Part shown: positions 1-64,000 of the stretch, in pieces
Position numbering within the stretch: position 1 is the stretch's first letter
Layout: each line of letters begins with the position of its first letter
Source of the DNA: Clostridia bacterium
GTDB lineage: Bacteria; Bacillota; Clostridia; Oscillospirales; Acutalibacteraceae
DNA length: 64,000 bases
Assembly (NCBI GenBank): GCA_017407755.1
Contig: JAFQVY010000015.1
Coordinates: forward strand, 6,135-70,134
Direction: 5' to 3'
Translations under genes and position numbers: made by a program
Notes under the pieces: model-generated
Database searches by the model: none
What the model was told of the DNA's origin: nothing
The model's input: only the letters and a program-made list of their open reading frames with translations

Positions 1-646
1 TTCTCAACTCTTATTAAATGCAAGGATTGCGGATGGTCATTCCGCCGTAATGTACGCACCTATAAAAACACCTATGTGAGATGGGTGTGTTCAGGGCATA
101 ACCGAGGTGCCGACAGTTGTCCCAATGCTCTCACTGTTGATGAAAACGAACTGATAGAGGTTATCGAGCAGTACTTTGCCGATATACTTTCTAAGAAGAA
201 AAATGTTATCAGCCGTGTGGTAAATGAGTTTCAAAAAGTGTATCGTGCAAAAGATGAAAATGCCGCCTACGAAAAAGAACTTCGTACAACGATTGAAAAA
301 TTAAAACGCAACCGCCAGAAGTATATGGATATGTATACCGATGACCTTATCACCCGAGAAGAACTGAACGCTAAAATTGGCGGGGACAAGCTGGAACTGG
401 AAAGGCTTGAAAGCGAACTGAAAATGGTAGAACAGCACCTTACAAAAGGCGACCAACTGCAGATGATACTCAATGATACTTTCAAAGAAATTGAGGATAT
501 CAGCAATCTGCGATTGATAACAAATGCACAGCTAAAAAGAGTAATTGACAGAATTGAGGTAGACCACGACGGAAACGTTGAGGTCTACCTCAAACTTTTC
601 CGAGAATTAGGGCTCGACGAAACCGTTCCAATTTGTACCGCCCCCA
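1..646. mobile_element. Right-hand end of an integrated element (skin-like or prophage-like) inserted in spoIIID; the rest lies upstream of the window
   Basis: The recombinase gene abuts the break point of a truncated spoIIID reading frame. The junction is inferred at about 641-650 and the left end is not visible. Confidence 0.55.
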
Positions 647-651
647 CATAA
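1..651 (+). CDS. Large serine recombinase, C-terminal part (5' end lies outside the window)
   Basis: Frame 1 is open from nt 1 (FSTLIKCKDCGWSFRRNVRTYKNTYVRWVCSGHNRGADSCPN...). This gives a Cys-rich zinc-ribbon, then a long coiled-coil (KLKRNRQKYMDMYTDDLITREELNAKI...LELERLESELK) and a C-terminal RVIDRIEV...VEVYLKL segment. That is the layout of SpoIVCA/TnpX/phage large serine integrases. The ORF-track start at 76 is an internal GTG. Confidence 0.85.
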   Translation, partial: FSTLIKCKDCGWSFRRNVRTYKNTYVRWVCSGHNRGADSCPNALTVDENELIEVIEQYFADILSKKKNVISRVVNEFQKVYRAKDENAAYEKELRTTIEKLKRNRQKYMDMYTDDLITREELNAKIGGDKLELERLESELKMVEQHLTKGDQLQMILNDTFKEIEDISNLRLITNAQLKRVIDRIEVDHDGNVEVYLKLFRELGLDETVPICTAPT

Positions 652-820
652 AGATGTCAGCAAACGGCTTAAATACATAGACTCTGCTCTTTACAAAAAA
701 GTAAACCGTGTACTTCAGCAAAACAAGCAAGAGCGTCACATCCGAGGCGGCGAAGCCACTAAAAACAAGTATTTAAACCTAAGCTTAAAAGAGAAAAGTG
801 CCGATAATAGGCAAAATTAA
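647..820 (+). pseudogene. spoIIID: 3' segment of stage III sporulation regulator SpoIIID (split gene, no start codon or RBS)
   Basis: Frame 2 reads HKDVSKRLKYIDSALYKKVNRVLQQNKQERHIRGGEATKNKYLNLSLKEKSADNRQN with a stop at 818-820. It parallels the C-terminal half of B. subtilis SpoIIID as I recall it (..STVHKDLTERLPEINPDLANEVKEILDYHKSIRHLRGGEATKLKY..). Upstream in the same frame is unrelated sequence (GSTKPFQFVPPP) preceded by TAG at 608-610. The N-terminal HTH half is absent. Confidence 0.7.
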
Positions 821-839
821 CAAAGCCTGTAAAAATCTC

Positions 840-868
840 TTTACACCTAAACTTCTTTGTTGTATAAT
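840..868 (+). promoter_or_regulatory. Sigma-A-type promoter upstream of the aminotransferase gene
   Basis: TTTACA (840-845), 17-nt spacer, TATAAT (863-868). Confidence 0.6.
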
Positions 869-921
869 TAGCGTGATATAGTAGGAATTTATGCTTTTTT
901 GTATACAAAGGAGTTTATGTT

Positions 922-2127
922 ATGCGAAATATTCCTTTTTCTCCTCCTGATATTACTCAGGCTGAAATTGACTCAGTTGTTGACGTACTTAAATCAGGCT
1001 GGATTACTACAGGCCCTAAAACCAAGCTTTTTGAGTCTCGTATTGCTAATTTTTGCAATACAGAAAAGGCAGTTTGCCTTTCTTCTCAGACTGCCTGTGC
1101 CGAAATGACATTAAGAATTTTAGGCGTTGGTCAGGGTGATGAGGTTATCGTGCCCGCTTATACCTACACAGCCTCTGCCTCTATCCTTTACCATATCGGT
1201 GCCACTCCTGTTATTGTGGATTGTGCACCCGGAAGCTTTGAGATGGATTACGATAAAATGGAGGCAGCAATCACCGAAAAAACCAAGGCAATCATTCCCG
1301 TTGACCTTGCAGGTATTATGTGTGATTATGACCGAATTTTCAAAGCCGTTGAAAACAAGCGCCACCTCTTTAAACCTCAGAATGAGCTTCAGGAGGCAAT
1401 CGGCAGGGTTATGATTATATGCGACGGTGCCCACGCTTTCGGTGCAAGCCGTAAGGGTAAGATGTGCGGTGAGGTTGCAGACTTTACAAATTTCAGCTTC
1501 CACGCTGTTAAAAACCTTACAACAGGTGAAGGCGGTGCCGTAAGCTGGAAAAATATCGAAGGCATCGACAACGACGAACTTTACAAAAAATATATGCTCT
1601 TTTCTCTTCACGGCCAGACTAAGGACACATACGCCAAAAACAAGGGTACAAGCTGGGAATATGACGTTGTTGACACCCAGTACAAATGCAATATGCCCGA
1701 CATTTTGGCGGCTATGGGTCTGGCTCAAATGGACAGATACAAAGCCATTATCGACAGACGCCACGAGCTTATTAAAATGTACAACAACGCTTTTGCCGAT
1801 TTGCCTGTAGGAGTACTTAACCATTGCGATGAAAACCACCGCAGCAGCGGTCACCTTTATATGGTACGTTTCCTTGCCAAGGATTCTGATTACCGCAACA
1901 CCTTCTTTAAGCGTATGGCACAAAACGGCGTAATCTGCAACGTGCATTTCAAGCCCTTGCCTCTGCTTACTGCATACAAGAGCCGCGGCTTTGACATTAA
2001 GGACTTCCCCAACGCTTTTGATATGTATAAAAATGAGCTTACTCTGCCCCTTAACACCACAATGACCGACAGCGATGCAGAGTATGTTATTGATATGTTC
2101 AGACGCTGCATTGCCCAGCCCTATTAA
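922..2127 (+). CDS. DegT/DnrJ/EryC1/StrS family PLP-dependent sugar aminotransferase
   Basis: 401-aa ORF with an AAAGGAG RBS. It has an N-terminal FSPPDIT..VLKSGWITTGP, then GDEVIVPAYTYTASA, and an FHAVKNLTTGEGG lysine region typical of the family. Confidence 0.85.
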   Translation: MRNIPFSPPDITQAEIDSVVDVLKSGWITTGPKTKLFESRIANFCNTEKAVCLSSQTACAEMTLRILGVGQGDEVIVPAYTYTASASILYHIGATPVIVDCAPGSFEMDYDKMEAAITEKTKAIIPVDLAGIMCDYDRIFKAVENKRHLFKPQNELQEAIGRVMIICDGAHAFGASRKGKMCGEVADFTNFSFHAVKNLTTGEGGAVSWKNIEGIDNDELYKKYMLFSLHGQTKDTYAKNKGTSWEYDVVDTQYKCNMPDILAAMGLAQMDRYKAIIDRRHELIKMYNNAFADLPVGVLNHCDENHRSSGHLYMVRFLAKDSDYRNTFFKRMAQNGVICNVHFKPLPLLTAYKSRGFDIKDFPNAFDMYKNELTLPLNTTMTDSDAEYVIDMFRRCIAQPY

Positions 2128-2132
2128 GATTT

Positions 2133-2164
2133 CCGCCTGACGGGCTGCCGTCGGGCGGTTTTTT
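2133..2164 (+). terminator. Rho-independent terminator
   Basis: CCGCCTGACGG / GCTG loop / CCGTCGGGCGG followed by TTTTTT. Confidence 0.85.
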
Positions 2165-2251
2165 CACAAAACAATCAAATTGTTTTTAAGAATCCTTAAC
2201 TTTTGTTAATATTTTTCTGCTATAATAAAAAAGGAAAGGAAGGTATAAAAT

Positions 2252-2938
2252 ATGGGACTTCACAAAATTCTTATTGTAGACGACGACCAAAATATTTCAA
2301 ATCTTTTAAGACTTTATCTGGAAAAAGAAAATTTTTCTACCATTATTGCAAGTGACGGCGAAAAGGCGGTTGAGCTTTTTAAAAGCGAGAACCCCGACCT
2401 CATTCTTTTAGACATTATGCTTCCCAAGCTTGACGGTTGGCAGGTTTGCCGCGAAATTCGCAAATCCTCTGACTGCCCCATTATTATGCTGACCGCAAAG
2501 GGCGAAACCTTTGACAAGGTTTTGGGTCTTGAGCTTGGTGCCGACGACTATATTGTAAAACCCTTTGAAACCAAAGAGGTTATTGCAAGGGTTCGTGCGG
2601 TACTTCGCCGAAGCGACTCAGGTGAGCAAAACTCGGCTAAGGAAATCAAATGGGAAAACCTTGAGATAAACCTTACCAACTATGAGCTTAAGGTAAAAGG
2701 CAAGGCGGTGGCAACTCCGCCAAAAGAGCTTGAGCTTTTATATCACCTTGCATCAAACCCCAACAAAATGTTTTCACGCGACCAGCTTTTAGACGAGGTA
2801 TGGGGCTTTGATTATTACGGCGACAGCCGCACAGTTGACGTTCATATAAAGCGTATCCGCGAAAAAATCGACGGCGCTTCTGACAAATGGGAGCTTTGCA
2901 CCGTTTGGGGCAGAGGCTACAAATTTGAAGTAAGATAA
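2252..2938 (+). CDS. OmpR/PhoB-family response regulator
   Basis: Receiver domain (ILIVDDD, LILLDIMLPKLDG, MLTAKG) plus a winged-helix C-terminus (TVDVHIKRIREKI, GRGYKF). Confidence 0.9.
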   Translation: MGLHKILIVDDDQNISNLLRLYLEKENFSTIIASDGEKAVELFKSENPDLILLDIMLPKLDGWQVCREIRKSSDCPIIMLTAKGETFDKVLGLELGADDYIVKPFETKEVIARVRAVLRRSDSGEQNSAKEIKWENLEINLTNYELKVKGKAVATPPKELELLYHLASNPNKMFSRDQLLDEVWGFDYYGDSRTVDVHIKRIREKIDGASDKWELCTVWGRGYKFEVR

Positions 2939-2939
2939 T

Positions 2940-4421
2940 ATGGCAAATGTAAAAAATGCAGTCAACAAAACCGTTTTCAGGCGGTTTTTGTTCTATAGTA
3001 TAGTTATTGTTCTTCTGTGCCTGCTTATTATAACGGTTATTCTTATTTACCCTGTAACCGATTATATTGAACGGGTAAAAAAGGAAGAGCTTATTAAAAA
3101 CACCGAGGACGTCTCGGCAAAAATAACGGAAATTTCCAGCGGCAAGCTGAATGCTTCTGAGGAATACATATTCACCTATCTTGACGGACTGAGTGAATCT
3201 ATGGATGCAGATATTATACTTTCCGATAAATCAGGACGGATAGTTTTCGTAAGTTCTGCAGATACTACTCATAACATCGGCGGTTATTTGCCTGCTTTAG
3301 TACTTTCAAACCTTGACGACAGCTCGTTTTTTGCCTATGGCAATATCGGCGGCTTTTACGACAAGGCGTACTATGTTGCCGCAACTCCTGTTTACACAAA
3401 CACGGGCACTGTTGCAGGCTACTGTGTTGTTGCTCAGCACACCGTCTGGAGCAGCGACGCCGTGCCCTCGGTTTTCTTTGTGTTCACCTTGGTGGTGCTT
3501 TTATCGGCGTTGTTGATTTTTTCCCTTACTTCAGTCTACGCTTTCAATACCACACGTCCCCTCAAGCAGATGACTGCTGCCACAAAGCGATTTGCATCAG
3601 GAGACTTTGAAAGCCGTGTTTATGTTAAAAACAAAGACGAAATCGGCGAGCTTGCCTCGGCTTTCAACGAAATGGCAGACTCATTGGCTTCTATGGAAGG
3701 CATAAGGCGAAACTTTATAGCCAACGTAAGCCACGAGCTTAAAACCCCCATGACCACAATTTCAGGCTATATTGACGGCATTCTTGACGGCACAATACCA
3801 AAAACCGAGCAGGAATATTACCTTTCAATTGTTTCAGAGGAAACCAAGCGTCTTTCACGCCTTGTCACCTCAATGATTTCTCTCTCAAAAATTGACAGCG
3901 GCGAAATCAAGGTAAACAAAACATCATTTGATATTTTAGATGTTGTTTTCAGCGTGCTTCAAAGCTTTGAAAGCAAGCTTTCTGAAAAGAAGCTTACCAT
4001 AGAAGGTCTTGATATAGAAGAAAACATTATGATTTTCGGCGACCGCGACCTTATACACCAAACCATTTACAATCTGGTGGAAAACGCCGTTAAATTTACC
4101 AACGAAAACGGAGTAATCCGCTTTGAATTTTCAAAGGAAAAGGGCTTTAATATAGTAAGTATTGAAAACAGCGGCAAGGGAATTCTTCCTGAAGATATCC
4201 GCTTTGTTTTCGATAAATTTTACAAGGCAGACAAATCACGAAGCTCTGACAAACGCAGTATGGGCTTGGGACTTTACATCTGCCGAACTGTTGTAGCACT
4301 TCACGGCGGCAAAATCACCGCCGACTCAAAGCCCGATGAATACTGCAGATTTACCTTTACTCTGCCTGAGCAAAAGCGAAAAAAGCTTTTGTCGGCAGAT
4401 AGTAAAACGGAGGAAAAATAA
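2940..4421 (+). CDS. Sensor histidine kinase (2 TM, HAMP, HisKA, HATPase)
   Basis: Starts 2 nt after the regulator stop. It has two hydrophobic segments, a HAMP-like region (FASGDFESRV), an H-box SHELKTPMTTISGY, an N-box NLVENAVKF and a G-box GLGLYICR. Confidence 0.9.
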   Translation: MANVKNAVNKTVFRRFLFYSIVIVLLCLLIITVILIYPVTDYIERVKKEELIKNTEDVSAKITEISSGKLNASEEYIFTYLDGLSESMDADIILSDKSGRIVFVSSADTTHNIGGYLPALVLSNLDDSSFFAYGNIGGFYDKAYYVAATPVYTNTGTVAGYCVVAQHTVWSSDAVPSVFFVFTLVVLLSALLIFSLTSVYAFNTTRPLKQMTAATKRFASGDFESRVYVKNKDEIGELASAFNEMADSLASMEGIRRNFIANVSHELKTPMTTISGYIDGILDGTIPKTEQEYYLSIVSEETKRLSRLVTSMISLSKIDSGEIKVNKTSFDILDVVFSVLQSFESKLSEKKLTIEGLDIEENIMIFGDRDLIHQTIYNLVENAVKFTNENGVIRFEFSKEKGFNIVSIENSGKGILPEDIRFVFDKFYKADKSRSSDKRSMGLGLYICRTVVALHGGKITADSKPDEYCRFTFTLPEQKRKKLLSADSKTEEK

Positions 4422-5815
4422 TGAACGACGAAAATATGAACCTACCTTTAAATCAGGAGCCTAAACCTGAGCCTGAGTATAATCCCGAAATTTCTCAGCC
4501 TCTGGTGACGCCCGAAATCCCTGAGCAAAGCATTCCTCAGCCCCCCTACACTCCCCCAACAGGTGCTCCATATACCTCACCCTACAATGCACCCTCAAAT
4601 AACCCTCAGCCTTATACCGCTGAGCGTAAAAAAAGAGGTGCAGGCTCTAAGGTGATGCTTACACTCCTTTGGGTACTTTTAGGGGTTTTCAGCATAGCAA
4701 TCATTGGCTCCTGCGGCTATTATATAGGACTTAAAGACAACCAAGATTTGCCCATTCGCGACAATCCTATTACCGATTTGCTTAAACCTACAGAGCCTAC
4801 AGAACCCCAAACAACAGAAGCCGTGGACGATTCTTACCTTTTCGGCGACGGCGAAATCGTCCTCAATCCCTATCCTTCAGACAAGGGCGACACCTCAAAA
4901 TATAATAACCAATCTGCCTTTGAAAAAGTTTCCCCCTCGGCAGTAGGCATTATGTGCTACAAAAACGAAGAAAAAGAAGCACTTATGGGTCAGGGCACAG
5001 GCATTATTGTTAATACAGACGGCTATATCGTAACCAACAGCCACGTTATAGGCGACAGCAAGTCCGCTTACATAATTAACGTTATTTTAAGCGACGGAAA
5101 CTCCTATTTTGCTGAGGTTGTAGGCTTTGATACCCGTACTGACCTTGCTGTAATCAAAATAAAAGCCGAGGGTCTTGTTCCTGCCGAGTTTGCAGATTCC
5201 GACCTTGCTTCTATCGGCGAAGACGTTATTGCCGTAGGAAATCCCGGCGGCATTGAATTTCAGAACACCTTAACCCGCGGCGTTATTTCTGCAAAAGACA
5301 GAACCCTTGACCTTTCTACTCAGGTAAAGTATATCCAGACCGACGCCGCCATTAACCCCGGCAATTCCGGAGGGCCTCTTTCTAATCTCTGCGGTCAGGT
5401 TATCGGCGTAAATTCTGCGAAAATCGCATCTGAAGAATACGAGGGTATGGGCTTTGCAATTCCCAGCCGCACCGTAAAAGAGGTTGTAGACGACCTTATA
5501 AAGCAAGGTTACGTGTCAGACCGAGTAAAAATCGGTGTTATGGGCACGGCCATCAGTGCAAATGAAGCAAAATACAACAATGTCCCTCAGGGTATTTTAG
5601 TGTCTGAGGTTATTGAAGGCGGCCCTTGTGACAACGGTGCGGTTGAGCCTAACGATATTGTAGTGGCAATTGATGATTATGAAATAAAATCCTTCAACGA
5701 CATTTATACCGCTCTTACAAATTATCGCGAAGGCGACAAAGCAACTCTTAAGCTTTACAGAATAGATACCGAAGAATATTTTGAAACGGAAATTGTTCTG
5801 CAGGCTGACCGTTAA
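4421..5815 (+). CDS. HtrA/DegP-like trypsin-fold serine protease with PDZ domain, Pro-rich N-terminal tail and one TM
   Basis: The ATG shares one nt with the kinase TAA. Catalytic triad contexts are TNSHVIG, TDLAVIK and GNSGGPL. There is a C-terminal PDZ-like segment and an N-terminal PEPEYNPE..PYTPPTGAPYTSPY low-complexity region followed by a TM helix. Confidence 0.88.
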   Translation: MNDENMNLPLNQEPKPEPEYNPEISQPLVTPEIPEQSIPQPPYTPPTGAPYTSPYNAPSNNPQPYTAERKKRGAGSKVMLTLLWVLLGVFSIAIIGSCGYYIGLKDNQDLPIRDNPITDLLKPTEPTEPQTTEAVDDSYLFGDGEIVLNPYPSDKGDTSKYNNQSAFEKVSPSAVGIMCYKNEEKEALMGQGTGIIVNTDGYIVTNSHVIGDSKSAYIINVILSDGNSYFAEVVGFDTRTDLAVIKIKAEGLVPAEFADSDLASIGEDVIAVGNPGGIEFQNTLTRGVISAKDRTLDLSTQVKYIQTDAAINPGNSGGPLSNLCGQVIGVNSAKIASEEYEGMGFAIPSRTVKEVVDDLIKQGYVSDRVKIGVMGTAISANEAKYNNVPQGILVSEVIEGGPCDNGAVEPNDIVVAIDDYEIKSFNDIYTALTNYREGDKATLKLYRIDTEEYFETEIVLQADR

Positions 5816-5841
5816 GTCTCGGTTAACAAAAGTTTTAATAA

Positions 5842-5879
5842 GCGGCAGGGCAAACCTCATCACCTGCCGTTTATTTTTT
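5842..5879 (+). terminator. Rho-independent terminator
   Basis: GCGGCAGG ... CCTGCCGT followed by TTATTTTTT. Confidence 0.7.
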
Positions 5880-5987
5880 AAAATTTGGTTGACAAAAACG
5901 CCGATTTTTATTACTCTATTATTAGAACACCACACTCTACTTGCAGTAGAAATACAGACACAATCTTGGTTTTGAGGTACTTTTTTA

Positions 5988-6599
5988 ATGGACGAAAAAA
6001 AGCTTAAATTAATAATTGCCAACAATATTACATATTTTCGAAAACGCTCAGGCCTTACTCAGGGCAAGCTTGCAGAGATGATAAATTACTCTGACAAATC
6101 CGTTTCCAAATGGGAACGCGGTGACGGTATTCCCGACATAACGGTGCTTGTTAAGCTTGCAGAAATTTTTGACGTTACCTTAAACGACTTGGTAAACGAG
6201 GACAAGCCCGAAGATAAAATCCTCCCCACCCGCCAGAGACGCCACATTCTTATTGACGTAATGTCCATAATTTTAGTGTGGCTTGTAGCAACAGTTGTGT
6301 TCGTTGGATTAAGGGTTTTCCTTCCCGAATTTTCTTCCGCTTTTATTTGCTACATCTTAGCTATTCCCGTAAGCGCAATCGTTCACCTTGTTTTTGCCTG
6401 TATATGGTGGAACCATACCGTGCAGTTTTTCTCTATAAGCGTTTTAGTGTGGACCTGTGCTCTGGGCATACAGATAACCTTTTTCACCTTTATAAAAGGC
6501 TTTGACAACATAAGCCTCATTTACATCTGTGCCGCAGTTTTACAGGTGCTTGCCTTAGCCTGGACACTTTATCGTAACTTTAAAAAGAAAAAGTTATAA
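5988..6599 (+). CDS. XRE-family HTH protein fused to a C-terminal multi-pass membrane domain
   Basis: The N-terminal region ITYFRKRSGLTQGKLAEMINYSDKSVSKWERG is an HTH_3 signature. Residues ~85-200 form four hydrophobic helices. Confidence 0.8.
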   Translation: MDEKKLKLIIANNITYFRKRSGLTQGKLAEMINYSDKSVSKWERGDGIPDITVLVKLAEIFDVTLNDLVNEDKPEDKILPTRQRRHILIDVMSIILVWLVATVVFVGLRVFLPEFSSAFICYILAIPVSAIVHLVFACIWWNHTVQFFSISVLVWTCALGIQITFFTFIKGFDNISLIYICAAVLQVLALAWTLYRNFKKKKL

Positions 6600-6610
6600 T
6601 TATTTGTGAA

Positions 6611-6636
6611 AAAGTCCCTTAAACGGGGCTTTTTTC
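6611..6636 (+). terminator. Probable weak rho-independent terminator
   Basis: A 6-bp stem AGTCCC/GGGGCT followed by a T-run. Confidence 0.5.
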
Positions 6637-6681
6637 TTATATATTTGGCTTTTATGACAAAAGCTTTTTCCTTTATAAGCC

Positions 6682-6710
6682 TTGATTTTTAAATATTTCG
6701 GTGGTATAAT
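6682..6710 (+). promoter_or_regulatory. Promoter of the rimP-nusA-infB operon (extended -10)
   Basis: TTGATT (6682-6687), 17-nt spacer, TGgTATAAT (6702-6710). Confidence 0.65.
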
Positions 6711-6738
6711 ATAGCTAAGTTAATATCCTTAAGGTTAA

Positions 6739-6770
6739 GGAGTGGGAGCAATCCCGCTCCTAAGTTTTTT
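6739..6770 (+). promoter_or_regulatory. Leader terminator-like hairpin (candidate NusA-dependent attenuator) between the promoter and rimP
   Basis: GGAGTGGGA / GCAA / TCCCGCTCC followed by TAAGTTTTTT. It lies about 30 nt downstream of the -10 element and 17 nt upstream of the rimP start. Confidence 0.55.
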
Positions 6771-6786
6771 ATTAGGAGGAATGTTT

Positions 6787-7269
6787 ATGGCACAAAATAA
6801 AGGTGCAAACATCGCCGAAAGCGTAAAAGCTCTTGCAGAGCCTGTTGCCGAAAATTTCGGCGTAAGGGTGTGGGACGTACGCTTTCTTAAAGAGGGTGCC
6901 GAGTGGTACTTAAGAATTTTTATCGACAAAGACGGCGGCGTCAATATTGTTGACTGTGAAAACGTTTCCCGTGCTATTGACCCTCTGCTTGACGAAAAAG
7001 ACTTCATAAGCCAGAACTACATCTTGGAAGTAAGCTCCCCCGGTCTTGAGCGTGAGCTTACCCGTGATGAACATTTTGAGGAATATGTAGGTAAGGATAT
7101 TAAAGTCCGCCTCATAAGACCTATGGAAGGTCTTGGCAAGGAATTCTGCGGTGTGCTCAGAGAGGTTAACTCAAATGAGCTTACCATTGAGGATTACAGC
7201 GGCGAAAACAAGGTAACTATATCAAAAAAGGACACAGCCTGGGTAAAGGCTGACGACCTTGACATATAA
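6787..7269 (+). CDS. rimP: Ribosome maturation factor RimP
   Basis: Conserved position before nusA. Motifs WDVRFLKEGAEWYLRIFIDK and LEVSSPGLEREL. The start was moved to the ATG 6-7 nt after AGGAGGA. Confidence 0.9.
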   Translation: MAQNKGANIAESVKALAEPVAENFGVRVWDVRFLKEGAEWYLRIFIDKDGGVNIVDCENVSRAIDPLLDEKDFISQNYILEVSSPGLERELTRDEHFEEYVGKDIKVRLIRPMEGLGKEFCGVLREVNSNELTIEDYSGENKVTISKKDTAWVKADDLDI

Positions 7270-7298
7270 GGACAAACAGAAAGGAATGGTTATAAAAA

Positions 7299-8378
7299 AT
7301 GAACAACAAAGAATTATTTGAGGCTCTTGCTCTGCTCGAAAAAGAAAAAGGTATTCCTGTAGATTATATGATTGAGCAGATTAAGCGTGCTATTGTGGTT
7401 GCTTGCAAAAACCTCTACGGCAACGAAAACATTGACATCACAATGGACCCTGAAAAGAACAGCTTCAATGTTAAGATGATTAAGACAGTGGTTGAAGAAA
7501 TCGAAGACGAGGCAAACGAAATCCTTTTGGAGGATGCTAAGCAGATTTCTAAGCGTGCCGCAGTTGGCAAGGAAATCGGTATTCCCCTTGACCCCAAGAA
7601 GTTCGGCAGAATTGCAGTTTCCGCCTCTAAAAACGTTATTCACGGCGGTATCCGTGACGGCGAAAAGGGTCAGGTGCTCAGAGAGTTCCAGTCTAAGCTT
7701 AAAGAAATCGTTACTGCTACAGTTGAAAGAATCGACCCCAAAACAGGCAACGCCACAATCCGTTTCGGCAAGGCTGAGGCTGTGCTCCCTGTTAGCGAGC
7801 AGGTTGGCGAAGAAAACCTCAAGGAAGGCGACTCCGTTAAAATTTACATTGTAGATGTAAGAGTGGGAGACCGCGGCCCCAAGGCTATTATCTCCCGTAC
7901 ACATCCCGATTTTGTAAGAAAAATGTTTGAAAAAGAAGTGCCCGAAATTTTTGACGGCATTGTTGAAATTAAGTCTATCTCCCGTGAGGCAGGTTCCCGT
8001 ACCAAAATGGCAGTTATCAGTAACGACCCCTCAGTTGATGCAGTAGGTGCTTGTATCGGTAACCGCGGCGCCCGTGTCGGCACAATTGTTGAAGAGCTTG
8101 GCGGCGAAAAAATCGACATCATCGTTTACGATGAAGATCCCGAAAAGTTCATTGCTGCTTCCCTTGCACCTGCAAGCGTAGTTTCCGTAGCTGTTGCCGA
8201 AGACGGCACAAAGAGCTGCAAGGTAACTGTTCCTGATTCTCAGCTTTCCCTTGCAATCGGCAACAAGGGTCAGAACGCCCGCCTTGCCGCAAAGCTTACA
8301 GGCTGGAAGATTGACATTCGTCCCGAAAGCGGTTTTTACGGCGAAGATGAGGACGACAAAGCTGAGGCAGAGGCTTAA
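7299..8378 (+). CDS. nusA: Transcription termination/antitermination factor NusA
   Basis: N-terminal domain, S1 and two KH domains (ACIGNRGARV, LAIGNKGQNARLA), in canonical operon position. Confidence 0.97.
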   Translation: MNNKELFEALALLEKEKGIPVDYMIEQIKRAIVVACKNLYGNENIDITMDPEKNSFNVKMIKTVVEEIEDEANEILLEDAKQISKRAAVGKEIGIPLDPKKFGRIAVSASKNVIHGGIRDGEKGQVLREFQSKLKEIVTATVERIDPKTGNATIRFGKAEAVLPVSEQVGEENLKEGDSVKIYIVDVRVGDRGPKAIISRTHPDFVRKMFEKEVPEIFDGIVEIKSISREAGSRTKMAVISNDPSVDAVGACIGNRGARVGTIVEELGGEKIDIIVYDEDPEKFIAASLAPASVVSVAVAEDGTKSCKVTVPDSQLSLAIGNKGQNARLAAKLTGWKIDIRPESGFYGEDEDDKAEAEA

Positions 8379-8381
8379 TTT

Positions 8382-8684
8382 ATGAAGCAGAAGAAAATTC
8401 CCCTTCGCAAATGCACAGGCTGCAATGAGATGAAGCCAAAGCGTGAGCTTATTCGTGTGGTAAAGCTTCCCGACAAGCTTTCAGAAAGCGGCGAAATCTT
8501 AGAAAAAGGCAGTGTTGAGCTTGATTTTACAGGCAAAAAGCCCGGCAGAGGTGCTTACATCTGCAACTCTTTAGACTGCCTTAACAAAGCCATTAAGGGC
8601 AGACGATTGGAAAAAGCCTTTTCCTGTCAGATTCCTGATGCAGTTTACCAAAGTCTTAAAAAGGAGCTTGATAAAGGTGAATGA
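8382..8684 (+). CDS. ylxR: YlxR/RnpM family (DUF448) RNA-binding protein
   Basis: PLRKCTGCNEMKPKRELIRVV...GRGAYIC signature, downstream of nusA. Confidence 0.9.
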   Translation: MKQKKIPLRKCTGCNEMKPKRELIRVVKLPDKLSESGEILEKGSVELDFTGKKPGRGAYICNSLDCLNKAIKGRRLEKAFSCQIPDAVYQSLKKELDKGE

Positions 8685-8994
8685 CAGGCTCTTGAATTTC
8701 TTGGGACTTTGCAGGCGTGCAGGTAAAATGAAAATCGGTTGCGACACGGTAATTGAATCCGTAGAGCTTGGCAACTCAAGACTTGTGCTTTTAGCAAGGG
8801 ATATTTCAGAAAATACCAAGAAAAAAATTCTTTCTGCCGTTAAAGACGGTGAATATGAAATTTTAACATACTCTAAAGATGAGCTTAGCTTTGCACTGGG
8901 CAAAACCTGTGCGGTGCTCTCATTGGAAGACGACGGGTTTGCTAAAAAAACCCGCCAGCTTATCTTAAACAGGGAGGAGAAACCGAATGATTAA
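8677..8994 (+). CDS. ylxQ: L7Ae-family ribosome-associated protein YlxQ
   Basis: [20 protein letters not shown]...LVLLARDIS pattern. A GTG start is preferred, with AAGGAG 10 nt upstream. It overlaps the ylxR stop. Confidence 0.8.
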
Positions 8995-11380
8995 ATATAA
9001 AATTCATGAGGTCGCAAAAGACCTTAACGTTTCCAGCAAAGAGGTTATAGAGGTTGTTGCCAAATACTGCGGTACAACAAAGAAATCTATGACTACTCTT
9101 GAAGAATCTGAGCTTGATGTAATTTTTGATTACTTTACTCAGAAAAACAATATGGAAAGCCTCAGCTCCTACTTTGCAGTACGCGACGAGGCAATTGAGG
9201 CTAAAGCAGAAGCCGAAGCAAAGCGCAAGGAAGAAGAGCGCGAGAAGAAGGCTCAGGCTAAAAAAGAGCTTGAAGCAAGCATCAAGGGTGAAAAAGCTCC
9301 TGAGAAAACTGATGCAAAGCCTCAGGAAAAACCTGAGAAGAAGGCAAAGAACCCCAAAAATTACGATGACATTGACACTACCTCTGAGATTAAATCCAAG
9401 CGTGCTCAGGGTAAAATCGTTAACACACGTACAGTTGACGTAAACGTTGAAAGATACAACGAAAAGTACGATAATCTTGCTTATGACAAGGTTAAGTCTG
9501 ACAGCAATATGTCAAAGGCAAAGCAGAAGATTAACCAGCGTTCACAGCAAAAGGGTAAGCCCAAGAATTCCAGAAAGGAAACCGAGGCAGAGCGTCTCAA
9601 GCGTATTGCTCAGGAGCGTAAGGCTAAGCCCATTACCGTTAAAATTCCTGAGGAAATCACTATTACAGAGCTTGCTCTTCGCCTTAAGGCTACTGCTGCC
9701 GAGGTTATAAAGAAAGCTTTCCTTATGGGCACAATGGTTACCCAGAACGACACCGTAGACTTTGACACAGCTTCTCTTATTGCTATGGAGTTTCACGCCA
9801 AGGTTGAGAAGGAAGTTGTTGTTACAATCGAAGAGAGAATTATCGACGACACAGTAGATGACGAGGCAAACCTTAAGGACAGAGCTCCCGTTGTTGTTGT
9901 TATGGGTCACGTTGACCACGGTAAGACTTCACTTCTTGACTATATCCGCCATGCAAACGTTACTGCAGGCGAGGCAGGCGGTATTACTCAGCACATCGGT
10001 GCTTACAGAGTAAACGTACACGACAGAGACATTACCTTCCTTGACACCCCCGGTCACGAAGCTTTCACAACAATGAGAGCAAGAGGTGCACAGGTAACAG
10101 ATATTGCAATCCTCGTTGTTGCCGCTGACGACGGTATTATGCCCCAGACCATTGAGGCTATTAACCACGCCAAGGCAGCAGGCGTTTCCGTAATTGTTGC
10201 AATTAATAAAATGGATAAGATTGCCGCTAACCCCGACAGAGTTATGCAGCAGCTTACAGAGCACGAGATTATCCCCGAAGCTTGGGGCGGTGATACTCCC
10301 TGTATGCCTATTTCCGCTAAGACAGGTATGGGTATCGATGACCTTCTTGAAATGGTTATTCTCGTTGCCGATATGAAAGAGCTTAAAGCCAACCCCGACC
10401 GTGCCGCTAAGGGTACAGTTATCGAAGCACGCCTTGATAAGGGCAGAGGCCCCATTGCCACTATCCTTGTTCAGAACGGTACACTTCATCAAGGCGACAT
10501 CGTTGTAGCAGGCACTGCCGTAGGTCGTGTTCGTGCTATGACAAATGAACGCGGCGAAAAGGTAAAGGTTGCAGGCCCTTCTGTTCCTGTTGAGATTACA
10601 GGTCTTGCAGAAGTTCCCACAGGCGGCGACACCTTTGACGCCGTTTCTGACGAGCGTCTTGCCCGTGAGCTTGTTGAAGAAAGAAAGGCTCAGAAGAAGG
10701 AAGAGCTCTTTAACTCTCAGACAAAGGTAAGCCTTGATAACCTCTTTGACCAGATGAAGCTCGGCGAGGTTAAGGAGCTTAAGATTGTTGTAAAGGCTGA
10801 CGTTCAGGGCTCTGTAGAGGCTGTAAGACAGTCTTTAGAGAAGCTTTCTAATGATGAAGTTCGCGTACACGTTATCCATCAGGGCGTTGGTGCAGTAAAT
10901 GAAAGCGACGTTATGCTTGCAAATGCATCAAATGCAATTATCGTAGGCTTTAATGTTCGCCCCGATGCTGTTGCCGCAGTAAATGCAGAGCGTGACGGCG
11001 TTGATATGAGACTTTACACCATCATCTACGACTGTATCGAAGAAATCGAATCAGCTATGAAGGGTATGCTTGCTCCTAAAACAAGAGAGGTTATCCTTGG
11101 TACTGCCGAGTGCCGTAACGTTATCAAGATTAAGTCCGTCGGCACAATTGCAGGTTGCTATGTTAAAAGCGGTAAGCTTGCAAGAAATGCACAGATAAGA
11201 GTTGTAAGAGACGGTATCATCATTGCTGAGGACGCTGTTTCCTCACTTCAGAGATTCAAGGACGCCGTAAAGGAAGTAGCCGAGGGCTACGAGTGCGGTC
11301 TCGGCCTTGAAAGATTTAACGATATTAAGGAAGGCGACATCTTCGAGGCATTTATTATCGAAGAATACCGCGAGGACTAA
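8987..11380 (+). CDS. infB: Translation initiation factor IF-2
   Basis: 797 aa with a K/E-rich N-terminal region and a GTPase domain ([28 protein letters not shown]). Confidence 0.98.
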
Positions 11381-11395
11381 GCCGGAGGTAAACTT

Positions 11396-11767
11396 ATGGC
11401 AAGTCATAAAATTTCAAGAACTACCGAAGACATCAAGCGTGAGCTTACTGCGATTTTAAGAGATGTCAAAGACCCCCGTGTTTCGGGTGCTTTTGTGTCA
11501 ATTATCCGTGTCGAGGTTACCAACGACCTCAGCTACTGCACCGTTTATATCAGTGCTTTAGAGGGTATGGCGAAGGCTCAGGAGGCGGTCAAGGGACTTA
11601 AATCCGCCGCAGGCTTTATAAGACGAGAGTTAGGACTTAGGCTTTCAATCCGCCACGTGCCTACACTTATCTTCAAGGCTACCGACTCAATTGAGTACAG
11701 TGCAAATATCTCAAAAATCCTTCACGACCTTGATATTAAAAGAGAGGAAACGGATACTGATGAATAA
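11396..11767 (+). CDS. rbfA: Ribosome-binding factor A
   Basis: 123 aa, RTTEDIKRELTAILRDVKDPRV, in canonical position after infB. Confidence 0.93.
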   Translation: MASHKISRTTEDIKRELTAILRDVKDPRVSGAFVSIIRVEVTNDLSYCTVYISALEGMAKAQEAVKGLKSAAGFIRRELGLRLSIRHVPTLIFKATDSIEYSANISKILHDLDIKREETDTDE

Positions 11768-12704
11768 TCTGAAAGCTGTTGCCCAAAAGCTTATGACCAT
11801 GGACAACATCGAAATCCTCACCCACCGCTATCCCGACGGCGACACCTTAGGCTCTGCCTATGCTTTGTGCTCTGCTTTACAGCAGTTAGGCAAAAATGCA
11901 AGAGTAATCACCGCCGGCGAGTCTGCAAAAAAATACGCCTTTCTTAAAAAAGGCGTAAAGGAGCAGGATTTTGAAAGAAAATATGTTGTAAGTGTAGACG
12001 TCGCCGCAACCTCTCTTTTAGGCGAAAACGAAGAAAAGTACAAAGACATCATCGATATTTGCATCGACCACCACGGTACAAATTCCATTGAAGCTAAAAT
12101 GAAGTACGTGGACGCTACCTCTGCTTCTGCAGCTGAAATTGTATTTGAACTTTTAGGTCTTATGACAGGCGTAATCCTCAATGAGCATATTGCAACCTGC
12201 ATTTACACAGGTCTTTCTACCGACACAGGCTGCTTCAGGTACACAAACACCACACCAAAAACCCACCTTATTGCCGCCAAAACCATGGCGGCAGGTGCTC
12301 CTTGGGAAAAGATAAACGCCGAAATGTTCGAGATTATGTCCCCTGCCCGCATTGAATTGCAGAAGCTTGTGTATAACACCTTAGAGCTTCATCTTTCGGG
12401 CAAGCTTGCCCTTATCGTTGTAACCCAAGCTATGCTTAAAAAAGCAGGCGTAGGAGATGACGAGGTAGAAGGTCTTGCCTCTATTCCAAGGCGAGTTGAA
12501 GGCGTTTTAATGGGCATTACAATCCGTGAAAAAGAAGACGGAGTTTTTAAAATTTCTGTTCGTACCAACGAGGGCGTTGACGCATCTGCCTATTGCAGTA
12601 TTTTTGGCGGCGGCGGTCATATTGCAGCTTCAGGCTGTACAATTGAGGGCACCCTTGACTTCGTAAAAACAGCCCTCATAAACGAGGCAAAGATGGTATT
12701 ATGA
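11760..12704 (+). CDS. nrnA: DHH/DHHA1 phosphoesterase (NrnA-like oligoribonuclease/pAp phosphatase)
   Basis: THRYPDGDTLGS, IDHH and GGGGH motifs. The start was set to the ATG at 11760, which overlaps the rbfA stop. Confidence 0.8.
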   Translation: MNNLKAVAQKLMTMDNIEILTHRYPDGDTLGSAYALCSALQQLGKNARVITAGESAKKYAFLKKGVKEQDFERKYVVSVDVAATSLLGENEEKYKDIIDICIDHHGTNSIEAKMKYVDATSASAAEIVFELLGLMTGVILNEHIATCIYTGLSTDTGCFRYTNTTPKTHLIAAKTMAAGAPWEKINAEMFEIMSPARIELQKLVYNTLELHLSGKLALIVVTQAMLKKAGVGDDEVEGLASIPRRVEGVLMGITIREKEDGVFKISVRTNEGVDASAYCSIFGGGGHIAASGCTIEGTLDFVKTALINEAKMVL

Positions 12705-13594
12705 ACGGAGTTCTCATAATAAACAAGCCTATGGATTTCACTTCCTTCGATGCGGTTGCAGTTACAAGAAAAGTATCAGGGCAAAGAAAGCTTGGCCACT
12801 GCGGCACACTTGACCCCAATGCAACAGGGGTACTGCCCGTACTTTTAGGTGGTGCTACAAAGGCTCAGGACATTCTCCCCAATCACGACAAAGAGTACGT
12901 AGCAGAGCTTAAATTCGGCACAAAAACCGATACCCTTGATATTTGGGGCAAAGTTTTAAGCGAAGAAAAATCCTCTGTTACCAAAGAGCAGTTTGAAGCG
13001 GTTCTCCCTAATTTCCGAGGTGAAATTATGCAAGTCCCCCCTATGTACTCCGCTTTAAAGCAACAGGGTCAAAGGCTTTACGATTTGGCACGTCAGGGCA
13101 TTGAAGTAAAACGTGAGGCTCGGCCCGTTACCGTTTACAGTTTAACTTCTGAAGGCTTCTACCAAGAAAATCAAACTGCAAAAATCAGAGTCAAATGCTC
13201 AAAAGGCACCTATATCCGCTCGCTTATTGACGATATCGGCAATGCCTTGGGCACCGTCGCTGTAATGACCGCTCTGTGCAGAACCTCTGCCTGCGGCTTT
13301 AACTTAGAGCAAAGTATCACTATAGACGGCCTTAAAACCTTAACCCCTGACGAAATCAAAGAAAGACTGCTTCCTATAGAAACTCTTTTTGAAAGCTACC
13401 TTCAGGTAAACGTGTCAGAGGCTCAGTCAGTCCGCTTTAAAAACGGCGGTGCATTAAGCCTTGAAAGGCTTCGAAATCTCCCCAAAAATTACAGCGAAAA
13501 TGAAATTTTCCGTGTAAAATACGAGGACAAGTTCTTAGGCTTGGGAGTAATAAAAGAAAAAGAGCTTAAAATCTTTAAGCTCTTCCAAACATAA
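12701..13594 (+). CDS. truB: tRNA pseudouridine-55 synthase TruB
   Basis: GHCGTLDPNATGVLPVLLG catalytic Asp motif, with a 4-nt overlap with the upstream gene. Confidence 0.95.
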   Translation: MNGVLIINKPMDFTSFDAVAVTRKVSGQRKLGHCGTLDPNATGVLPVLLGGATKAQDILPNHDKEYVAELKFGTKTDTLDIWGKVLSEEKSSVTKEQFEAVLPNFRGEIMQVPPMYSALKQQGQRLYDLARQGIEVKREARPVTVYSLTSEGFYQENQTAKIRVKCSKGTYIRSLIDDIGNALGTVAVMTALCRTSACGFNLEQSITIDGLKTLTPDEIKERLLPIETLFESYLQVNVSEAQSVRFKNGGALSLERLRNLPKNYSENEIFRVKYEDKFLGLGVIKEKELKIFKLFQT

Positions 13595-13620
13595 AAGGTG
13601 CTGAAAAATCAGCACCTTTT
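13593..13620. terminator. Bidirectional rho-independent terminator between truB and the convergent LRR gene
   Basis: AAAAGGTGCTGA / AAAA / TCAGCACCTTTT, a perfect palindrome with A/T runs on both sides. Confidence 0.85.
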
Positions 13621-13624
13621 GCTT

Positions 13625-15601
13625 TTATATAAGACCTGCCAGCTTTTTCTGAATTGCCGTAGCGTCTCTTACGTTTACTTTGCCGTCTAAATTAAAATCG
13701 GCGTTTATTTTATCCTGTGTGTTAAGTCCCACCATACCTGCAACATACTTTTGCAATGCAGTGGCGTCTTTTATGGTAAGTCTTTGGTCGCAGTCGATGT
13801 CGCCTAAAAGGGTGGATTCAGGCTTTAAATAACCGATTGACACAAACTCAAAGCCATTGGCATCAGCATAGGACTCTGCAATAGAATTTGTATAACCTTT
13901 TATAACAAAATCCTCAACCTTCTTAAAATCGGTAACTTCCCCTGTGTCGGTGTCGCGGGTGATGTTAAAGCCAAAAGCACCTGTTCCGATTTCGTCAACA
14001 GTGGCGGGAATAGTGATTTCTTTAAGGTTATAGCAGTTTGCAAAAGCAAAATCACCTATCGCTTTAAGGTTTTCGGGAAGCCTTACCTCACTAACACTTG
14101 CCATTGACCTGAAAGCATATCTGCCGATAGAGGTAAACCTGTCGGGCAAGTCCATAACAGAAATAGTAAAGTTGCCCTTATAGCCCAAAAGCACATTACC
14201 GATATAGGCGTAGCCTCTTTGATTTTCATACCAACGTGTATCATAAAAATCATCAATACCAAAGGCAACTGAGTTTTCGGGCAAGACGATTTCTTCTAAA
14301 TAATATTCTGAAAAAGCCTTATAGCCAACATACTGAGGCTCACCTAAAAAGGTTATTTTTTCAGCATCGCTTCCTACAAAAGCCTTGTCATAAATCACCT
14401 TTATATTTTCAGGCACAATAATATGTTTAATTTTGGCGTCTGCAAATGCAAATGTATATATAGCCTCGGTGGTATCGGCAAGCCTGTAAGTTTCGTACTC
14501 CTGATAAGGGAAAACCAGCAGGGTTTTCTTATCCTTGGTGTAAAGTGCACCGTCTACAGAGGTGTAATAGGGATTATCCTTATGAACAGAGAATTTTTTT
14601 ACACAGGCATGGCGGAAAGCATCACTTGGAATATGCACAATGGTTGAAGGAAGTTCTAAAACAGCCTCTCCTCCTATATGACTGATAGCACCTTCACAAA
14701 TGGCAGTTGTGCCCTCTTTGATTTTTACAATTTTGGTGTCTGCATAAGGGTTATAAAGGCTATAAAGTATATGCCCTATATACATTCCACCGTACTCATC
14801 ACTTTCAATGGCTGTCCAGTTAAAGGCGTCTTTACCGATATACGGAAGGGCATCTTTATCAATAGTAACCTTTAAGTTTTCGCTAAAGGCAAATGCTTCT
14901 TCGCCGATATACTGTATGTTTTTCCCTATATGCACCGACTCAAGTCCTGTGCCGCCAAAGGCATATTTGCCTATTTCTATAAGGCTATCCGGAAACGTAA
15001 CCTTCTTTAAGTTTTCGGCAGATGAAAAGGCATAATCAAAAACACATTCTACTCCCTTGGGAATGGCGTAGGCTTTGTCGGTTTTTCCGTCGGGATAGCA
15101 ATAAATAACCTTGCCGTCTTTAGAAAAAAGCACTCCGTCTATAGCCTTAAAATACTTATTCTCTGGTGCAACGGTATAGCTTTTAAAACTAATATCGTGA
15201 GCACCGAAAGCACCTGTGCCAATATAAGAAACATTTTTTGGAATATGTACTGAAGTAAGCAAGGTGTTTCTAAACGCCGAGGTACCAATATATTCAAGAG
15301 TATCGGGAAGCTTTACCTTATTAAACAGAATATGCTCAGCAAAAGCCTCCTCGGCAATGGCGGCAACAGGATAACCCCCGATTTTTGAGGGAATCACAAG
15401 GGTAAATTCCTCCTCCTTATTATATCTGCAATCGCCGATAATTACCTTGGTTGTGCCGTTATCGTCATAAAGTGCATAGATATACCTTATGCCGTTTTCG
15501 TCTGTATAAACATCGGAGTTTGCCGCATTTGCGGCAACTTCACCCGCAGTAATTATTAAAACCAAAACGAAGAAAAAGCTTAGCATTCTTTTGGCTGTCA
15601 T
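13625..15601 (-). CDS. Secreted BspA-type leucine-rich-repeat protein with C-terminal type I dockerin
   Basis: Signal peptide, many ~23-25-aa repeats (..IP..V..IG..AF..C..L..V..), and a C-terminal duplicated Ca-binding segment DIDCDQRLTIKDATALQKYVAG ... DFNLDGKVNVRDATAIQKKLAG. Confidence 0.85.
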   Translation of the reverse strand: MTAKRMLSFFFVLVLIITAGEVAANAANSDVYTDENGIRYIYALYDDNGTTKVIIGDCRYNKEEEFTLVIPSKIGGYPVAAIAEEAFAEHILFNKVKLPDTLEYIGTSAFRNTLLTSVHIPKNVSYIGTGAFGAHDISFKSYTVAPENKYFKAIDGVLFSKDGKVIYCYPDGKTDKAYAIPKGVECVFDYAFSSAENLKKVTFPDSLIEIGKYAFGGTGLESVHIGKNIQYIGEEAFAFSENLKVTIDKDALPYIGKDAFNWTAIESDEYGGMYIGHILYSLYNPYADTKIVKIKEGTTAICEGAISHIGGEAVLELPSTIVHIPSDAFRHACVKKFSVHKDNPYYTSVDGALYTKDKKTLLVFPYQEYETYRLADTTEAIYTFAFADAKIKHIIVPENIKVIYDKAFVGSDAEKITFLGEPQYVGYKAFSEYYLEEIVLPENSVAFGIDDFYDTRWYENQRGYAYIGNVLLGYKGNFTISVMDLPDRFTSIGRYAFRSMASVSEVRLPENLKAIGDFAFANCYNLKEITIPATVDEIGTGAFGFNITRDTDTGEVTDFKKVEDFVIKGYTNSIAESYADANGFEFVSIGYLKPESTLLGDIDCDQRLTIKDATALQKYVAGMVGLNTQDKINADFNLDGKVNVRDATAIQKKLAGLI

Positions 15602-15767
15602 AAAAAAACCTCCTAAAGTCTATAATATTCGACACAAATAGAGTATCATATCAGCCTCAGCGTTGTCAATTGTGTTAAACATAAAAATACAAGCAAACAA
15701 TTTATATGAAATGACGAAAATCCCCGCCGTTAATAAAACAGCGGGGATAATATATTGTTAACAGAAA

Positions 15768-17981
15768 TTAGTGGTTGTTTCTTCTGCCGCGGAAGTTGCC
15801 GCCTTTGCCGCCCTCTCTGCGGGGTCTGTCAGAAGCAGGGTCATTTTCGGGGGTTAAGCCGTCAACCTCAATTAAAACTGCTCTTCTGGAAAGGTTAAGT
15901 CTGCCCTTATCGTCAATCTCAAGGACCTTAACACGGATAACATCGCCAACGTTAACAACGTCACTTACCTTTTCTGTACGCTTAACGTCAAGCTGAGAAA
16001 CGTGAACAAGACCTTCCTTGCCGGGAGCAATCTCAACGAAAGCACCGAACTCCATAAGTCTTGTAACCTTACCCAAAAACATTGCGCCGGGCTCAGGGTC
16101 AACTGCGATAGTCTCAACAATGCTAAGTGCTCTCTTACAGTTTTCAGCATCAACACCGCTTACGAATACGTGACCAAAGTCGCCGTCTTCTTCGATGTCA
16201 ATCTTAACCTGACACTCAGCCTGAATCTCCTTGATTACCTTACCGCCCTTGCCGATAACTTCGGAAATCTTATCAGCAGGGATTGTTGTTGTAAGCATCT
16301 TGGGAGCATACTTAGAAAGCTCTGCTCTGGGCTCAGCAATAGCCTTAAGCATAATTTCGTCTAAGATATAGATACGAGCCTCGTGAGTTTTCTCAAGAGC
16401 CTCCTTGATAATTTCGGGAGTAAGACCGGAAATTTTAAGGTCCATCTGGATAGCTGTAATGCCGTCTCTTGTACCTGCTACCTTAAAGTCCATATCGCCG
16501 AAGAAGTCCTCAACACCCTGAATGTCAACCATTGTCATCCAACGCTCGCCCTCAGTAATAAGACCACAGGAAATACCTGCAACAGGCTCTTTAATGGGAA
16601 CACCTGCGTCCATAAGAGCAAGGGTTGAGCCGCAAACAGAACCCTGAGAAGTAGAACCGTTAGAAGAAAGAATCTCAGAAACCAGACGGATAGCATAGGG
16701 GAACTCCTCAACAGAGGGAATTACGGGAGCAAGAGCTCTTTCTGCAAGAGCACCGTGGCCGATTTCGCGTCTGCCGGGGCCGCGGCTGGGCTTTGTTTCA
16801 CCAACGGAGTAGCTGGGGAAGTTGTAGTGGTGCATATAACGCTTGTACTCTTCCTCGTCGATACCGTCTAAAAGCTGCTGGTCGGAAACAGGGCCCAAAG
16901 TTGCAACTGTAAGAACCTGTGTCTGACCTCTTGTAAATAAACCTGAACCGTGAACTCTGGGAAGAACGCCTACCTCGGAAGCAAGAGGACGAATGTCGTT
17001 CATACCTCTGCCGTCAACACGCTTCTGCTCGTCTAAAAGCCAACGGCGAACGATAAACTTCTGAGTTTTGTAGAGGCACTCGTCAATCTTAGCTTCACTT
17101 TCGGGATAAATCTCATCAAACTTCTCGTGAACAGCCTCGTAAATGGGCTTGAGTCTTTCGTCACGAACTGTTTTGTCATCAGTATCAAGAGCAAACTTTA
17201 TATCTTCCTCAGCGAAAGCCTTGATAGCCTCGAACATATCGTGGTCGGGCTCGTTAGATGGGTAGCTGAATTTCTCTTTGCCGATTTCAGCCTGAATACC
17301 CTTGATAAACTCGATAATGGGCTGGTTAGCCTCGTGGCCTGCCATAATAGCGTTAAACATAACCTCGTCGCTTACACAGTCAGCACCTGCCTCAATCATA
17401 GCAACACGGCTGTCTGTAGAAGCAACAGTAGTAGCCATTTTTGAACGCTCTCTCTGCTCTGCTGTGGGGTTAATAACGATTTCGCCGTCAACGTAGCCTA
17501 CAGAAACGCTTGAGATAGGGCCGTTCCAGGGAATGTCGGAAATAGAAAGAGCTAAAGAAACACCAACCATCGCTGCAATTTCAGGTGCACAGTCGGGATC
17601 AACGCTCATTACTGTACAAACGATGGAAACGTCGTTTCTCATATCCTTGGGGAAAAGGGGTCTGATAGGTCTGTCGATTACACGGCTTGTAAGGATAGCC
17701 TTCTCGGAAGGTCTTCCTTCACGCTTTAAAAAGCTGCCGGGAATCTTACCAACGGAATAGAGCTTTTCCTCAAAATCAACTGAAAGAGGGAAAAAGTCAA
17801 TGCCGTCTCTGGGCTTTGCAGCAGCAGTTACAGCAACGTGAACCACTGTTTCGCCGTAGCGAACAAAGCAAGCACCGTTTGCAAGCTGAGTTGTCTTACC
17901 TGTTTCGATAACTAAAGGTCTGCCTGCAAATTCGGTTTCGAAAGTTCTGAACTTGTCAAAAGTCATCATGGAATTTGCCAT
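15768..17981 (-). CDS. pnp: Polyribonucleotide nucleotidyltransferase (PNPase)
   Basis: Two RNase PH domains plus KH and S1 domains. The start was trimmed to MANSMMTF, with GGAGG 8 nt upstream. Confidence 0.97.
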   Translation of the reverse strand: MANSMMTFDKFRTFETEFAGRPLVIETGKTTQLANGACFVRYGETVVHVAVTAAAKPRDGIDFFPLSVDFEEKLYSVGKIPGSFLKREGRPSEKAILTSRVIDRPIRPLFPKDMRNDVSIVCTVMSVDPDCAPEIAAMVGVSLALSISDIPWNGPISSVSVGYVDGEIVINPTAEQRERSKMATTVASTDSRVAMIEAGADCVSDEVMFNAIMAGHEANQPIIEFIKGIQAEIGKEKFSYPSNEPDHDMFEAIKAFAEEDIKFALDTDDKTVRDERLKPIYEAVHEKFDEIYPESEAKIDECLYKTQKFIVRRWLLDEQKRVDGRGMNDIRPLASEVGVLPRVHGSGLFTRGQTQVLTVATLGPVSDQQLLDGIDEEEYKRYMHHYNFPSYSVGETKPSRGPGRREIGHGALAERALAPVIPSVEEFPYAIRLVSEILSSNGSTSQGSVCGSTLALMDAGVPIKEPVAGISCGLITEGERWMTMVDIQGVEDFFGDMDFKVAGTRDGITAIQMDLKISGLTPEIIKEALEKTHEARIYILDEIMLKAIAEPRAELSKYAPKMLTTTIPADKISEVIGKGGKVIKEIQAECQVKIDIEEDGDFGHVFVSGVDAENCKRALSIVETIAVDPEPGAMFLGKVTRLMEFGAFVEIAPGKEGLVHVSQLDVKRTEKVSDVVNVGDVIRVKVLEIDDKGRLNLSRRAVLIEVDGLTPENDPASDRPRREGGKGGNFRGRRNNH

Positions 17982-18091
17982 AATAAAATCCTCCTGTAAA
18001 AATATATATTTCACAGGGTTTACGTTACATTTAGCAATAAAACCAAGCCTTTTTTATAAAAAAGGCCTCGTTTTACCGCTAATCTGCAACA

Positions 18092-18122
18092 ATAAAAACC
18101 CTGTAATAAACGAAGTACAGGG
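18092..18122 (-). terminator. rpsO terminator / pnp leader hairpin
   Basis: Minus strand: CCCTGTA / 10-nt loop / TACAGGG followed by TTTTTATT. A second hairpin (GGGCAGACGG...CCGTTTGCCC, 18120-18146) shares its 3' CCC with this stem. Confidence 0.65.
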
Positions 18123-18158
18123 CAAACGGTAGAAAACCGTCTGCCCTTTAAAGCAAAA

Positions 18159-18422
18159 TTATTTACGGATACCAAGTCTTGCGATAATAGAACGATATCT
18201 CTCGATGTCAACCTTGATGAGGTAGTTGAGAAGAGCTCTTCTCTGACCAACTAACATAAGGAGACCGCGGCGGCTGTGGTGGTCCTTCTTGTGAACCTTG
18301 AGGTGCTCGGTAAGGTCAGAAATTCTCTTGGATAAGAGAGCGATCTGAACCTCAGGAGAACCAGTGTCGCCTTCGTGAGTTGCATACTCGGCAATAATTG
18401 CCTGCTTTTCTTCTTTAAGCAT
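18159..18422 (-). CDS. rpsO: 30S ribosomal protein S15
   Basis: 87 aa, [42 protein letters not shown]. Confidence 0.98.
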
Positions 18423-18439
18423 TTTTATTCCACCTTTTT

Positions 18440-18520
18440 AAAATATTACCCACAGTCATAGGTACGGGACGGTGAAGTGCCGATTTTCGGCATACCCCGT
18501 ATCCAAGAGAGGGGCTTAAG
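18440..18520 (-). promoter_or_regulatory. Structured rpsO 5' leader (candidate S15 autoregulatory element)
   Basis: Nested helices on the minus strand. The outer helix is TACGGG(G) with CCCGTA (18463-18468 / 18495-18501). It encloses the hairpin TGCCG-AAAAT-CGGCA (18478-18492), between the promoter and the RBS. Confidence 0.5.
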
Positions 18521-18527
18521 CTTTGAT

Positions 18528-18556
18528 ATTATACCACGTTAAATTTAAAAAGTAAA
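18528..18556 (-). promoter_or_regulatory. rpsO promoter (extended -10)
   Basis: Minus strand: TTTACT, 17-nt spacer, TGgTATAAT. Confidence 0.6.
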
Positions 18557-18574
18557 GAGCTAAATTCAAAAAAA

Positions 18575-18931
18575 TTAACCTTTATTCTCTAAAATACCGT
18601 TAATAAAACCCATAACCGATTCTTTTTCTTTATTATTGAGAAGTCTCAGTCTTATAAGAAAATCCTGCTCGTCTTTTTTAAGGCTGTAGATAGGCGTGCT
18701 TGCGGAATCTGCCACCTTTGTGTTTTTCACTTCGCCAGACAAAAGGTAATCTACGTCAACTCCAAAAATATGTGCAAGCATAATAAGCGTTTTTATCTCA
18801 GGCTCGGTAATAGCTCTTTCGTAATTGCTATAGGTGCTTCTGTCAACACTAATCTGTACAGCAATCTGGCTTTGAGTAAATCCCATACCGCTTCTGAGCA
18901 GTTTAAGCTTCCTACCCAATTCCTTAGACAT
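18575..18931 (-). CDS. XRE-family HTH transcriptional regulator
   Basis: LKLLRSGMGFTQSQIAVQISVDRSTYSNYERAITEP is an HTH_3 signature. The start at MSKEL is preferred; an alternative lies 30 nt upstream at 18961. Confidence 0.8.
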   Translation of the reverse strand: MSKELGRKLKLLRSGMGFTQSQIAVQISVDRSTYSNYERAITEPEIKTLIMLAHIFGVDVDYLLSGEVKNTKVADSASTPIYSLKKDEQDFLIRLRLLNNKEKESVMGFINGILENKG

Positions 18932-19100
18932 TTCTCTTCCCCCATATTTATTTATTGCCACAGCTTTATTGTATAGTGAGTTTTCTTCACTTTCATTAAA
19001 ACGTGAATTATCCTCACAACCAAATAAAAATATCCGGCATAAATAAATATTGAAAACCGCTTATAAATATAGTATAATGAGTTACGCTTAAATTATACAA

Positions 19101-19176
19101 GCTGGTGTAGCTCAGTCGGTAGAGCAGCTGATTCGTAATCAGCAGGTCGCGTGTTCAAGTCACGTCACCAGCTCCA
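19101..19176 (+). tRNA. tRNA-Thr (anticodon CGU), CCA encoded
   Basis: Cloverleaf read by hand: acceptor GCTGGTG/CACCAGC, D arm GCTC-AGTCGGTA-GAGC, anticodon arm GCTGA-TTCGTAA-TCAGC, T arm GCGTG-TTCAAGT-CACGT, then discriminator T and CCA. Confidence 0.9.
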
Positions 19177-19182
19177 AGCAAA

Positions 19183-19212
19183 AAGCACTGCTGCAAGCAG
19201 TGCTTGTTTTTT
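19183..19212 (+). terminator. Rho-independent terminator after tRNA-Thr
   Basis: AAGCACTGCT / GCAA / AGCAGTGCTT followed by GTTTTTT. Confidence 0.85.
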
Positions 19213-19402
19213 AATCTTTATTTTTCGGGACACACAGGCGGTACAAACCGCCTGAACATTTATCCCGAAAATAGGAATCTAATAAGTACAATGCCTTGTT
19301 ATATTTAAATTCTATCACTATAACAATAAGTTGTCAACACTATAAATGTAATAACATCTCTTTAGATGTGGTATTCTATCATTATCAAGAAGAGGTGTTA
19401 CT

Positions 19403-19687
19403 ATGAATATAGGTAAACGTATTACAGAACTAAGAATAGAAAAAGGCATCTCCGTAAACAAACTGGCAAACCTTGCCGGAGTATCGCAAAGCTACCTACG
19501 TGACATTGAGTTAGGTAACAAAAACCCCACCGTAGAATATCTGTCGTACATTTGCGGTGCCTTAGATGTTACTATGGAGTTTTTCTTTGCCGAAAAGCAG
19601 GGCGAGGATGAGCTTATTGCCGCAGTAAGAAAGCTTACACCCAAACAGCGGAAAAAGCTTTCTGAATTTCTCACGTCACTTAAATAA
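19403..19687 (+). CDS. Small XRE-family HTH regulator (94 aa)
   Basis: ITELRIEKGISVNKLANLAGVSQSYLRDIELGNKNPT. RBS GAAGAGG upstream. Confidence 0.8.
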   Translation: MNIGKRITELRIEKGISVNKLANLAGVSQSYLRDIELGNKNPTVEYLSYICGALDVTMEFFFAEKQGEDELIAAVRKLTPKQRKKLSEFLTSLK

Positions 19688-19689
19688 CT

Positions 19690-19721
19690 AAGCCTGCAAG
19701 TATTTGCGGGCTTATTTTTTT
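19690..19721 (+). terminator. Rho-independent terminator
   Basis: AAGCCTGCAA / GTAT / TTGCGGGCTT followed by ATTTTTTT. Confidence 0.8.
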
Positions 19722-20004
19722 GCCACAAAATAAAAAAGTGCGTAGCCGAAGCCACGCACCGAAAAATGCATAACTCGTTTGCCGCGACGCAATCTCAAAT
19801 ACTACCACAGTATGTGAAAATGAGCATGCATTTTTGCCAAAACAAAAACACACACTGTGGTAAAACTATTAAATTGCGCCGCAGGCTCATTATATCATCA
19901 AAATCTGTATTTTGCAATACAAAACCGTCGAACGCTAAAAATATTGCAACCTTAAAAAAAGTGTGCTATATTAATATTATCAATTTAAGAAAGGATTGGA
20001 ATTT

Positions 20005-22086
20005 ATGAAAAAACTCAAAAGAGTACTTTGCCTTGTGCTTACCCTTTTAATGGTAATGTCACTTTGCATGGTAACATTTACAGCTAATGCAGAAAGCAAC
20101 AATGCGCTCCCCGAAAGTGCTTCTGACTTCACTTGGGACAATGCAACTGTTTACTTTCTTTTAACTGACCGTTTTGCAAACGGCGATGAGTCTAACGACC
20201 ACAGCTACAACCGCGGTCTTGACAGAGACGGCAACGTAGCCGACTATAACACCGTTGCTTCTTTCCAGGGCGGTGACTTTAAGGGTCTTACCGAAAAAAT
20301 CGAGGAAGGCTATTTTACAGACCTTGGCGTTAATGCAATCTGGGTTTCAGGCTGGTATGAGCAGATCCACGGCTACACAGTAGGCGGTGACGGCAAAAAC
20401 TCCTTTGCCCACTACGCTTACCACGGCTACTATGCTCTGGACTACACCGAAATTGACAAAAACTTCGGTACAGAAGAAGAATTCAAGGCTATGATTGATG
20501 CCGCTCACGAAAAAGGCATCAGAGTAGTTATGGACGTTGTTTTAAACCACCCCGGCTACAACAACATCTACGATATGAACGAGTACGGCTACGGCGTGCT
20601 TAAAGAGGGTTGGGAAGACGTTTACTACGACTTCAGCAAAATAAACCAGACCAACTACCACGGCAAAATCGACTACAACACCGGTGCCGACATCTGGCTT
20701 AACTGGTGGGGCAAGGATTGGCTCAGAGCAGGTATTGCAGGCTATGACAACGACGGCGTCGGCGATTTAACAGGCTCTGCCGGCGGTATGCTCCCCGACT
20801 TTAAAACAGAGTCTCAGAAGGCTACCGAGCTGCCCCCCATTCTTCAGACAAAGTGGACTCGTGAGGGTACATTGGAAGAAAAAACTGCCGAGCTTGACGA
20901 AACCTTTGAAAAGTACAATCTTGGCGAAAAAACCATGAGAAACCACCTTGTAGCTTGGTATGCTCAGTGGGTTGAAAAGTACGGTATCGACGGCTTCAGA
21001 TGCGACACCGCAAAGCACGTTGAAAAGGACACTTGGAAGGCTTTAGACGAGGCTTGCACACAGGCACTCAACAACTGGAGAACAGAAAATCCCGATGCAG
21101 TAGGTGCAGATTGGGACGAAGAATTCTGGATGACAGGCGAGCATTTCGGTCAGAATCTTGCTGAAAATGACTACTACGAAAACGGCTTTGACTCTATGAT
21201 TAACTTCGCCTTCTCCCCCTCTGCTTCAGGCACAGGCGACAACGGTATGCTTAAGGCAAGAGACCTCAACAAAACCTACCAGACCTACGCCGACACTATA
21301 AACAAAAACGATAACTTCAACGCCCTTACATATATTTCTTCTCACGATACAGGACTTTGCAGAAAAGACCTTTTCTATCAGGGTTCTGCACTTCTTCTCC
21401 TTCCCGGCGGCGTTCAGATTTACTACGGTGACGAGAGTAACCGTGAATATGTAGAATGTACAATCCACGACCATGAAAACAGAAGCTTTATGAACTGGGA
21501 CTGGATTGAGGACAATACTGCCGCAAGTGCCGAGTACCTTGAGCACTGGCAGAAGGTTGGCACATTCAGAAACAACCACGTTGCAGTTGGTGCTGGCTCT
21601 CACAAAGTTCTTACTTCTACTGCCGACAACGAAGGCTCAAAGGACGGTATTGCTTTTGCAAGAACCTACGACAAGGGCGACGTTTACGACAAGGTTGTTT
21701 GTGTAATTGATGCTGAGCAGAACTGGGATATTACCATTAATGTTGCAGGCGTGTTCCCCAACGGCACCGAGCTTAAAAACACCTACACAGGCAAAACCGC
21801 AACCGTAGAAAATGGCAAGGTTATCTTCTACAGCGGCGACAATGGCACAATCCTTATTGAGCAGGTTGGCGGTGCAGTTAAACCCAGCACAGGCGACTAT
21901 GAGCTTGGCGACGTAAATATGGACGGTAAATTAAATATCCGTGATGCAACGCTTATTCAGAAATCCATTGCAAAAATGGAAACTCTTGACGACATTCAGT
22001 CACTTCTCGCTGATTATAACTCTGATGGCAAGGTAAACGTTAAAGACGCTACCGCAATCCAGAAATTTATAGCAGGAATTATCTGA
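20005..22086 (+). CDS. Secreted GH13 alpha-amylase with C-terminal type I dockerin
   Basis: Signal peptide. GH13 regions are DVVLNHPG, GFRCDTAKH, MTGEHFG and YISSHD. The C-terminal dockerin is GDVNMDGKLNIRDATLIQKSIA...DYNSDGKVNVKDATAIQKFIAG. The start was trimmed to the ATG at 20005. Confidence 0.92.
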   Translation: MKKLKRVLCLVLTLLMVMSLCMVTFTANAESNNALPESASDFTWDNATVYFLLTDRFANGDESNDHSYNRGLDRDGNVADYNTVASFQGGDFKGLTEKIEEGYFTDLGVNAIWVSGWYEQIHGYTVGGDGKNSFAHYAYHGYYALDYTEIDKNFGTEEEFKAMIDAAHEKGIRVVMDVVLNHPGYNNIYDMNEYGYGVLKEGWEDVYYDFSKINQTNYHGKIDYNTGADIWLNWWGKDWLRAGIAGYDNDGVGDLTGSAGGMLPDFKTESQKATELPPILQTKWTREGTLEEKTAELDETFEKYNLGEKTMRNHLVAWYAQWVEKYGIDGFRCDTAKHVEKDTWKALDEACTQALNNWRTENPDAVGADWDEEFWMTGEHFGQNLAENDYYENGFDSMINFAFSPSASGTGDNGMLKARDLNKTYQTYADTINKNDNFNALTYISSHDTGLCRKDLFYQGSALLLLPGGVQIYYGDESNREYVECTIHDHENRSFMNWDWIEDNTAASAEYLEHWQKVGTFRNNHVAVGAGSHKVLTSTADNEGSKDGIAFARTYDKGDVYDKVVCVIDAEQNWDITINVAGVFPNGTELKNTYTGKTATVENGKVIFYSGDNGTILIEQVGGAVKPSTGDYELGDVNMDGKLNIRDATLIQKSIAKMETLDDIQSLLADYNSDGKVNVKDATAIQKFIAGII

Positions 22087-22094
22087 TACAAACT

Positions 22095-22126
22095 AAAAAT
22101 CCCTGAGCACTTGCTCAGGGATTTTC
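22095..22126. terminator. Bidirectional terminator between the amylase gene and murF
   Basis: CCCTGAGC / ACTT / GCTCAGGG flanked by an A-run and a T-run. Confidence 0.8.
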
Positions 22127-22127
22127 T

Positions 22128-23495
22128 TTATAGCTCCTTAATAAGCTCTACCAATTCGTCAAACTTCATACTATGGCTTGCTTTAACTAAAACCGTATCG
22201 CCTATGGTGAGCATTTCGTACATATAAAGCTTTGCTTCCTCAATGCTTTGGTACCACTCGGCATCAATATGGGGTCTTGCCGCCTTGTACATTTCAAGTG
22301 CCAAATCGCCAACGGTAATTATAAGGTCAAGCTTAAGAGAAGCCGCAAGCTCACCGATTTCTTTGTGGAGCTCTTTTTCTTTTTCGCCAAGCTCTTTCAT
22401 ATCGCCCAAAAGTGCCACACGCCTGCCCTCAAAGTTGCTTAAGGTTTTAAGGGAAGCCTTCATAGATTCGGGGTTTGCATTGTAGCAATCGTCGATAATT
22501 GTGAGCTTCTCGGTTTTAATCACATTTGCTCTGCCGCCTATGGTGCGGTAATTTTTAAGCCCCTCGACAATTTCGTTTTCGGAAAGCGCAAGCTCCCTTG
22601 CAACCGAAACCGCCGCCAAAGCGTTTTGTACCATGTGATTGCCCAAAGCGTGGATACGCGCCGTAAATTTACCTTCTTTTGTATGTACCGTAAAGTCGGT
22701 AAAGGTCTCGTTGTCGCTTTTTATATCGGTGGCAAAAACGTCGTTATTTTCATTAAGTCCGTAGAAAACCACCTTTGCACCCTCAGGTATATCGGCTTTT
22801 CTAAGATTTTCGTCGTCACCGTTAAGTATGGCTGTGCCGCCTTTTTTAAGAAAGCTGAGCATCTCGGTTTTTGCCTTTAAAACGCCCTGTAAATCCTTAA
22901 GGTTTTCAAGGTGGCACTTGCCCACGTTTGTAAGCACCGCTATGTCGGGCTGAGTCATATTTGCAAGAACGCTCATTTCGCCGAAATCGGAAATTCCCAT
23001 TTCAATAACGGCGGCGGAGTGTGTTTCCTCCAAAGCAAAAAGTGTAATGGGCACACCCAAAGCGTTATTGAAGTTACCCTGAGTTTTGTGGGTATGAAAA
23101 TGCTCGGAAAGGACAGAGGCAATAATTTCCTTTGTGCTGGTTTTGCCCACCGAACCCGAAATCCCCACAAAAGGAATATCAAATTTTTCGCGGTAGGCTT
23201 TTGCGATTTTTCTCAACGCCTCAGGGGTATTTTTAACCAAAATGTGAGCCGAATTATCAACAGGTGTACGCTCGGCAATGGAGCAAAGCATACCAAGCTC
23301 CATACACTGCGAAATAAAGCTGTGACCGTCTACCCTTTCTCCCACAATTGCGGCAAAAACTCCGCCCTTGCCTGCCTTGCGGCTGTCTGTGGTAATAAAA
23401 GATACCTCTTTTGAGAGCACCTCTTCTTCACCAAAAAACTTACCGCCCGAAGCTTCGAGGATTTCTTTAACTGTAAAACTTTTCATCTTACTCAC
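22128..23495 (-). CDS. murF: UDP-N-acetylmuramoyl-tripeptide--D-alanyl-D-alanine ligase
   Basis: 455-aa Mur ligase with [14 protein letters not shown]-loop, DDCYNANP and GDMKELG motifs. Confidence 0.93.
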
Positions 23496-23904
23496 CTATA
23501 ATCTTAATAAGAGCGTGCTTGTTTCTTTTGCCGTCAAGCTCGTAGTAAAAAATCTGCTCCCAAGTGCCAAAATCAAGCTTGCCGTTTGTAATCGCACACA
23601 CAACCTCCCTGCCCATAATGGTACGCTTTAAGTGGGCGTCGGCGTTGTCTTCAAAGCCGTTGTGGTCGTACTGACTGTAGGGTTTTTCGGGAGCTAATTT
23701 CTCAAGCCATCTTTCATAGTCTCTGTGAAGTCCTGCCTCATCGTCGTTAATAAAAACCGAGGCAGTTATGTTCATAGCGTTTACAAGGACCAAGCCTTCC
23801 TTAACTCCGCTTTCATCAATTGCCGCCTGAACGTCACGGGTGATGTTTACAAGTCCCCGTCTTTTGGGGATATTAAACCAAAGTTCTTTTCTAAAGCTTT
23901 TCAT
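23488..23904 (-). CDS. YjbQ/UPF0047 family protein (secondary thiamine-phosphate synthase type)
   Basis: 138 aa. [12 protein letters not shown]...[13 protein letters not shown] pattern. 8-nt overlap with murF. Confidence 0.8.
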
Positions 23905-23913
23905 AACTTCACC

Positions 23914-24255
23914 TTAAAAAACGATATTATTAAATCCCCAGATATCGGTTTCTGAAAATTTCACATAAACCCTGTCAGGAGAAATCGAGAGCTCTCTGTG
24001 CATAATATCGCAGATAGCCTCGGTAAGCTTTTGTGCATTATCCTTTGAAACCTTACCCAAAAGCGAAACCTCAACATAAGCAGTCTCGCCCTGCTGATTG
24101 CCCTGAAACCACAAGCGGCAGTTGTCTTCAAAACCTAACATAAGATATGCTTCGCCTTTGCCGATAAGAGTAATGGCTTTGCCAAGCTCTGCTTTTAAAA
24201 CAGCTTCCTTTTCCTTTGTGATTTCTGTTGTAACCTTCGTATTAATAAACGGCAT
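23914..24255 (-). CDS. MIF/tautomerase-superfamily protein (N-terminal Pro1)
   Basis: 113 aa beginning MPFINTKV. Size and beta-alpha-beta pattern fit the phenylpyruvate tautomerase/MIF family. Confidence 0.55.
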   Translation of the reverse strand: MPFINTKVTTEITKEKEAVLKAELGKAITLIGKGEAYLMLGFEDNCRLWFQGNQQGETAYVEVSLLGKVSKDNAQKLTEAICDIMHRELSISPDRVYVKFSETDIWGFNNIVF

Positions 24256-24310
24256 AATTTAACCTCCAATAATTTATATCGCTATTGTACCATTATAAAT
24301 ACCCCTTTGC

Positions 24311-24340
24311 AAGAAAAAGAGCACGGAAAACCGTGCTCTT
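24311..24340 (-). terminator. Terminator of the ABC operon
   Basis: AAGAGCACGG / TTTT / CCGTGCTCTT followed by TTTTTCTT on the minus strand. Confidence 0.8.
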
Positions 24341-24344
24341 TGGT

Positions 24345-25544
24345 TTATTCTCTTAAAAGAACCGTCAAATCTATTTTCTCTGAGCGTTTAACGGCGGTAA
24401 CGGTTACCCCAAGAGTAATTACAACATAAACCACCGCAACAGCTAAGCCGAACAATGGATTTGAGTCAACGGCCATTTCCATATATGTCCCACCTAAGAG
24501 GCTATAGAGATATGGATTGACCATAAAGTATGCAAGAGCATAAAAGGCTCCTGTACCCAAAACAATCGACAACAAGGTAAGCGTTAAGTGCTCTCCTGAT
24601 ATAATCCTGAATAAATTTTTCGAATTAAACCCTATTGCCCTGTAAAGTGCCAGTTCGTTTGTGCGGGCGTTAACATTACCCTTAAGGAACATATAAAAGC
24701 CGAAAACTGTCAGCACCACAAAAAATGCAGTAGAGCCTAAAAGAATGAAAAAAGCGGCGTTGAAGCTTTCCACATCATAAGGAAGCTTTTGTCGGTAAGC
24801 TTTTGTGATTTTCTCAATTTTTGTATAAATTCCTTCGGTGTTTTTATAAGAATCCGTTACCACAATTGCAGAATACACGGTTTTATACATACCCTCAGGC
24901 ATTGCCTCTAAAAATTCGTCTTTAATCTCAAGGAGCTCTTCCCTTGGCACCAAAACCTCTTTGCCCGTAAACATAGGGTCAAGAGTATCAAACGTACCTA
25001 CAACCTCAAAGCTATTGGTGTTTCCCGACCTGTCTTCAAACTCCAAGGTCTTGCCTATAAGAGTAGAGCCGTCTGTTTCTTGAACAACACCCAATGAAGG
25101 GTTGTATCCGCTAAAGTGTGCAGGCACAAGAGCAACACCACGCTCGCTTTCATCAAAAGTCCTGCCAGAAACTAAGGTAAGATTAAAATATTTATGCACA
25201 AAATCAAGCTCAAAGCCTTCGCCCAAAAGTCCGTCCGTTTCTTCTACCGATAATGTATCGGGGTTTTCGTAAATATCAATAACACCCTCAATTTCAGAAA
25301 TTTCTTTAAGCCGACGTGCCTTTTCTTCTTCGCTGACTACCGCGGACATTTCAATAACAATCTCACGATTTATTATGTGGCGGTTAAGGCGAGTTTCGAT
25401 GTTTACCCCCAAGGGCACAATAATACCCACCGCAAGAAAAATCAGCACAAATGAAATAATTACGAAAAAACAAAACATTGCCGAGAGTGCCTTATTGGAC
25501 AAAAGGGATGCCCTGACAATCGTGAAAAGGCTTTTATTTTTCAT
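24345..25544 (-). CDS. FtsX/MacB-type ABC permease (4 TM, large extracytoplasmic loop), second permease of the set
   Basis: One N-terminal TM, a ~220-aa loop, then three C-terminal TM helices with the RTNELALYRAIG FtsX signature. Confidence 0.85.
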   Translation of the reverse strand: MKNKSLFTIVRASLLSNKALSAMFCFFVIISFVLIFLAVGIIVPLGVNIETRLNRHIINREIVIEMSAVVSEEEKARRLKEISEIEGVIDIYENPDTLSVEETDGLLGEGFELDFVHKYFNLTLVSGRTFDESERGVALVPAHFSGYNPSLGVVQETDGSTLIGKTLEFEDRSGNTNSFEVVGTFDTLDPMFTGKEVLVPREELLEIKDEFLEAMPEGMYKTVYSAIVVTDSYKNTEGIYTKIEKITKAYRQKLPYDVESFNAAFFILLGSTAFFVVLTVFGFYMFLKGNVNARTNELALYRAIGFNSKNLFRIISGEHLTLTLLSIVLGTGAFYALAYFMVNPYLYSLLGGTYMEMAVDSNPLFGLAVAVVYVVITLGVTVTAVKRSEKIDLTVLLRE

Positions 25545-26211
25545 TCATAACGCCGTCCTTCATTATGTAGATTTTGTCGGCGTAGTCCAAAATAGCATCA
25601 TTGTGGCATACCACAAGTACACCTTTGCCGCTCTTTGAAAGCTTCTTAAGCTCCTCAAAAATCATAGCCTCGTTTTTACTGTCAAGGTTGCCTGTAGGCT
25701 CATCGGCAAGTATAAAGTCGGGGTCATTAGCTAAAGCTCTTGCAATTGCTACCCTCTGTTGTTCACCGCCCGAAAGCTCGCCGGGGTAGTGCTCTACCCT
25801 ATGAGAAAGACCTACCTTTTCAGCAAGCCCAAGAGCTTTTTCTTTCATTTCATTTTTAGTTTTATACTCATCGTTAATAAGCATAGGAAGCATAACATTT
25901 TCATAAAGCTTCATGTGTGGATTAAGGTGAAAGCTTTGGAAAACAAAGCCAAGGTTTTTCTTTCGCACGTCTGCAAGCTCATTGCCTTTAAGCTTTGACA
26001 CGTCTTTGCCGTTAATGATAACAGAGCCCTCAGTGCATTTATCTAAAAGTCCCAAAACCTGCAAAAGGGTGCTTTTACCGCTTCCCGACTGACCCATAAC
26101 GGCAATAAACTCACCCTCTTTTACAGTCAGGCTTACGTTATCCATAGCTTTTACTCCGTTGGGATACACCTTGCTTACGTTTTTAAGTTCAATGGTTTTC
26201 ATATCAAACAC
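25534..26211 (-). CDS. ABC transporter ATP-binding protein (MacB/LolD-like)
   Basis: GQSGSGKSTLL, LSGGEQQRVAIARAL and ILADEPTGNLD motifs. Confidence 0.95.
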   Translation of the reverse strand: MFDMKTIELKNVSKVYPNGVKAMDNVSLTVKEGEFIAVMGQSGSGKSTLLQVLGLLDKCTEGSVIINGKDVSKLKGNELADVRKKNLGFVFQSFHLNPHMKLYENVMLPMLINDEYKTKNEMKEKALGLAEKVGLSHRVEHYPGELSGGEQQRVAIARALANDPDFILADEPTGNLDSKNEAMIFEELKKLSKSGKGVLVVCHNDAILDYADKIYIMKDGVMNEK

Positions 26212-26215
26212 CTCA

Positions 26216-27598
26216 CTATTTTGCCATCATAGCCTCACGAGGCTGGATTTTTACTAACTTATTCAAAAGCAACAACTCTGTTATAAGGGGAATAAAAAGA
26301 GCAATAAGGAAAGAAACCAAAAGCAAAATAAAGTAGTCGTTCCAACTGATTGCATACTGAAGCTGCCTAAAAGTACCATGATTAAAGCGGTAATTCACAA
26401 GCATTACAATAAGTGCCGAAATCACGCCTCCGATAAGAGCCGCTCGCAGCGACATATACAATTGCTCGTAAATAAGGCTCATAAAAATCTGATGATTTTT
26501 ATAGCCTATAGCCTTCATAAGCCCGATAATACCTTTACGTTCACGGATTGAATTTACCGAGGACTGCACCAAGAGAATCGTCGACACAAAAAGCACCGCC
26601 AAGGTAATAAACAAGCCTACCTTTGTAAACAGGGTGTGCATCAGCTTAGTGGTATCGTCTAAAACCAAGTCGTTAGAGAAACCTGTTGTATCATAACCCA
26701 TATCGTTTCGTACCACATCATAAACTTCACTTACATTTGATACGTCGTCAACAATAATCCTGTAGTCGTGAAGCGAGGGAGTATTCCACCACTCTACCGC
26801 TCCGTGAATACTGGTTTCAAGGTCTGTGCCTGCATTTTCAAAAATCATTTCAGACATAAGTCTGTCGGTTTCCTCTGAAACCATAAGCTCCATATAACTT
26901 CCAAAGGTAGAGTATGTGCAAGGATATGTACCTACAACAGTAAGCGTAAACTCAGGAGAAGGTACTCTCAGCTCACCTTGGGAACACATTCCCTCTAATC
27001 CCGGTGCACTCCAATAATTAAAAAAAATATCATCCCCTATAGCTTTAACTACAAAAGTTTCACCAATAAGGGTTCTGCCGTCTATGTAATCAAGGTCTTT
27101 GCCCTCTAAATTATCATCTTCCATATCAAAAGGATAAAATATACTTGGCACAAGGCAACTGAAGGCAGGGGCTTTATCAAGGGTTTTGCCTTTAATAACA
27201 CGCTTCTGCTCACCTTCATAAAGGCCTTCAATCATAATGTTGCTTTCTTTGGTTTTATGTTCCTCATTAAGCTTTTGGTTAGAGGTGCTGAGGAATTCAA
27301 AGCCATTATAACGGACAAGGCTGGCAACATCTACCACACGCTCGACGTGCTCAAGGTTTTCAATAGCAGTAATTGCTTCCTCTGTAACCACTTTTAAAGA
27401 AGGTGACAGATACATCGCTCTTGAGCGGTAGTCGTTTTTGTAGTCCTGCATTATGCCTGTCATAGTAGCAGAAAAGCATGAAATTACCGTTATAGCTATT
27501 ACAAGCATACACAAAAGTACAGTAATAGCCGTTGAGTTTTTATTGCCCTTAATATTAGATTTTGATAAAAAATGAAAGCTCCGTAATTTCATAGTCAT
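26216..27598 (-). CDS. FtsX/MacB-type ABC permease, first permease of the set
   Basis: One N-terminal TM, a ~290-aa extracytoplasmic domain, and three C-terminal TM helices with ERKGIIGLMKAIG. Confidence 0.85.
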   Translation of the reverse strand: MTMKLRSFHFLSKSNIKGNKNSTAITVLLCMLVIAITVISCFSATMTGIMQDYKNDYRSRAMYLSPSLKVVTEEAITAIENLEHVERVVDVASLVRYNGFEFLSTSNQKLNEEHKTKESNIMIEGLYEGEQKRVIKGKTLDKAPAFSCLVPSIFYPFDMEDDNLEGKDLDYIDGRTLIGETFVVKAIGDDIFFNYWSAPGLEGMCSQGELRVPSPEFTLTVVGTYPCTYSTFGSYMELMVSEETDRLMSEMIFENAGTDLETSIHGAVEWWNTPSLHDYRIIVDDVSNVSEVYDVVRNDMGYDTTGFSNDLVLDDTTKLMHTLFTKVGLFITLAVLFVSTILLVQSSVNSIRERKGIIGLMKAIGYKNHQIFMSLIYEQLYMSLRAALIGGVISALIVMLVNYRFNHGTFRQLQYAISWNDYFILLLVSFLIALFIPLITELLLLNKLVKIQPREAMMAK

Positions 27599-27681
27599 AC
27601 CCCCTTACAAGCAGAGTTTATCCTATAAAACATTATAGCATTTTAAACGAAAGCTTTCAATATATTTGTTCCTTTTTGCAT

Positions 27682-27996
27682 TTAACTGCAGAACTCATTT
27701 AAAGCCTCTCTCATATTTGCCTCAGAGCTATAGGAAATCCCACGGCTGAGCTTATTCTGAACATCTTTGGGCAAAGAGCTTACTGCCGTGGTGGTTTCAA
27801 TAAAAGGCTTCTGGTCTTTTCCCTTATACACCACAATTCTGTCACCTTGCGCCTTTATAATGTACTCCTCGGCACTATACAGCATTCGGGTATTGTTTTT
27901 AGGTGAGTTTGTCTCGCTGGTAATAGGGATAATAAAGCCCGAAGCGATTACACAGCTTAGGACAATTATCGATGTAATAAAGTAAAGTCTTTTCAT
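27682..27996 (-). CDS. Small membrane-anchored protein of unknown function
   Basis: 104 aa with an N-terminal TM. The YIIKAQGDRIVVYKG...LPKDVQNKLSRGISYSSEANMREALNEF pattern is common in clostridial small proteins. BofC-like is only a guess. Confidence 0.55.
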   Translation of the reverse strand: MKRLYFITSIIVLSCVIASGFIIPITSETNSPKNNTRMLYSAEEYIIKAQGDRIVVYKGKDQKPFIETTTAVSSLPKDVQNKLSRGISYSSEANMREALNEFCS

Positions 27997-28198
27997 AGAA
28001 TATTCACCGCCACAGTTATTTTTTCACAAAAAATTCCTGTTATTCACTAATCTTACTGTAGGGATATTAAAAAATACACAAATCTTAAAAAATCCTTTGT
28101 TTTTTAAGGGCATTAGTGGTATACTGTAAACTGTATAGATATTTGCGTATTACATAAATAAAGTTAAAATCATTTTAAGTTTTAACGGAGGCTCAAAT

Positions 28199-30484
28199 AT
28201 GCGTACAACTGACATAACTAAATACAAAGAAAAAGATACAAAAAAGAAGGGCAACAAAACCTCTTCTCTTGCCAAAACCGTTTTAAGCTCTGCTTTAAAA
28301 GTTTTGCTTACGGTGCTTTTGGTTTGCTTTATAGCAGGTGTGATTGTTTGCTTTAATGTACTTATCTATCTTGTAGGACTTGCTTCTCAGCCTTCGGGTA
28401 TTGACCTTGACGCCAGAAGTTTGAATCAGTCAAGCTTTGTTTACGTTCAGAATCCCGAAACCGAAAAATTTGAAGAGTATCAGATTCTTTACGGAAGCGA
28501 AAACCGCAAGTGGGTTGAGTTTGACGAAATGCCTCCTCACCTTTTTGAGGCAATCATCGCAATTGAAGACAAGCGCTTTTACGACCACAACGGCGTTGAC
28601 TGGCTGAGAACAGGCAAAGCTGTGCTTAACCTTGCCACCTCAGGCGACGACTCCTACGGCGGTTCTACAATTACTCAGCAGCTTATCAAGAACATAACTC
28701 AGGACGACGAAGCAAGCATCAACCGTAAGGTTCGTGAAATCGTAAAGGCTTTAAAGGTTGAGCAGGAATACACCAAGGACGAAATCCTTGAGGCTTACCT
28801 AAATGTTGTTAACTTCGGCGGAAGCTGTCAGGGCGTTGAGGCTGCGGCTAACAGATATTTTGATAAAAGTATCTCCGACTGCACAATTGCCGAGTGTGCC
28901 GCAATTGTAGGTATCACTCAGAACCCCTCTGCCTGGGACCCTTTCATTTATCCCGAAAACAACCAGATTCGCCGTGAGCTTATCATAGACGAAATGCACG
29001 ATCAGGAAAAAATCACCGACGAGGAATACGAAGAAGCTATGGCTGAATCTGCCAATATGCAATTTGCAGATGCCGATGCAGGCAACGTAGATATCAACAG
29101 CGGTGACGTTCAGAACTGGTATCAGGACCAGATGGTTTACGACCTTGCCGCTGATTTGGCTGAGTTATACAACATCACCGAAGATGCCGCAATCGATAAG
29201 CTTTATACAGAAGGCTATCACATTTACTCCGCTATGGACATTGAGGCGCAGAAGATTATTGAGGAAGAAGCCGTTAATATTGACAAAAGCTCTGACCCTG
29301 AGCTTCAGATTGCAATGTCTTTAGTAGGTCTTGACGGCAGAGTTATTGCTACTGCAGGCTCTTCCGAAAAGAAAGAAGCAAACCTGCTTCACGACCGTGC
29401 GCTGCTCACATACCGTCAGCCCGGTTCTTCTATTAAGCCTGTTGTAGCTTACCCCTACGCTTTGGAGCGTAACCTTATTCACTATTCTTCCCTTATTCCC
29501 GACGAACCTCTTGAAGAAGGCTGGGTTTACGACGACGGCACTAAGGGTCCTCATAACTGGTACAGTACCAAGCACAAAAACGGTCTTATGACTGTAGATG
29601 CTATTGAATGGTCATCAAACTGCTGTGCCGCACAGTGCATTCAGATGATTGGCGGCTCTACTGTTGCCTATGACCATGCAACCACCTTCTTAGGCTTTGA
29701 CCATCTTAACGAGGACGACCGTTACTCTATCGCCAGCTTCTCTTTAGGCGGCATGAACGGCGGCGTAACTGCCCGTGAAATGGCAAACGCCTACACCTAT
29801 GTTGCAAACGGCGGTCTTGTATATGAGCCCTACACATACTATTACGTTACAGATAACCGCGGCAACATTATTTTAGATAACCGTGACAATGTTCCTGTTC
29901 AGGCATATTCTAAGGATACCGCCACAATTATGAACAGATTGCTTCAGTATAACGTTTCACACAGTCAGAACACCTCTGCCGGCAGTGCTGCTGTTTACGG
30001 TTGGGAAATCTGCGGCAAAACAGGTACCACCAACGACGATTACGACAGCTGGTTCTGCGGTGTTTCGCCTTATGCTTCTTTGGCGATATGGACAGGTATG
30101 GATATTCCCGAGGAAATCTGGGATACCTCTGTTGCTACAGAAACCTTCTCTAAGGTTATGGGCAGATACCTTGAAGACAAGGAATACAAGGACTACGAGC
30201 TTTCAGAAGGAGTTGTAGAGGCAGAATACTGCACAATTACAGGTAAGCTTGCTTCAAGCACCTGCAAAACTAAGGAAACAGGCTATTATACCGAAGACAA
30301 TATGCCTTCAAAGTGCACAAGCCATGCAGGCTTTATTGAAGACGCAACCACAACTGCTACAGGCTCAGCAGATGGCGATATTCAGCCTTCTACTGAGGCA
30401 ACTGTGGGATTTGACATTATAATCCCAACAGAGTCATCTGTGCCTGAGGCCACAGACCCTGTGGAAACAGAAAGCAGTAACTAA
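28199..30484 (+). CDS. Class A penicillin-binding protein (PBP1A family glycosyltransferase/transpeptidase)
   Basis: N-terminal TM. GT51 motifs EDKRFYDHNG and GGSTITQQL. Transpeptidase motifs SSIKP, WSSN and KTGTT. Confidence 0.93.
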   Translation: MRTTDITKYKEKDTKKKGNKTSSLAKTVLSSALKVLLTVLLVCFIAGVIVCFNVLIYLVGLASQPSGIDLDARSLNQSSFVYVQNPETEKFEEYQILYGSENRKWVEFDEMPPHLFEAIIAIEDKRFYDHNGVDWLRTGKAVLNLATSGDDSYGGSTITQQLIKNITQDDEASINRKVREIVKALKVEQEYTKDEILEAYLNVVNFGGSCQGVEAAANRYFDKSISDCTIAECAAIVGITQNPSAWDPFIYPENNQIRRELIIDEMHDQEKITDEEYEEAMAESANMQFADADAGNVDINSGDVQNWYQDQMVYDLAADLAELYNITEDAAIDKLYTEGYHIYSAMDIEAQKIIEEEAVNIDKSSDPELQIAMSLVGLDGRVIATAGSSEKKEANLLHDRALLTYRQPGSSIKPVVAYPYALERNLIHYSSLIPDEPLEEGWVYDDGTKGPHNWYSTKHKNGLMTVDAIEWSSNCCAAQCIQMIGGSTVAYDHATTFLGFDHLNEDDRYSIASFSLGGMNGGVTAREMANAYTYVANGGLVYEPYTYYYVTDNRGNIILDNRDNVPVQAYSKDTATIMNRLLQYNVSHSQNTSAGSAAVYGWEICGKTGTTNDDYDSWFCGVSPYASLAIWTGMDIPEEIWDTSVATETFSKVMGRYLEDKEYKDYELSEGVVEAEYCTITGKLASSTCKTKETGYYTEDNMPSKCTSHAGFIEDATTTATGSADGDIQPSTEATVGFDIIIPTESSVPEATDPVETESSN

Positions 30485-30516
30485 ACAAGGAAAACTAAAG
30501 GTAGGAGTGAACATAA

Positions 30517-31764
30517 ATGATATCAGTGGCAATTATGGGACACGGTGTAGTCGGCTCAGGCGTTGACGAAATCATCCGCACCCATAAAGAAAGGCTTTTC
30601 TCTGCTATCGGCGAAGAGCTTGACGTAAAATATATACTCGACTTAAGGGATTTCCCCGACAGTCCCCACGCTGACAGATTTACCAAAGATTTTGAAGATA
30701 TTATCTCTGACGTTGAAGTAAGAGTCGTTGTTGAGGCAATGGGCGGCTTAAACCCTGCTTATGACTTTACAAAAAGATGTCTTAAAGCAGGCAAAAGCGT
30801 TGTTACCTCTAACAAAGAGCTTGTTGCACAATTTGGCGCCGAGCTTTTGCAGATTGCTAAGGACAACAATGCAAACTACCTCTTTGAAGCAAGCGTTGGC
30901 GGCGGTATTCCTATTATCCGTCCCCTTAGCAAATGCCTTGCCGCCAATGAGGTTGACGAAATTGCAGGTATCTTAAACGGCACAACAAACTTTATTCTTA
31001 CAAAAATGATTTCCGAGGGTATGGGCTTTGATGAAGCTTTAAAGCTTGCTCAGGAGCTTGGCTATGCCGAAAAAGACCCCACTGCCGACGTTGAAGGTCA
31101 TGACGCTTGCAGAAAAATCTGTATCTTGGCATCTCTTGCTTACGGCAAGCACGTTTACCCCGACAATGTACATACCGAGGGTATTTCCAAGATTACTCTT
31201 GAAGACGTTAAATATGCCGAAAACTGGGGCGGCGTTATTAAGCTTATCGGCCGCTGTAAGGTAGAAAGTGACGGTAGAATGGACATCGGCGTTGCTCCTA
31301 TGTTTGTTCCAAGTAAGAGCCAGCTTGCCAACATCAATGACGTGTTCAACGGCATTATGGTTCGCGGCGACTGCACAGGCGACGTTGTGTTCTACGGCAA
31401 AGGTGCAGGTAAACTGCCTACAGCTTCCGCTGTTGTTGCCGACGTTATCGACTGTGCTCTGCACCTTAAGCGCAGAAAGATGATTTTCTGGGCAGACTCA
31501 AAGGAGCAGAACCTTCTTTCCAAGGAAGAAAGCAAGTCAGCTCTTTATGTTCGTGTAAACGCCGAAGATAAAGAGACTGCATATAATAAAGTAACTGAAG
31601 CTTTAGGCGAGGTAAAGGTTCTCACCCGTGAAAACGAGCCCCAGAACGAAACCGCCTTTGCTACTAAGGCTGAGGTTAAATACGGCGAGGCTATGAAGGC
31701 TCTTGAGGCTCTTAAGGCACAGGGCATTGAAATCCTCTCCGTTCTCAGAATCGGAAACTTATAA
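30517..31764 (+). CDS. hom: Homoserine dehydrogenase
   Basis: VAIMGHGVVGSGV NAD-binding site, TSNKELVA, GILNGTTNFIL, and a C-terminal ACT-like domain. Confidence 0.92.
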   Translation: MISVAIMGHGVVGSGVDEIIRTHKERLFSAIGEELDVKYILDLRDFPDSPHADRFTKDFEDIISDVEVRVVVEAMGGLNPAYDFTKRCLKAGKSVVTSNKELVAQFGAELLQIAKDNNANYLFEASVGGGIPIIRPLSKCLAANEVDEIAGILNGTTNFILTKMISEGMGFDEALKLAQELGYAEKDPTADVEGHDACRKICILASLAYGKHVYPDNVHTEGISKITLEDVKYAENWGGVIKLIGRCKVESDGRMDIGVAPMFVPSKSQLANINDVFNGIMVRGDCTGDVVFYGKGAGKLPTASAVVADVIDCALHLKRRKMIFWADSKEQNLLSKEESKSALYVRVNAEDKETAYNKVTEALGEVKVLTRENEPQNETAFATKAEVKYGEAMKALEALKAQGIEILSVLRIGNL

Positions 31765-31785
31765 TACTGAAAGGGTTATTAAAAT

Positions 31786-33000
31786 ATGAGTTTAATTGTT
31801 CAGAAGTTTGGCGGCTCTTCCGTTGCCGACAAAGACAGAGTAATGAATGTTGCCTCTATTGTGGCAGATACTTACAAAAAGGGCAACGATGTAGTAGTTG
31901 TTGTTTCTGCACAGGGCGACACAACAGACGACCTTATTGCAAAGTATAAGGAAATTGACGAAAATGCAAGCGACAGAGAAAAAGATATGCTTTTAGCCGC
32001 AGGCGAGCAGATTTCTATTTCACTTCTTGCAATGGCACTTCATAAGTTAGGTTGCCCTGCGATTTCCCTCTTAGGCTGGCAGGCAGGCTTTGCTACCTCC
32101 TCTTCACACACCCGTGCAAGAATCAAAAAGGTAGACACAACACGCCTTAAGGCTGAAATTGCTAAAAAGCAGATTGTTGTTGTAGCAGGCTTCCAGGGTC
32201 TTAACAAGTATGATGACATCACAACACTGGGTCGCGGCGGTTCTGACACAAGTGCAGTTGCAATTGCTGCAGCAATGCACGCTGACCTTTGTCAGATTTA
32301 CACAGACGTTGAGGGCGTTTACACAGCAGACCCCAGAAAGATTCCCGAAGCAATAAAGCTTCCTGAAATATCTTACGACGAAATGCTTGAGCTTGCTTCC
32401 CTTGGTGCACAGGTTCTTAACAACCGCAGCGTAGAGCTTGCAAAGAAATTTGGAATTGAGCTTGAGGTACTTTCAAGCTTAACACATAAACCCGGTACAA
32501 TAGTAAAGGAGAAACCTAAAATGGAAAAAATTCTTATCAGCGGTGTAGCTAAAGACACCGATATAGCACGTATTTCTGTTACAAACATTCCCAACGAACC
32601 CGGCTTTGCTTTCAAGATGTTCTCACTTCTTTCTGCAAAGAACATCAACGTTGACATTATCCTTCAGTCAATCGGCAGAAACAACACAAAGGACATCACC
32701 TTCACAGTTGCTAAGGACAACGGAGCTAAAGCTGTAGAAATTCTTGAGAAAAACTACATCAACAAGTACGACGGCGCTCAGGTTCTTCTTGACGACTCTG
32801 TTGCCAAGGTTTCTATCGTTGGCTCAGGTATGGAAAGCCACCCCGGCGTTGCTTCCGATATGTTTGAAGCTCTTGCTGATGCACAGATTAACATCTCTAT
32901 GATTTCTACTTCCGAAATCAAGATTTCCGTTTTAATCGATGCCGACTACGCTGACAAGGCAGTTCGTGTTCTTCACGACAAGTTCTTCTCTGAGGTTTAA
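31786..33000 (+). CDS. lysC: Aspartate kinase
   Basis: IVQKFGGSSV, GRGGSDTSA, and two C-terminal ACT domains. Confidence 0.93.
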   Translation: MSLIVQKFGGSSVADKDRVMNVASIVADTYKKGNDVVVVVSAQGDTTDDLIAKYKEIDENASDREKDMLLAAGEQISISLLAMALHKLGCPAISLLGWQAGFATSSSHTRARIKKVDTTRLKAEIAKKQIVVVAGFQGLNKYDDITTLGRGGSDTSAVAIAAAMHADLCQIYTDVEGVYTADPRKIPEAIKLPEISYDEMLELASLGAQVLNNRSVELAKKFGIELEVLSSLTHKPGTIVKEKPKMEKILISGVAKDTDIARISVTNIPNEPGFAFKMFSLLSAKNINVDIILQSIGRNNTKDITFTVAKDNGAKAVEILEKNYINKYDGAQVLLDDSVAKVSIVGSGMESHPGVASDMFEALADAQINISMISTSEIKISVLIDADYADKAVRVLHDKFFSEV

Positions 33001-33016
33001 TTTAATTTTAAATTAC

Positions 33017-33059
33017 AAAAAAGGAGATCCCCCAATCGGGAATCTCCTTTTTGTTTTTT
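33017..33059. terminator. Bidirectional terminator between lysC and the convergent giant gene
   Basis: AAAAAGGAGATCCC...GGGAATCTCCTTTTTGTTTTTT. Confidence 0.8.
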
Positions 33060-33064
33060 AAATA

Positions 33065-34009
33065 TCAGCCATTATATTCCTTAGCCGCCTGATTGTAAGC
33101 GTAAAGTGCCTTGACTACATTTTGAAGGTTTGTGTTACTTCCCTTAAGTGCAAGATCACCGTAGCTCAGAGCGTTGTAATTTAAGGTTAAATTACCGACT
33201 TCTACAATACAGTCGCTATCAAGGTTCTGAGCCAAGATGCCCTCTACCTTAACTTCAAAGTATTCGCCCTTATCTACAGCCTTTACTACCTTGCCGTTTG
33301 GAAGGGTGAATACTACTCTGGCATTTTCATCTGCAAGAGCCGCATCTGAAAGCTTTATATGGAAGCTTACTGCTATATTGTCTTTAAGGCTTATGTTGTA
33401 GCCTTTTACCTCTGAAATCTGCTGAACTAAACCGCAGTTGGTACATACGTTGTTTTCAAAGTTATGCTGGCATACCAACTTACAATTTGTGCAAACACCG
33501 TCTGCCCAAATATGAGAACAATTTTCGCCGCAGTTTTCGCAAACACCGTCTGTCCACTTATGACCAAGTGCAGGAATTGTCTTCTGCTCTGCAAGCACTT
33601 CACCGCAAACCGAGCATTTCTTACCCTCTGTAAGACCTGTCTCTGTGCAAGTTGCATCTTTGCCTGCTATGGTTTCTTCCTTGTGGTCAAGCTTAGAAAT
33701 TTCTTCCTGTGCTACAAGAATTTCACCGCAAACCGAGCATTTCTTACCTTCTGTAAGACCTGTCTCTGTGCAAGTTGCAGCTTTGCCTGCTATGGTTTCT
33801 TCCTTGTGGTCAAGCTTAGAAATTTCTTCCTGTGCTACAAGAATTTCGCCGCAAACCGAGCATTTCTTACCCTCTGTAAGACCTGTCTCTGTGCAAGTTG
33901 CATCTTTGCCTGCTATGGTTTCTTCCTTGTGGTCAAGCTTGGGAATTTCTTCCTGTGCTACAAGAACTTCACCGCAAACTGAGCATTTCTTACCCTCTGT
34001 AAGACCTGT
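33065..34009 (-). pseudogene. In-frame continuation of the giant secreted protein downstream of the internal TAG: 3.5 Cys-rich repeats, a CxxC cluster and a ~120-aa C-terminal domain
   Basis: I translated 34009 to 33598 by hand. There are no stops, and it is in the same frame as 34010-37294 (945 nt apart). The ORF-track start at 33598 is an internal GTG inside repeat 8. Confidence 0.8.
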
Positions 34010-34525
34010 CTATGTGCAAGTTGCATCTTTGCCTGCTATGGTTTCTTCCTTGTGGTCAAGCTTGGATATTTCTTCCTGTGCTACAAGAACTTCACCGCAA
34101 ACCGAGCACTTCTTACCTTCTGTAAGACCTGTCTCTGTGCAAGTTGCATCTTTGCCTGCTATGGTTTCTTCCTTGTGGCCAAGCTTAGGAATTTCTTCCT
34201 GCGCTACAAGAACTTCGTCGCAAACCGAGCACTTCTTACCTTCTGTAAGACCTGCCTCGGTGCAAGTTGCAGCTTTGCCCTTTAAGGTTTCTTCGGTGTG
34301 GCTTGCAGGAATTTCTTCCTGTGCTTTTGTGATTACACCGCAAACAGAGCACTTCTTGCCCTCTGTAAGGCCTGCCTCGGTACAAGTAGCGTCTTTGCCC
34401 TCTATAGTTTCTTCTTTGTGGCCAAGTGCGGGAATTGTTGTCTGCTTAGTAAGTACTTCACCGCAATCTAAGCATTCCTTACCCTCAGTAAGACCTGACT
34501 CTGTGCAAGTTGCGGCTACCGCAGA
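33560..34525 (-). repeat. Eight in-frame tandem repeats (seven of 123 nt, one of 120 nt) encoding 40-41-aa Cys-rich modules
   Basis: The anchor CTCTGTG/CTCGGTG recurs at 33641, 33764, 33887, 34010, 34133, 34256, 34376 and 34499. Consensus: EETIAGKDATCTETGLTEGKKCSVCGEVLVAQEEIxKLxHK. Units 4-8 are nearly identical at the DNA level. Confidence 0.95.
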
Positions 34526-37294
34526 CAAGGTCTTCACGTTTGTATGTGCACAGGCTTCTTCTACGGTGTAGCTGCCTGTAACATTGTGGTATGTGCCACT
34601 CCACTCAAAGAGGAGGATAATCTGGTTTTCTGCATAGGCTACTTCTTCTGTTGCCCATTTTCCGTTAGAACCCTTATCCCAAGTCTTCATTGCAACTGCT
34701 TCAGCAGGAACTGAAGTCTTATAAACCTTAAAGTTCTGCTTATCGTTGCTCCAGTATTCGGAGCCTACAGCGTACTGAACAGTTTCGCCTGTAGCAGTAA
34801 GAGTAGCATCGCCTGCAAGATTTGTGGAATTATTCCAGTAATGAAGTGTGGGAACAAAATCTTTAATGTACTCAATTACACCTACATATACTGTCTTGTT
34901 CTCAACAACGGGAAGCTCATCAGATGCCTTTGAAACAGTAAGTCTCTTTGCATCGGTATCAAAGGTAAATGTGTATGTTCCGCCCGTAGCTGTAAACTTA
35001 CAGTTGTCAGTAACAGATGTAGACATTTCCCAACGCATTGCACTGTCAGTAATTGTACCTGTATTACTATACCAAGCGCCGTTTGCATCAATCTTGAAAT
35101 CATAAGTGCCTGCCTCAAAAGCCTTGGTAATGGTGTAAACATTAGCTGTTGCTGTCTTCTTAAAGGGGTCTGTGCTTTGCCAGCTGTTAAATGCACCCTT
35201 AAGGTAGATTGCAGAATTCTCAGAAGACAAAGTGTCGGCTGTGTTGTATGTAATCTTATATGTACCGTCAGCCTTCATTACAAAAGTAAGAGTTCTGTAT
35301 GTGCCGTCTGAGTTTGCTGTACCGATAATAGCGGCTGAGCCTGCAGGAGCATTTGTATTCACTGTAACAGTAGAGCCGCTTAAGGTTACAAAGCCCTGAG
35401 CAGCATCGCCCATAACAAGGTCACCGTCAAGGTTAACGGTAAAGGAAGTTATGCTTGATGACATTGTAACTGTTGAGCCGTCCTGTGCAATACCGCCGGC
35501 AGCTAAGCTGTTCTCGGTGTTATTTGCATGAAGTGTAAGAGCAAGGCCTTCAAAGGACTCAGATGTAAGAGCCACTGTGTTGTTATCTGGCTTACTTGCA
35601 TTTGATGAGAAGCGGATTGTAGCATCTTTAAGCTTGCCGTTATACACTCTGAATGAGCTGTTGATACCAAGGTTTTCAAGATATGCAATAAAATCTGCAT
35701 CTGCATCGGAGTCTAATACAACGGAAGCTGATACACTTGCACCAATCGCCCAATAATAAAGTGTATTTTCAGAAGAATCGAAGTATACTCTGCCTTCTCT
35801 TGTCAGGTAGGTTGAACCTGTAGAGGGGTCAAGTATGCGGTATGTACCGTTTGTAAGAACGGAAGGAACTGTAAAATCAGGTGTAACTGTATCATCAACT
35901 GCAGTAAGGTAGTAGCTTTCAAGAGACTGATAGTTCATGCTTGTAACAAGACTATCGTACATATCAGAAACCTCTGCCTTAACTGTAACGCTAACGCCGC
36001 CGGGCATAACCTGAGTCTTATTACGGGAATCGTCACCTGTAACAAGGAAGATTGTGTTGCCCTTAGCCATTGTTGCTCCTGTTTCGATTTCGGGCTCTGT
36101 AATACCAATGAGCCAACCGGGAGATGCAGTTACCTTAGCGTTCTCTGCCTCAGCCTCAACAAGCTCTGCATAAACGTCGCTTATTGATTTGCCTGTTAGA
36201 GCACCGCCTGTGTTTGCATAATAATAAGCATAAGTGCGCATCCACATAGGTCTGCGGGCAGTCTCTATAAGTGCATCTTCCAAGTTTTCTTTATCTTTAT
36301 AAAGAGCAGCAAGTGCACTTGCTACCTGAGGTGTAATGAAAACCACTCGGTGAGTATCGGCATAAATGTCAGAGTCAGCACTGCCTAAACCGCCAAGATT
36401 CTTTTCGGTAATATCCCAAGCGATTATCTTCATAATCTCTTCGGGTAAATCTGTTGCAGGAGTAACGTTGTTACCCCACATAGCAAAAGAGGTAGCAGTA
36501 ACTGTGCTGTCGTTAAGACCAAAACCCTGCTGAACGTTATAGGGCTCCCAGCCGATATCAAGACAAGCCTGCTCGTTTTCTGAGAAAACAAGAGGTTGCA
36601 TATAGCCAAAGGAAGTTGAACGCTCTATTTTTGCAAGGTTAATAAGTGCAAACTCGATAAATCTGCCTAAAGAGATGTTAACCTCTTCGGTTGTCATACC
36701 CTGAGCATTATCAACGCCAAGCTGACGGGCAAGAGGGCCGTTGACAAATGCCATAGGTGTTAAACTGCCATCTGCAAGCGAGCTTACGTAAGCTTCGTCA
36801 TTCATAGCCTTAACAAAAGCTATACAAATAGGCATACACTCTGCAGAACAGCCTGACATAACTGCATTTACTGCAACCTGATAAGCAGTAACCTGAAGAT
36901 TGCCGATAGTGGCAACTACATCAGTGTCTGCCTCAGGTATATATCTCATAAATTTTTCAACCTTTAAGGTTGTGGGAGGAATAACAGGCATACCGTCTGT
37001 CTGCCCCAAATCCTTATAATAATCCTGTACCTGGTGGTACGCACCTGTAAACACAACTTCTGCACAATTTGTGTTAACAGAAGAACCGCTGACAGGCGAA
37101 ACTACCTTGAAAACGTTTTCGTCAGGCTCAAGGCAATCGCAATCGTCCTCGGCACAGTTAAGGTCTTCGTAAGAGTTAATGGTTTCATCATCATAATGAT
37201 ATGCATTTGCTGTAAAACCTACTGACATAAGGCTTAAGCCCATCATCAGACAGAGGAGTACAGCAACTACACGTTTAAATAAATTAGACTTCAT
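34010..37294 (-). CDS. Giant secreted protein, paralog B: unrecognised core domain + beta-rich domain + two CBM-like modules + Cys-rich repeats (ends at an in-frame TAG)
   Basis: Signal peptide MKSNLFKRVVAVLLCLMMGLSLMSVGFTANA. The core (DGMPVIPPT...AYQVAVNAVMSGC...GWEPYNVQQGF...RRPMWMRTYAYYYANTG) is paralogous to 37328-40021. CBM-like segments are YLKGAFNSWQ...GTYTFTFDTDAKRLTV and PTLHYWNN... Confidence 0.85.
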   Translation of the reverse strand: MKSNLFKRVVAVLLCLMMGLSLMSVGFTANAYHYDDETINSYEDLNCAEDDCDCLEPDENVFKVVSPVSGSSVNTNCAEVVFTGAYHQVQDYYKDLGQTDGMPVIPPTTLKVEKFMRYIPEADTDVVATIGNLQVTAYQVAVNAVMSGCSAECMPICIAFVKAMNDEAYVSSLADGSLTPMAFVNGPLARQLGVDNAQGMTTEEVNISLGRFIEFALINLAKIERSTSFGYMQPLVFSENEQACLDIGWEPYNVQQGFGLNDSTVTATSFAMWGNNVTPATDLPEEIMKIIAWDITEKNLGGLGSADSDIYADTHRVVFITPQVASALAALYKDKENLEDALIETARRPMWMRTYAYYYANTGGALTGKSISDVYAELVEAEAENAKVTASPGWLIGITEPEIETGATMAKGNTIFLVTGDDSRNKTQVMPGGVSVTVKAEVSDMYDSLVTSMNYQSLESYYLTAVDDTVTPDFTVPSVLTNGTYRILDPSTGSTYLTREGRVYFDSSENTLYYWAIGASVSASVVLDSDADADFIAYLENLGINSSFRVYNGKLKDATIRFSSNASKPDNNTVALTSESFEGLALTLHANNTENSLAAGGIAQDGSTVTMSSSITSFTVNLDGDLVMGDAAQGFVTLSGSTVTVNTNAPAGSAAIIGTANSDGTYRTLTFVMKADGTYKITYNTADTLSSENSAIYLKGAFNSWQSTDPFKKTATANVYTITKAFEAGTYDFKIDANGAWYSNTGTITDSAMRWEMSTSVTDNCKFTATGGTYTFTFDTDAKRLTVSKASDELPVVENKTVYVGVIEYIKDFVPTLHYWNNSTNLAGDATLTATGETVQYAVGSEYWSNDKQNFKVYKTSVPAEAVAMKTWDKGSNGKWATEEVAYAENQIILLFEWSGTYHNVTGSYTVEEACAHTNVKTLSAVAATCTESGLTEGKECLDCGEVLTKQTTIPALGHKEETIEGKDATCTEAGLTEGKKCSVCGVITKAQEEIPASHTEETLKGKAATCTEAGLTEGKKCSVCDEVLVAQEEIPKLGHKEETIAGKDATCTETGLTEGKKCSVCGEVLVAQEEISKLDHKEETIAGKDATCT

Positions 37295-37327
37295 ATAGTA
37301 ACATCCTTTCTGAATTTTGGTTAAACC

Positions 37328-40021
37328 TTAGCTAAAACTTTTAGCTGTGTTGTAGGTTATTGTGTATGTATTATTGGCGTTATAAAGAATGGTAAGTGCT
37401 TTGTATGTGCCATCGCCGTTGTCGATACCGATTATTGCAGTTGCGCCTTCTGCAGGAGTTTCAGAAATTGTAGCAGTACCGCCATTTAATGTAATAAATC
37501 CATCTGTTGAAGCGGCACTCATAACAAGTGTACCTTCAAGGTCAATACCAAAACTTCTGATACTGCCGTCAAGCAACACTGTTGCACCGTCTAAAGCGGC
37601 AGAGCCTTCGGTAGCACTGCCCTTGCCGTCTGTGTTAGCAGCAATTGTAAGGCTCATATTCTCAAAAAATCCGTCAGTTAAAGCTTTAGCATCTTTTTCC
37701 ATAGTCCTTGAAGAAGCAGAAACACGTAAAATAACATCAGTAACAAAACCGTTTTCAACCACAACTGAACTGTTAAGTCCGATTGCCTCAACAAGAGCAA
37801 TAAAGTCTGCATAAGTGGTAGTACCTAAAACAGTTGATGCCTGTGCACTTGCACCTACTGCGAAATATGTAAGGTTACCTGAACTGTAGTATATTCTTCC
37901 TTCGCTTGTGGTTTGGCTGCTGCTTACAACACGGTATGTGCCACCTGTAAGTCCTGAGGGTGCAGCTACTTTAAAGGATGGGTCTGGTGTATCGGTACCT
38001 GTGTTGTCGTCGCCCTCTTCACCTTCGTTGCCGCCTGTGCTGCCGTTGTCGGGGTTATAATAACCGTCGCCTGTTTCGGGGTCAGGATTAACCTCAGGAT
38101 TAACTGTGTTGTTAAGAAGTCCTTGCCAATTATCAGGAAGCTCAATTTCGTAAGAAGCACAGTCGCCGCCGGGCATAACCTGAAACTCGCTCTTAGAGTC
38201 TCCGCCTGTAACAACAATAGCAGTGTGACCTTTTTCCATAGTCTGGGCTGTTAAAAGTGTGTCAAAGGGAACAATACCCTGAAGCCACTGGGGAACTGCT
38301 GTGTTCTCAACTATGTCGGCCTCTACGTTTTCTGTAGATGCACCGTTAGCAAGGTCAGCATAATGCTGGTCAAAGGTTGTGTTAAGGTGAATCTTACTGC
38401 CTGTATTTGCCCAATAATGAGCATAAGTACGCATCCATAAAGGACGGCGTGCAGTAGCAATAAGAGTATCCTCAAGAGTATCTTTAGAATCATAAGCCTT
38501 AGCTAAATCAGCGGCAGTTTCTGCTGTAAGAAATACCATACGGGGAACCCTGGGGTTAGTGTTACCCAAGCCGTTCTGCTGCTTTTCGGTAATATCCCAC
38601 GAAAGAAGCTGCATAATCTTTTCTGCATCATCTGTTGCAGGAGTTACGCTGTTACCCCAAGTCATGGTAGAGCCGCAGGTGATAACATTTTCATCAGCCT
38701 CAAAGCCCTGTGTCACATGATAAGGCTCCCAACCGATAGCCTCACAGGTTGCTTCGTCCTCTGCAAAAGCAAAAGGCTCCATATAACCAAATGTACCCAT
38801 TCGGTTTTCTTTAATCTTATAGCCGGCAAGGTTAAGCATTGCAAGTGACATATATCTGCCTAAAAGCTTGTTAGCCTCGGCATTTGTCATATTTTCGTCA
38901 AAGCTGATTCCAAGCTCCTCTGCAATAGGACCGTTAACAAGAACGTAAGGTGTCCAAGCGTGGGTACTTACCAAAGGCTTGTAAAAATCGCCGTGGCCCA
39001 AACACTTTGTAATGGCTATGCAAAGAGGCATATACTCAGGAGGACAGCCTGCCATAATACAGTTAACTGCTACCTGATATGCAGTAATTGTGCGGTTTGC
39101 AGGGGGAACATCCTGTGCTTCGCCCGCGCGGTTTGTACAAACAAGGTCTTCAGCAGCATAATCTGTGTATGCAAGGTAATACTCTACCTTTGCCTTTGTG
39201 GGAGGAACAACAGGAAGACCGTCGGACATTTCGTTAACCTCAAAGAATTCCTGAATTCTCTGATATGAACCTGTAAAGATTACATCATCGTACTTTACGC
39301 TGTTAACTGCACCGGCAATCTCATCAATTTCAGCCTGTGTAATCTGAGTTGTTAACGCTGTAACAACCTGACTGTAAAGAATATCTCTTGCCTTTGTTTC
39401 CTGCTCTTCAGTAGTGTCAGCGGCAAAAGCACCGGGGTATGCGGCTGTTCTTACAACAGGAACACCGCGGCTTAAGCCTGTTGAGCGAATCTGAGCGATA
39501 AATGTCTCGGCACCTACTACAACAGCAGGAATACCGATGTACTCTGCGGCGAGAGCATTACCTGTTTCCTTAACAGTACAGATACCGCAACCGCAGTTAC
39601 CTGAAATTACAGCATCAACACCGTACTCAATAAGCTTCTGCTGGAATTCTTTGGACTGAGCGCTCTGGTTGTTGGGGTTAAAGGTACCGCCCTTACCAAT
39701 CTCGTCCATATAATAGGTTTTGCAGTCAAACTCTTTCTCAAGCATATCTCTGAGAATTGCATGAGTAACAGAAGCACTGAAGCTTCCGCCAACAAGAGCA
39801 ATGGTTTTGCCCTGTAAGGTATCCAATCTGTCTACCTGTGTTATAGACTCAATGGTTGAGCCTGTGGGCACGGGAGATACTACCGCAAAAGAGTTGTTTT
39901 TAGGCTCGATGTCAGCAAGCTCTGTGGCAGAAGCAGAGGGTATTGCCACCAAAGCCATAGAAACCAAGCAAAGCAAACTCAACATAAGCGACAGTATCCG
40001 CTTTAAGATGTTTGATTTCAT
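37328..40021 (-). CDS. Giant secreted protein, paralog A: CGCGIC redox-like (UGSC-like?) N-domain + unrecognised core domain + beta-rich domain
   Basis: Signal peptide MKSNILKRILSLMLSLLCLVSMALVAIPSASA. The N-domain is GKTIALVGGSF...VISGNCGCGICTVKETGNALAAEYIGIPAVVV. The core is DGLPVVPPT...AYQVAVNCIMAGC...GWEPYHVTQGF...RRPLWMRTYAHYWANTG. There is a G/E/D/N/T-rich linker. Confidence 0.85.
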   Translation of the reverse strand: MKSNILKRILSLMLSLLCLVSMALVAIPSASATELADIEPKNNSFAVVSPVPTGSTIESITQVDRLDTLQGKTIALVGGSFSASVTHAILRDMLEKEFDCKTYYMDEIGKGGTFNPNNQSAQSKEFQQKLIEYGVDAVISGNCGCGICTVKETGNALAAEYIGIPAVVVGAETFIAQIRSTGLSRGVPVVRTAAYPGAFAADTTEEQETKARDILYSQVVTALTTQITQAEIDEIAGAVNSVKYDDVIFTGSYQRIQEFFEVNEMSDGLPVVPPTKAKVEYYLAYTDYAAEDLVCTNRAGEAQDVPPANRTITAYQVAVNCIMAGCPPEYMPLCIAITKCLGHGDFYKPLVSTHAWTPYVLVNGPIAEELGISFDENMTNAEANKLLGRYMSLAMLNLAGYKIKENRMGTFGYMEPFAFAEDEATCEAIGWEPYHVTQGFEADENVITCGSTMTWGNSVTPATDDAEKIMQLLSWDITEKQQNGLGNTNPRVPRMVFLTAETAADLAKAYDSKDTLEDTLIATARRPLWMRTYAHYWANTGSKIHLNTTFDQHYADLANGASTENVEADIVENTAVPQWLQGIVPFDTLLTAQTMEKGHTAIVVTGGDSKSEFQVMPGGDCASYEIELPDNWQGLLNNTVNPEVNPDPETGDGYYNPDNGSTGGNEGEEGDDNTGTDTPDPSFKVAAPSGLTGGTYRVVSSSQTTSEGRIYYSSGNLTYFAVGASAQASTVLGTTTYADFIALVEAIGLNSSVVVENGFVTDVILRVSASSRTMEKDAKALTDGFFENMSLTIAANTDGKGSATEGSAALDGATVLLDGSIRSFGIDLEGTLVMSAASTDGFITLNGGTATISETPAEGATAIIGIDNGDGTYKALTILYNANNTYTITYNTAKSFS

Positions 40022-40098
40022 GAAATCATCCTCTCAAAAAATTTTTAATATGAACCGCCGATAAAACCGCACTTATCAGCGTAAATATTACTGTTTAA

Positions 40099-40953
40099 TT
40101 ACTGTGTCAGTGCCGAAGATGTGGGCACTTCAGGCAGGTCTTTTGGGTTATAGTAGGTAACGTCACCGAAGAATGCATCGGCAAAAATCGAAGCCGAGGT
40201 AGTGTCATCAATAAATTTAAGCCTGCCGTTTTCGTCAAAGGTGTATGAAACTGTGTGCTCTGTGTCCTTATCTGTAACAAGGCTAAATGTAAGCTTGCCG
40301 TCTTTGGCGGTATATGCATAGTACATATATCGGTCAAGACCTAAATCCTCGCTTTCGTAATGAATGGTCATTACACCGTTATCTTTAACACTTACTGTTT
40401 CGGTATAGTAAAAGGAATAGTACATATAAGCAAGACTTCGCTCGTTAGTTGCCCACTCCCCTACTAAGAGCTTGTCGACCTCATAATCCTTATAGGCTGA
40501 TTTTTCGTATCGGGGAGCCTTTGCCTGCTCAAGCACATACTCCTCAGCCTCATAGGTAACTCCTGTGCTTTCGTCGGTATATTCAGGGTAAATAAGAGAC
40601 ACTTTGGCATTTCCCAAAAGCTTGGAGCCTGTGATTTTGTACTCAAGATTTTCAGAGCCAAGATTTATTTTCTCAACGCCCTCTTCCTCTAAAAGAGCAT
40701 ACTCATAATACTCAATTCCGCCCTGATAACAGATGTGCCACTGGCCCTTGCCGTATTTGTCGGGTTTGTCAAAAACATAATAAACCCTGTCGCTGTCATC
40801 AACCTCGTCAGGGGTTGCAACCATAACCTCAGGGTTTACGGTAAGCTCCCAAGCGCCTTTAATGGTTTTAGGCACAATAAAAGAGCCTCCTATAACAACA
40901 CCTGCAACAATAAAAACCGCAACAATAACTATAAAAACAAGTTTCTTTTTCAT
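40099..40953 (-). CDS. Membrane-anchored protein with two lipocalin-like (DUF5640-like) halves
   Basis: N-terminal TM (LVFIVIVAVFIVAGVVIGGSFIV). Two Tyr-rich beta-type halves begin at GAWELT... and GEWATN... The family assignment is tentative. Confidence 0.6.
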   Translation of the reverse strand: MKKKLVFIVIVAVFIVAGVVIGGSFIVPKTIKGAWELTVNPEVMVATPDEVDDSDRVYYVFDKPDKYGKGQWHICYQGGIEYYEYALLEEEGVEKINLGSENLEYKITGSKLLGNAKVSLIYPEYTDESTGVTYEAEEYVLEQAKAPRYEKSAYKDYEVDKLLVGEWATNERSLAYMYYSFYYTETVSVKDNGVMTIHYESEDLGLDRYMYYAYTAKDGKLTFSLVTDKDTEHTVSYTFDENGRLKFIDDTTSASIFADAFFGDVTYYNPKDLPEVPTSSALTQ

Positions 40954-40965
40954 AAAAATTCCGCC

Positions 40966-41541
40966 TTATGTATTTCCGTATTTTTTCATTAAATCAATTA
41001 CGCTTTGCACCATTAAATGATAGCTTTCGGTGGCTGAACCGGGGTCGTCTTCAAAAGCTCCCATAACCTCAAGAGAGGAAAAACCATGTGTAACTACACG
41101 AATCATCCTCAGTATATGCACCTGAGCGTCAGCATCTTCAACACCGTACTGCTTCATAAGAATAAAAATAGGTTCAATATACCTTTTATTCAATTCTTCT
41201 GCCTCAGGTGAGTCTGACCATTTTACGGTGTTGGCGATTTCATAAAGGTGAGGGTGCTCATTAACAAAACTTCTGAAAGCATCTCCCGTGGAAAAAGCCG
41301 CTTCGTCTCGCACCAAGTCCCCTCTGGCACTATTGATACAGTCGGTAAACATTTTTACCGAGCGTACAATTACCTCTACAAGTATATCCTTTTCGCCGCT
41401 GATGTGGTTGTAAAGTGAAGAAACCTGAACATTGAGCCTTGCCGCCAGCTTTCTCAAAGAAAACTCAGCTCTGCCCTGTTTATCTATAAAATCAAAGGCT
41501 TCTTTAATTATTTTTTCTCGTGATAATAATTTACTTGTCAT
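40966..41541 (-). CDS. TetR/AcrR-family transcriptional regulator
   Basis: IIKEAFDFIDKQGRAEFSLRKLAARLNVQVSSLYNHI HTH. The start was trimmed to the ATG at 41541, with GGGAGAGAG upstream. Confidence 0.88.
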   Translation of the reverse strand: MTSKLLSREKIIKEAFDFIDKQGRAEFSLRKLAARLNVQVSSLYNHISGEKDILVEVIVRSVKMFTDCINSARGDLVRDEAAFSTGDAFRSFVNEHPHLYEIANTVKWSDSPEAEELNKRYIEPIFILMKQYGVEDADAQVHILRMIRVVTHGFSSLEVMGAFEDDPGSATESYHLMVQSVIDLMKKYGNT

Positions 41542-41555
41542 ATCTCTCTCCCGAA

Positions 41556-41570
41556 ACGAACACTGTTCGT
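41556..41570. promoter_or_regulatory. Perfect 15-bp palindrome, candidate TetR operator
   Basis: ACGAACA-C-TGTTCGT. It lies between the -10 box and the tetR start codon. Confidence 0.6.
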
Positions 41571-41580
41571 ATTTTATTTT

Positions 41581-41610
41581 ATTATATAATTTAAACCCCT
41601 TGTCTGTCAA
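41581..41610 (-). promoter_or_regulatory. Consensus sigma-A promoter of the tetR-headed cluster
   Basis: Minus strand: TTGACA (41605-41610), 18-nt spacer, TATAAT (41581-41586). Confidence 0.7.
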
Positions 41611-41685
41611 CGTAAACCTTCGCTTTTTGTATAGTTTATTTTGTCTCAGTCAAATGTTTTGCAGCAATTTACATAAAAACACAGG

Positions 41686-41722
41686 CAAAAAAACGGCTGC
41701 CTCAAAAGGTAGCCGTTTTGGT
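41686..41722 (-). terminator. Terminator of the ABC exporter operon
   Basis: AACGGCTGCC...GGTAGCCGTT hairpin with a flanking T-run on the minus strand. Confidence 0.65.
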
Positions 41723-41723
41723 T

Positions 41724-43505
41724 TTAGTCGTTATCAGAAAACTGAGAATTATAAAGTTTAGCGTAAAGTCCGTCTTTAGCCATCAAAGTTTCGTGGTTAC
41801 CAACTTCTAAGATGTCGCCGTCCTGCATATAGAGGATATTCTCGGCATCCTTAATAGTTGAGAGTCTGTGAGCAATTACAAAAGAAGTCTTGCCCTTCAT
41901 CATCTCGCTCATAGCTTCCTGAATCATAACCTCGGTACGGGTATCAACAGAAGATGTAGCCTCGTCAAGGATAAGAATGGGGGGATTATTAAGCATTGCT
42001 CTTGCAATAGTTAAGAGCTGACGCTGACCCTGAGCGATGTTAGAGGCACCCTCCTGCAAAACAAAGTTGTAACCGCCGGGGAGTGTGCGGATAAATGCAT
42101 CTGCCCTTGCTTTCTTTGCCGCCTCGATAACCTCTTCGTCAGAAGCGTTAAGCTTACCGTAGCGGATATTTTCCATAATTGTGCCGTTATAAAGCCAAGT
42201 GTCCTGTAAAACCATACCGAATATTTCTCTGAGTCTCTCACGCTTCATATCACGGATATCGACGCCGTCAATCTTAATGGCACCGCCCTTAACATCGTAG
42301 AAACGCATAATAAGGTTAATAAGGGTGGTTTTACCTGCACCTGTGGGACCAACGATAGCTGTCTTCTCTCCTGCACCGATTTTGATATCAAGGTCGTGGA
42401 TAAGTGTCTGGTGAGGAAGGTAACCGAAACGGATGTGGTCAAATGTTACCTGACCCTTAAGAGAAACGGGGAACTTGGGATTTTCTGTGTCGGGAACTTC
42501 CTCGGTTTCGTCTAAGAACTCAAAAATTCTCTGAGCCGCTGAGCCTGTGGACTGGATAATGTTTGTAATCTGCATTACCTGTGTAAGAGGCTGAGAGAAC
42601 TGGCGAAGGTAAAGTGTAAAGGACTGAATCATACCAACGGAAAGTCCGCCTAAAATTGCAATAATTGCACCCACAACACACACAAGTGCATAGCCAAGGT
42701 TTGTTGTGTTCTGCATAATTGGCATCAAGGTGCCTGAGAGGAACTGTCCGTCTTTAGATGCCTCGAAAAGGTCATCGTTGGTTTCTTCAAACTCCTCAAT
42801 AACCGTATCTTCTCTGCCAAATACCGTAACAACGTTGTGACCTGAATAATACTCCTCAACAAAGCCGTTGAGCTCGCCTGTTTTCTGCTGCTGAGCATCA
42901 AACTTAGCCTTGGACTTCTTGGCAATTTTTGATGCAACAAGCAAAGCCACAGGGATAGCGGCAATTCCCACAAAGGTAAGCACGCCGCTGATATTAAGCA
43001 TTATTATAAAGATAATGATGATTGTAAAGAATGCATTTAAAATCTGATAAATGCTCTGCTGTAAAGAGTTTGAAACCGTGTCGACATCGTTTGTAATACG
43101 GCTTAAAATATCGCCGTAGGAGTTTGTGTCGTAGTAATTTAAAGGAAGCTTTGAAAGCTTATAGTCAACCTGCTTTCTAAGGTCATAAATTGTGTTTTCC
43201 GTAACACCTACAATAAGGCATGTACCTATATAAGAAAGCAGTGAGTTAATTCCGTAAGCACCGCCCATAAGAATAAGGAACATAATAAAGTCTGCCCCTG
43301 CCTGAGCGGTTCTGCCGTTTTGAAGGATTTCTGACAAGAAGTTTGTTGCATTACCCATAAAGAGAGGTGCAAGTGCATAAGCGATATTTGCAAGCATAAT
43401 AAGGATAACTGCCAAAATAAGTCTGCCTCTGTAGGGCTTCATATAAGAAAACAGTCTCTTATATGTTCCCTTCTGAGTGGAGGATTTTTTAAACTTTTTC
43501 ATCAC
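41724..43505 (-). CDS. ABC exporter half-transporter (TMD-NBD), subunit with a deviant signature motif
   Basis: 6 TM plus an NBD. GPTGAGKTTL and LILDEATSSVD are present. The signature reads NIAQGQRQ instead of LSGGQ. Confidence 0.9.
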   Translation of the reverse strand: MMKKFKKSSTQKGTYKRLFSYMKPYRGRLILAVILIMLANIAYALAPLFMGNATNFLSEILQNGRTAQAGADFIMFLILMGGAYGINSLLSYIGTCLIVGVTENTIYDLRKQVDYKLSKLPLNYYDTNSYGDILSRITNDVDTVSNSLQQSIYQILNAFFTIIIIFIIMLNISGVLTFVGIAAIPVALLVASKIAKKSKAKFDAQQQKTGELNGFVEEYYSGHNVVTVFGREDTVIEEFEETNDDLFEASKDGQFLSGTLMPIMQNTTNLGYALVCVVGAIIAILGGLSVGMIQSFTLYLRQFSQPLTQVMQITNIIQSTGSAAQRIFEFLDETEEVPDTENPKFPVSLKGQVTFDHIRFGYLPHQTLIHDLDIKIGAGEKTAIVGPTGAGKTTLINLIMRFYDVKGGAIKIDGVDIRDMKRERLREIFGMVLQDTWLYNGTIMENIRYGKLNASDEEVIEAAKKARADAFIRTLPGGYNFVLQEGASNIAQGQRQLLTIARAMLNNPPILILDEATSSVDTRTEVMIQEAMSEMMKGKTSFVIAHRLSTIKDAENILYMQDGDILEVGNHETLMAKDGLYAKLYNSQFSDND

Positions 43506-45232
43506 TTACCCTCCTTACTCATCTGAGAATCTACAATTTCCTTGTAGACATCGCAGGTTTCAAGAAGCTCTTTGTGAGTGCCCATGCCTGCAACCTGACC
43601 GTTTTCAATAACAATAATTCTGTCAGCATCAATAATTGTGCTGATTCTCTGGGCAACGATAACAACCGTTGCATCCCCTGTTTCTTTAGAAAGAGCCTGA
43701 CGTAAAGCCTTGTCTGTCTTAAAGTCAAGGGCAGAGAAGCTGTCGTCAAACACATAAATCTCAGGCTTTCTGACTACCGCACGGGCTATAGCAAGACGTT
43801 GACGCTGACCGCCCGAAACATTTGTACCGCCCTGAGAAATAGGCGCATTAAAGCCGCCTTCCTTCTTCATAACGAAGTCATAGGACTGAGCAATCTTAAC
43901 TGCTTCTTCAATTCTGTCTTCCGAAGCATTTCTGTCGCCGAACTGTATGTTTGAATCAATTGTGCCTGCAAAAAGCACCGCTTTCTGAGGAACAAAGCCG
44001 ATTTTATTTCTTAAAACCGCGGTGTCGTAATCTCGTACGTCAACACCGTCAACAAGCACCTGACCCTCGGTTACGTCGTAAAGACGAGGAATAAGGTTAA
44101 CAATTGTGGATTTACCCATACCTGTACCGCCGATAATGGCAGTTGTCTCACCGGGCTTTGCCTCAAAAGAAAGGTTTTCAATAGCAGGTACGTCGGCACC
44201 GGGGTAAGTAAATGTTACGTTCTTGAATGTAAGGTAACCGCGCTTTTCACTGTTATCCTTTGTTTCCTTTTTATTCTGAATTACAGGCTCTGTGTCAAGC
44301 ACTTCCTTTGCTCTTGCCGCAGCAGTTGAAGCACGGGGAAGCATAACAAAAACCATGGTAAGCATAATTACAGCCATCATAATCTGCATAATGTACTGAA
44401 TAATGGCCATAACTTCGCCGATTGTATAGTCAATGCCCTTGTTAAGGCTCTGATTAGCCGCCATCAGCATTACCAAAGCCGCAGTAAGGGGAAGGATTAT
44501 CATAAGCACAGGCATAACAAGGTTAGTTGTACGCTGAAGCTTTTTGTTTGTCTTCTGATAATCTCTGTTAATCTCATCAAACTTCTTTGACTCAAAATCC
44601 ACTGTACCAAAAGCTCGTATTACACGCACGCCTGTAAGCTTTTCTCGCATAACAAGGTTAATGCGGTCCATTTTAACCTGAATTTTTGTAGAAAGAGGAA
44701 TGGCAATCTTTGCAATTGTAACAAGAACAATTGCCATTAACGGAATTGAAATTACAAGCACACTCGAAAGCTGAGGTGAACTTGAAATTGCAAGCACAAT
44801 ACCGCAAATGCACATAATAGGCGCCTGTACGGCAATCCTTAAACACTGGTTCAGAAAAACCTGAACCTGAGTAATGTCGTTGTTTGTTCTTGTAATAAGA
44901 GAAGATGCGGAGTATTTGTCGATTTCTGTCTGAGAAAAATACTGCACCTTATTAAAAATCTTGCTTCTTAAGTTTTTTCCTACTCCCATTGAAACAGTGG
45001 AGGAAAGTCTGCTGGTCATAACACCGCAGAAAAGACCGAAAACAACAAGAGCAATCATAAAGCCACCGACTCTTATTACCATTGCCATGTCTTCATTGGG
45101 AATTGCAACGTCAATAAGCCGCATCAAAAGAGACGGCAAGCCGAGAGCAGAAAGGGTTGTGCCAAGAACTGTAAGTACAATCAGCACAAGCTCTTTTTTA
45201 TAACGCCCAAGCTCTTTAAATACACATTTCAT
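43502..45232 (-). CDS. ABC exporter half-transporter (TMD-NBD), subunit with a degenerate Walker B
   Basis: GGTGMGKSTI and VSGGQRQRLAIARAV are present. Walker B is YVFDDSFSALD, with Asp in place of the catalytic Glu. 4-nt overlap with the partner gene. Confidence 0.9.
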   Translation of the reverse strand: MKCVFKELGRYKKELVLIVLTVLGTTLSALGLPSLLMRLIDVAIPNEDMAMVIRVGGFMIALVVFGLFCGVMTSRLSSTVSMGVGKNLRSKIFNKVQYFSQTEIDKYSASSLITRTNNDITQVQVFLNQCLRIAVQAPIMCICGIVLAISSSPQLSSVLVISIPLMAIVLVTIAKIAIPLSTKIQVKMDRINLVMREKLTGVRVIRAFGTVDFESKKFDEINRDYQKTNKKLQRTTNLVMPVLMIILPLTAALVMLMAANQSLNKGIDYTIGEVMAIIQYIMQIMMAVIMLTMVFVMLPRASTAAARAKEVLDTEPVIQNKKETKDNSEKRGYLTFKNVTFTYPGADVPAIENLSFEAKPGETTAIIGGTGMGKSTIVNLIPRLYDVTEGQVLVDGVDVRDYDTAVLRNKIGFVPQKAVLFAGTIDSNIQFGDRNASEDRIEEAVKIAQSYDFVMKKEGGFNAPISQGGTNVSGGQRQRLAIARAVVRKPEIYVFDDSFSALDFKTDKALRQALSKETGDATVVIVAQRISTIIDADRIIVIENGQVAGMGTHKELLETCDVYKEIVDSQMSKEGK

Positions 45233-45246
45233 TTGAAGGCTCTCCT

Positions 45247-45792
45247 TTACTCTTTATCTTCAAATACAGAAGAAACAAGTCTTACACCATATATAAGCAG
45301 TGCTGTACCAATCATGTATCCGATTGCAAATGCGGCATATAAAAGATGAGAAATTGCATAAAGACCTGTTACCAAAAGCAAAATGCTCATAATAAGAGAG
45401 AAAATCCAAAGTTTGCCTATACCAAGTTTTTTCTGTGCAACAGCAGAAAAAATACCTGCAACACCTGTATAAACAAGCCAGAACACAAACATAATGAGGA
45501 TTATTAAATCCAGCATACCGCGAACAGCAGGTATAAACAGAGCAAGAACGGACAAAACCGCCGCACAAATACCAAACACAAGCCCTAAAACTCCGTTGGC
45601 TATCAGATTTTTGTCTGATGCTTCCTTGTTTTTGCGGCTTCTTACAAACTCAAAGATACTGCATACACCCAGCATACCCAATAAAACAGCAACAATAAGT
45701 CCGCTGCTTAAAAAGGTTTTACCGGGGAAAAACATACAGTACATTGAGCCGAATATGGCAAACACGCCCAAAATGCAGTTGAAAACCTTCAT
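45247..45792 (-). CDS. HdeD/DUF308-family integral membrane protein
   Basis: Six hydrophobic helices. The start was trimmed to the ATG at 45792, preceded by AAGGAG. Confidence 0.6.
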   Translation of the reverse strand: MKVFNCILGVFAIFGSMYCMFFPGKTFLSSGLIVAVLLGMLGVCSIFEFVRSRKNKEASDKNLIANGVLGLVFGICAAVLSVLALFIPAVRGMLDLIILIMFVFWLVYTGVAGIFSAVAQKKLGIGKLWIFSLIMSILLLVTGLYAISHLLYAAFAIGYMIGTALLIYGVRLVSSVFEDKE

Positions 45793-45890
45793 AAAAACAC
45801 TCCTTACGTTTTTAGAATATTTTAACATAAAAGAAATATTGTGTAAATATTTTTGCATAATAAAAGCCCGAAAATAAAACATTTTCGAGC

Positions 45891-46466
45891 TTAATCTGTC
45901 CAAAAAGGAAGAGCTTCAAAGGAAACCTCTCTGCCTTTGTAAGGAAATGTTATTTTGTGCGAAAAAAGCATTGGCTCTTTCACAGGGCTTTTCGAGCCGT
46001 ACTTGTGGTCGCCCACCAAGGGAAAACCTCGGCTTGCAAACTGCACCCTTATCTGATGGCTTCTGCCTGTATGAAGCCGAACCTTTATAAGAGACTCCTC
46101 ATTTTCTGTAAGCCTTACATACTCAAGCTTTGCTTTTTTAACCCCCGCTCTTTGCCGCTTTACAACAAAGACCTTGTTCTTTCTTGAATCCTTGAAAAGC
46201 AAATCCTCAAGCACTCCGCATTGAGCCGGAACACCATGTACCTTTAAAAGGTACTCCTTCACCATTTTGCCTTCCTGTATAGCCTTTGAAAGACTTGCCG
46301 CAGTTGCCTTGTTTTTGGCGTAAACCATTACTCCGCCAACGTTTTTGTCAAGCCTGTGCACAGGAAACAAGCCGCCTCCCAAAGCTTCTACGGTGCCGTG
46401 CTCAGAGTCAAGTCCCACAGGCTTTATTATTACAATTATGTTTTCGTCAGAATATAAAACTTCCAT
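45891..46466 (-). CDS. RluA-family pseudouridine synthase (short form, no S4 domain)
   Basis: HRLDKNVGGVMVYAK catalytic Asp motif and RSHQIRVQFA. Confidence 0.85.
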   Translation of the reverse strand: MEVLYSDENIIVIIKPVGLDSEHGTVEALGGGLFPVHRLDKNVGGVMVYAKNKATAASLSKAIQEGKMVKEYLLKVHGVPAQCGVLEDLLFKDSRKNKVFVVKRQRAGVKKAKLEYVRLTENEESLIKVRLHTGRSHQIRVQFASRGFPLVGDHKYGSKSPVKEPMLFSHKITFPYKGREVSFEALPFWTD

Positions 46467-46470
46467 CAGA

Positions 46471-47217
46471 TTAGTCCTGCTTCATTTTAATGTTAAAAAT
46501 TATAACCGCCACTGCCCCAATCACCAAAGCGTAGCCTGCTACCCATAAAAGCTCAGGCACAATGCTCAGGTATTCGCCCGAAAGCGCAAACCTGCCTGCA
46601 TTTACCGCGTGTACAAAAGGAAAAAGGTTGGCAATTTTCTCAAATGTACCGCCTACAAGGGAAAGGTCAAACCAAGTGCCCGATAGCCACGCCGAAAGAT
46701 TTGTAAGCAAAGCACCGCACACCCCTCCTACTATTTTATCATTAAAAACCGTTCCGCACAAGAGACCGATAGAAATAAAAAGCAATGCTACAGGGATATT
46801 TACCGCTACAGCAAGCAAAACATTTAGAGAAAACTTAAGAGAAAGCGCAAAAGCCGCCAAATAGCATATTACAGTCTGCAAAAGCGAAACAGGTATCAAC
46901 GGCAAAGTATAGCCAATAAGATATTGAGAAGGCTTTAAGGGCGAAGTAAAAAGCCTTAAGATAAAGCTTGTGCACCTGTCTTTAGAGACAATTGTTGCTG
47001 TAAAAAGAGAAATAAAGCTTAAGCCGAAAACAGAAACTCCGGGTGTCAGATTATTAATTTCAAACAGAGTCATCTGCGCCTGTGGGGGAATGCTTCTGTC
47101 TATAGCCGATAAAAGTATTAAAAGCACTAAAGGAAACAAAACGCCGAAAACAAGAGTTAAAATGTCCCTCATAATTTCCTTTGTGTTTCTCAGTGCAAAA
47201 ACCAACGACCTGCTCAC
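46471..47217 (-). CDS. ABC-2 type transporter permease
   Basis: 248 aa, six TM helices, 4-nt overlap with the upstream ATPase. Confidence 0.8.
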   Translation of the reverse strand: MSRSLVFALRNTKEIMRDILTLVFGVLFPLVLLILLSAIDRSIPPQAQMTLFEINNLTPGVSVFGLSFISLFTATIVSKDRCTSFILRLFTSPLKPSQYLIGYTLPLIPVSLLQTVICYLAAFALSLKFSLNVLLAVAVNIPVALLFISIGLLCGTVFNDKIVGGVCGALLTNLSAWLSGTWFDLSLVGGTFEKIANLFPFVHAVNAGRFALSGEYLSIVPELLWVAGYALVIGAVAVIIFNIKMKQD

Positions 47218-47945
47218 AACTGCACCTCGCTTTCTGCAAGCTTTACAAAAGCTTCTTCAAAACTTTCTGTACCTGCTTTTTTCTTAAGCTCCTGTGCACT
47301 GCCCTGTGCCTTAAGCACACCCTTTGACATAATTCCTATTCTGTCAGAAAGTGCTTCGGCTTCTTCAAGATAATGGGTTGTAAGGATAACCGTAATGCTC
47401 CCCTTGAGCGAATCTATAAGCCTCCAAAGCTCTCTTCGGGCAAAAACATCAAGACCCAAGGTAGGCTCGTCAAGAAAAAGCACCTTCGGCTGGCTTATAA
47501 GAGACATAGCAATGCTAAGCCTTCTTTGCCAACCTCCCGAAAGGGTCTTGGCACGGCTTTTTTCAATTTCAGCCATATTAAAATCTTTAATCATTTTATC
47601 GGCTTTTTTCTTTGCTTCTTTTCTTGAAAATCCGAAAATTCCTGCAATAAACTCAAGGTTTTCTCTTACGGTAAGATTCGGTGCAACCGAGGTTTCCTGA
47701 GGCGAAATACTTATAAGCTGCTTAACCTCGGTTTCATCATCGGCAATGCTTTTGCCCATAAGCCAAGCTTTACCCGCCGTAGGCTTAACAAGGCAGGAAA
47801 GCAGTTTTATGGTGGTGGTTTTTCCTGCTCCGTTTACACCCAAAAGGGCATACACCTCGCCGCAGTTTATTTTCAGGTCAAGGTTATCCACCACCGTTTT
47901 GTCTTTATATTTCTTTGTGAGCTTTTCTGTTTTTATAGCATACAT
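47214..47945 (-). CDS. ABC transporter ATP-binding protein
   Basis: GVNGAGKTTT, LSGGWQRRLSIA and LFLDEPTLGLD motifs. Confidence 0.93.
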   Translation of the reverse strand: MYAIKTEKLTKKYKDKTVVDNLDLKINCGEVYALLGVNGAGKTTTIKLLSCLVKPTAGKAWLMGKSIADDETEVKQLISISPQETSVAPNLTVRENLEFIAGIFGFSRKEAKKKADKMIKDFNMAEIEKSRAKTLSGGWQRRLSIAMSLISQPKVLFLDEPTLGLDVFARRELWRLIDSLKGSITVILTTHYLEEAEALSDRIGIMSKGVLKAQGSAQELKKKAGTESFEEAFVKLAESEVQL

Positions 47946-47956
47946 TTAAATACTCC

Positions 47957-48361
47957 TCATTTTACAAAATGCAAGTCGGACAATCCGTTGATTTTTGCAA
48001 ATGCCATTCCTCGGCTGTCGCCCACCACAAGAAGCTTATCCCCCGAACTGATTTCGTAAACGGTTCGCGCTTGCTTAGGAATTACAACCTGACCTCTTTC
48101 CCCCACCTTTACAATGCCGAAAACATATTTTCCGTCAGAGGAATTTTCGTCGACTTCCTGCTCATCAAAAGGACAATTTACAAGAGCATCAATAGAAACG
48201 CCGTAAACCTGAGAAAGCTCAGAGCACTTTTTAATATCGGGCAAAGATTCTCCGTTTTCCCACTTGGCGACGCTTTGGCGTGAAACGCCGATTTTCTCCG
48301 CAAGCTCCTCCTGAGAAAAGCCAAACTTACCTCTTAAAAATTTTAAATTCATACTTATCAT
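47957..48361 (-). CDS. XRE HTH fused to an AbrB/SpoVT-type swapped-hairpin domain
   Basis: N-terminal LKFLRGKFGFSQEELAEKIGVSRQSVAKWENG. C-terminal VKVGERGQVVIPKQARTVYEISSGDKLLVVGD. The start was trimmed to 48361, with a GAAGGTGAG RBS. Confidence 0.8.
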   Translation of the reverse strand: MISMNLKFLRGKFGFSQEELAEKIGVSRQSVAKWENGESLPDIKKCSELSQVYGVSIDALVNCPFDEQEVDENSSDGKYVFGIVKVGERGQVVIPKQARTVYEISSGDKLLVVGDSRGMAFAKINGLSDLHFVK

Positions 48362-48491
48362 ATTTTTCTCACCTTCGATTTTTATTTTATCACGGTATAA
48401 TCTTCCTATCAAGCAATCATACTTTACAACACTTGTTAAATTTAGTAGCAAAAATAAAAGCACTGCGAAAATGCAATGCTTTAAGTTAATG

Positions 48492-48848
48492 TTAAGCGGG
48501 CACAAAGGGAAGCTCTATAACCTCAGACAGAGTTGTCTGAACTTGTGTCTCGCTCTCGTTTTCTGTTGTATCTGCAACTGACTCAGTACCTTCAACTGCA
48601 TTAGTTTCCTCAGCTTGTTGAGAAGGTGCCGTCATAATTTCAAGGTCGTCCTCGTCTTTCTCAAGCACAACAGTACTTGGATTAGTCAAGTCTTCCTGCT
48701 CCGATGGATTTTCTTCCTCGTAAGACTCAGCCTGTGTTGAGGTTATGTTTTGGGTTTCAATGGGCTCTTGGGTTTCATTACAAGCGCAAAGCCACAGCAT
48801 AAAAATCACCAAAGCCGCTATTAATGTAAGCCTTATTTTAATATTCAT
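48492..48848 (-). CDS. Small acidic secreted protein or probable lipoprotein ending in ELPFVPA
   Basis: Hydrophobic N-terminus with an LCAC lipobox-like site, an E/T/Q-rich low-complexity body, and a C-terminal SEVIELPFVPA. RBS GGAG 6-8 nt upstream. Confidence 0.65.
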   Translation of the reverse strand: MNIKIRLTLIAALVIFMLWLCACNETQEPIETQNITSTQAESYEEENPSEQEDLTNPSTVVLEKDEDDLEIMTAPSQQAEETNAVEGTESVADTTENESETQVQTTLSEVIELPFVPA

Positions 48849-48874
48849 AAAAATCACTCCGTAAAAACATTATT

Positions 48875-49606
48875 TTATTTTGCAGGCACAAAAGGAAGTT
48901 CAATGGGCTTGTTAGGGTCAACAGTTGTACCCATTGTAGTTTCTTCTGAAGGCTCAGTAGCCGCTGAAGTTTCAGTAGTAATCTGTGTAGGCACCTCAGT
49001 AGGGTCAGTCGGCAAGGAGGATACAGGCTCAGTAGCCGATGTAGTCTCAGTAGGAATCTGTGAAGTTGCCTCTGTAGGGTCTGTCGGTAATGTTAAAACG
49101 GATTCAGCAGGAACTGAAACCTCTGTCGGCTCTGTCTTTATGCTTTCGCTTATGGCAACCGTTGTAATCATTTCAGCAGGGTCAGTTGCCGTTGTTTTTG
49201 TTGCACAGGTAGCAAAAGACGAAACAACACTTTGGGTTGCTTCTTCGGTTAAATCCGATGAAGCAATAGACTCAGGCTGAGTGCTTGCGGTGTAAGCGGT
49301 AGTAGGCACTGTCTCCGCTTCAGCCATAAAAAGCTCCTTAACAAGCCCTGCAAGCCATTTTTGCAAATGAGTAACATCTTTTATGCTAACGCCCTTTTTG
49401 CCGTCAACGTCTGATAATAAAAGCTGTGACTGAGAAAGGGTATTAAGCTTTGCAAGGTGCTTTTGTATAAGGGTGGCGTCCTTAATATTCACCTTTAAGT
49501 CTCCGTTAACGTCTCCTGCCATAGGCTGAGCGTCTGCAATTACAACTATAGCGGTTGAAGCTATAATCAATACTGCCAAAAAGGCAGATATTATCTTTCT
49601 GATCAT
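48875..49606 (-). CDS. Secreted protein with N-terminal dockerin, T/E/P-rich repeat linker and C-terminal ELPFVPAK
   Basis: Signal peptide, then GDVNGDLKVNIKDATLIQKHLA...DVDGKKGVSIKDVTHLQKWLAG. An internal duplicate LPTDPTEATSQIPTETTSATEP / LPTDPTEVPTQITTETSAATEP follows. The protein ends PIELPFVPAK. Confidence 0.8.
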   Translation of the reverse strand: MIRKIISAFLAVLIIASTAIVVIADAQPMAGDVNGDLKVNIKDATLIQKHLAKLNTLSQSQLLLSDVDGKKGVSIKDVTHLQKWLAGLVKELFMAEAETVPTTAYTASTQPESIASSDLTEEATQSVVSSFATCATKTTATDPAEMITTVAISESIKTEPTEVSVPAESVLTLPTDPTEATSQIPTETTSATEPVSSLPTDPTEVPTQITTETSAATEPSEETTMGTTVDPNKPIELPFVPAK

Positions 49607-49610
49607 ACAC

Positions 49611-49829
49611 TCACTGTCCTTTTTTACTGTAAGCTTCTTTAAAAGGCACTACTCTGCCGTCTGATTCCTTAACGCTTACGTTATCAAGAGTTTTTGAAAA
49701 CTGGCCTCTGATTTCGGCAAGATACTTTTTGTAAAGCTCTTTTTGCTCCAAAGCTTCAACTTCTGTTAAACCCTCAGTCTTTTTCTTTTTCGCAAGCTCG
49801 TTTATACGCTCAATCATTTTTTTGTCCAT
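49611..49829 (-). CDS. DUF896/UPF0291 (YnzC-like) small protein
   Basis: MIERINELAKKKKTEGLTEVEALEQKELYKKYLAEIRGQF pattern. Confidence 0.8.
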   Translation of the reverse strand: MDKKMIERINELAKKKKTEGLTEVEALEQKELYKKYLAEIRGQFSKTLDNVSVKESDGRVVPFKEAYSKKGQ

Positions 49830-49933
49830 AAAAATCACCATCTATATAATATCATAATTTTAATCTATTTCAAGACATTGAATTACTTTTTAAACTGTGA
49901 TATCATAAAACCATACTTTCGGGAGGATATTTT

Positions 49934-51652
49934 ATGAACAGAGAAGATTTCAGCCTATTTACCCCACAGGGCGTAAATGCCACATATAAGACCCTTAGCA
50001 AAGAAGCCTTAAACGACCTTTCTGTTGACTATATTTGCGAAGCACTTACCAAAGACCCCTATGAGCTTAATATTATAAAAGGCTTTCTTTCAACCATTAC
50101 CGACAACGAGGAAGTCATTAAATACAGGCGTGATATTTTTGAGGATTTTCTCAATTTTCCCAATCTCAGAGACGACCTTACTGCCCTGATTTTAAAGCTT
50201 AAGGACTTAAGAGAAATAGAAAGATTTCAGAAAGACACCGAAGCTTCTTCTCTCTGGCAGCTTATAAACCGCCTTCGTGAGCTTGACGGCTATGTTGACT
50301 GCATTACCGCCATTAAAAAAACTCTGGAAGAAACCGATGTAAAATCCGCAGGTCTTCTCAAACTAAAGGAAATGGTACAGTCTATTTACCGTGATAACGG
50401 CTTTACTGAGCTAAAGGCTGATATTACCGAAATGTTTTCTATGGTCAGAGATATAAAAAGCATTACCCTTGGCGTTAATCTTGACTCACTGCTTCGCCCA
50501 AAAACCGTTGGCGTAATTTCTATTAACGACAAAGCCTTTACTGACAGCGGACTTCTGAAAAAATTTATGAACTTTGCTTCAAACCAAAGCGAGCTTAACC
50601 ACGGCACAGAGGTTTCAACGTTTACCCATTTTCACCCTGCAAATCCCTCTACCGTTTCCTTTGGCTTAGGCACCTCGGTAACGGGCGCACAAAATGACCT
50701 TAACCACTTCGAAAACTCCTCTCTCACAGGGGCTGACCCTATGTCGGATGCACTAAAAAAGGTTGTAACCGACATATTAAAGCGTACAGTAAACAACCTT
50801 AAATCCACCCTTAATAAATACGTGGGCAACAGCGGATACACCTTTATTACCCTGATGCCCGAAATCACATTTTATATCCGTTTTTCAGAGCTTTGCGACA
50901 AAATAATAGCAAAGGGATTTACTCTTTCAAAGGCAGATATTTTAAATAAGAGTGACCGCCTTACAACAGCAAAAGGAATTTACAACATAAAGCTTGCCAT
51001 AAAATCCTTACAGGGCGAAGAATGCACCGAGGCAAAAGACATAATCACAAACGACTTTAAATTTGACAGCAGCGCCAGAATTTATATTCTTACAGGGCCT
51101 AACCGCGGCGGAAAAACCACCATTACTCAGGCTGTAGGTCTTGCATTTTTGCTTGCTCAAAATGGCATTTACGTTCCTGCAAATGAAATGAGTATAAGTC
51201 CTGCCGATAACATCTTCACCCACTTCCCCGCTGATGAAAACGACACCGTTGACTTAGGACGTCTTGGCGAGGAAAGCAAGCGTCTTTCGGAAATTTTCAC
51301 CTCTGCTACCAAAGGAAGCTTGCTGCTTTTAAACGAAAGCCTTGCAACTACCAATGTTTCAGAGGGTCTTTACATTGCAAAGGATGTTATTAAAGCTATG
51401 CGTTATTTAGGCGTACGCTCGATTTTTAACACCCACATGCACGACCTTGCACGAAACCTTGAGGAAATCAACAGCACCATAGAAGGCGACAGCAAAATCG
51501 AAAGTATGGTTACAGGAGTTGAAAACGGCAAACGCTCCTTTAAAATTTTCATTGCTCCCCCGCAGGGTGTCAGCTACGCCAAGGATATCGCCGTAAAATA
51601 CGGCGTAACCTTTGAAAAAATCAAAGAAGAAATTGATTTAAGAAAAGCCTGA
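49934..51652 (+). CDS. MutS-related ATPase (domain V only, no mismatch-binding or Smr domain)
   Basis: LTGPNRGGKTT Walker A, a MutS-like helical core, LLLLNESLATTN in the Walker B position, and FNTHMHDL. Confidence 0.8.
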   Translation: MNREDFSLFTPQGVNATYKTLSKEALNDLSVDYICEALTKDPYELNIIKGFLSTITDNEEVIKYRRDIFEDFLNFPNLRDDLTALILKLKDLREIERFQKDTEASSLWQLINRLRELDGYVDCITAIKKTLEETDVKSAGLLKLKEMVQSIYRDNGFTELKADITEMFSMVRDIKSITLGVNLDSLLRPKTVGVISINDKAFTDSGLLKKFMNFASNQSELNHGTEVSTFTHFHPANPSTVSFGLGTSVTGAQNDLNHFENSSLTGADPMSDALKKVVTDILKRTVNNLKSTLNKYVGNSGYTFITLMPEITFYIRFSELCDKIIAKGFTLSKADILNKSDRLTTAKGIYNIKLAIKSLQGEECTEAKDIITNDFKFDSSARIYILTGPNRGGKTTITQAVGLAFLLAQNGIYVPANEMSISPADNIFTHFPADENDTVDLGRLGEESKRLSEIFTSATKGSLLLLNESLATTNVSEGLYIAKDVIKAMRYLGVRSIFNTHMHDLARNLEEINSTIEGDSKIESMVTGVENGKRSFKIFIAPPQGVSYAKDIAVKYGVTFEKIKEEIDLRKA

Positions 51653-51684
51653 AAAAAGCCTTGCAGTTTTTCTGCAAGGCTTTT
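51653..51684. terminator. Bidirectional terminator
   Basis: GCCTTGCAG / TTTTT / CTGCAAGGC flanked by A/T runs. Confidence 0.8.
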
Positions 51685-51686
51685 AG

Positions 51687-52040
51687 TTATCTGATTTTTT
51701 CCTGCCACTGAGCCTCTTTAAAGCCAATAAGCACAAATCTGTCGGAAATCAGCAAGGGCCTTTTTACAAGCATTCCGTCACTTGAAAGGAGCTTAAGCAT
51801 TTCTTCGTCGCTCATAGAGGGTAGCTTATCCTTAAGCTCTAAAGAGCGGTACAAAAGCCCGCTGGTGTTAAAGAATTTTCGAAGAGACTCACCGCTTAAG
51901 CTGTGCCAAGCCTTTAGCTCCTCGAAGGTTGGGTTATTCTCTTTAATATCTCTGAATACGTATTCAATTTTATTATCCTTAAGCCACTTCTCTGCCTTTT
52001 TGCAGGTGGTGCACTTAGGGTAGCATAAAAAAGTAAGCAT
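51687..52040 (-). CDS. ArsC/Spx-family (YffB-like) thioredoxin-fold protein
   Basis: MLTFLCYPKCTTCKKAEKWLKDNKIEYVFRDI. The start was trimmed to 52040, with GGAGG 6 nt upstream. Confidence 0.8.
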   Translation of the reverse strand: MLTFLCYPKCTTCKKAEKWLKDNKIEYVFRDIKENNPTFEELKAWHSLSGESLRKFFNTSGLLYRSLELKDKLPSMSDEEMLKLLSSDGMLVKRPLLISDRFVLIGFKEAQWQEKIR

Positions 52041-52169
52041 ATAAAACCTCCTGTGATTTTTTGTTTTTATTTTATCACAGAAACATTTTTCTTTCAATGC
52101 AAAATTGTTTATTGACTTTGAGGAAAAAAAGGACTAAAATTATAAAACAGCGGTAGAATTTTCAATTTT

Positions 52170-52350
52170 GCCACATAATATTACTTTAGAGAGGTGAGAG
52201 TTAATGGACGCAGGAAGTAGTACCGGCACGGTTCCCGGGCGAAGTTGCAGTAAAAATTTTGCAGATTTTTCTGCGTTTATTAACTTTACTGCAATATAAA
52301 CTGAGGGAAAAGTGTCTTTTACTTCCGCCTATTACTTTTAGGAGGAAACA
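52170..52350 (+). promoter_or_regulatory. Structured mgtE 5' leader (possible M-box-type Mg2+ riboswitch acting on the RBS)
   Basis: Long-range helices are GGAAGTA (52213-52219) with TACTTCC (52320-52326), and TTGCAGTAAA (52245-52254) with TTTACTGCAA (52285-52294). An inner GCAG-ATTTTT-CTGC hairpin is present. TTCCGCCT (52323-52330) can pair with the RBS AGGAGGAA. A GGTGAG motif lies near the 5' end. Confidence 0.45.
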
Positions 52351-52353
52351 CTT

Positions 52354-53730
52354 ATGGAAAGGAACTTTGTAACTGTTGACATAACAATCAACAAGCTTCT
52401 TGACGACAAGAAGTACAAAACCCTCAGGGATATCCTTACCACAATGAACGCCTACGACATTGCCCAAATGTTCAGCGATATGCACGACTCCAAGATTCAG
52501 ATTCTTTTCAGAATGCTGCCTAAAGAGCTTGCGGCTGATGTTTTTGTTGAAATGGATGAGGATACCCAAGAGTTTTTGATTAAAGGCTTTTCTGACAGCG
52601 AGCTTAAAGAAGTTGTCGATGAGCTTTCCGCCGACGACGCGGTTGACATTATAGAGGAAATGCCTGCAAATGTTGTTAAGCGAATTCTCAGGCAGGCAGA
52701 TGCTGAGACAAGAAAACAGATTAACGAGCTTTTAAAATACCCCGACGACAGTGCAGGCTCCATTATGACAACGGAGTTTGTAAATCTTCGCCCCAGTATG
52801 ACGGTTGACCAGGCGATTCTTCGCATTCGCCGTACAGGTATCGATAAAGAAACCATCTACACCTGTTACGTTACCCGTGACGACTCAACCTTGGCAGGCG
52901 TTATTACCATCAAGGATATTTTGCTTGCCGACGAAGACGACTTAATCGAAAATCTTATGGAGGAAAACGTAATCTCCGTAGGAACCTTAGACGACCAGGA
53001 GCAGGTTGCCCAGATTGTTAGAAATTACGACTTTATGGCTGTTCCTGTTGTTGACACCGAAAACCGCCTTGTGGGTATCGTTACCTTTGACGACGCGGTT
53101 GACGTTATGGAAGAAGAAACCACCGAGGATATCCAGAAAATGGCGGCTATTACATCTTCTGACAAACCATATACACGAATCGGTGTTTTTGAAACCTGGT
53201 GGCATCGCTTTCCTTGGTTATTATTGCTTATGATTTCTGCCACATTTACGGGCATAATAATCACAGGCTTTGAAGACAAGTTGGCGGCGTCTCTGGTGCT
53301 TACAGCGTATATTCCTATGCTGATGGGCACAGCCGGTAACGCGGGCAGTCAGTCCTCGGTTACCGTTATCCGTGCTCTTTCCCTTGAAGAAATTGAGTTT
53401 AAAGACCTTTTGTGGGTTATTTTTAAAGAATGCAGGGTCTCCATTATTTGCGGTATAACCCTTGCGGTTGTTAATTTCGGCAAAATGCTTCTGGTTGACA
53501 ACCTTATTTTTCATAACCCCGATGTAACGCCGACAGTTGCCCTTGTCGTAAGCCTTACAATTCTTATTGTAGTTATTGTGGCAAAAATCGTCGGCTGCTC
53601 TTTGCCGATGGTGGCAAAGAAAATCGGCATGGACCCTGCCGTTATGGCAAGTCCTTTTATTACAACTATAGTTGACACCGTTTCACTTTTGGTATTCTTT
53701 GCAATTGCCACTCAGATACTCAATATTTGA
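52354..53730 (+). CDS. mgtE: Magnesium transporter MgtE
   Basis: MgtE N-domain, two CBS domains, and a C-terminal 5-TM channel with the GTAGNAGSQS motif. Confidence 0.95.
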   Translation: MERNFVTVDITINKLLDDKKYKTLRDILTTMNAYDIAQMFSDMHDSKIQILFRMLPKELAADVFVEMDEDTQEFLIKGFSDSELKEVVDELSADDAVDIIEEMPANVVKRILRQADAETRKQINELLKYPDDSAGSIMTTEFVNLRPSMTVDQAILRIRRTGIDKETIYTCYVTRDDSTLAGVITIKDILLADEDDLIENLMEENVISVGTLDDQEQVAQIVRNYDFMAVPVVDTENRLVGIVTFDDAVDVMEEETTEDIQKMAAITSSDKPYTRIGVFETWWHRFPWLLLLMISATFTGIIITGFEDKLAASLVLTAYIPMLMGTAGNAGSQSSVTVIRALSLEEIEFKDLLWVIFKECRVSIICGITLAVVNFGKMLLVDNLIFHNPDVTPTVALVVSLTILIVVIVAKIVGCSLPMVAKKIGMDPAVMASPFITTIVDTVSLLVFFAIATQILNI

Positions 53731-53743
53731 GAGGGTCGTCAGC

Positions 53744-54928
53744 TTGAAAAAAAGATTTATTTCGCTTTTTATCGCCACAGCGGCCATTATTTCGGCTTGC
53801 TGTGGCATTTTTTATGTCCAAAATCAGGCTACAGAAACAGCAGTTTACACCGAAAAAGACGGCGAAAGCTTTTCCTTCAGCCTTGATATTGCCAAAAAAA
53901 GTCTTCGGCTTTGCTCTTTGGCAGGCTATGCTGCTTCTATTAGTGCAAGACTTGAAAACGTTGGCTTTTGTGATGTGGAGTTTTTTCAGTATGAAAACAT
54001 GAATAAGTCCGACAACAAAGCAGGACTCGTGCTTGCTTTTAAGGGTGAAACTTTACTGGCAGTTATAAGGGGTACAAAAGACGAAGAATGGTACTCTAAC
54101 TTTTATATCGGTGACGGAAGCGAGCATGCAGGCTTTTCAAAAGCCGCTGACCTTGTTATAAAAAACATTGAGGACTATTCAGCACGTCACAGCCTTGACC
54201 CAAAAAACACCACCCTTTTTTTAACAGGCCATTCACGAGGTGCGGCGGTTGCAAATTTAACCGCCGCCAGATTTATTGACAAGAAAGGCTTTAAAGACAT
54301 TTCTGCCTACACCTTTGCCTGCCCTAACACAACTATGCTTGAAAAGGCTCAGTCAAAGGATTACGAGAGTATTATAAACATCATAAATCCTCAGGATTTT
54401 ATATGCTATATTCCTTTGCCTCAGTGGGGATATACCCGATACGGCCAAAGCATCGAACTGCCCGATTTTGACACCGATAATTTTGATACACTTTATAACA
54501 ATATGAAAAAATCCTACCGTGCCGACACAGCTTCAGAACTTAAGGATTTTCCTCATAAAAGCAAGGATGTAGAAAGCATTATAAGTTACCTTTCAATTCT
54601 TGCCCCAACTCCTGAGGATTACTACGAAAAAGAAATTGCCGTGGGAGGCTTTCGCCTTACAATGCAGGATTATATGATGAAATTGGCGGCAGTTATGAGC
54701 GGCGAAAATCCTCTTTTGCACGGACTTTTTATGCTTAGCTGCAAGGCTATTCCTGAGGTGTGCCCCATAACAGAGTTTGTGTTCAGCGGCATTAAAGAGT
54801 CTCAGATTATGTCTGACCCAACCCTTACCAAAACTCCTGTGGTGGTAAATCACATGCATGAGGCTTATTTTGCATGGCTTAACACCCTTGAGGAAGGCTA
54901 CTTTAGCGCAAGAATTAATAATTACTGA
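53744..54928 (+). CDS. Class 3 lipase-family alpha/beta hydrolase, membrane-anchored or secreted
   Basis: TTG start after a GAGAGGG RBS, an N-terminal hydrophobic segment, and the nucleophile elbow GHSRGAAVA. Confidence 0.75.
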   Translation: MKKRFISLFIATAAIISACCGIFYVQNQATETAVYTEKDGESFSFSLDIAKKSLRLCSLAGYAASISARLENVGFCDVEFFQYENMNKSDNKAGLVLAFKGETLLAVIRGTKDEEWYSNFYIGDGSEHAGFSKAADLVIKNIEDYSARHSLDPKNTTLFLTGHSRGAAVANLTAARFIDKKGFKDISAYTFACPNTTMLEKAQSKDYESIINIINPQDFICYIPLPQWGYTRYGQSIELPDFDTDNFDTLYNNMKKSYRADTASELKDFPHKSKDVESIISYLSILAPTPEDYYEKEIAVGGFRLTMQDYMMKLAAVMSGENPLLHGLFMLSCKAIPEVCPITEFVFSGIKESQIMSDPTLTKTPVVVNHMHEAYFAWLNTLEEGYFSARINNY

Positions 54929-54965
54929 AATCTGTGAAATGATAAAACAGAAAGGTCGGATTATT

Positions 54966-55910
54966 ATGACAAACAGAAAAGTAGCACTTATAGGCACAGG
55001 TATGGTGGGTATGAGCTTTGCTTATGCCGCTTTGAATCAGAATATTATAAACGAGCTGGTGCTCATTGATATTGACAAAAAGCGTGCCGAAGGTGAAGCC
55101 ATGGACTTAAACCACGGACTGGCTTTTTCTCATTCCAGCATGAAAATTTATGCAGGGGATTACTCTGACTGCAAAGACGCCTCTATAGCGGTAATTTGTG
55201 CAGGGGTTAATCAAAAGCCGGGGGAATCAAGGCTTCAGCTCTTGAAAAGAAATTACGAGGTTTTTCGCTCGGTGGTCAACAGTGTTACCGAAAGCGGATT
55301 CGGGGGGATTTTTCTTGTTGCCACAAATCCTGTGGACATTATGACAAGAGTAACCTATGAGCTTTCGGGCTTTAACCCCTCACGGGTCATCGGCTCAGGC
55401 ACAACCCTTGATACCGCTCGCCTCAGATACCTTTTAGGCGACTATTTTCAGGTTGACCCCAGAAATGTACATGCCTATATCATCGGCGAGCACGGGGACT
55501 CTGAATTTGTGCCGTGGAGTCAGGCAATGGTTTCCACTAAACCCATAAACAAGGTGCTTGAGGACAATCCTTATAAATTTGAACAGGAAGCTATGACGAA
55601 AATAGAAACCGAAGTAAGAGAAGCTGCACAAAAAATCATCAGTGCAAAACACGCCACCTACTATGGCATAGGTATTGCAATATGCCGAATTGTCAGGGCG
55701 ATTTTAAACGACGAAAAAACCGTTTTAACCATATCTGCACGCCTTAAAGGTGAGTACGGTCAGCGTGGGGTGTTTGTGGGCACGCCCTGTATTGTGGGCA
55801 ATCAGGGAGCAGACAGGCTGATTGAGCTTGACTTAAACGAAGATGAGCTTGAAAAGCTTTCTAAGTCCTGTCAGATTCTAAACACAGAGTACGAAGGTCT
55901 TAAAATGTAA
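54966..55910 (+). CDS. ldh: L-lactate dehydrogenase
   Basis: KVALIGTGMVGMSFAYA Rossmann motif, VICAGVNQKPGESRL and IGEHGDSEF. Confidence 0.93.
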   Translation: MTNRKVALIGTGMVGMSFAYAALNQNIINELVLIDIDKKRAEGEAMDLNHGLAFSHSSMKIYAGDYSDCKDASIAVICAGVNQKPGESRLQLLKRNYEVFRSVVNSVTESGFGGIFLVATNPVDIMTRVTYELSGFNPSRVIGSGTTLDTARLRYLLGDYFQVDPRNVHAYIIGEHGDSEFVPWSQAMVSTKPINKVLEDNPYKFEQEAMTKIETEVREAAQKIISAKHATYYGIGIAICRIVRAILNDEKTVLTISARLKGEYGQRGVFVGTPCIVGNQGADRLIELDLNEDELEKLSKSCQILNTEYEGLKM

Positions 55911-55937
55911 AAAATCCACAAAATATAGAATTTTATA

Positions 55938-55966
55938 GTTTACAAACCACAATATTTATGTTATAC
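55938..55966 (+). promoter_or_regulatory. Sigma-A-type promoter
   Basis: TTTACA, 17-nt spacer, TATACT. Confidence 0.55.
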
Positions 55967-56022
55967 TTGCTTTTGTATAGTAGATAAATGTGCAAAATAT
56001 GCCTGAATGGGGTGTAAACTTG

Positions 56023-56430
56023 ATGAAAATTTCCCGTGCAAAGATAGAAGGCTACGAATTCGCAGCTATAAAGGGCAAGTATTACGATATCAAGAACGTA
56101 AATGAAGCGATGTACGAAATCGCCGATGACGTTGAAGAGCTTTTGGACGAGCTTTCTGACAAAAACAAACGTATAAAAGAGCTTGAAAACCGTGAAAAAG
56201 ATGTTACCGAAGCACTTTTAATGGTTAAAAAGCTTTCCGAGGAAATTATCACCCGTGCAAAAAACGAAGCTGAAAAGGCAATTATGGAAAAAGCCGCCGA
56301 GGTTCTTACTCTTAAGGAGGAAATCTCTCAGCTTAAGAATTTAAGAGACAAATATAAGCAGGAGCTTTTAGAGGAAGTTAACTCTATCAGCTCAAAAACC
56401 GCTGAACTTATTAATAACGTTGGCAAATAA
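56023..56430 (+). CDS. DivIVA-domain coiled-coil protein
   Basis: N-terminal I..A.IEGYEF...KGKYYDIKNVNEAMYEIADDVEEL followed by a long coiled coil. Confidence 0.6.
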   Translation: MKISRAKIEGYEFAAIKGKYYDIKNVNEAMYEIADDVEELLDELSDKNKRIKELENREKDVTEALLMVKKLSEEIITRAKNEAEKAIMEKAAEVLTLKEEISQLKNLRDKYKQELLEEVNSISSKTAELINNVGK

Positions 56431-56435
56431 AATTA

Positions 56436-56464
56436 CTCCCACTGCAAACGCGGTGGGAGTTTTG
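56436..56464 (+). terminator. Rho-independent terminator
   Basis: CTCCCAC ... GTGGGAG followed by TTTTGCTTT. Confidence 0.7.
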
Positions 56465-56466
56465 CT

Positions 56467-56892
56467 TTAAAAGAAGCCTTTCATTGTTTTGATGTTCTGT
56501 TCTTCGGTTTTCTGAAGCTTATCTGAAAGGCTTAGAATATCGTCGTCGTTACCATCGTATTCGCCGCGGTTTTTCATAAGCTTGGTAACACCCATGGTGC
56601 TGCCCTGAATCATCATTTCGGCAATTTTGGCGGTTGAATGGTCTTTCATGGTTTTCATAGCACTGGTCATCTCAGAACCCATTTTTGCCATTGGGCTTAC
56701 ATGCTCTATCTGAGCGTTTCGTGCCTTAAGCATTTCTGCGGCTTCGCAGTAAATCTTGTCGTATTCCTTTGCCTGCACTCTGAGAGCCTCTCTCATTCTT
56801 TCATCGCGGGTATAATCCATAACCGAGTCAATACCCACCTTGCCCATTTCCGCGTTCTTTGAAATAAGATTTAAAAATTCATTATCGTTCAT
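56467..56892 (-). CDS. Hypothetical helical protein (141 aa)
   Basis: Clean ORF with an RBS. The Met/Lys-rich helical composition matches no family I recognise. Confidence 0.55.
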   Translation of the reverse strand: MNDNEFLNLISKNAEMGKVGIDSVMDYTRDERMREALRVQAKEYDKIYCEAAEMLKARNAQIEHVSPMAKMGSEMTSAMKTMKDHSTAKIAEMMIQGSTMGVTKLMKNRGEYDGNDDDILSLSDKLQKTEEQNIKTMKGFF

Positions 56893-57065
56893 AAAAATTC
56901 ACCTCTCTTTTATTATCTGCAACAACAACTTATTTATGTGACGGTTTTCGGAATTTTTATCCAATTTCCTTTTGCAGGTTGAAAAACATAATTTTTTCTG
57001 TTATTATAAAATCATATAATGGGTGATTATAGCAAAACTCACCTAAGTAAAAGCGAGGTATAAAT

Positions 57066-58373
57066 ATGGAAGATAAAAATTTGACTCCAAATGAAGAAAA
57101 CAAAGCCGCCGAAAACGAAAGCAAAGGCGGGCTTTTGGAGCTTTTCAAAAAACGTAAGGCTCTGGTAATTATTATTGCGGTAGCGGCGGTTTTAGTTGCC
57201 TGTGCCATAGCAGTTGCACTTGTGGGCATTTTAGGTGTTGACACCTCAGTGGCCACACCTGACGAGTCTACCGTAGACACCACACCTGAAACAACTGTTA
57301 TAACTACTGAAGCTCCCGGTATGGAAGACACCACCTGGCCTGACGGCACTCCTTACGAAGGAAAGCAGGACTGGAATGCATTAAAGGACATCAACACCGA
57401 CATCAAGGGTTGGATAACCTTCCACAATTCACCTATTAACTACCCTGTTCTTAAATCTGAAGAAGACGGCGTAGGCTATCAGTATTATCTGCACCGTTAC
57501 TACGACAAATCCTACGATTATGCCGGCAGTATATTTATTGACTACAGAAGCAAAAAGGGCGTTGACAGCCGCAACATTCTCACCCACGGTCACTCTATGG
57601 ACGACGGCACTATGTATATGTCGCTTATAGACTACGGCAAGTGGGAAGCAGATATGGACTTTTACAAGAAAAACCCCACCTTGTTCTTTAACACTCCCAA
57701 GGGCAACGAGCAGTGGATTGTTTTCTCTGTAATTAAGACAAACACCTTGGAAGATCACGGTGATTTCTTCAACTACCTTATGGGAGACTTTGACTCCGAC
57801 GCTCAGTTTATGAACTACGTTTATAATATGAAAATCCGCTCTATTATTGATATTCCCGTTCCCATTAACGAAGACGACCAGATTATTACTCTTTCAACCT
57901 GCTCTTACGAATACACCGATTTCAGAACCGTTGTATGTGCAAGAAAGATAAGAAATAACGAAAAGGTTACCGACTACATCAACGCCGCGAAGCCTGCCGA
58001 AAATCCTGTATGGCCTGAGGTTTACTACTACAACCACTCCGGCGAGCGTCCTGAGATAACCACCTTTAAGACAGAGCTTCAGAAGAAGAACATCAACTGG
58101 TACGACGGCAAAGGAAACCTTGAGGGCAACGAGTGGCTGGTTGCTACAACAGGCACCTCGTCCTACACAGTAACCTTTATTAACTACGACGGCTCTATCA
58201 TAAGCACCCAGACAGTACCTAAGGGCCACGCCGCAGTTGCTCCCGATGACCCTGTTAAGCCCGACTCAAACGGCTACACCTACGAATTTGTAGAGTGGTG
58301 CTATAATTTTGACAACGTTACCTGCAATATGACAATTGCACCTGTATTTGAGCCAATCTATATAGGTGAATAA
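57066..58373 (+). CDS. Class B sortase with a C-terminal Listeria-Bacteroides-type repeat extension
   Basis: N-terminal TM. Motifs DIKGWITFHNSPINYPV, THGHSM, TLSTCSYE (catalytic Cys) and VVCARK. The C-terminal ~90 aa read YTVTFINYDGSIISTQTVPKGHAAVAPDDPVKPDSNGYTYEFVEW... Confidence 0.85.
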   Translation: MEDKNLTPNEENKAAENESKGGLLELFKKRKALVIIIAVAAVLVACAIAVALVGILGVDTSVATPDESTVDTTPETTVITTEAPGMEDTTWPDGTPYEGKQDWNALKDINTDIKGWITFHNSPINYPVLKSEEDGVGYQYYLHRYYDKSYDYAGSIFIDYRSKKGVDSRNILTHGHSMDDGTMYMSLIDYGKWEADMDFYKKNPTLFFNTPKGNEQWIVFSVIKTNTLEDHGDFFNYLMGDFDSDAQFMNYVYNMKIRSIIDIPVPINEDDQIITLSTCSYEYTDFRTVVCARKIRNNEKVTDYINAAKPAENPVWPEVYYYNHSGERPEITTFKTELQKKNINWYDGKGNLEGNEWLVATTGTSSYTVTFINYDGSIISTQTVPKGHAAVAPDDPVKPDSNGYTYEFVEWCYNFDNVTCNMTIAPVFEPIYIGE

Positions 58374-58867
58374 TGAAAAACGTTGTCCTTGTGGGTATGC
58401 CAGGTTGCGGCAAAAGCACCGTTGGCGTTATCCTTGCAAAAACCTTGGGTTTAAGCTTTGTTGACACCGACCTGCTGATTTGTGCAAAAGAAGAAAGCAC
58501 CTTGCAAAATATTATCGAAACCAAGGGGCTTGAATATTTTGAAAAGGCAGAGTGCGAAGTCGGCGAAAAGCTTTCTGTAAATAACACGGTGGTTGCCACA
58601 GGCGGCTCTATGATACTTTACGAAAGCGCAATAAAAAGCCTTAAAAAAACAGCGGTAGTAGTTTACATCAACGTAAGTTTACCTGAGCTTAAAAGAAGGC
58701 TTACCAACATAAAAACAAGGGGCATTACCTTTGCAAAGGGCGAAACCTTGGAGGATATTTTTAATATCCGTACTCCCCTTTACAAAAAATATGCCGACAT
58801 CACCATAAACGCCGACGATTTTACAATCGAAGAAACCGTAACCAAATTAACAGAACTTCTCAAATAA
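58373..58867 (+). CDS. aroK: Shikimate kinase
   Basis: VVLVGMPGCGKSTVG P-loop and DTD motif. The ATG shares one nt with the sortase TAA. Confidence 0.9.
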   Translation: MKNVVLVGMPGCGKSTVGVILAKTLGLSFVDTDLLICAKEESTLQNIIETKGLEYFEKAECEVGEKLSVNNTVVATGGSMILYESAIKSLKKTAVVVYINVSLPELKRRLTNIKTRGITFAKGETLEDIFNIRTPLYKKYADITINADDFTIEETVTKLTELLK

Positions 58868-58869
58868 CA

Positions 58870-58897
58870 AAAACCCGAAGCCTTTGCTTCGGGTTTT
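58870..58897. terminator. Bidirectional terminator
   Basis: AACCCGAAGC / CTTT / GCTTCGGGTT followed by a T-run. Confidence 0.8.
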
Positions 58898-58900
58898 CTG

Positions 58901-60049
58901 TTACTCTAAGAATGAAAGTCCTGTATCGGTGCAAAAATTACTTATGCTGTAAAGAATAAGTACATCACCTATGCCTTCGCTTTCGCAAAGCTCAGACACA
59001 TTTTCCTTAAAATAGCGCATATCAATCATAACGATTTCGCCGTAATTTTCAGCCAAAAAAGGCACCAAAGCGTGAGCGTAGCTGTCTTTAATCACAAGGA
59101 GCTTACCCTGCGCCTGAGGATTTTTTATTTTAACTAAAGAATGGTTGCCGTCTAAAAATACAGGGTACATATCAGGCTCAGTCAAATGCTCTTCAAAAAA
59201 CATTGAGTCATATTCTTCTACGCTTTCGCCCTCATAAATTTCAACTGTAATACCTGAACTCTCATCACCTTGTTCCCAAAGAAGGAGCGTGTCCGGCTTT
59301 GCCAAAAAATATCCGCTGGAAGAATAGGTTGTACCGTAAAAGTCTTTGTATTCTGTCTTTTTAAAATCACTTTCTTCGGTGGGAGTATAGCCTAAAACAC
59401 CGCCAAGCTCTTTATATGCCGCAAAGGCAGCAGGCGTTGTCCAGTGGTGGTCGGTTTTGTAGTAAGGAGCTTCGCCGCTTCTATAGAAGTCCTTCATAGT
59501 CTTATGAAGGTCGCAGTAATTAACGCTTCCCTTAAGCTCTGTTTTGAGCTTAGCGAAAACCTCTGTGTCCTTATATTTTATGTGATTAAGGGGAAGCTTA
59601 TCCTCCAAAACATTGCCTGCACTTGGCACGATTGAGAGCGTAACGTTTAGTTTATCGCTGAAATTATTAATCACCTCAATGTTGGTGTCAAGCCTTGGAG
59701 TTTCATAAGGCTTTGTAATAATAAATCCGTCTTTTGCAAAATAATAATCGGAATTTGCGGTGTTGCCAAAGCTTAAATTGTAGTAAGAGTTAAAACCGAC
59801 AAAAAAACTTCTCATAGGGAAATGGTCAGAAACATAACCTGACTTACCTGCCTCGCTGTCTCCGTCAATTTCTTTTACAAGTTCACCTGAAAAGAGGTTT
59901 TTTGCACTGAAATCGGGAGTATCGGCTAAATATCTTTTTTCCATTTCGCTGAAGTCCTTTTTGGGCAAAACAAAAATCAAAATGCAAAAAGCAAAGGTAA
60001 ACACAAGGAAAACCGCCGCAGGCAAAAATTTTATAAACTTATTTTTCAA
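58901..60049 (-). CDS. DHHW-family (AlgX/AlgJ-like SGNH) extracytoplasmic acyltransferase partner
   Basis: N-terminal TM and a YYKTDHHWTT motif. It sits downstream of an MBOAT gene. Confidence 0.8.
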   Translation of the reverse strand: MKNKFIKFLPAAVFLVFTFAFCILIFVLPKKDFSEMEKRYLADTPDFSAKNLFSGELVKEIDGDSEAGKSGYVSDHFPMRSFFVGFNSYYNLSFGNTANSDYYFAKDGFIITKPYETPRLDTNIEVINNFSDKLNVTLSIVPSAGNVLEDKLPLNHIKYKDTEVFAKLKTELKGSVNYCDLHKTMKDFYRSGEAPYYKTDHHWTTPAAFAAYKELGGVLGYTPTEESDFKKTEYKDFYGTTYSSSGYFLAKPDTLLLWEQGDESSGITVEIYEGESVEEYDSMFFEEHLTEPDMYPVFLDGNHSLVKIKNPQAQGKLLVIKDSYAHALVPFLAENYGEIVMIDMRYFKENVSELCESEGIGDVLILYSISNFCTDTGLSFLE

Positions 60050-60067
60050 ATCCGGTGCCGCCTTTCC

Positions 60068-61453
60068 TTAAAATCTGAAATAAATAAAGGGGTTATAGCT
60101 TTCCGAAACAAGAGAAGCCGTGCAAAGAAGCATTATAACAATGCAAAAAGCAGTTTCAAGTAAAACGGCATATTTTGCATTCCTTACTTTCTCATAAAGC
60201 ACCTTTATCAAAGGGGTACTCAGCACACATCCTGCAAGGCAAATCGGCAAATAGCTTAGCATAACAGAAGCTTGTGCCTCGGTGGCAACTACACCCTGTG
60301 CACCGAAAAGCGAGCCTAAAAATGCAGTAAGCTCTGACATATTGTCAAAGCTGAAAATCGCCCAACCCAACATAATCAAAACAATTGAATATATGTGCCC
60401 CACGGCTTTTGGAGCTTTATTTAAAATCTTGCTTAAGAATAGCTTTTCGCAGGCTAAAATCACGAAAAAGTAAAGTCCCCACAAAACGAAATTATATGAA
60501 GCACCGTGCCAAAGCCCCGTTAAGAGCCACACAATAAAAAGATTGAAAATCTGTCTTTTAAAGCCCTTTCGGTTTCCGCCTAAGGGAATGTAAACATAAT
60601 CTCGAAACCAAGTAGAAAGTGAAATATGCCACCTGCGCCAGAATTCGGTAATTGAGCGTGAAATGTATGGGTAGTTGAAGTTTACCATAAACTCAAACCC
60701 TATCATTCTGCCCAGTCCTCTTGCCATATCGCTGTATCCCGAAAAGTCAAAGTAAATCTGCAAAGTAAGTGCCAGAAGTCCTGCCCAAGACGCCAAAACT
60801 CCAAAGCCATCGCCTGTTTCGCTGAGGTTTTTGTACATCAAAGCAAACTGATTTGCAAGAAGCACCTTTTTGCCCATACCTGCAAGGAAAAGCAAAACGC
60901 CGCTTTTAAATTTTTCTAAGGTTTCTTTTCTCTTTGTAAGCTGGGTTTCAACATCGGTATAGCGTACAATAGGGCCTGCAATAAGCTGAGGAAACAAGGT
61001 TACGTAGGTGCCCAAAACAAGAGGATTTTTCTGCACACTGCACTCTTCTCTGTATACGTCAATTGTATAAGACATCGCCTGAAAGGTATAAAAACTGATA
61101 CCGATAGGAAGCGCAGGAGCACTAAAGCTTATATTAATAAAAGGCAGTAGATTAAGGGTAGAAACAATCATTCCCGAATATTTGAAGAACACAAGAAAGC
61201 TTAAATTCAAAACCACCGAAAGTATAAGCCACAGTTTCTTTTTGCTTTGGCTTTTGCTTATAAGGTAGCCTGCTATATAGTTAATAAGTATGGTTATAAG
61301 CATCAAACTTATATACACAGGCTCGCCCCAACCGTAAAAAGCAAGGCTTACGAGAAAAAGCACAATGTTGCGGGCTTTTTTAGGCGTTACATAATAAAGC
61401 ACAAGCACCAAAGGCAAGTATATAAACCAAAAGGTAAGGCTTGAAAATACCAA
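60068..61453 (-). CDS. MBOAT-family membrane O-acyltransferase (AlgI/DltB-like)
   Basis: Multi-pass membrane protein with EFWRRWHISLSTWFRDYVYIPLGGNR. Confidence 0.9.
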   Translation of the reverse strand: MVFSSLTFWFIYLPLVLVLYYVTPKKARNIVLFLVSLAFYGWGEPVYISLMLITILINYIAGYLISKSQSKKKLWLILSVVLNLSFLVFFKYSGMIVSTLNLLPFINISFSAPALPIGISFYTFQAMSYTIDVYREECSVQKNPLVLGTYVTLFPQLIAGPIVRYTDVETQLTKRKETLEKFKSGVLLFLAGMGKKVLLANQFALMYKNLSETGDGFGVLASWAGLLALTLQIYFDFSGYSDMARGLGRMIGFEFMVNFNYPYISRSITEFWRRWHISLSTWFRDYVYIPLGGNRKGFKRQIFNLFIVWLLTGLWHGASYNFVLWGLYFFVILACEKLFLSKILNKAPKAVGHIYSIVLIMLGWAIFSFDNMSELTAFLGSLFGAQGVVATEAQASVMLSYLPICLAGCVLSTPLIKVLYEKVRNAKYAVLLETAFCIVIMLLCTASLVSESYNPFIYFRF

Positions 61454-61571
61454 GTTTTTCCCCTCTTTACTCTATTTTTCTGCAAAGACTTGACAAACTC
61501 CTTGCCTTTACATAATAATTGTTTTATTAAGCTAAGTCAATTTACAGTTTTGTATCAACTTGGAGCATAAA

Positions 61572-61904
61572 ATGAAAAATTTGCAAAAATCACGTCTTAT
61601 TCTGTTTATACTGGGGCTTGTGTTCATTATTCTGATTTTCGCAGTAAGCCTTATACCCAAAGGAATCACCAAAACACCGCGTGAAACCTTACCTGAGGGC
61701 GTACACATTCCTATAAATATAAACACCGCAGACACAGATACCCTCAGGCTTTTAGACGGCGTTGGCATAGTCACCGCCGAAAAAATAATAGCCTACCGCA
61801 CAGAATCGGGAGGCTTTGAGCAAAAAGAAGACCTGCTTAATGTAGAGGGAATCGGCGAAGAGACTTTTGAAAAAATTAAAAACTATATTGATGTAGAGGG
61901 ATAA
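61572..61904 (+). CDS. comEA: ComEA-family helix-hairpin-helix DNA-binding protein
   Basis: N-terminal TM, then NINTADTDTLRLLDGVGIVTAEKIIAYRTESGGFEQKEDLLNVEGIGEETFEKI. Confidence 0.85.
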   Translation: MKNLQKSRLILFILGLVFIILIFAVSLIPKGITKTPRETLPEGVHIPININTADTDTLRLLDGVGIVTAEKIIAYRTESGGFEQKEDLLNVEGIGEETFEKIKNYIDVEG

Positions 61905-61916
61905 TTCAGCAGAAAG

Positions 61917-63008
61917 GTGGGTATAATCGTGGCTGAAAGGAAAGCTGTAAAAAAGAAAATACTAAAAATTACGGCAGTGGTTATTGTGGCAGTTTTACTG
62001 CTTTCTTTAGGTATGCTTGCCTTAACAAAAATTATATACGGTGCGATTTTCCCCCGATTTGACCGCACCAGAATTGAAACCGCCCTTAACATAAGCTATG
62101 CTGAAATTATGGACACCTACCCTCGGCAAAGGGTTACCTTTATGTCTGAAGAAAACAGGCTTACAGGCTACATTTACGGCGAAAAAAACACCAAAGGTTT
62201 AGTCTTAATTGCTCCGGGACTTTCTGACGGAGCTGAGGACTATACCTCTCTTGCTATGGGCTTTGTAGATTTAGGGTACAGGGTTTTTACCTTTGACACC
62301 ACAGGCAGCTTTGAAAGCGAGGGCGAAAGCTCTGTAGGCTTTTCTCAGGAGGTTATAGACCTTGACAACGCCCTTCATTTTATTGAAAAAGACCCTGAGC
62401 TTAAAAAGCTTCCTCTTTTTCTTTTCGGGCACAGCCGAGGGGGATACTCAAGCGCTATGATGTGCACCACAAACCACGACATCAAGGCGATTGCCACGGC
62501 AGGAGCAGTAAACTCCCCTATGGAAATTACAATGGAATGGAGCACAAATTACGTAGGCCCTGTTGCTTTTACAGGCTATCCTGCGCTTTATGCCTACCAG
62601 GCTATGATTTTCGGCACTGATATTATGAACACAAGTGCCGCAGAGGCTCTGAGCGAAAGCGACATTCCCTCTCTCGTTATACACTGTGAAAACGACGTCA
62701 CCGTAAGCGTAGACGGCAGCAGCCTTTACGCTCACAAAGACGAAGTAGAAAACCCCAATGCAGAATTTATGCTTTATGAAAACGAAGAAAATATGGGCCA
62801 CACTCAGCTGCTTTTTACTAAAGAAGCTAACTTATACCGCGAAGACATTTTATCCGAATACGAAAACCTTTTGCTTAAATACGGCTCAGAAATCCCCGAA
62901 GACATAGAAAATTCCTTTTTAGACAGCATCGACTCACAAAAAGCCCAAGAGGCAAACTTAAACCTAATAGAATTAATAAGCGACTTTTATTTAAAAAATC
63001 TCAGCTGA
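61917..63008 (+). CDS. Alpha/beta hydrolase with an N-terminal membrane anchor
   Basis: TM helix, nucleophile elbow GHSRGG, and late Asp/His (ENDVTV, MGHTQ). The start could instead be the GTG at 61929. Confidence 0.75.
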   Translation: MGIIVAERKAVKKKILKITAVVIVAVLLLSLGMLALTKIIYGAIFPRFDRTRIETALNISYAEIMDTYPRQRVTFMSEENRLTGYIYGEKNTKGLVLIAPGLSDGAEDYTSLAMGFVDLGYRVFTFDTTGSFESEGESSVGFSQEVIDLDNALHFIEKDPELKKLPLFLFGHSRGGYSSAMMCTTNHDIKAIATAGAVNSPMEITMEWSTNYVGPVAFTGYPALYAYQAMIFGTDIMNTSAAEALSESDIPSLVIHCENDVTVSVDGSSLYAHKDEVENPNAEFMLYENEENMGHTQLLFTKEANLYREDILSEYENLLLKYGSEIPEDIENSFLDSIDSQKAQEANLNLIELISDFYLKNLS

Positions 63009-63012
63009 AAAG

Positions 63013-63047
63013 AATCGGCACCCTACAGAAGGCAGGGTGCCGATTTT
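63013..63047. terminator. Bidirectional terminator
   Basis: AATCGGCACCCT ... AGGGTGCCGATT followed by TT. Confidence 0.75.
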
Positions 63048-63067
63048 ATATGTAAACTTCCAAATTT

Positions 63068-63949
63068 TTAAAAAACTACTCTGAAAGAATAATCTTCACT
63101 TACGAAATTTTCGCCTGTAGAGCTGTCTTTTACTCTTACAGTCAGCGTATATTCCTCTTCTCTGTCGTCGGGCATATCATCAAAGGTGTAGGAATTTTCC
63201 TCTGAGTAGTCCCTTAAAACTTCGCCGTCTAAAAGAAAGGCGTATTCATAGTCACCCTTGCCGAAAATTGCTTCAGCAGTAAAGGTGATGTTATAGTCAG
63301 CCGCGTGAAATTCATAATCATTAAAAGAGCTTTGGTTTACATAAAAAGCCTTTATAACAGGCTTTTCGCTTTCATAAGGCTCTACCACAACGTATTCATA
63401 TTCTCCATTTTCCGCAGTGTAATCAAAGGCATTTATGCACTTTATTTTTACGTCATATTCTCCTGCCTCAGCAAATGTGTATGTAAAGCTTTCTTCGCTG
63501 CCCTTGTCAATAAGCTCATCGTTTACATAAAACTCAAAAGTAAAAGGCTTTGATTTATCGCCGATGCTATGAACATTTGCCGTAAAGGTAACAGGCACAC
63601 CTGCCATAGCCTTGCCTGAGTCGTAGTTTGCATAAAAGCCGTCAAAAAACACGTAGGGGAAAATCTCGCCCTCTATCCTCTCGATTTTTGCAACAGCCTT
63701 CTGAATAAGAGTAGCGTCTTTAACGGTAATTTCTTCATCATTATCGGCATCTGCCACATACTTTTGCAAAAGCACAAAGTCAGTCATTTTTGCTACATAC
63801 TTCTGAACAACTGTAGCATCTTGTATTGTTCTGTTGCCGTCAAGGTTGGCATCTCCTGCAAAAAACGGAGCAGGTACGGCAAAGATACTTATAATACCTG
63901 TAGAAAGCAAAAGCATAAAAACACAAACTAAAGAAATTATTTTTTTCAT
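63068..63949 (-). CDS. Secreted protein with an N-terminal dockerin and two Ig/PKD-like repeats
   Basis: Signal peptide, then GDANLDGNRTIQDATVVQKYVA...DADNDEEITVKDATLIQKAVA. Two similar ~85-aa beta modules follow (FTFEFYVNDELID.. / YEYAFLLDGEVLR..). Confidence 0.8.
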   Translation of the reverse strand: MKKIISLVCVFMLLLSTGIISIFAVPAPFFAGDANLDGNRTIQDATVVQKYVAKMTDFVLLQKYVADADNDEEITVKDATLIQKAVAKIERIEGEIFPYVFFDGFYANYDSGKAMAGVPVTFTANVHSIGDKSKPFTFEFYVNDELIDKGSEESFTYTFAEAGEYDVKIKCINAFDYTAENGEYEYVVVEPYESEKPVIKAFYVNQSSFNDYEFHAADYNITFTAEAIFGKGDYEYAFLLDGEVLRDYSEENSYTFDDMPDDREEEYTLTVRVKDSSTGENFVSEDYSFRVVF

Positions 63950-64000
63950 AAAGTTACCTCCTTTTTTGCTCTTTCACTTATTAGACGTAAAAATCTTAAA

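What the first reader, a model, noticed from the sequence alone, without database searches (positions are those of the whole stretch)
33065..41610. TetR-headed cluster encoding two paralogous giant secreted proteins built around a ~400-aa core domain I cannot assign to any characterised family
One consensus promoter (TTGACA-18-TATAAT) drives tetR, a membrane-anchored lipocalin-like gene, and two giant genes of 897 and ~1409 codons. Intergenic gaps are 12-77 nt, all on the minus strand. The two giant proteins have near-identical signal peptides. They share a long core: DG(L/M)PV(V/I)PPT, TAYQVAVN..M(A/S)GC, MP(L/I)CIA, VNGP(I/L)A..LG(I/V), GWEPY(H/N)V(T/Q)QGF, TPATD, I(S/A)WDITEK, TARRP(L/M)WMRTYA(H/Y)Y.ANTG, and QVMPGG. 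They also share a second beta-rich domain: GTYR..., GR(I/V)Y..S..L.Y.A.GAS, ADFIA, DGTY..LT...TY.ITYNTA. The conserved Cys, His and acidic positions look enzyme-like. Paralog B adds CBM-like modules, while paralog A adds a CxxC domain. In a putative amylosome-bearing starch specialist, this could be an undescribed extracellular carbohydrate-active or redox-active enzyme family under ligand control by TetR.
Basis: partly seen in the sequence, partly recalled or inferred. Interest (0 to 1): 0.8.

Follow-up and report, generated by a model that had tools for sequence, protein, structure and literature searches.

The report
Secreted UGSC-type thiol redox enzyme pair
Two neighbouring secreted proteins of a rumen Ruminococcus-like bacterium are cysteine versions of the uncharacterised "UGSC" selenoprotein family; one carries starch-binding modules, so this is probably a cell-surface thiol-based redox enzyme whose substrate is still unknown.

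Summary
The cluster is real: promoter, palindrome, TetR, a small membrane-anchored protein, and two secreted paralogues (41% identity over 662 aa). One correction: paralogue B has an in-frame TAG at 34010-34012, inside a tandem CxxC repeat. It reads 1094 aa, not about 1409.

A's "CxxC domain" is a Pfam UGSC domain, related to GrdB/PrdB. The ~400-aa core matches nothing in Pfam, NCBIfam or PDB, by sequence, profile or fold (model pLDDT 89.7). It is not an orphan, though. It is the C-terminal domain of long-form UGSC (seleno)proteins, with 2596 cluster representatives. Distant members are cytoplasmic selenoproteins with an in-frame TGA where A has Cys145.

Context points to a thiol/selenol reductase:
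- thioredoxin-reductase-like genes beside cytoplasmic members;
- a CcdA/TlpA-like export-side reducing pathway beside secreted ones;
- recurrent pairing, and fusion, of a UGSC-core protein with a UGSC-less core.

B-type homologues carry CBM26, CBM48-like modules and dockerins, and the window encodes a dockerin-bearing amylase.

The substrate is unknown. The TetR link is not conserved. I read this as a new secreted, starch-tethered variant of a known but uncharacterised family.

The parts
41581..41610 (-). Sigma-70-type promoter: TTGACA, 18-nt spacer, TATAAT
   Evidence: 12 of 12 matches, the only perfect site in 32900-41900. An upstream terminator at 41683-41702 closes the ABC-exporter genes.
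41556..41570 (.). Perfect 7-1-7 palindrome ACGAACAcTGTTCGT, 10 nt downstream of the -10 box; candidate TetR operator
   Evidence: It is unique in the window. Binding was not tested.
40966..41541 (-). TetR-family regulator, 191 aa
   Evidence: TetR_C_33 scores 60.9 bits (cut-off 26.8); TetR_N scores 18.4 bits, below its cut-off. The same 191-aa gene is called in L089. The link to the module is not conserved in L001, L003 or L088.
40099..40953 (-). 284-aa protein with one N-terminal hydrophobic anchor; family of unknown function that travels with the A-B pair
   Evidence: No Pfam or NCBIfam hit. 51% identical to the gene upstream of the A-like gene in L001. It is also present in L008, L009 and L088-L091. 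The family has 187 members, all from Ruminococcus/Oscillospiraceae-type sources, and shares contigs with A-like proteins.
37328..40021 (-). Paralogue A, 897 aa: signal peptide, UGSC domain, core domain, beta-rich domain
   Evidence: The exact sequence is MBQ2687870.1, 'hypothetical protein [Clostridia bacterium]', from a MAG.
39350..39883 (-). UGSC domain of A (aa 47-224). The redox motif C145-G-I-C148 is encoded at 39578-39589.
   Evidence: PF24696 scores 54.7 bits against a cut-off of 25. Weak GrdB/PrdB matches. Cys145 aligns with the in-frame TGA (selenocysteine) of distant homologues.
38087..39286 (-). Core domain of A (aa 246-645), with near-invariant Cys326 in the MAGC motif (codon at 39044-39046)
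   Evidence: No family match. AlphaFold2 model: pLDDT 89.7, pTM 0.90. No PDB fold match: best E = 0.87, TM 0.16 or less. Invariant residues listed.
37331..37984 (-). Beta-rich domain of A (aa 680-897), shared with B and absent from most A-type homologues (about 650 aa)
34010..37294 (-). Paralogue B as it reads, 1094 aa: signal peptide, Cys-rich acidic stretch, core (aa 79-464, Cys149), beta-rich domain, two CBM-like modules, CxxC repeats. It ends at the TAG at 34010-34012.
   Evidence: 52-54% identical to the giant genes downstream of A-like genes in L001 and L003.
34559..35218 (-). Two CBM-like beta modules of B (aa 693-790 and 795-912)
   Evidence: Sub-threshold AMPK1_CBM, X25 and CBM53 hits. 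The homologous module passes the cut-off in P0133 and P0136. Foldseek top hits are a pullulanase, a maltohexaose-forming amylase and the AmyP starch-binding domain: E = 2e-3 to 5e-3 for the five best hits, probability 0.75-1.0.
33572..34513 (-). 123-nt (41-aa) tandem repeat, 7.7 copies. Each copy encodes a His plus C...CxxC unit.
   Evidence: There are 8 copies here and 4 in L089.
33065..34009 (-). In-frame continuation of B beyond the TAG (314 codons): 4 more repeats, a Cys-rich segment and a C-terminal beta domain. It would be lost if the stop is real.
   Evidence: This part belongs to the intact 1245-aa B of L089.
33018..33052 (-). Intrinsic-terminator-like hairpin ending the cluster
   Evidence: 15-bp stem followed by a T run.

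Best explanation
A and B are the two subunits of a secreted, cell-surface, thiol-dependent oxidoreductase. It is most likely a reductase, and it belongs to the long-form UGSC (seleno)protein family.

Proposed mechanism:
1. A supplies the redox relay. This is a GrdB/PrdB-related UGSC domain in which C145-x-x-C148 replaces the U-x-x-C of the selenoprotein members.
2. A and B each supply one copy of the ~400-aa catalytic core, which carries the near-invariant Cys of the MAGC motif.
3. Electrons come from an extracytoplasmic thiol donor. In some lineages this is a CcdA/TlpA-type pathway. In this genome the donor is unknown and could be ambient sulfide or cysteine.
4. Electrons then pass through the CxxC pair to the core active sites and on to the substrate.
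5. B's starch-binding-type modules hold the complex on alpha-glucan. Relatives use dockerins instead and are held on an amylosome.
6. The 284-aa membrane-anchored protein is a conserved accessory of unknown role.
7. In this species the module is read from a TetR-headed promoter with a candidate operator.

Shown: domain identities, paralogy, family membership, secretion signals and gene contexts.

Inferred: heteromer formation, direction of electron flow and the catalytic role of the Cys.

The substrate is unknown. My best guess is disulfide-cross-linked protein or another oxidised group on starch granules or glycoproteins.
For: UGSC identity:
- PF24696 scores 54.7 bits against a cut-off of 25 in A, with GrdB/PrdB similarity.
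- 52 core ORFs in Proteobacteria, Chloroflexi and Acidobacteria loci are preceded by an in-frame TGA in the motif G-x-G-x-U-G-x-C. That TGA sits exactly where A has Cys145.

Redox partners next door:
- A thioredoxin-reductase-like flavoprotein with a CxxC motif is adjacent in 12-13 of about 50 cytoplasmic loci. An example is L065, ordered UGSC-core, core-only, TrxR-like.
- In secreted Bacillota versions the gene is followed by CcdA (L010), or by an AhpC/TSA-Redoxin thioredoxin-like protein and then CcdA (L018).

Two-core complex:
- A-then-B adjacency holds in all 13 Ruminococcus-type loci.
- A UGSC-less core paralogue sits in the same locus as, and often directly beside, the Sec-type gene in about 10 distant loci. 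Nine of the 11 such ORFs examined keep the MAGC motif and ten keep DGLPxxPPT.
- Natural fusions exist. P0121 reads signal peptide, UGSC, core, core, LPKTG. P0123 reads signal peptide, core, UGSC, core. Tandem core-core proteins also occur.

Enzyme-like conservation:
- 16 columns are invariant across 38 sequences that fall to 24% identity, and B keeps all of them.
- A-type cores are 64-74% identical across Firmicutes and Kiritimatiellae.

Extracellular location and starch targeting:
- All homologues that were read have signal peptides, and P0121 has an LPXTG anchor.
- B-type homologues carry CBM26 (68 bits), AMPK1_CBM, X25 and Dockerin_1.
- Foldseek matches B's modules to starch-binding domains of amylolytic enzymes.
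- A dockerin-bearing GH13 amylase lies at 19996-22086.
Against: - No activity, substrate or expression data exist for any member. Reviews up to 2026 still list UGSC-containing proteins as uncharacterised.
- No CcdA, thioredoxin-like or other electron-donor gene was found in the 64-kb window, so the reductant here is unexplained.
- The core has no fold relative, so the catalytic role of Cys326/Cys149 rests on conservation alone.
- I could not measure the distance between the CxxC pair and the core Cys, because no coordinates were available.
- B's CBM hits are below Pfam cut-offs in the window protein itself.
- B may be truncated by the TAG.
- CcdA adjacency was seen in only 2 of about 30 secreted-type loci.
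Confidence: 0.55

Rival explanations
1. A Grd/Prd-style reductive-cleavage enzyme. The core is the functional counterpart of GrdE/PrdA. It cleaves itself at Gly-Cys in the MAGC motif to make a pyruvoyl group that binds an amine substrate. The UGSC Cys/Sec then attacks, and a C-N or C-X bond is cleaved reductively.
For: - The UGSC domain's only detectable relatives are GrdB, PrdB and the selenoprotein-B subfamily.
- Grd operons carry trxB (general knowledge). This parallels the TrxR-like genes beside cytoplasmic UGSC-core genes.
- Peptide-binding proteins and peptidases are neighbours in some cytoplasmic loci.
- The near-invariant Cys is preceded by an invariant Gly.
Against: - No similarity to GrdE/PrdA in Pfam or NCBIfam scans or by fold search.
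- In the model the Cys lies in a short turn between two helices, which is not a typical self-processing loop.
- All GrdB/PrdB scores are far below the curated cut-offs (33 against 602; 17 against 300).
- A small-molecule amine substrate fits poorly with starch-binding modules and dockerins.
Confidence: 0.12
2. A non-redox extracellular enzyme acting on glycans or peptides, for example a Cys-nucleophile hydrolase or transferase. In this reading the UGSC domain of the secreted Cys-type members is structural or regulatory only.
For: - B works without a UGSC domain yet keeps every invariant core residue.
- The proteins are linked to CBMs, dockerins and amylosome-type genes.
- Bacteroidales and Akkermansia homologues sit beside C10 peptidases, an M60-like peptidase and dockerin/FGE-sulfatase-domain proteins.
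Against: - The CxxC motif is kept in every secreted A-type protein that was read.
- CcdA/TlpA-like genes are adjacent in L010 and L018.
- UGSC-less cores almost always sit beside, or are fused to, a UGSC-bearing one.
- No invariant His is available for a classical Cys-His dyad.
- No glycoside-hydrolase or peptidase family or fold match.
Confidence: 0.18
3. Non-catalytic surface proteins: adhesins or scaffold components of an amylosome-like assembly.
For: Large multi-module secreted proteins with CBM-like modules, repeats and, in homologues, dockerins or LPXTG anchors.
Against: - Core conservation is far above that of typical adhesins: 64-74% identity across phyla, with invariant polar residues.
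- Cytoplasmic selenocysteine-containing relatives exist.
- Redox-partner genes are adjacent.
Confidence: 0.05

Closest known systems
UGSC-containing (seleno)protein family (Pfam PF24696, NCBIfam NF041046; Zhang and Gladyshev 2008, PMC2398784)
   Same: - A's N-terminal domain passes the Pfam model.
- The CxxC pair aligns with the UxxC of the true selenoproteins.
- The domain order, UGSC then core, is the same as in the Sec-containing long forms.
- A close homologue, P0041, is already named 'UGSC family (seleno)protein' in UniRef.
   Different: - Cys replaces Sec.
- The protein has a signal peptide and is extracellular.
- It is paired with a giant UGSC-less paralogue that carries starch-binding-type modules.
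- A has an extra beta-rich domain.
- The family itself has no known function. Its C-terminal core is not modelled in Pfam or NCBIfam.
Selenoprotein B subunits of glycine/betaine/sarcosine reductase (GrdB) and D-proline reductase (PrdB)
   Same: The region around the Sec/Cys-x-x-Cys motif shows weak but specific sequence similarity. Thioredoxin-reductase-type genes are linked to the cytoplasmic relatives, as trxB is linked to grd operons.
   Different: - Scores are far below the curated cut-offs.
- There is no GrdA, GrdE, PrdA or GrdC/D partner.
- The partner domain is the unrelated ~400-aa core.
- The window proteins are secreted.
Extracytoplasmic thiol-reducing pathways (a CcdA/DsbD membrane electron shuttle feeding TlpA/ResA-type thioredoxin-like proteins)
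   Same: In L010 and L018 the secreted UGSC-core gene sits directly upstream of CcdA, with a TlpA-like redoxin in L018. This is the arrangement expected for a client of that pathway.
   Different: No CcdA or thioredoxin-like gene lies in this window. The UGSC-core protein is not a thioredoxin-fold protein by any test run here.
Amylosome/cellulosome accessory proteins of Ruminococcus (dockerin- and CBM26/CBM48-bearing proteins)
   Same: B-type homologues carry Dockerin_1, CBM26 and CBM48-like modules. The window encodes a dockerin-bearing GH13 amylase and other dockerin proteins.
   Different: The window's B has no dockerin. Its catalytic part is not a glycoside hydrolase or any CAZy-type domain detectable here.

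Membership tests
UGSC family (Pfam PF24696) | Match to the family model above its gathering score | tested here: met
   A aa 47-224 scores 54.7 bits against a cut-off of 25, E = 1.8e-14. B has no match, so B is not a member by this test.
UGSC family (Pfam PF24696) | U/C-x-x-C redox motif at the conserved position | tested here: met
   A has C145-G-I-C148. Distant homologues have an in-frame TGA followed by G-x-C at the same place.
UGSC family (seleno)protein, NCBIfam NF041046 (equivalog, 147-position model) | Score above the curated cut-off (125 bits) | tested here: not met
   31.3 bits. A is related to the short-form equivalog but does not belong to it.
Long-form UGSC plus core proteins (probably the 'UGSC/Unknown_1 fusion' of PMC2398784) | UGSC domain followed by the ~400-aa core, with its invariant residues (PPT, A..M.GC, P, NGP, R, N, G, E, W, G) | tested here: met
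   Alignments A1 and A2 and an HMM of the core run on all loci. A and B both keep all the invariant columns.
Long-form UGSC plus core proteins (probably the 'UGSC/Unknown_1 fusion' of PMC2398784) | The published 'Unknown_1' domain is the same as this core | not testable with these tools
   Figure S1A is held only as an image. The motif search of the truncated sequence supplement found nothing.
Glycine reductase selenoprotein B / D-proline reductase PrdB | Score above the curated cut-offs | tested here: not met
   TIGR01917: 33 bits against 602. TIGR01918: 29.2 against 65.45. TIGR04483: 17.4 against 300.
Glycine reductase selenoprotein B / D-proline reductase PrdB | Partner subunits GrdA and GrdE/PrdA encoded in the cluster | tested here: not met
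   No such family was found among the cluster's proteins.
Starch-binding CBMs (CBM48/AMPK1_CBM, X25, CBM53, CBM26) | Model match above the gathering score in the window protein | tested here: inconclusive
   B scores 21.3 against 26.8, 19.9 against 27 and 14.9 against 27.6. The orthologous module passes in P0133 (29.8) and P0136 (X25, 27.2). CBM26 is clear elsewhere in B-type proteins. Foldseek gives probability 0.75-1.0 to amylase and pullulanase starch-binding domains, but E is only about 3e-3.
Starch-binding CBMs (CBM48/AMPK1_CBM, X25, CBM53, CBM26) | Binding of alpha-glucan | not testable with these tools
   Needs a starch pull-down or an affinity gel.
TetR-family repressor with operator | TetR C-terminal and N-terminal (HTH) domains | tested here: met
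   TetR_C_33 scores 60.9 bits against 26.8. TetR_N scores only 18.4 against 24. The NCBIfam TetR N-terminal region matches at E = 3.7e-7.
TetR-family repressor with operator | The repressor binds the palindrome and controls the downstream genes | not testable with these tools
   The palindrome is well placed, but EMSA and transcript data are needed. The link is not conserved in related loci.
   No Pfam or NCBIfam match at E up to 0.1. No structure was predicted for this protein.
Clients of the CcdA/TlpA extracytoplasmic reducing pathway | CcdA or a thioredoxin-like gene in the same locus | tested here: not met
   Present in L010 and L018. No CcdA homologue was found among the window's ORFs.

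The most novel reading that the evidence does not exclude
The A-B complex is a reductive 'auxiliary activity' for anaerobes. It would be a starch- or amylosome-tethered extracellular Cys/Sec-type reductase. It would open disulfide-cross-linked protein matrices around starch granules, or mucin networks in the Bacteroidales, Akkermansia and Kiritimatiellae versions. Alternatively it would reductively modify the polymer itself, giving hydrolases access. The catalytic fold would have no solved relative. The same chemistry would explain the abundant aquatic UGSC selenoproteins.
Probability: 0.18. Interest if true: 0.9.

Novelty: new variant of a known kind. Interest (0 to 1): 0.62.

Why it matters
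UGSC-containing proteins are among the most abundant selenoprotein families in aquatic metagenomes. They have had no assigned function since they were described in the 2000s (PMC2398784; PMC13188914).

This locus and its relatives give that question a testable shape:
- a two-core complex with one UxxC/CxxC relay;
- a donor that is thioredoxin-reductase-like inside the cell, or CcdA/TlpA-like outside it;
- a catalytic domain whose confident model has no relative in the PDB.

The secreted Cys versions need no selenocysteine machinery, so they should be far easier to express than the selenoproteins. Their fusion to starch-binding modules and dockerins suggests that redox chemistry takes part in polymer breakdown by gut anaerobes. 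That would be a new class of accessory enzyme.

Tried and rejected
No match found:
- Pfam and NCBIfam scans of all cluster proteins found nothing for the core or the 284-aa protein.
- Scanning all 38 alignment members against Pfam at E up to 1 gave no recurrent hit apart from UGSC. The weak DUF6733 hit (6 of 38 members, best E = 1e-3) was judged noise.
- PDB sequence searches with single proteins and with profiles found nothing.
- Foldseek of the core against the PDB found nothing. The best hit, CyuA, had E = 0.87 and TM 0.10, and was rejected as noise.

Ideas rejected:
- The upstream ABC pair as a CydDC thiol exporter. The two proteins match many exporter families equally well and pass no curated cut-off, and the link is absent from related loci.
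- The MAGC motif as a sulfatase-type C-x-P-x-R formylglycine site. The pattern does not fit the aligned sequences.
- Extra Cys residues around MAGC as an Fe-S site. They are not conserved outside the gut clade.
- The window as Ruminococcus bromii itself. The exact proteins belong to an uncultured 'Clostridia bacterium' MAG with Ruminococcus sp. relatives.

Dead ends:
- Figure S1A of PMC2398784 ('Unknown_1') is only an image.
- A homologue search with B's beta-rich domain returned only three fragments.
- Rfam found no RNA element in the cluster.
- Literature searches for PF24696 and for GrdB-like or PrdB-like secreted proteins found nothing relevant.

Full report
**Observation**

The region 33065-41610 holds four minus-strand genes.
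- They follow the only perfect sigma-70 match in the region, TTGACA-18-TATAAT at 41610-41581.
- A perfect 15-bp palindrome at 41556-41570 lies just downstream of the -10 box. It is unique in the window.
- The TetR gene really starts at the ATG at 41541 and encodes 191 aa. The same gene is called in the near-identical contig L089.
- The gaps between genes are 12, 77 and 33 nt, each with a ribosome-binding site.
- A strong terminator closes the cluster at 33018-33052.
- The two large proteins are clear paralogues: 41% identity over 662 aa, E = 1e-149.

One important correction concerns paralogue B. It carries an in-frame TAG at 34010-34012, in one copy of a 123-nt tandem repeat whose other copies read GAG. 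As written it ends at 1094 aa. A 99.9%-identical metagenome contig has an intact 1245-aa B with four repeat copies instead of eight. The stop and the copy number therefore need re-sequencing.

**What the parts are**

- *TetR.* It has a clear TetR_C_33 domain.
- *The 284-aa protein.* It has an N-terminal hydrophobic anchor and no family match.
- *A's N-terminal domain.* A's 'CxxC domain' is a Pfam UGSC domain, scoring 54.7 bits against a cut-off of 25. It shows weak similarity to the selenocysteine-containing subunits GrdB and PrdB.
- *The core.* The ~400-aa core shared by A and B matches nothing in Pfam or NCBIfam, even when 38 diverse members are scanned one by one. It matches nothing among PDB sequences, whether searched with a single sequence or with a profile. 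A confident AlphaFold2 model (pLDDT 89.7, pTM 0.90) has no Foldseek match in the PDB: best E = 0.87, TM 0.16 or less.

**The core is not an orphan**

- A word-indexed search found 1215 relatives. The best 120 are nearly all ~650-aa proteins with a UGSC domain followed by the core, and they are 64-74% identical to A's core. The nine that I read all have signal peptides. They come from Ruminococcus, Lachnospiraceae, Oscillospiraceae and Kiritimatiellae.
- An exhaustive HMMER search found 2596 cluster representatives, 1216 of them at E up to 1e-10.
- A genome scan found the domain in rumen and gut Bacteroidales, Akkermansia, Lentisphaeria, Kiritimatiellae and Planctomycetes. It also found it in Beta- and Alphaproteobacteria, Chloroflexi, Acidobacteria and Actinobacteria from water and soil.
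- In that second group the called ORFs start just after an in-frame TGA. Reading through gives G-x-G-x-U-G-x-C-T-P-A, the UGSC motif, with no signal peptide. This is the case for 52 core ORFs.

The core is therefore the C-terminal domain of the long-form 'UGSC-containing' selenoprotein, and A is a secreted cysteine homologue of it (C145-G-I-C148). That family was defined by sequence analysis in 2008, when a fusion to an 'Unknown_1' domain was noted (PMC2398784). I could not confirm that Unknown_1 is this core, because the figure is held only as an image. A 2026 review still lists the family as uncharacterised.

**Evidence on mechanism from gene context**

1. *Redox donors.* A thioredoxin-reductase-like flavoprotein with its own CxxC is adjacent in 12-13 of about 50 cytoplasmic loci. 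L065 and L084 have the order UGSC-core, core-only, TrxR-like. In two secreted Bacillota versions the gene is followed by CcdA (L010), or by a TlpA-like redoxin and then CcdA (L018). These form the standard pathway that carries reducing power across the membrane.
2. *Two cores per complex.* The A-then-B order holds in all 13 Ruminococcus-type loci. A UGSC-less core paralogue lies in the same locus as, and often directly beside, the Sec-type gene in about 10 distant loci; nine of the 11 such ORFs keep the MAGC motif and ten keep DGLPxxPPT. Natural fusions join them. P0121 reads signal peptide, UGSC, core, core, LPKTG anchor. P0123 reads signal peptide, core, UGSC, core. Tandem core-core proteins also occur.
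3. *Enzyme-like conservation.* Sixteen columns are invariant and the MAGC cysteine is near-invariant across 38 sequences that fall to 24% identity. B keeps all of them.

Together these findings support a heteromeric thiol/selenol reductase. The UxxC/CxxC pair would relay electrons to the core active sites. This is inference. No activity has been measured for any member.

**Targeting**

- B's modules after the beta-rich domain give sub-threshold CBM48-like, X25 and CBM53 hits.
- The same module passes the Pfam cut-offs in two B-type homologues. Others carry CBM26 (68 bits), Dockerin_1, CotH and Listeria-Bacteroides repeats.
- A model of B aa 466-915 (pLDDT 82) has as its top Foldseek hits a pullulanase, a maltohexaose-forming amylase and the AmyP starch-binding domain. 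The five best hits have E = 2e-3 to 5e-3 and the top seven have probabilities of 0.75-1.0. The beta-rich domain itself finds nothing significant.
- The window also encodes a GH13 amylase with a dockerin, a dockerin-LRR protein and another dockerin protein.

Alpha-glucan or amylosome tethering is therefore likely for the B-type subunit. Nothing shows that the core acts on carbohydrate.

In Bacteroidales the single UGSC-core gene is followed by a dockerin/FGE-sulfatase-domain protein in four loci. It also lies near C10 peptidases, and in an Akkermansia MAG near an M60-like peptidase. This hints at a role in extracellular polymer or glycoprotein breakdown more generally.

**Regulation and accessory gene**

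- The 284-aa protein is a conserved companion. It is 51% identical in L001 and present in L008, L009 and L088-L091. Its family has 187 members, restricted to Ruminococcus/Oscillospiraceae-type sources.
- The TetR is not conserved. Related loci have a two-component system (L001, L010), a transposase (L003) or CotH (L088) upstream. One Rikenellaceae locus has a divergent TetR.
- A local regulator seems usual, but TetR control is specific to this species.
- The upstream ABC pair is a generic exporter and passes no curated cut-off.

**Verdict**

The core is uncharacterised, and a redox role is the best-supported reading. However, the proteins belong to a known though functionally blank family, carbohydrate catalysis is unsupported, and the TetR link is incidental.
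- The organism is an uncultured Ruminococcus-like 'Clostridia bacterium' MAG.
- I rate this a new variant of a known kind. It is a secreted Cys-type UGSC complex built from paralogue pairs and carrying starch-binding-type modules, with a catalytic fold that has no solved relative.
- Interest is moderate to high. The locus gives a practical, selenocysteine-free entry point to the function of an abundant orphan selenoprotein family, and it raises the possibility of reductive accessory enzymes in anaerobic polymer degradation.

Noticed in passing
window 34010-34012 (minus strand): An in-frame TAG interrupts paralogue B inside a tandem repeat, where the sister copies read GAG. The frame stays open for another 314 codons, to 33065.
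   Followed up: yes
window 33572-34513, compared with L089 15500-15960: The 123-nt repeat (a 41-aa His/CxxC unit) has 8 copies in the window and 4 in the otherwise 99.9%-identical contig L089. Two other contigs, L090 and L091, break off inside B. This is either a real copy-number polymorphism or repeat collapse in short-read assemblies.
   Followed up: partly
window 33645-34571 (+) and 33464-33982 (+): Long antisense ORFs of 308 and 172 aa lie opposite the repeat array. They are a by-product of the repeat's periodicity, not genes.
   Followed up: no
window 41724-45232 (minus strand): Two adjacent ABC exporter half-transporter genes (593 and 576 aa) lie directly upstream of the TetR promoter and are closed by their own terminator. 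They match MsbA, CydDC and multidrug families about equally and pass no curated cut-off. TetR may belong to them historically.
   Followed up: partly
window 19996-22086 (+), 13625-15601 (-), 48875-49606 (-): Three dockerin-bearing proteins: a GH13 alpha-amylase, a BspA-type LRR protein, and a 243-aa protein with only a dockerin. They support an amylosome-like lifestyle.
   Followed up: partly
window 57066-58373 (+): A 435-aa protein with a sortase domain. It may matter because some fused homologues of the A-B system (P0121) end in an LPKTG anchor.
   Followed up: no
L011, L014, L016, L023 (about 9384-10400 in each): In Muribaculaceae and Prevotellaceae MAGs the UGSC-core gene is followed, after 12-18 nt, by a ~335-aa protein with a dockerin and an FGE-sulfatase (formylglycine-generating-enzyme-like) domain. 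This is a conserved pair of unknown meaning.
   Followed up: partly
L038, L039, L047, L057, L059, L064: Several Chloroflexi and Betaproteobacteria contigs carry two or three separate Sec-type UGSC-core genes within 17 kb. The family has expanded by paralogy in these genomes.
   Followed up: no
window 40056-40081 (minus strand): A 10-bp hairpin without a T run lies in the 77-nt gap between the 284-aa gene and A. It could be a processing site or a partial attenuator.
   Followed up: no
window 19101-19173 (+): A single tRNA gene, the only Rfam match in the window.
   Followed up: no
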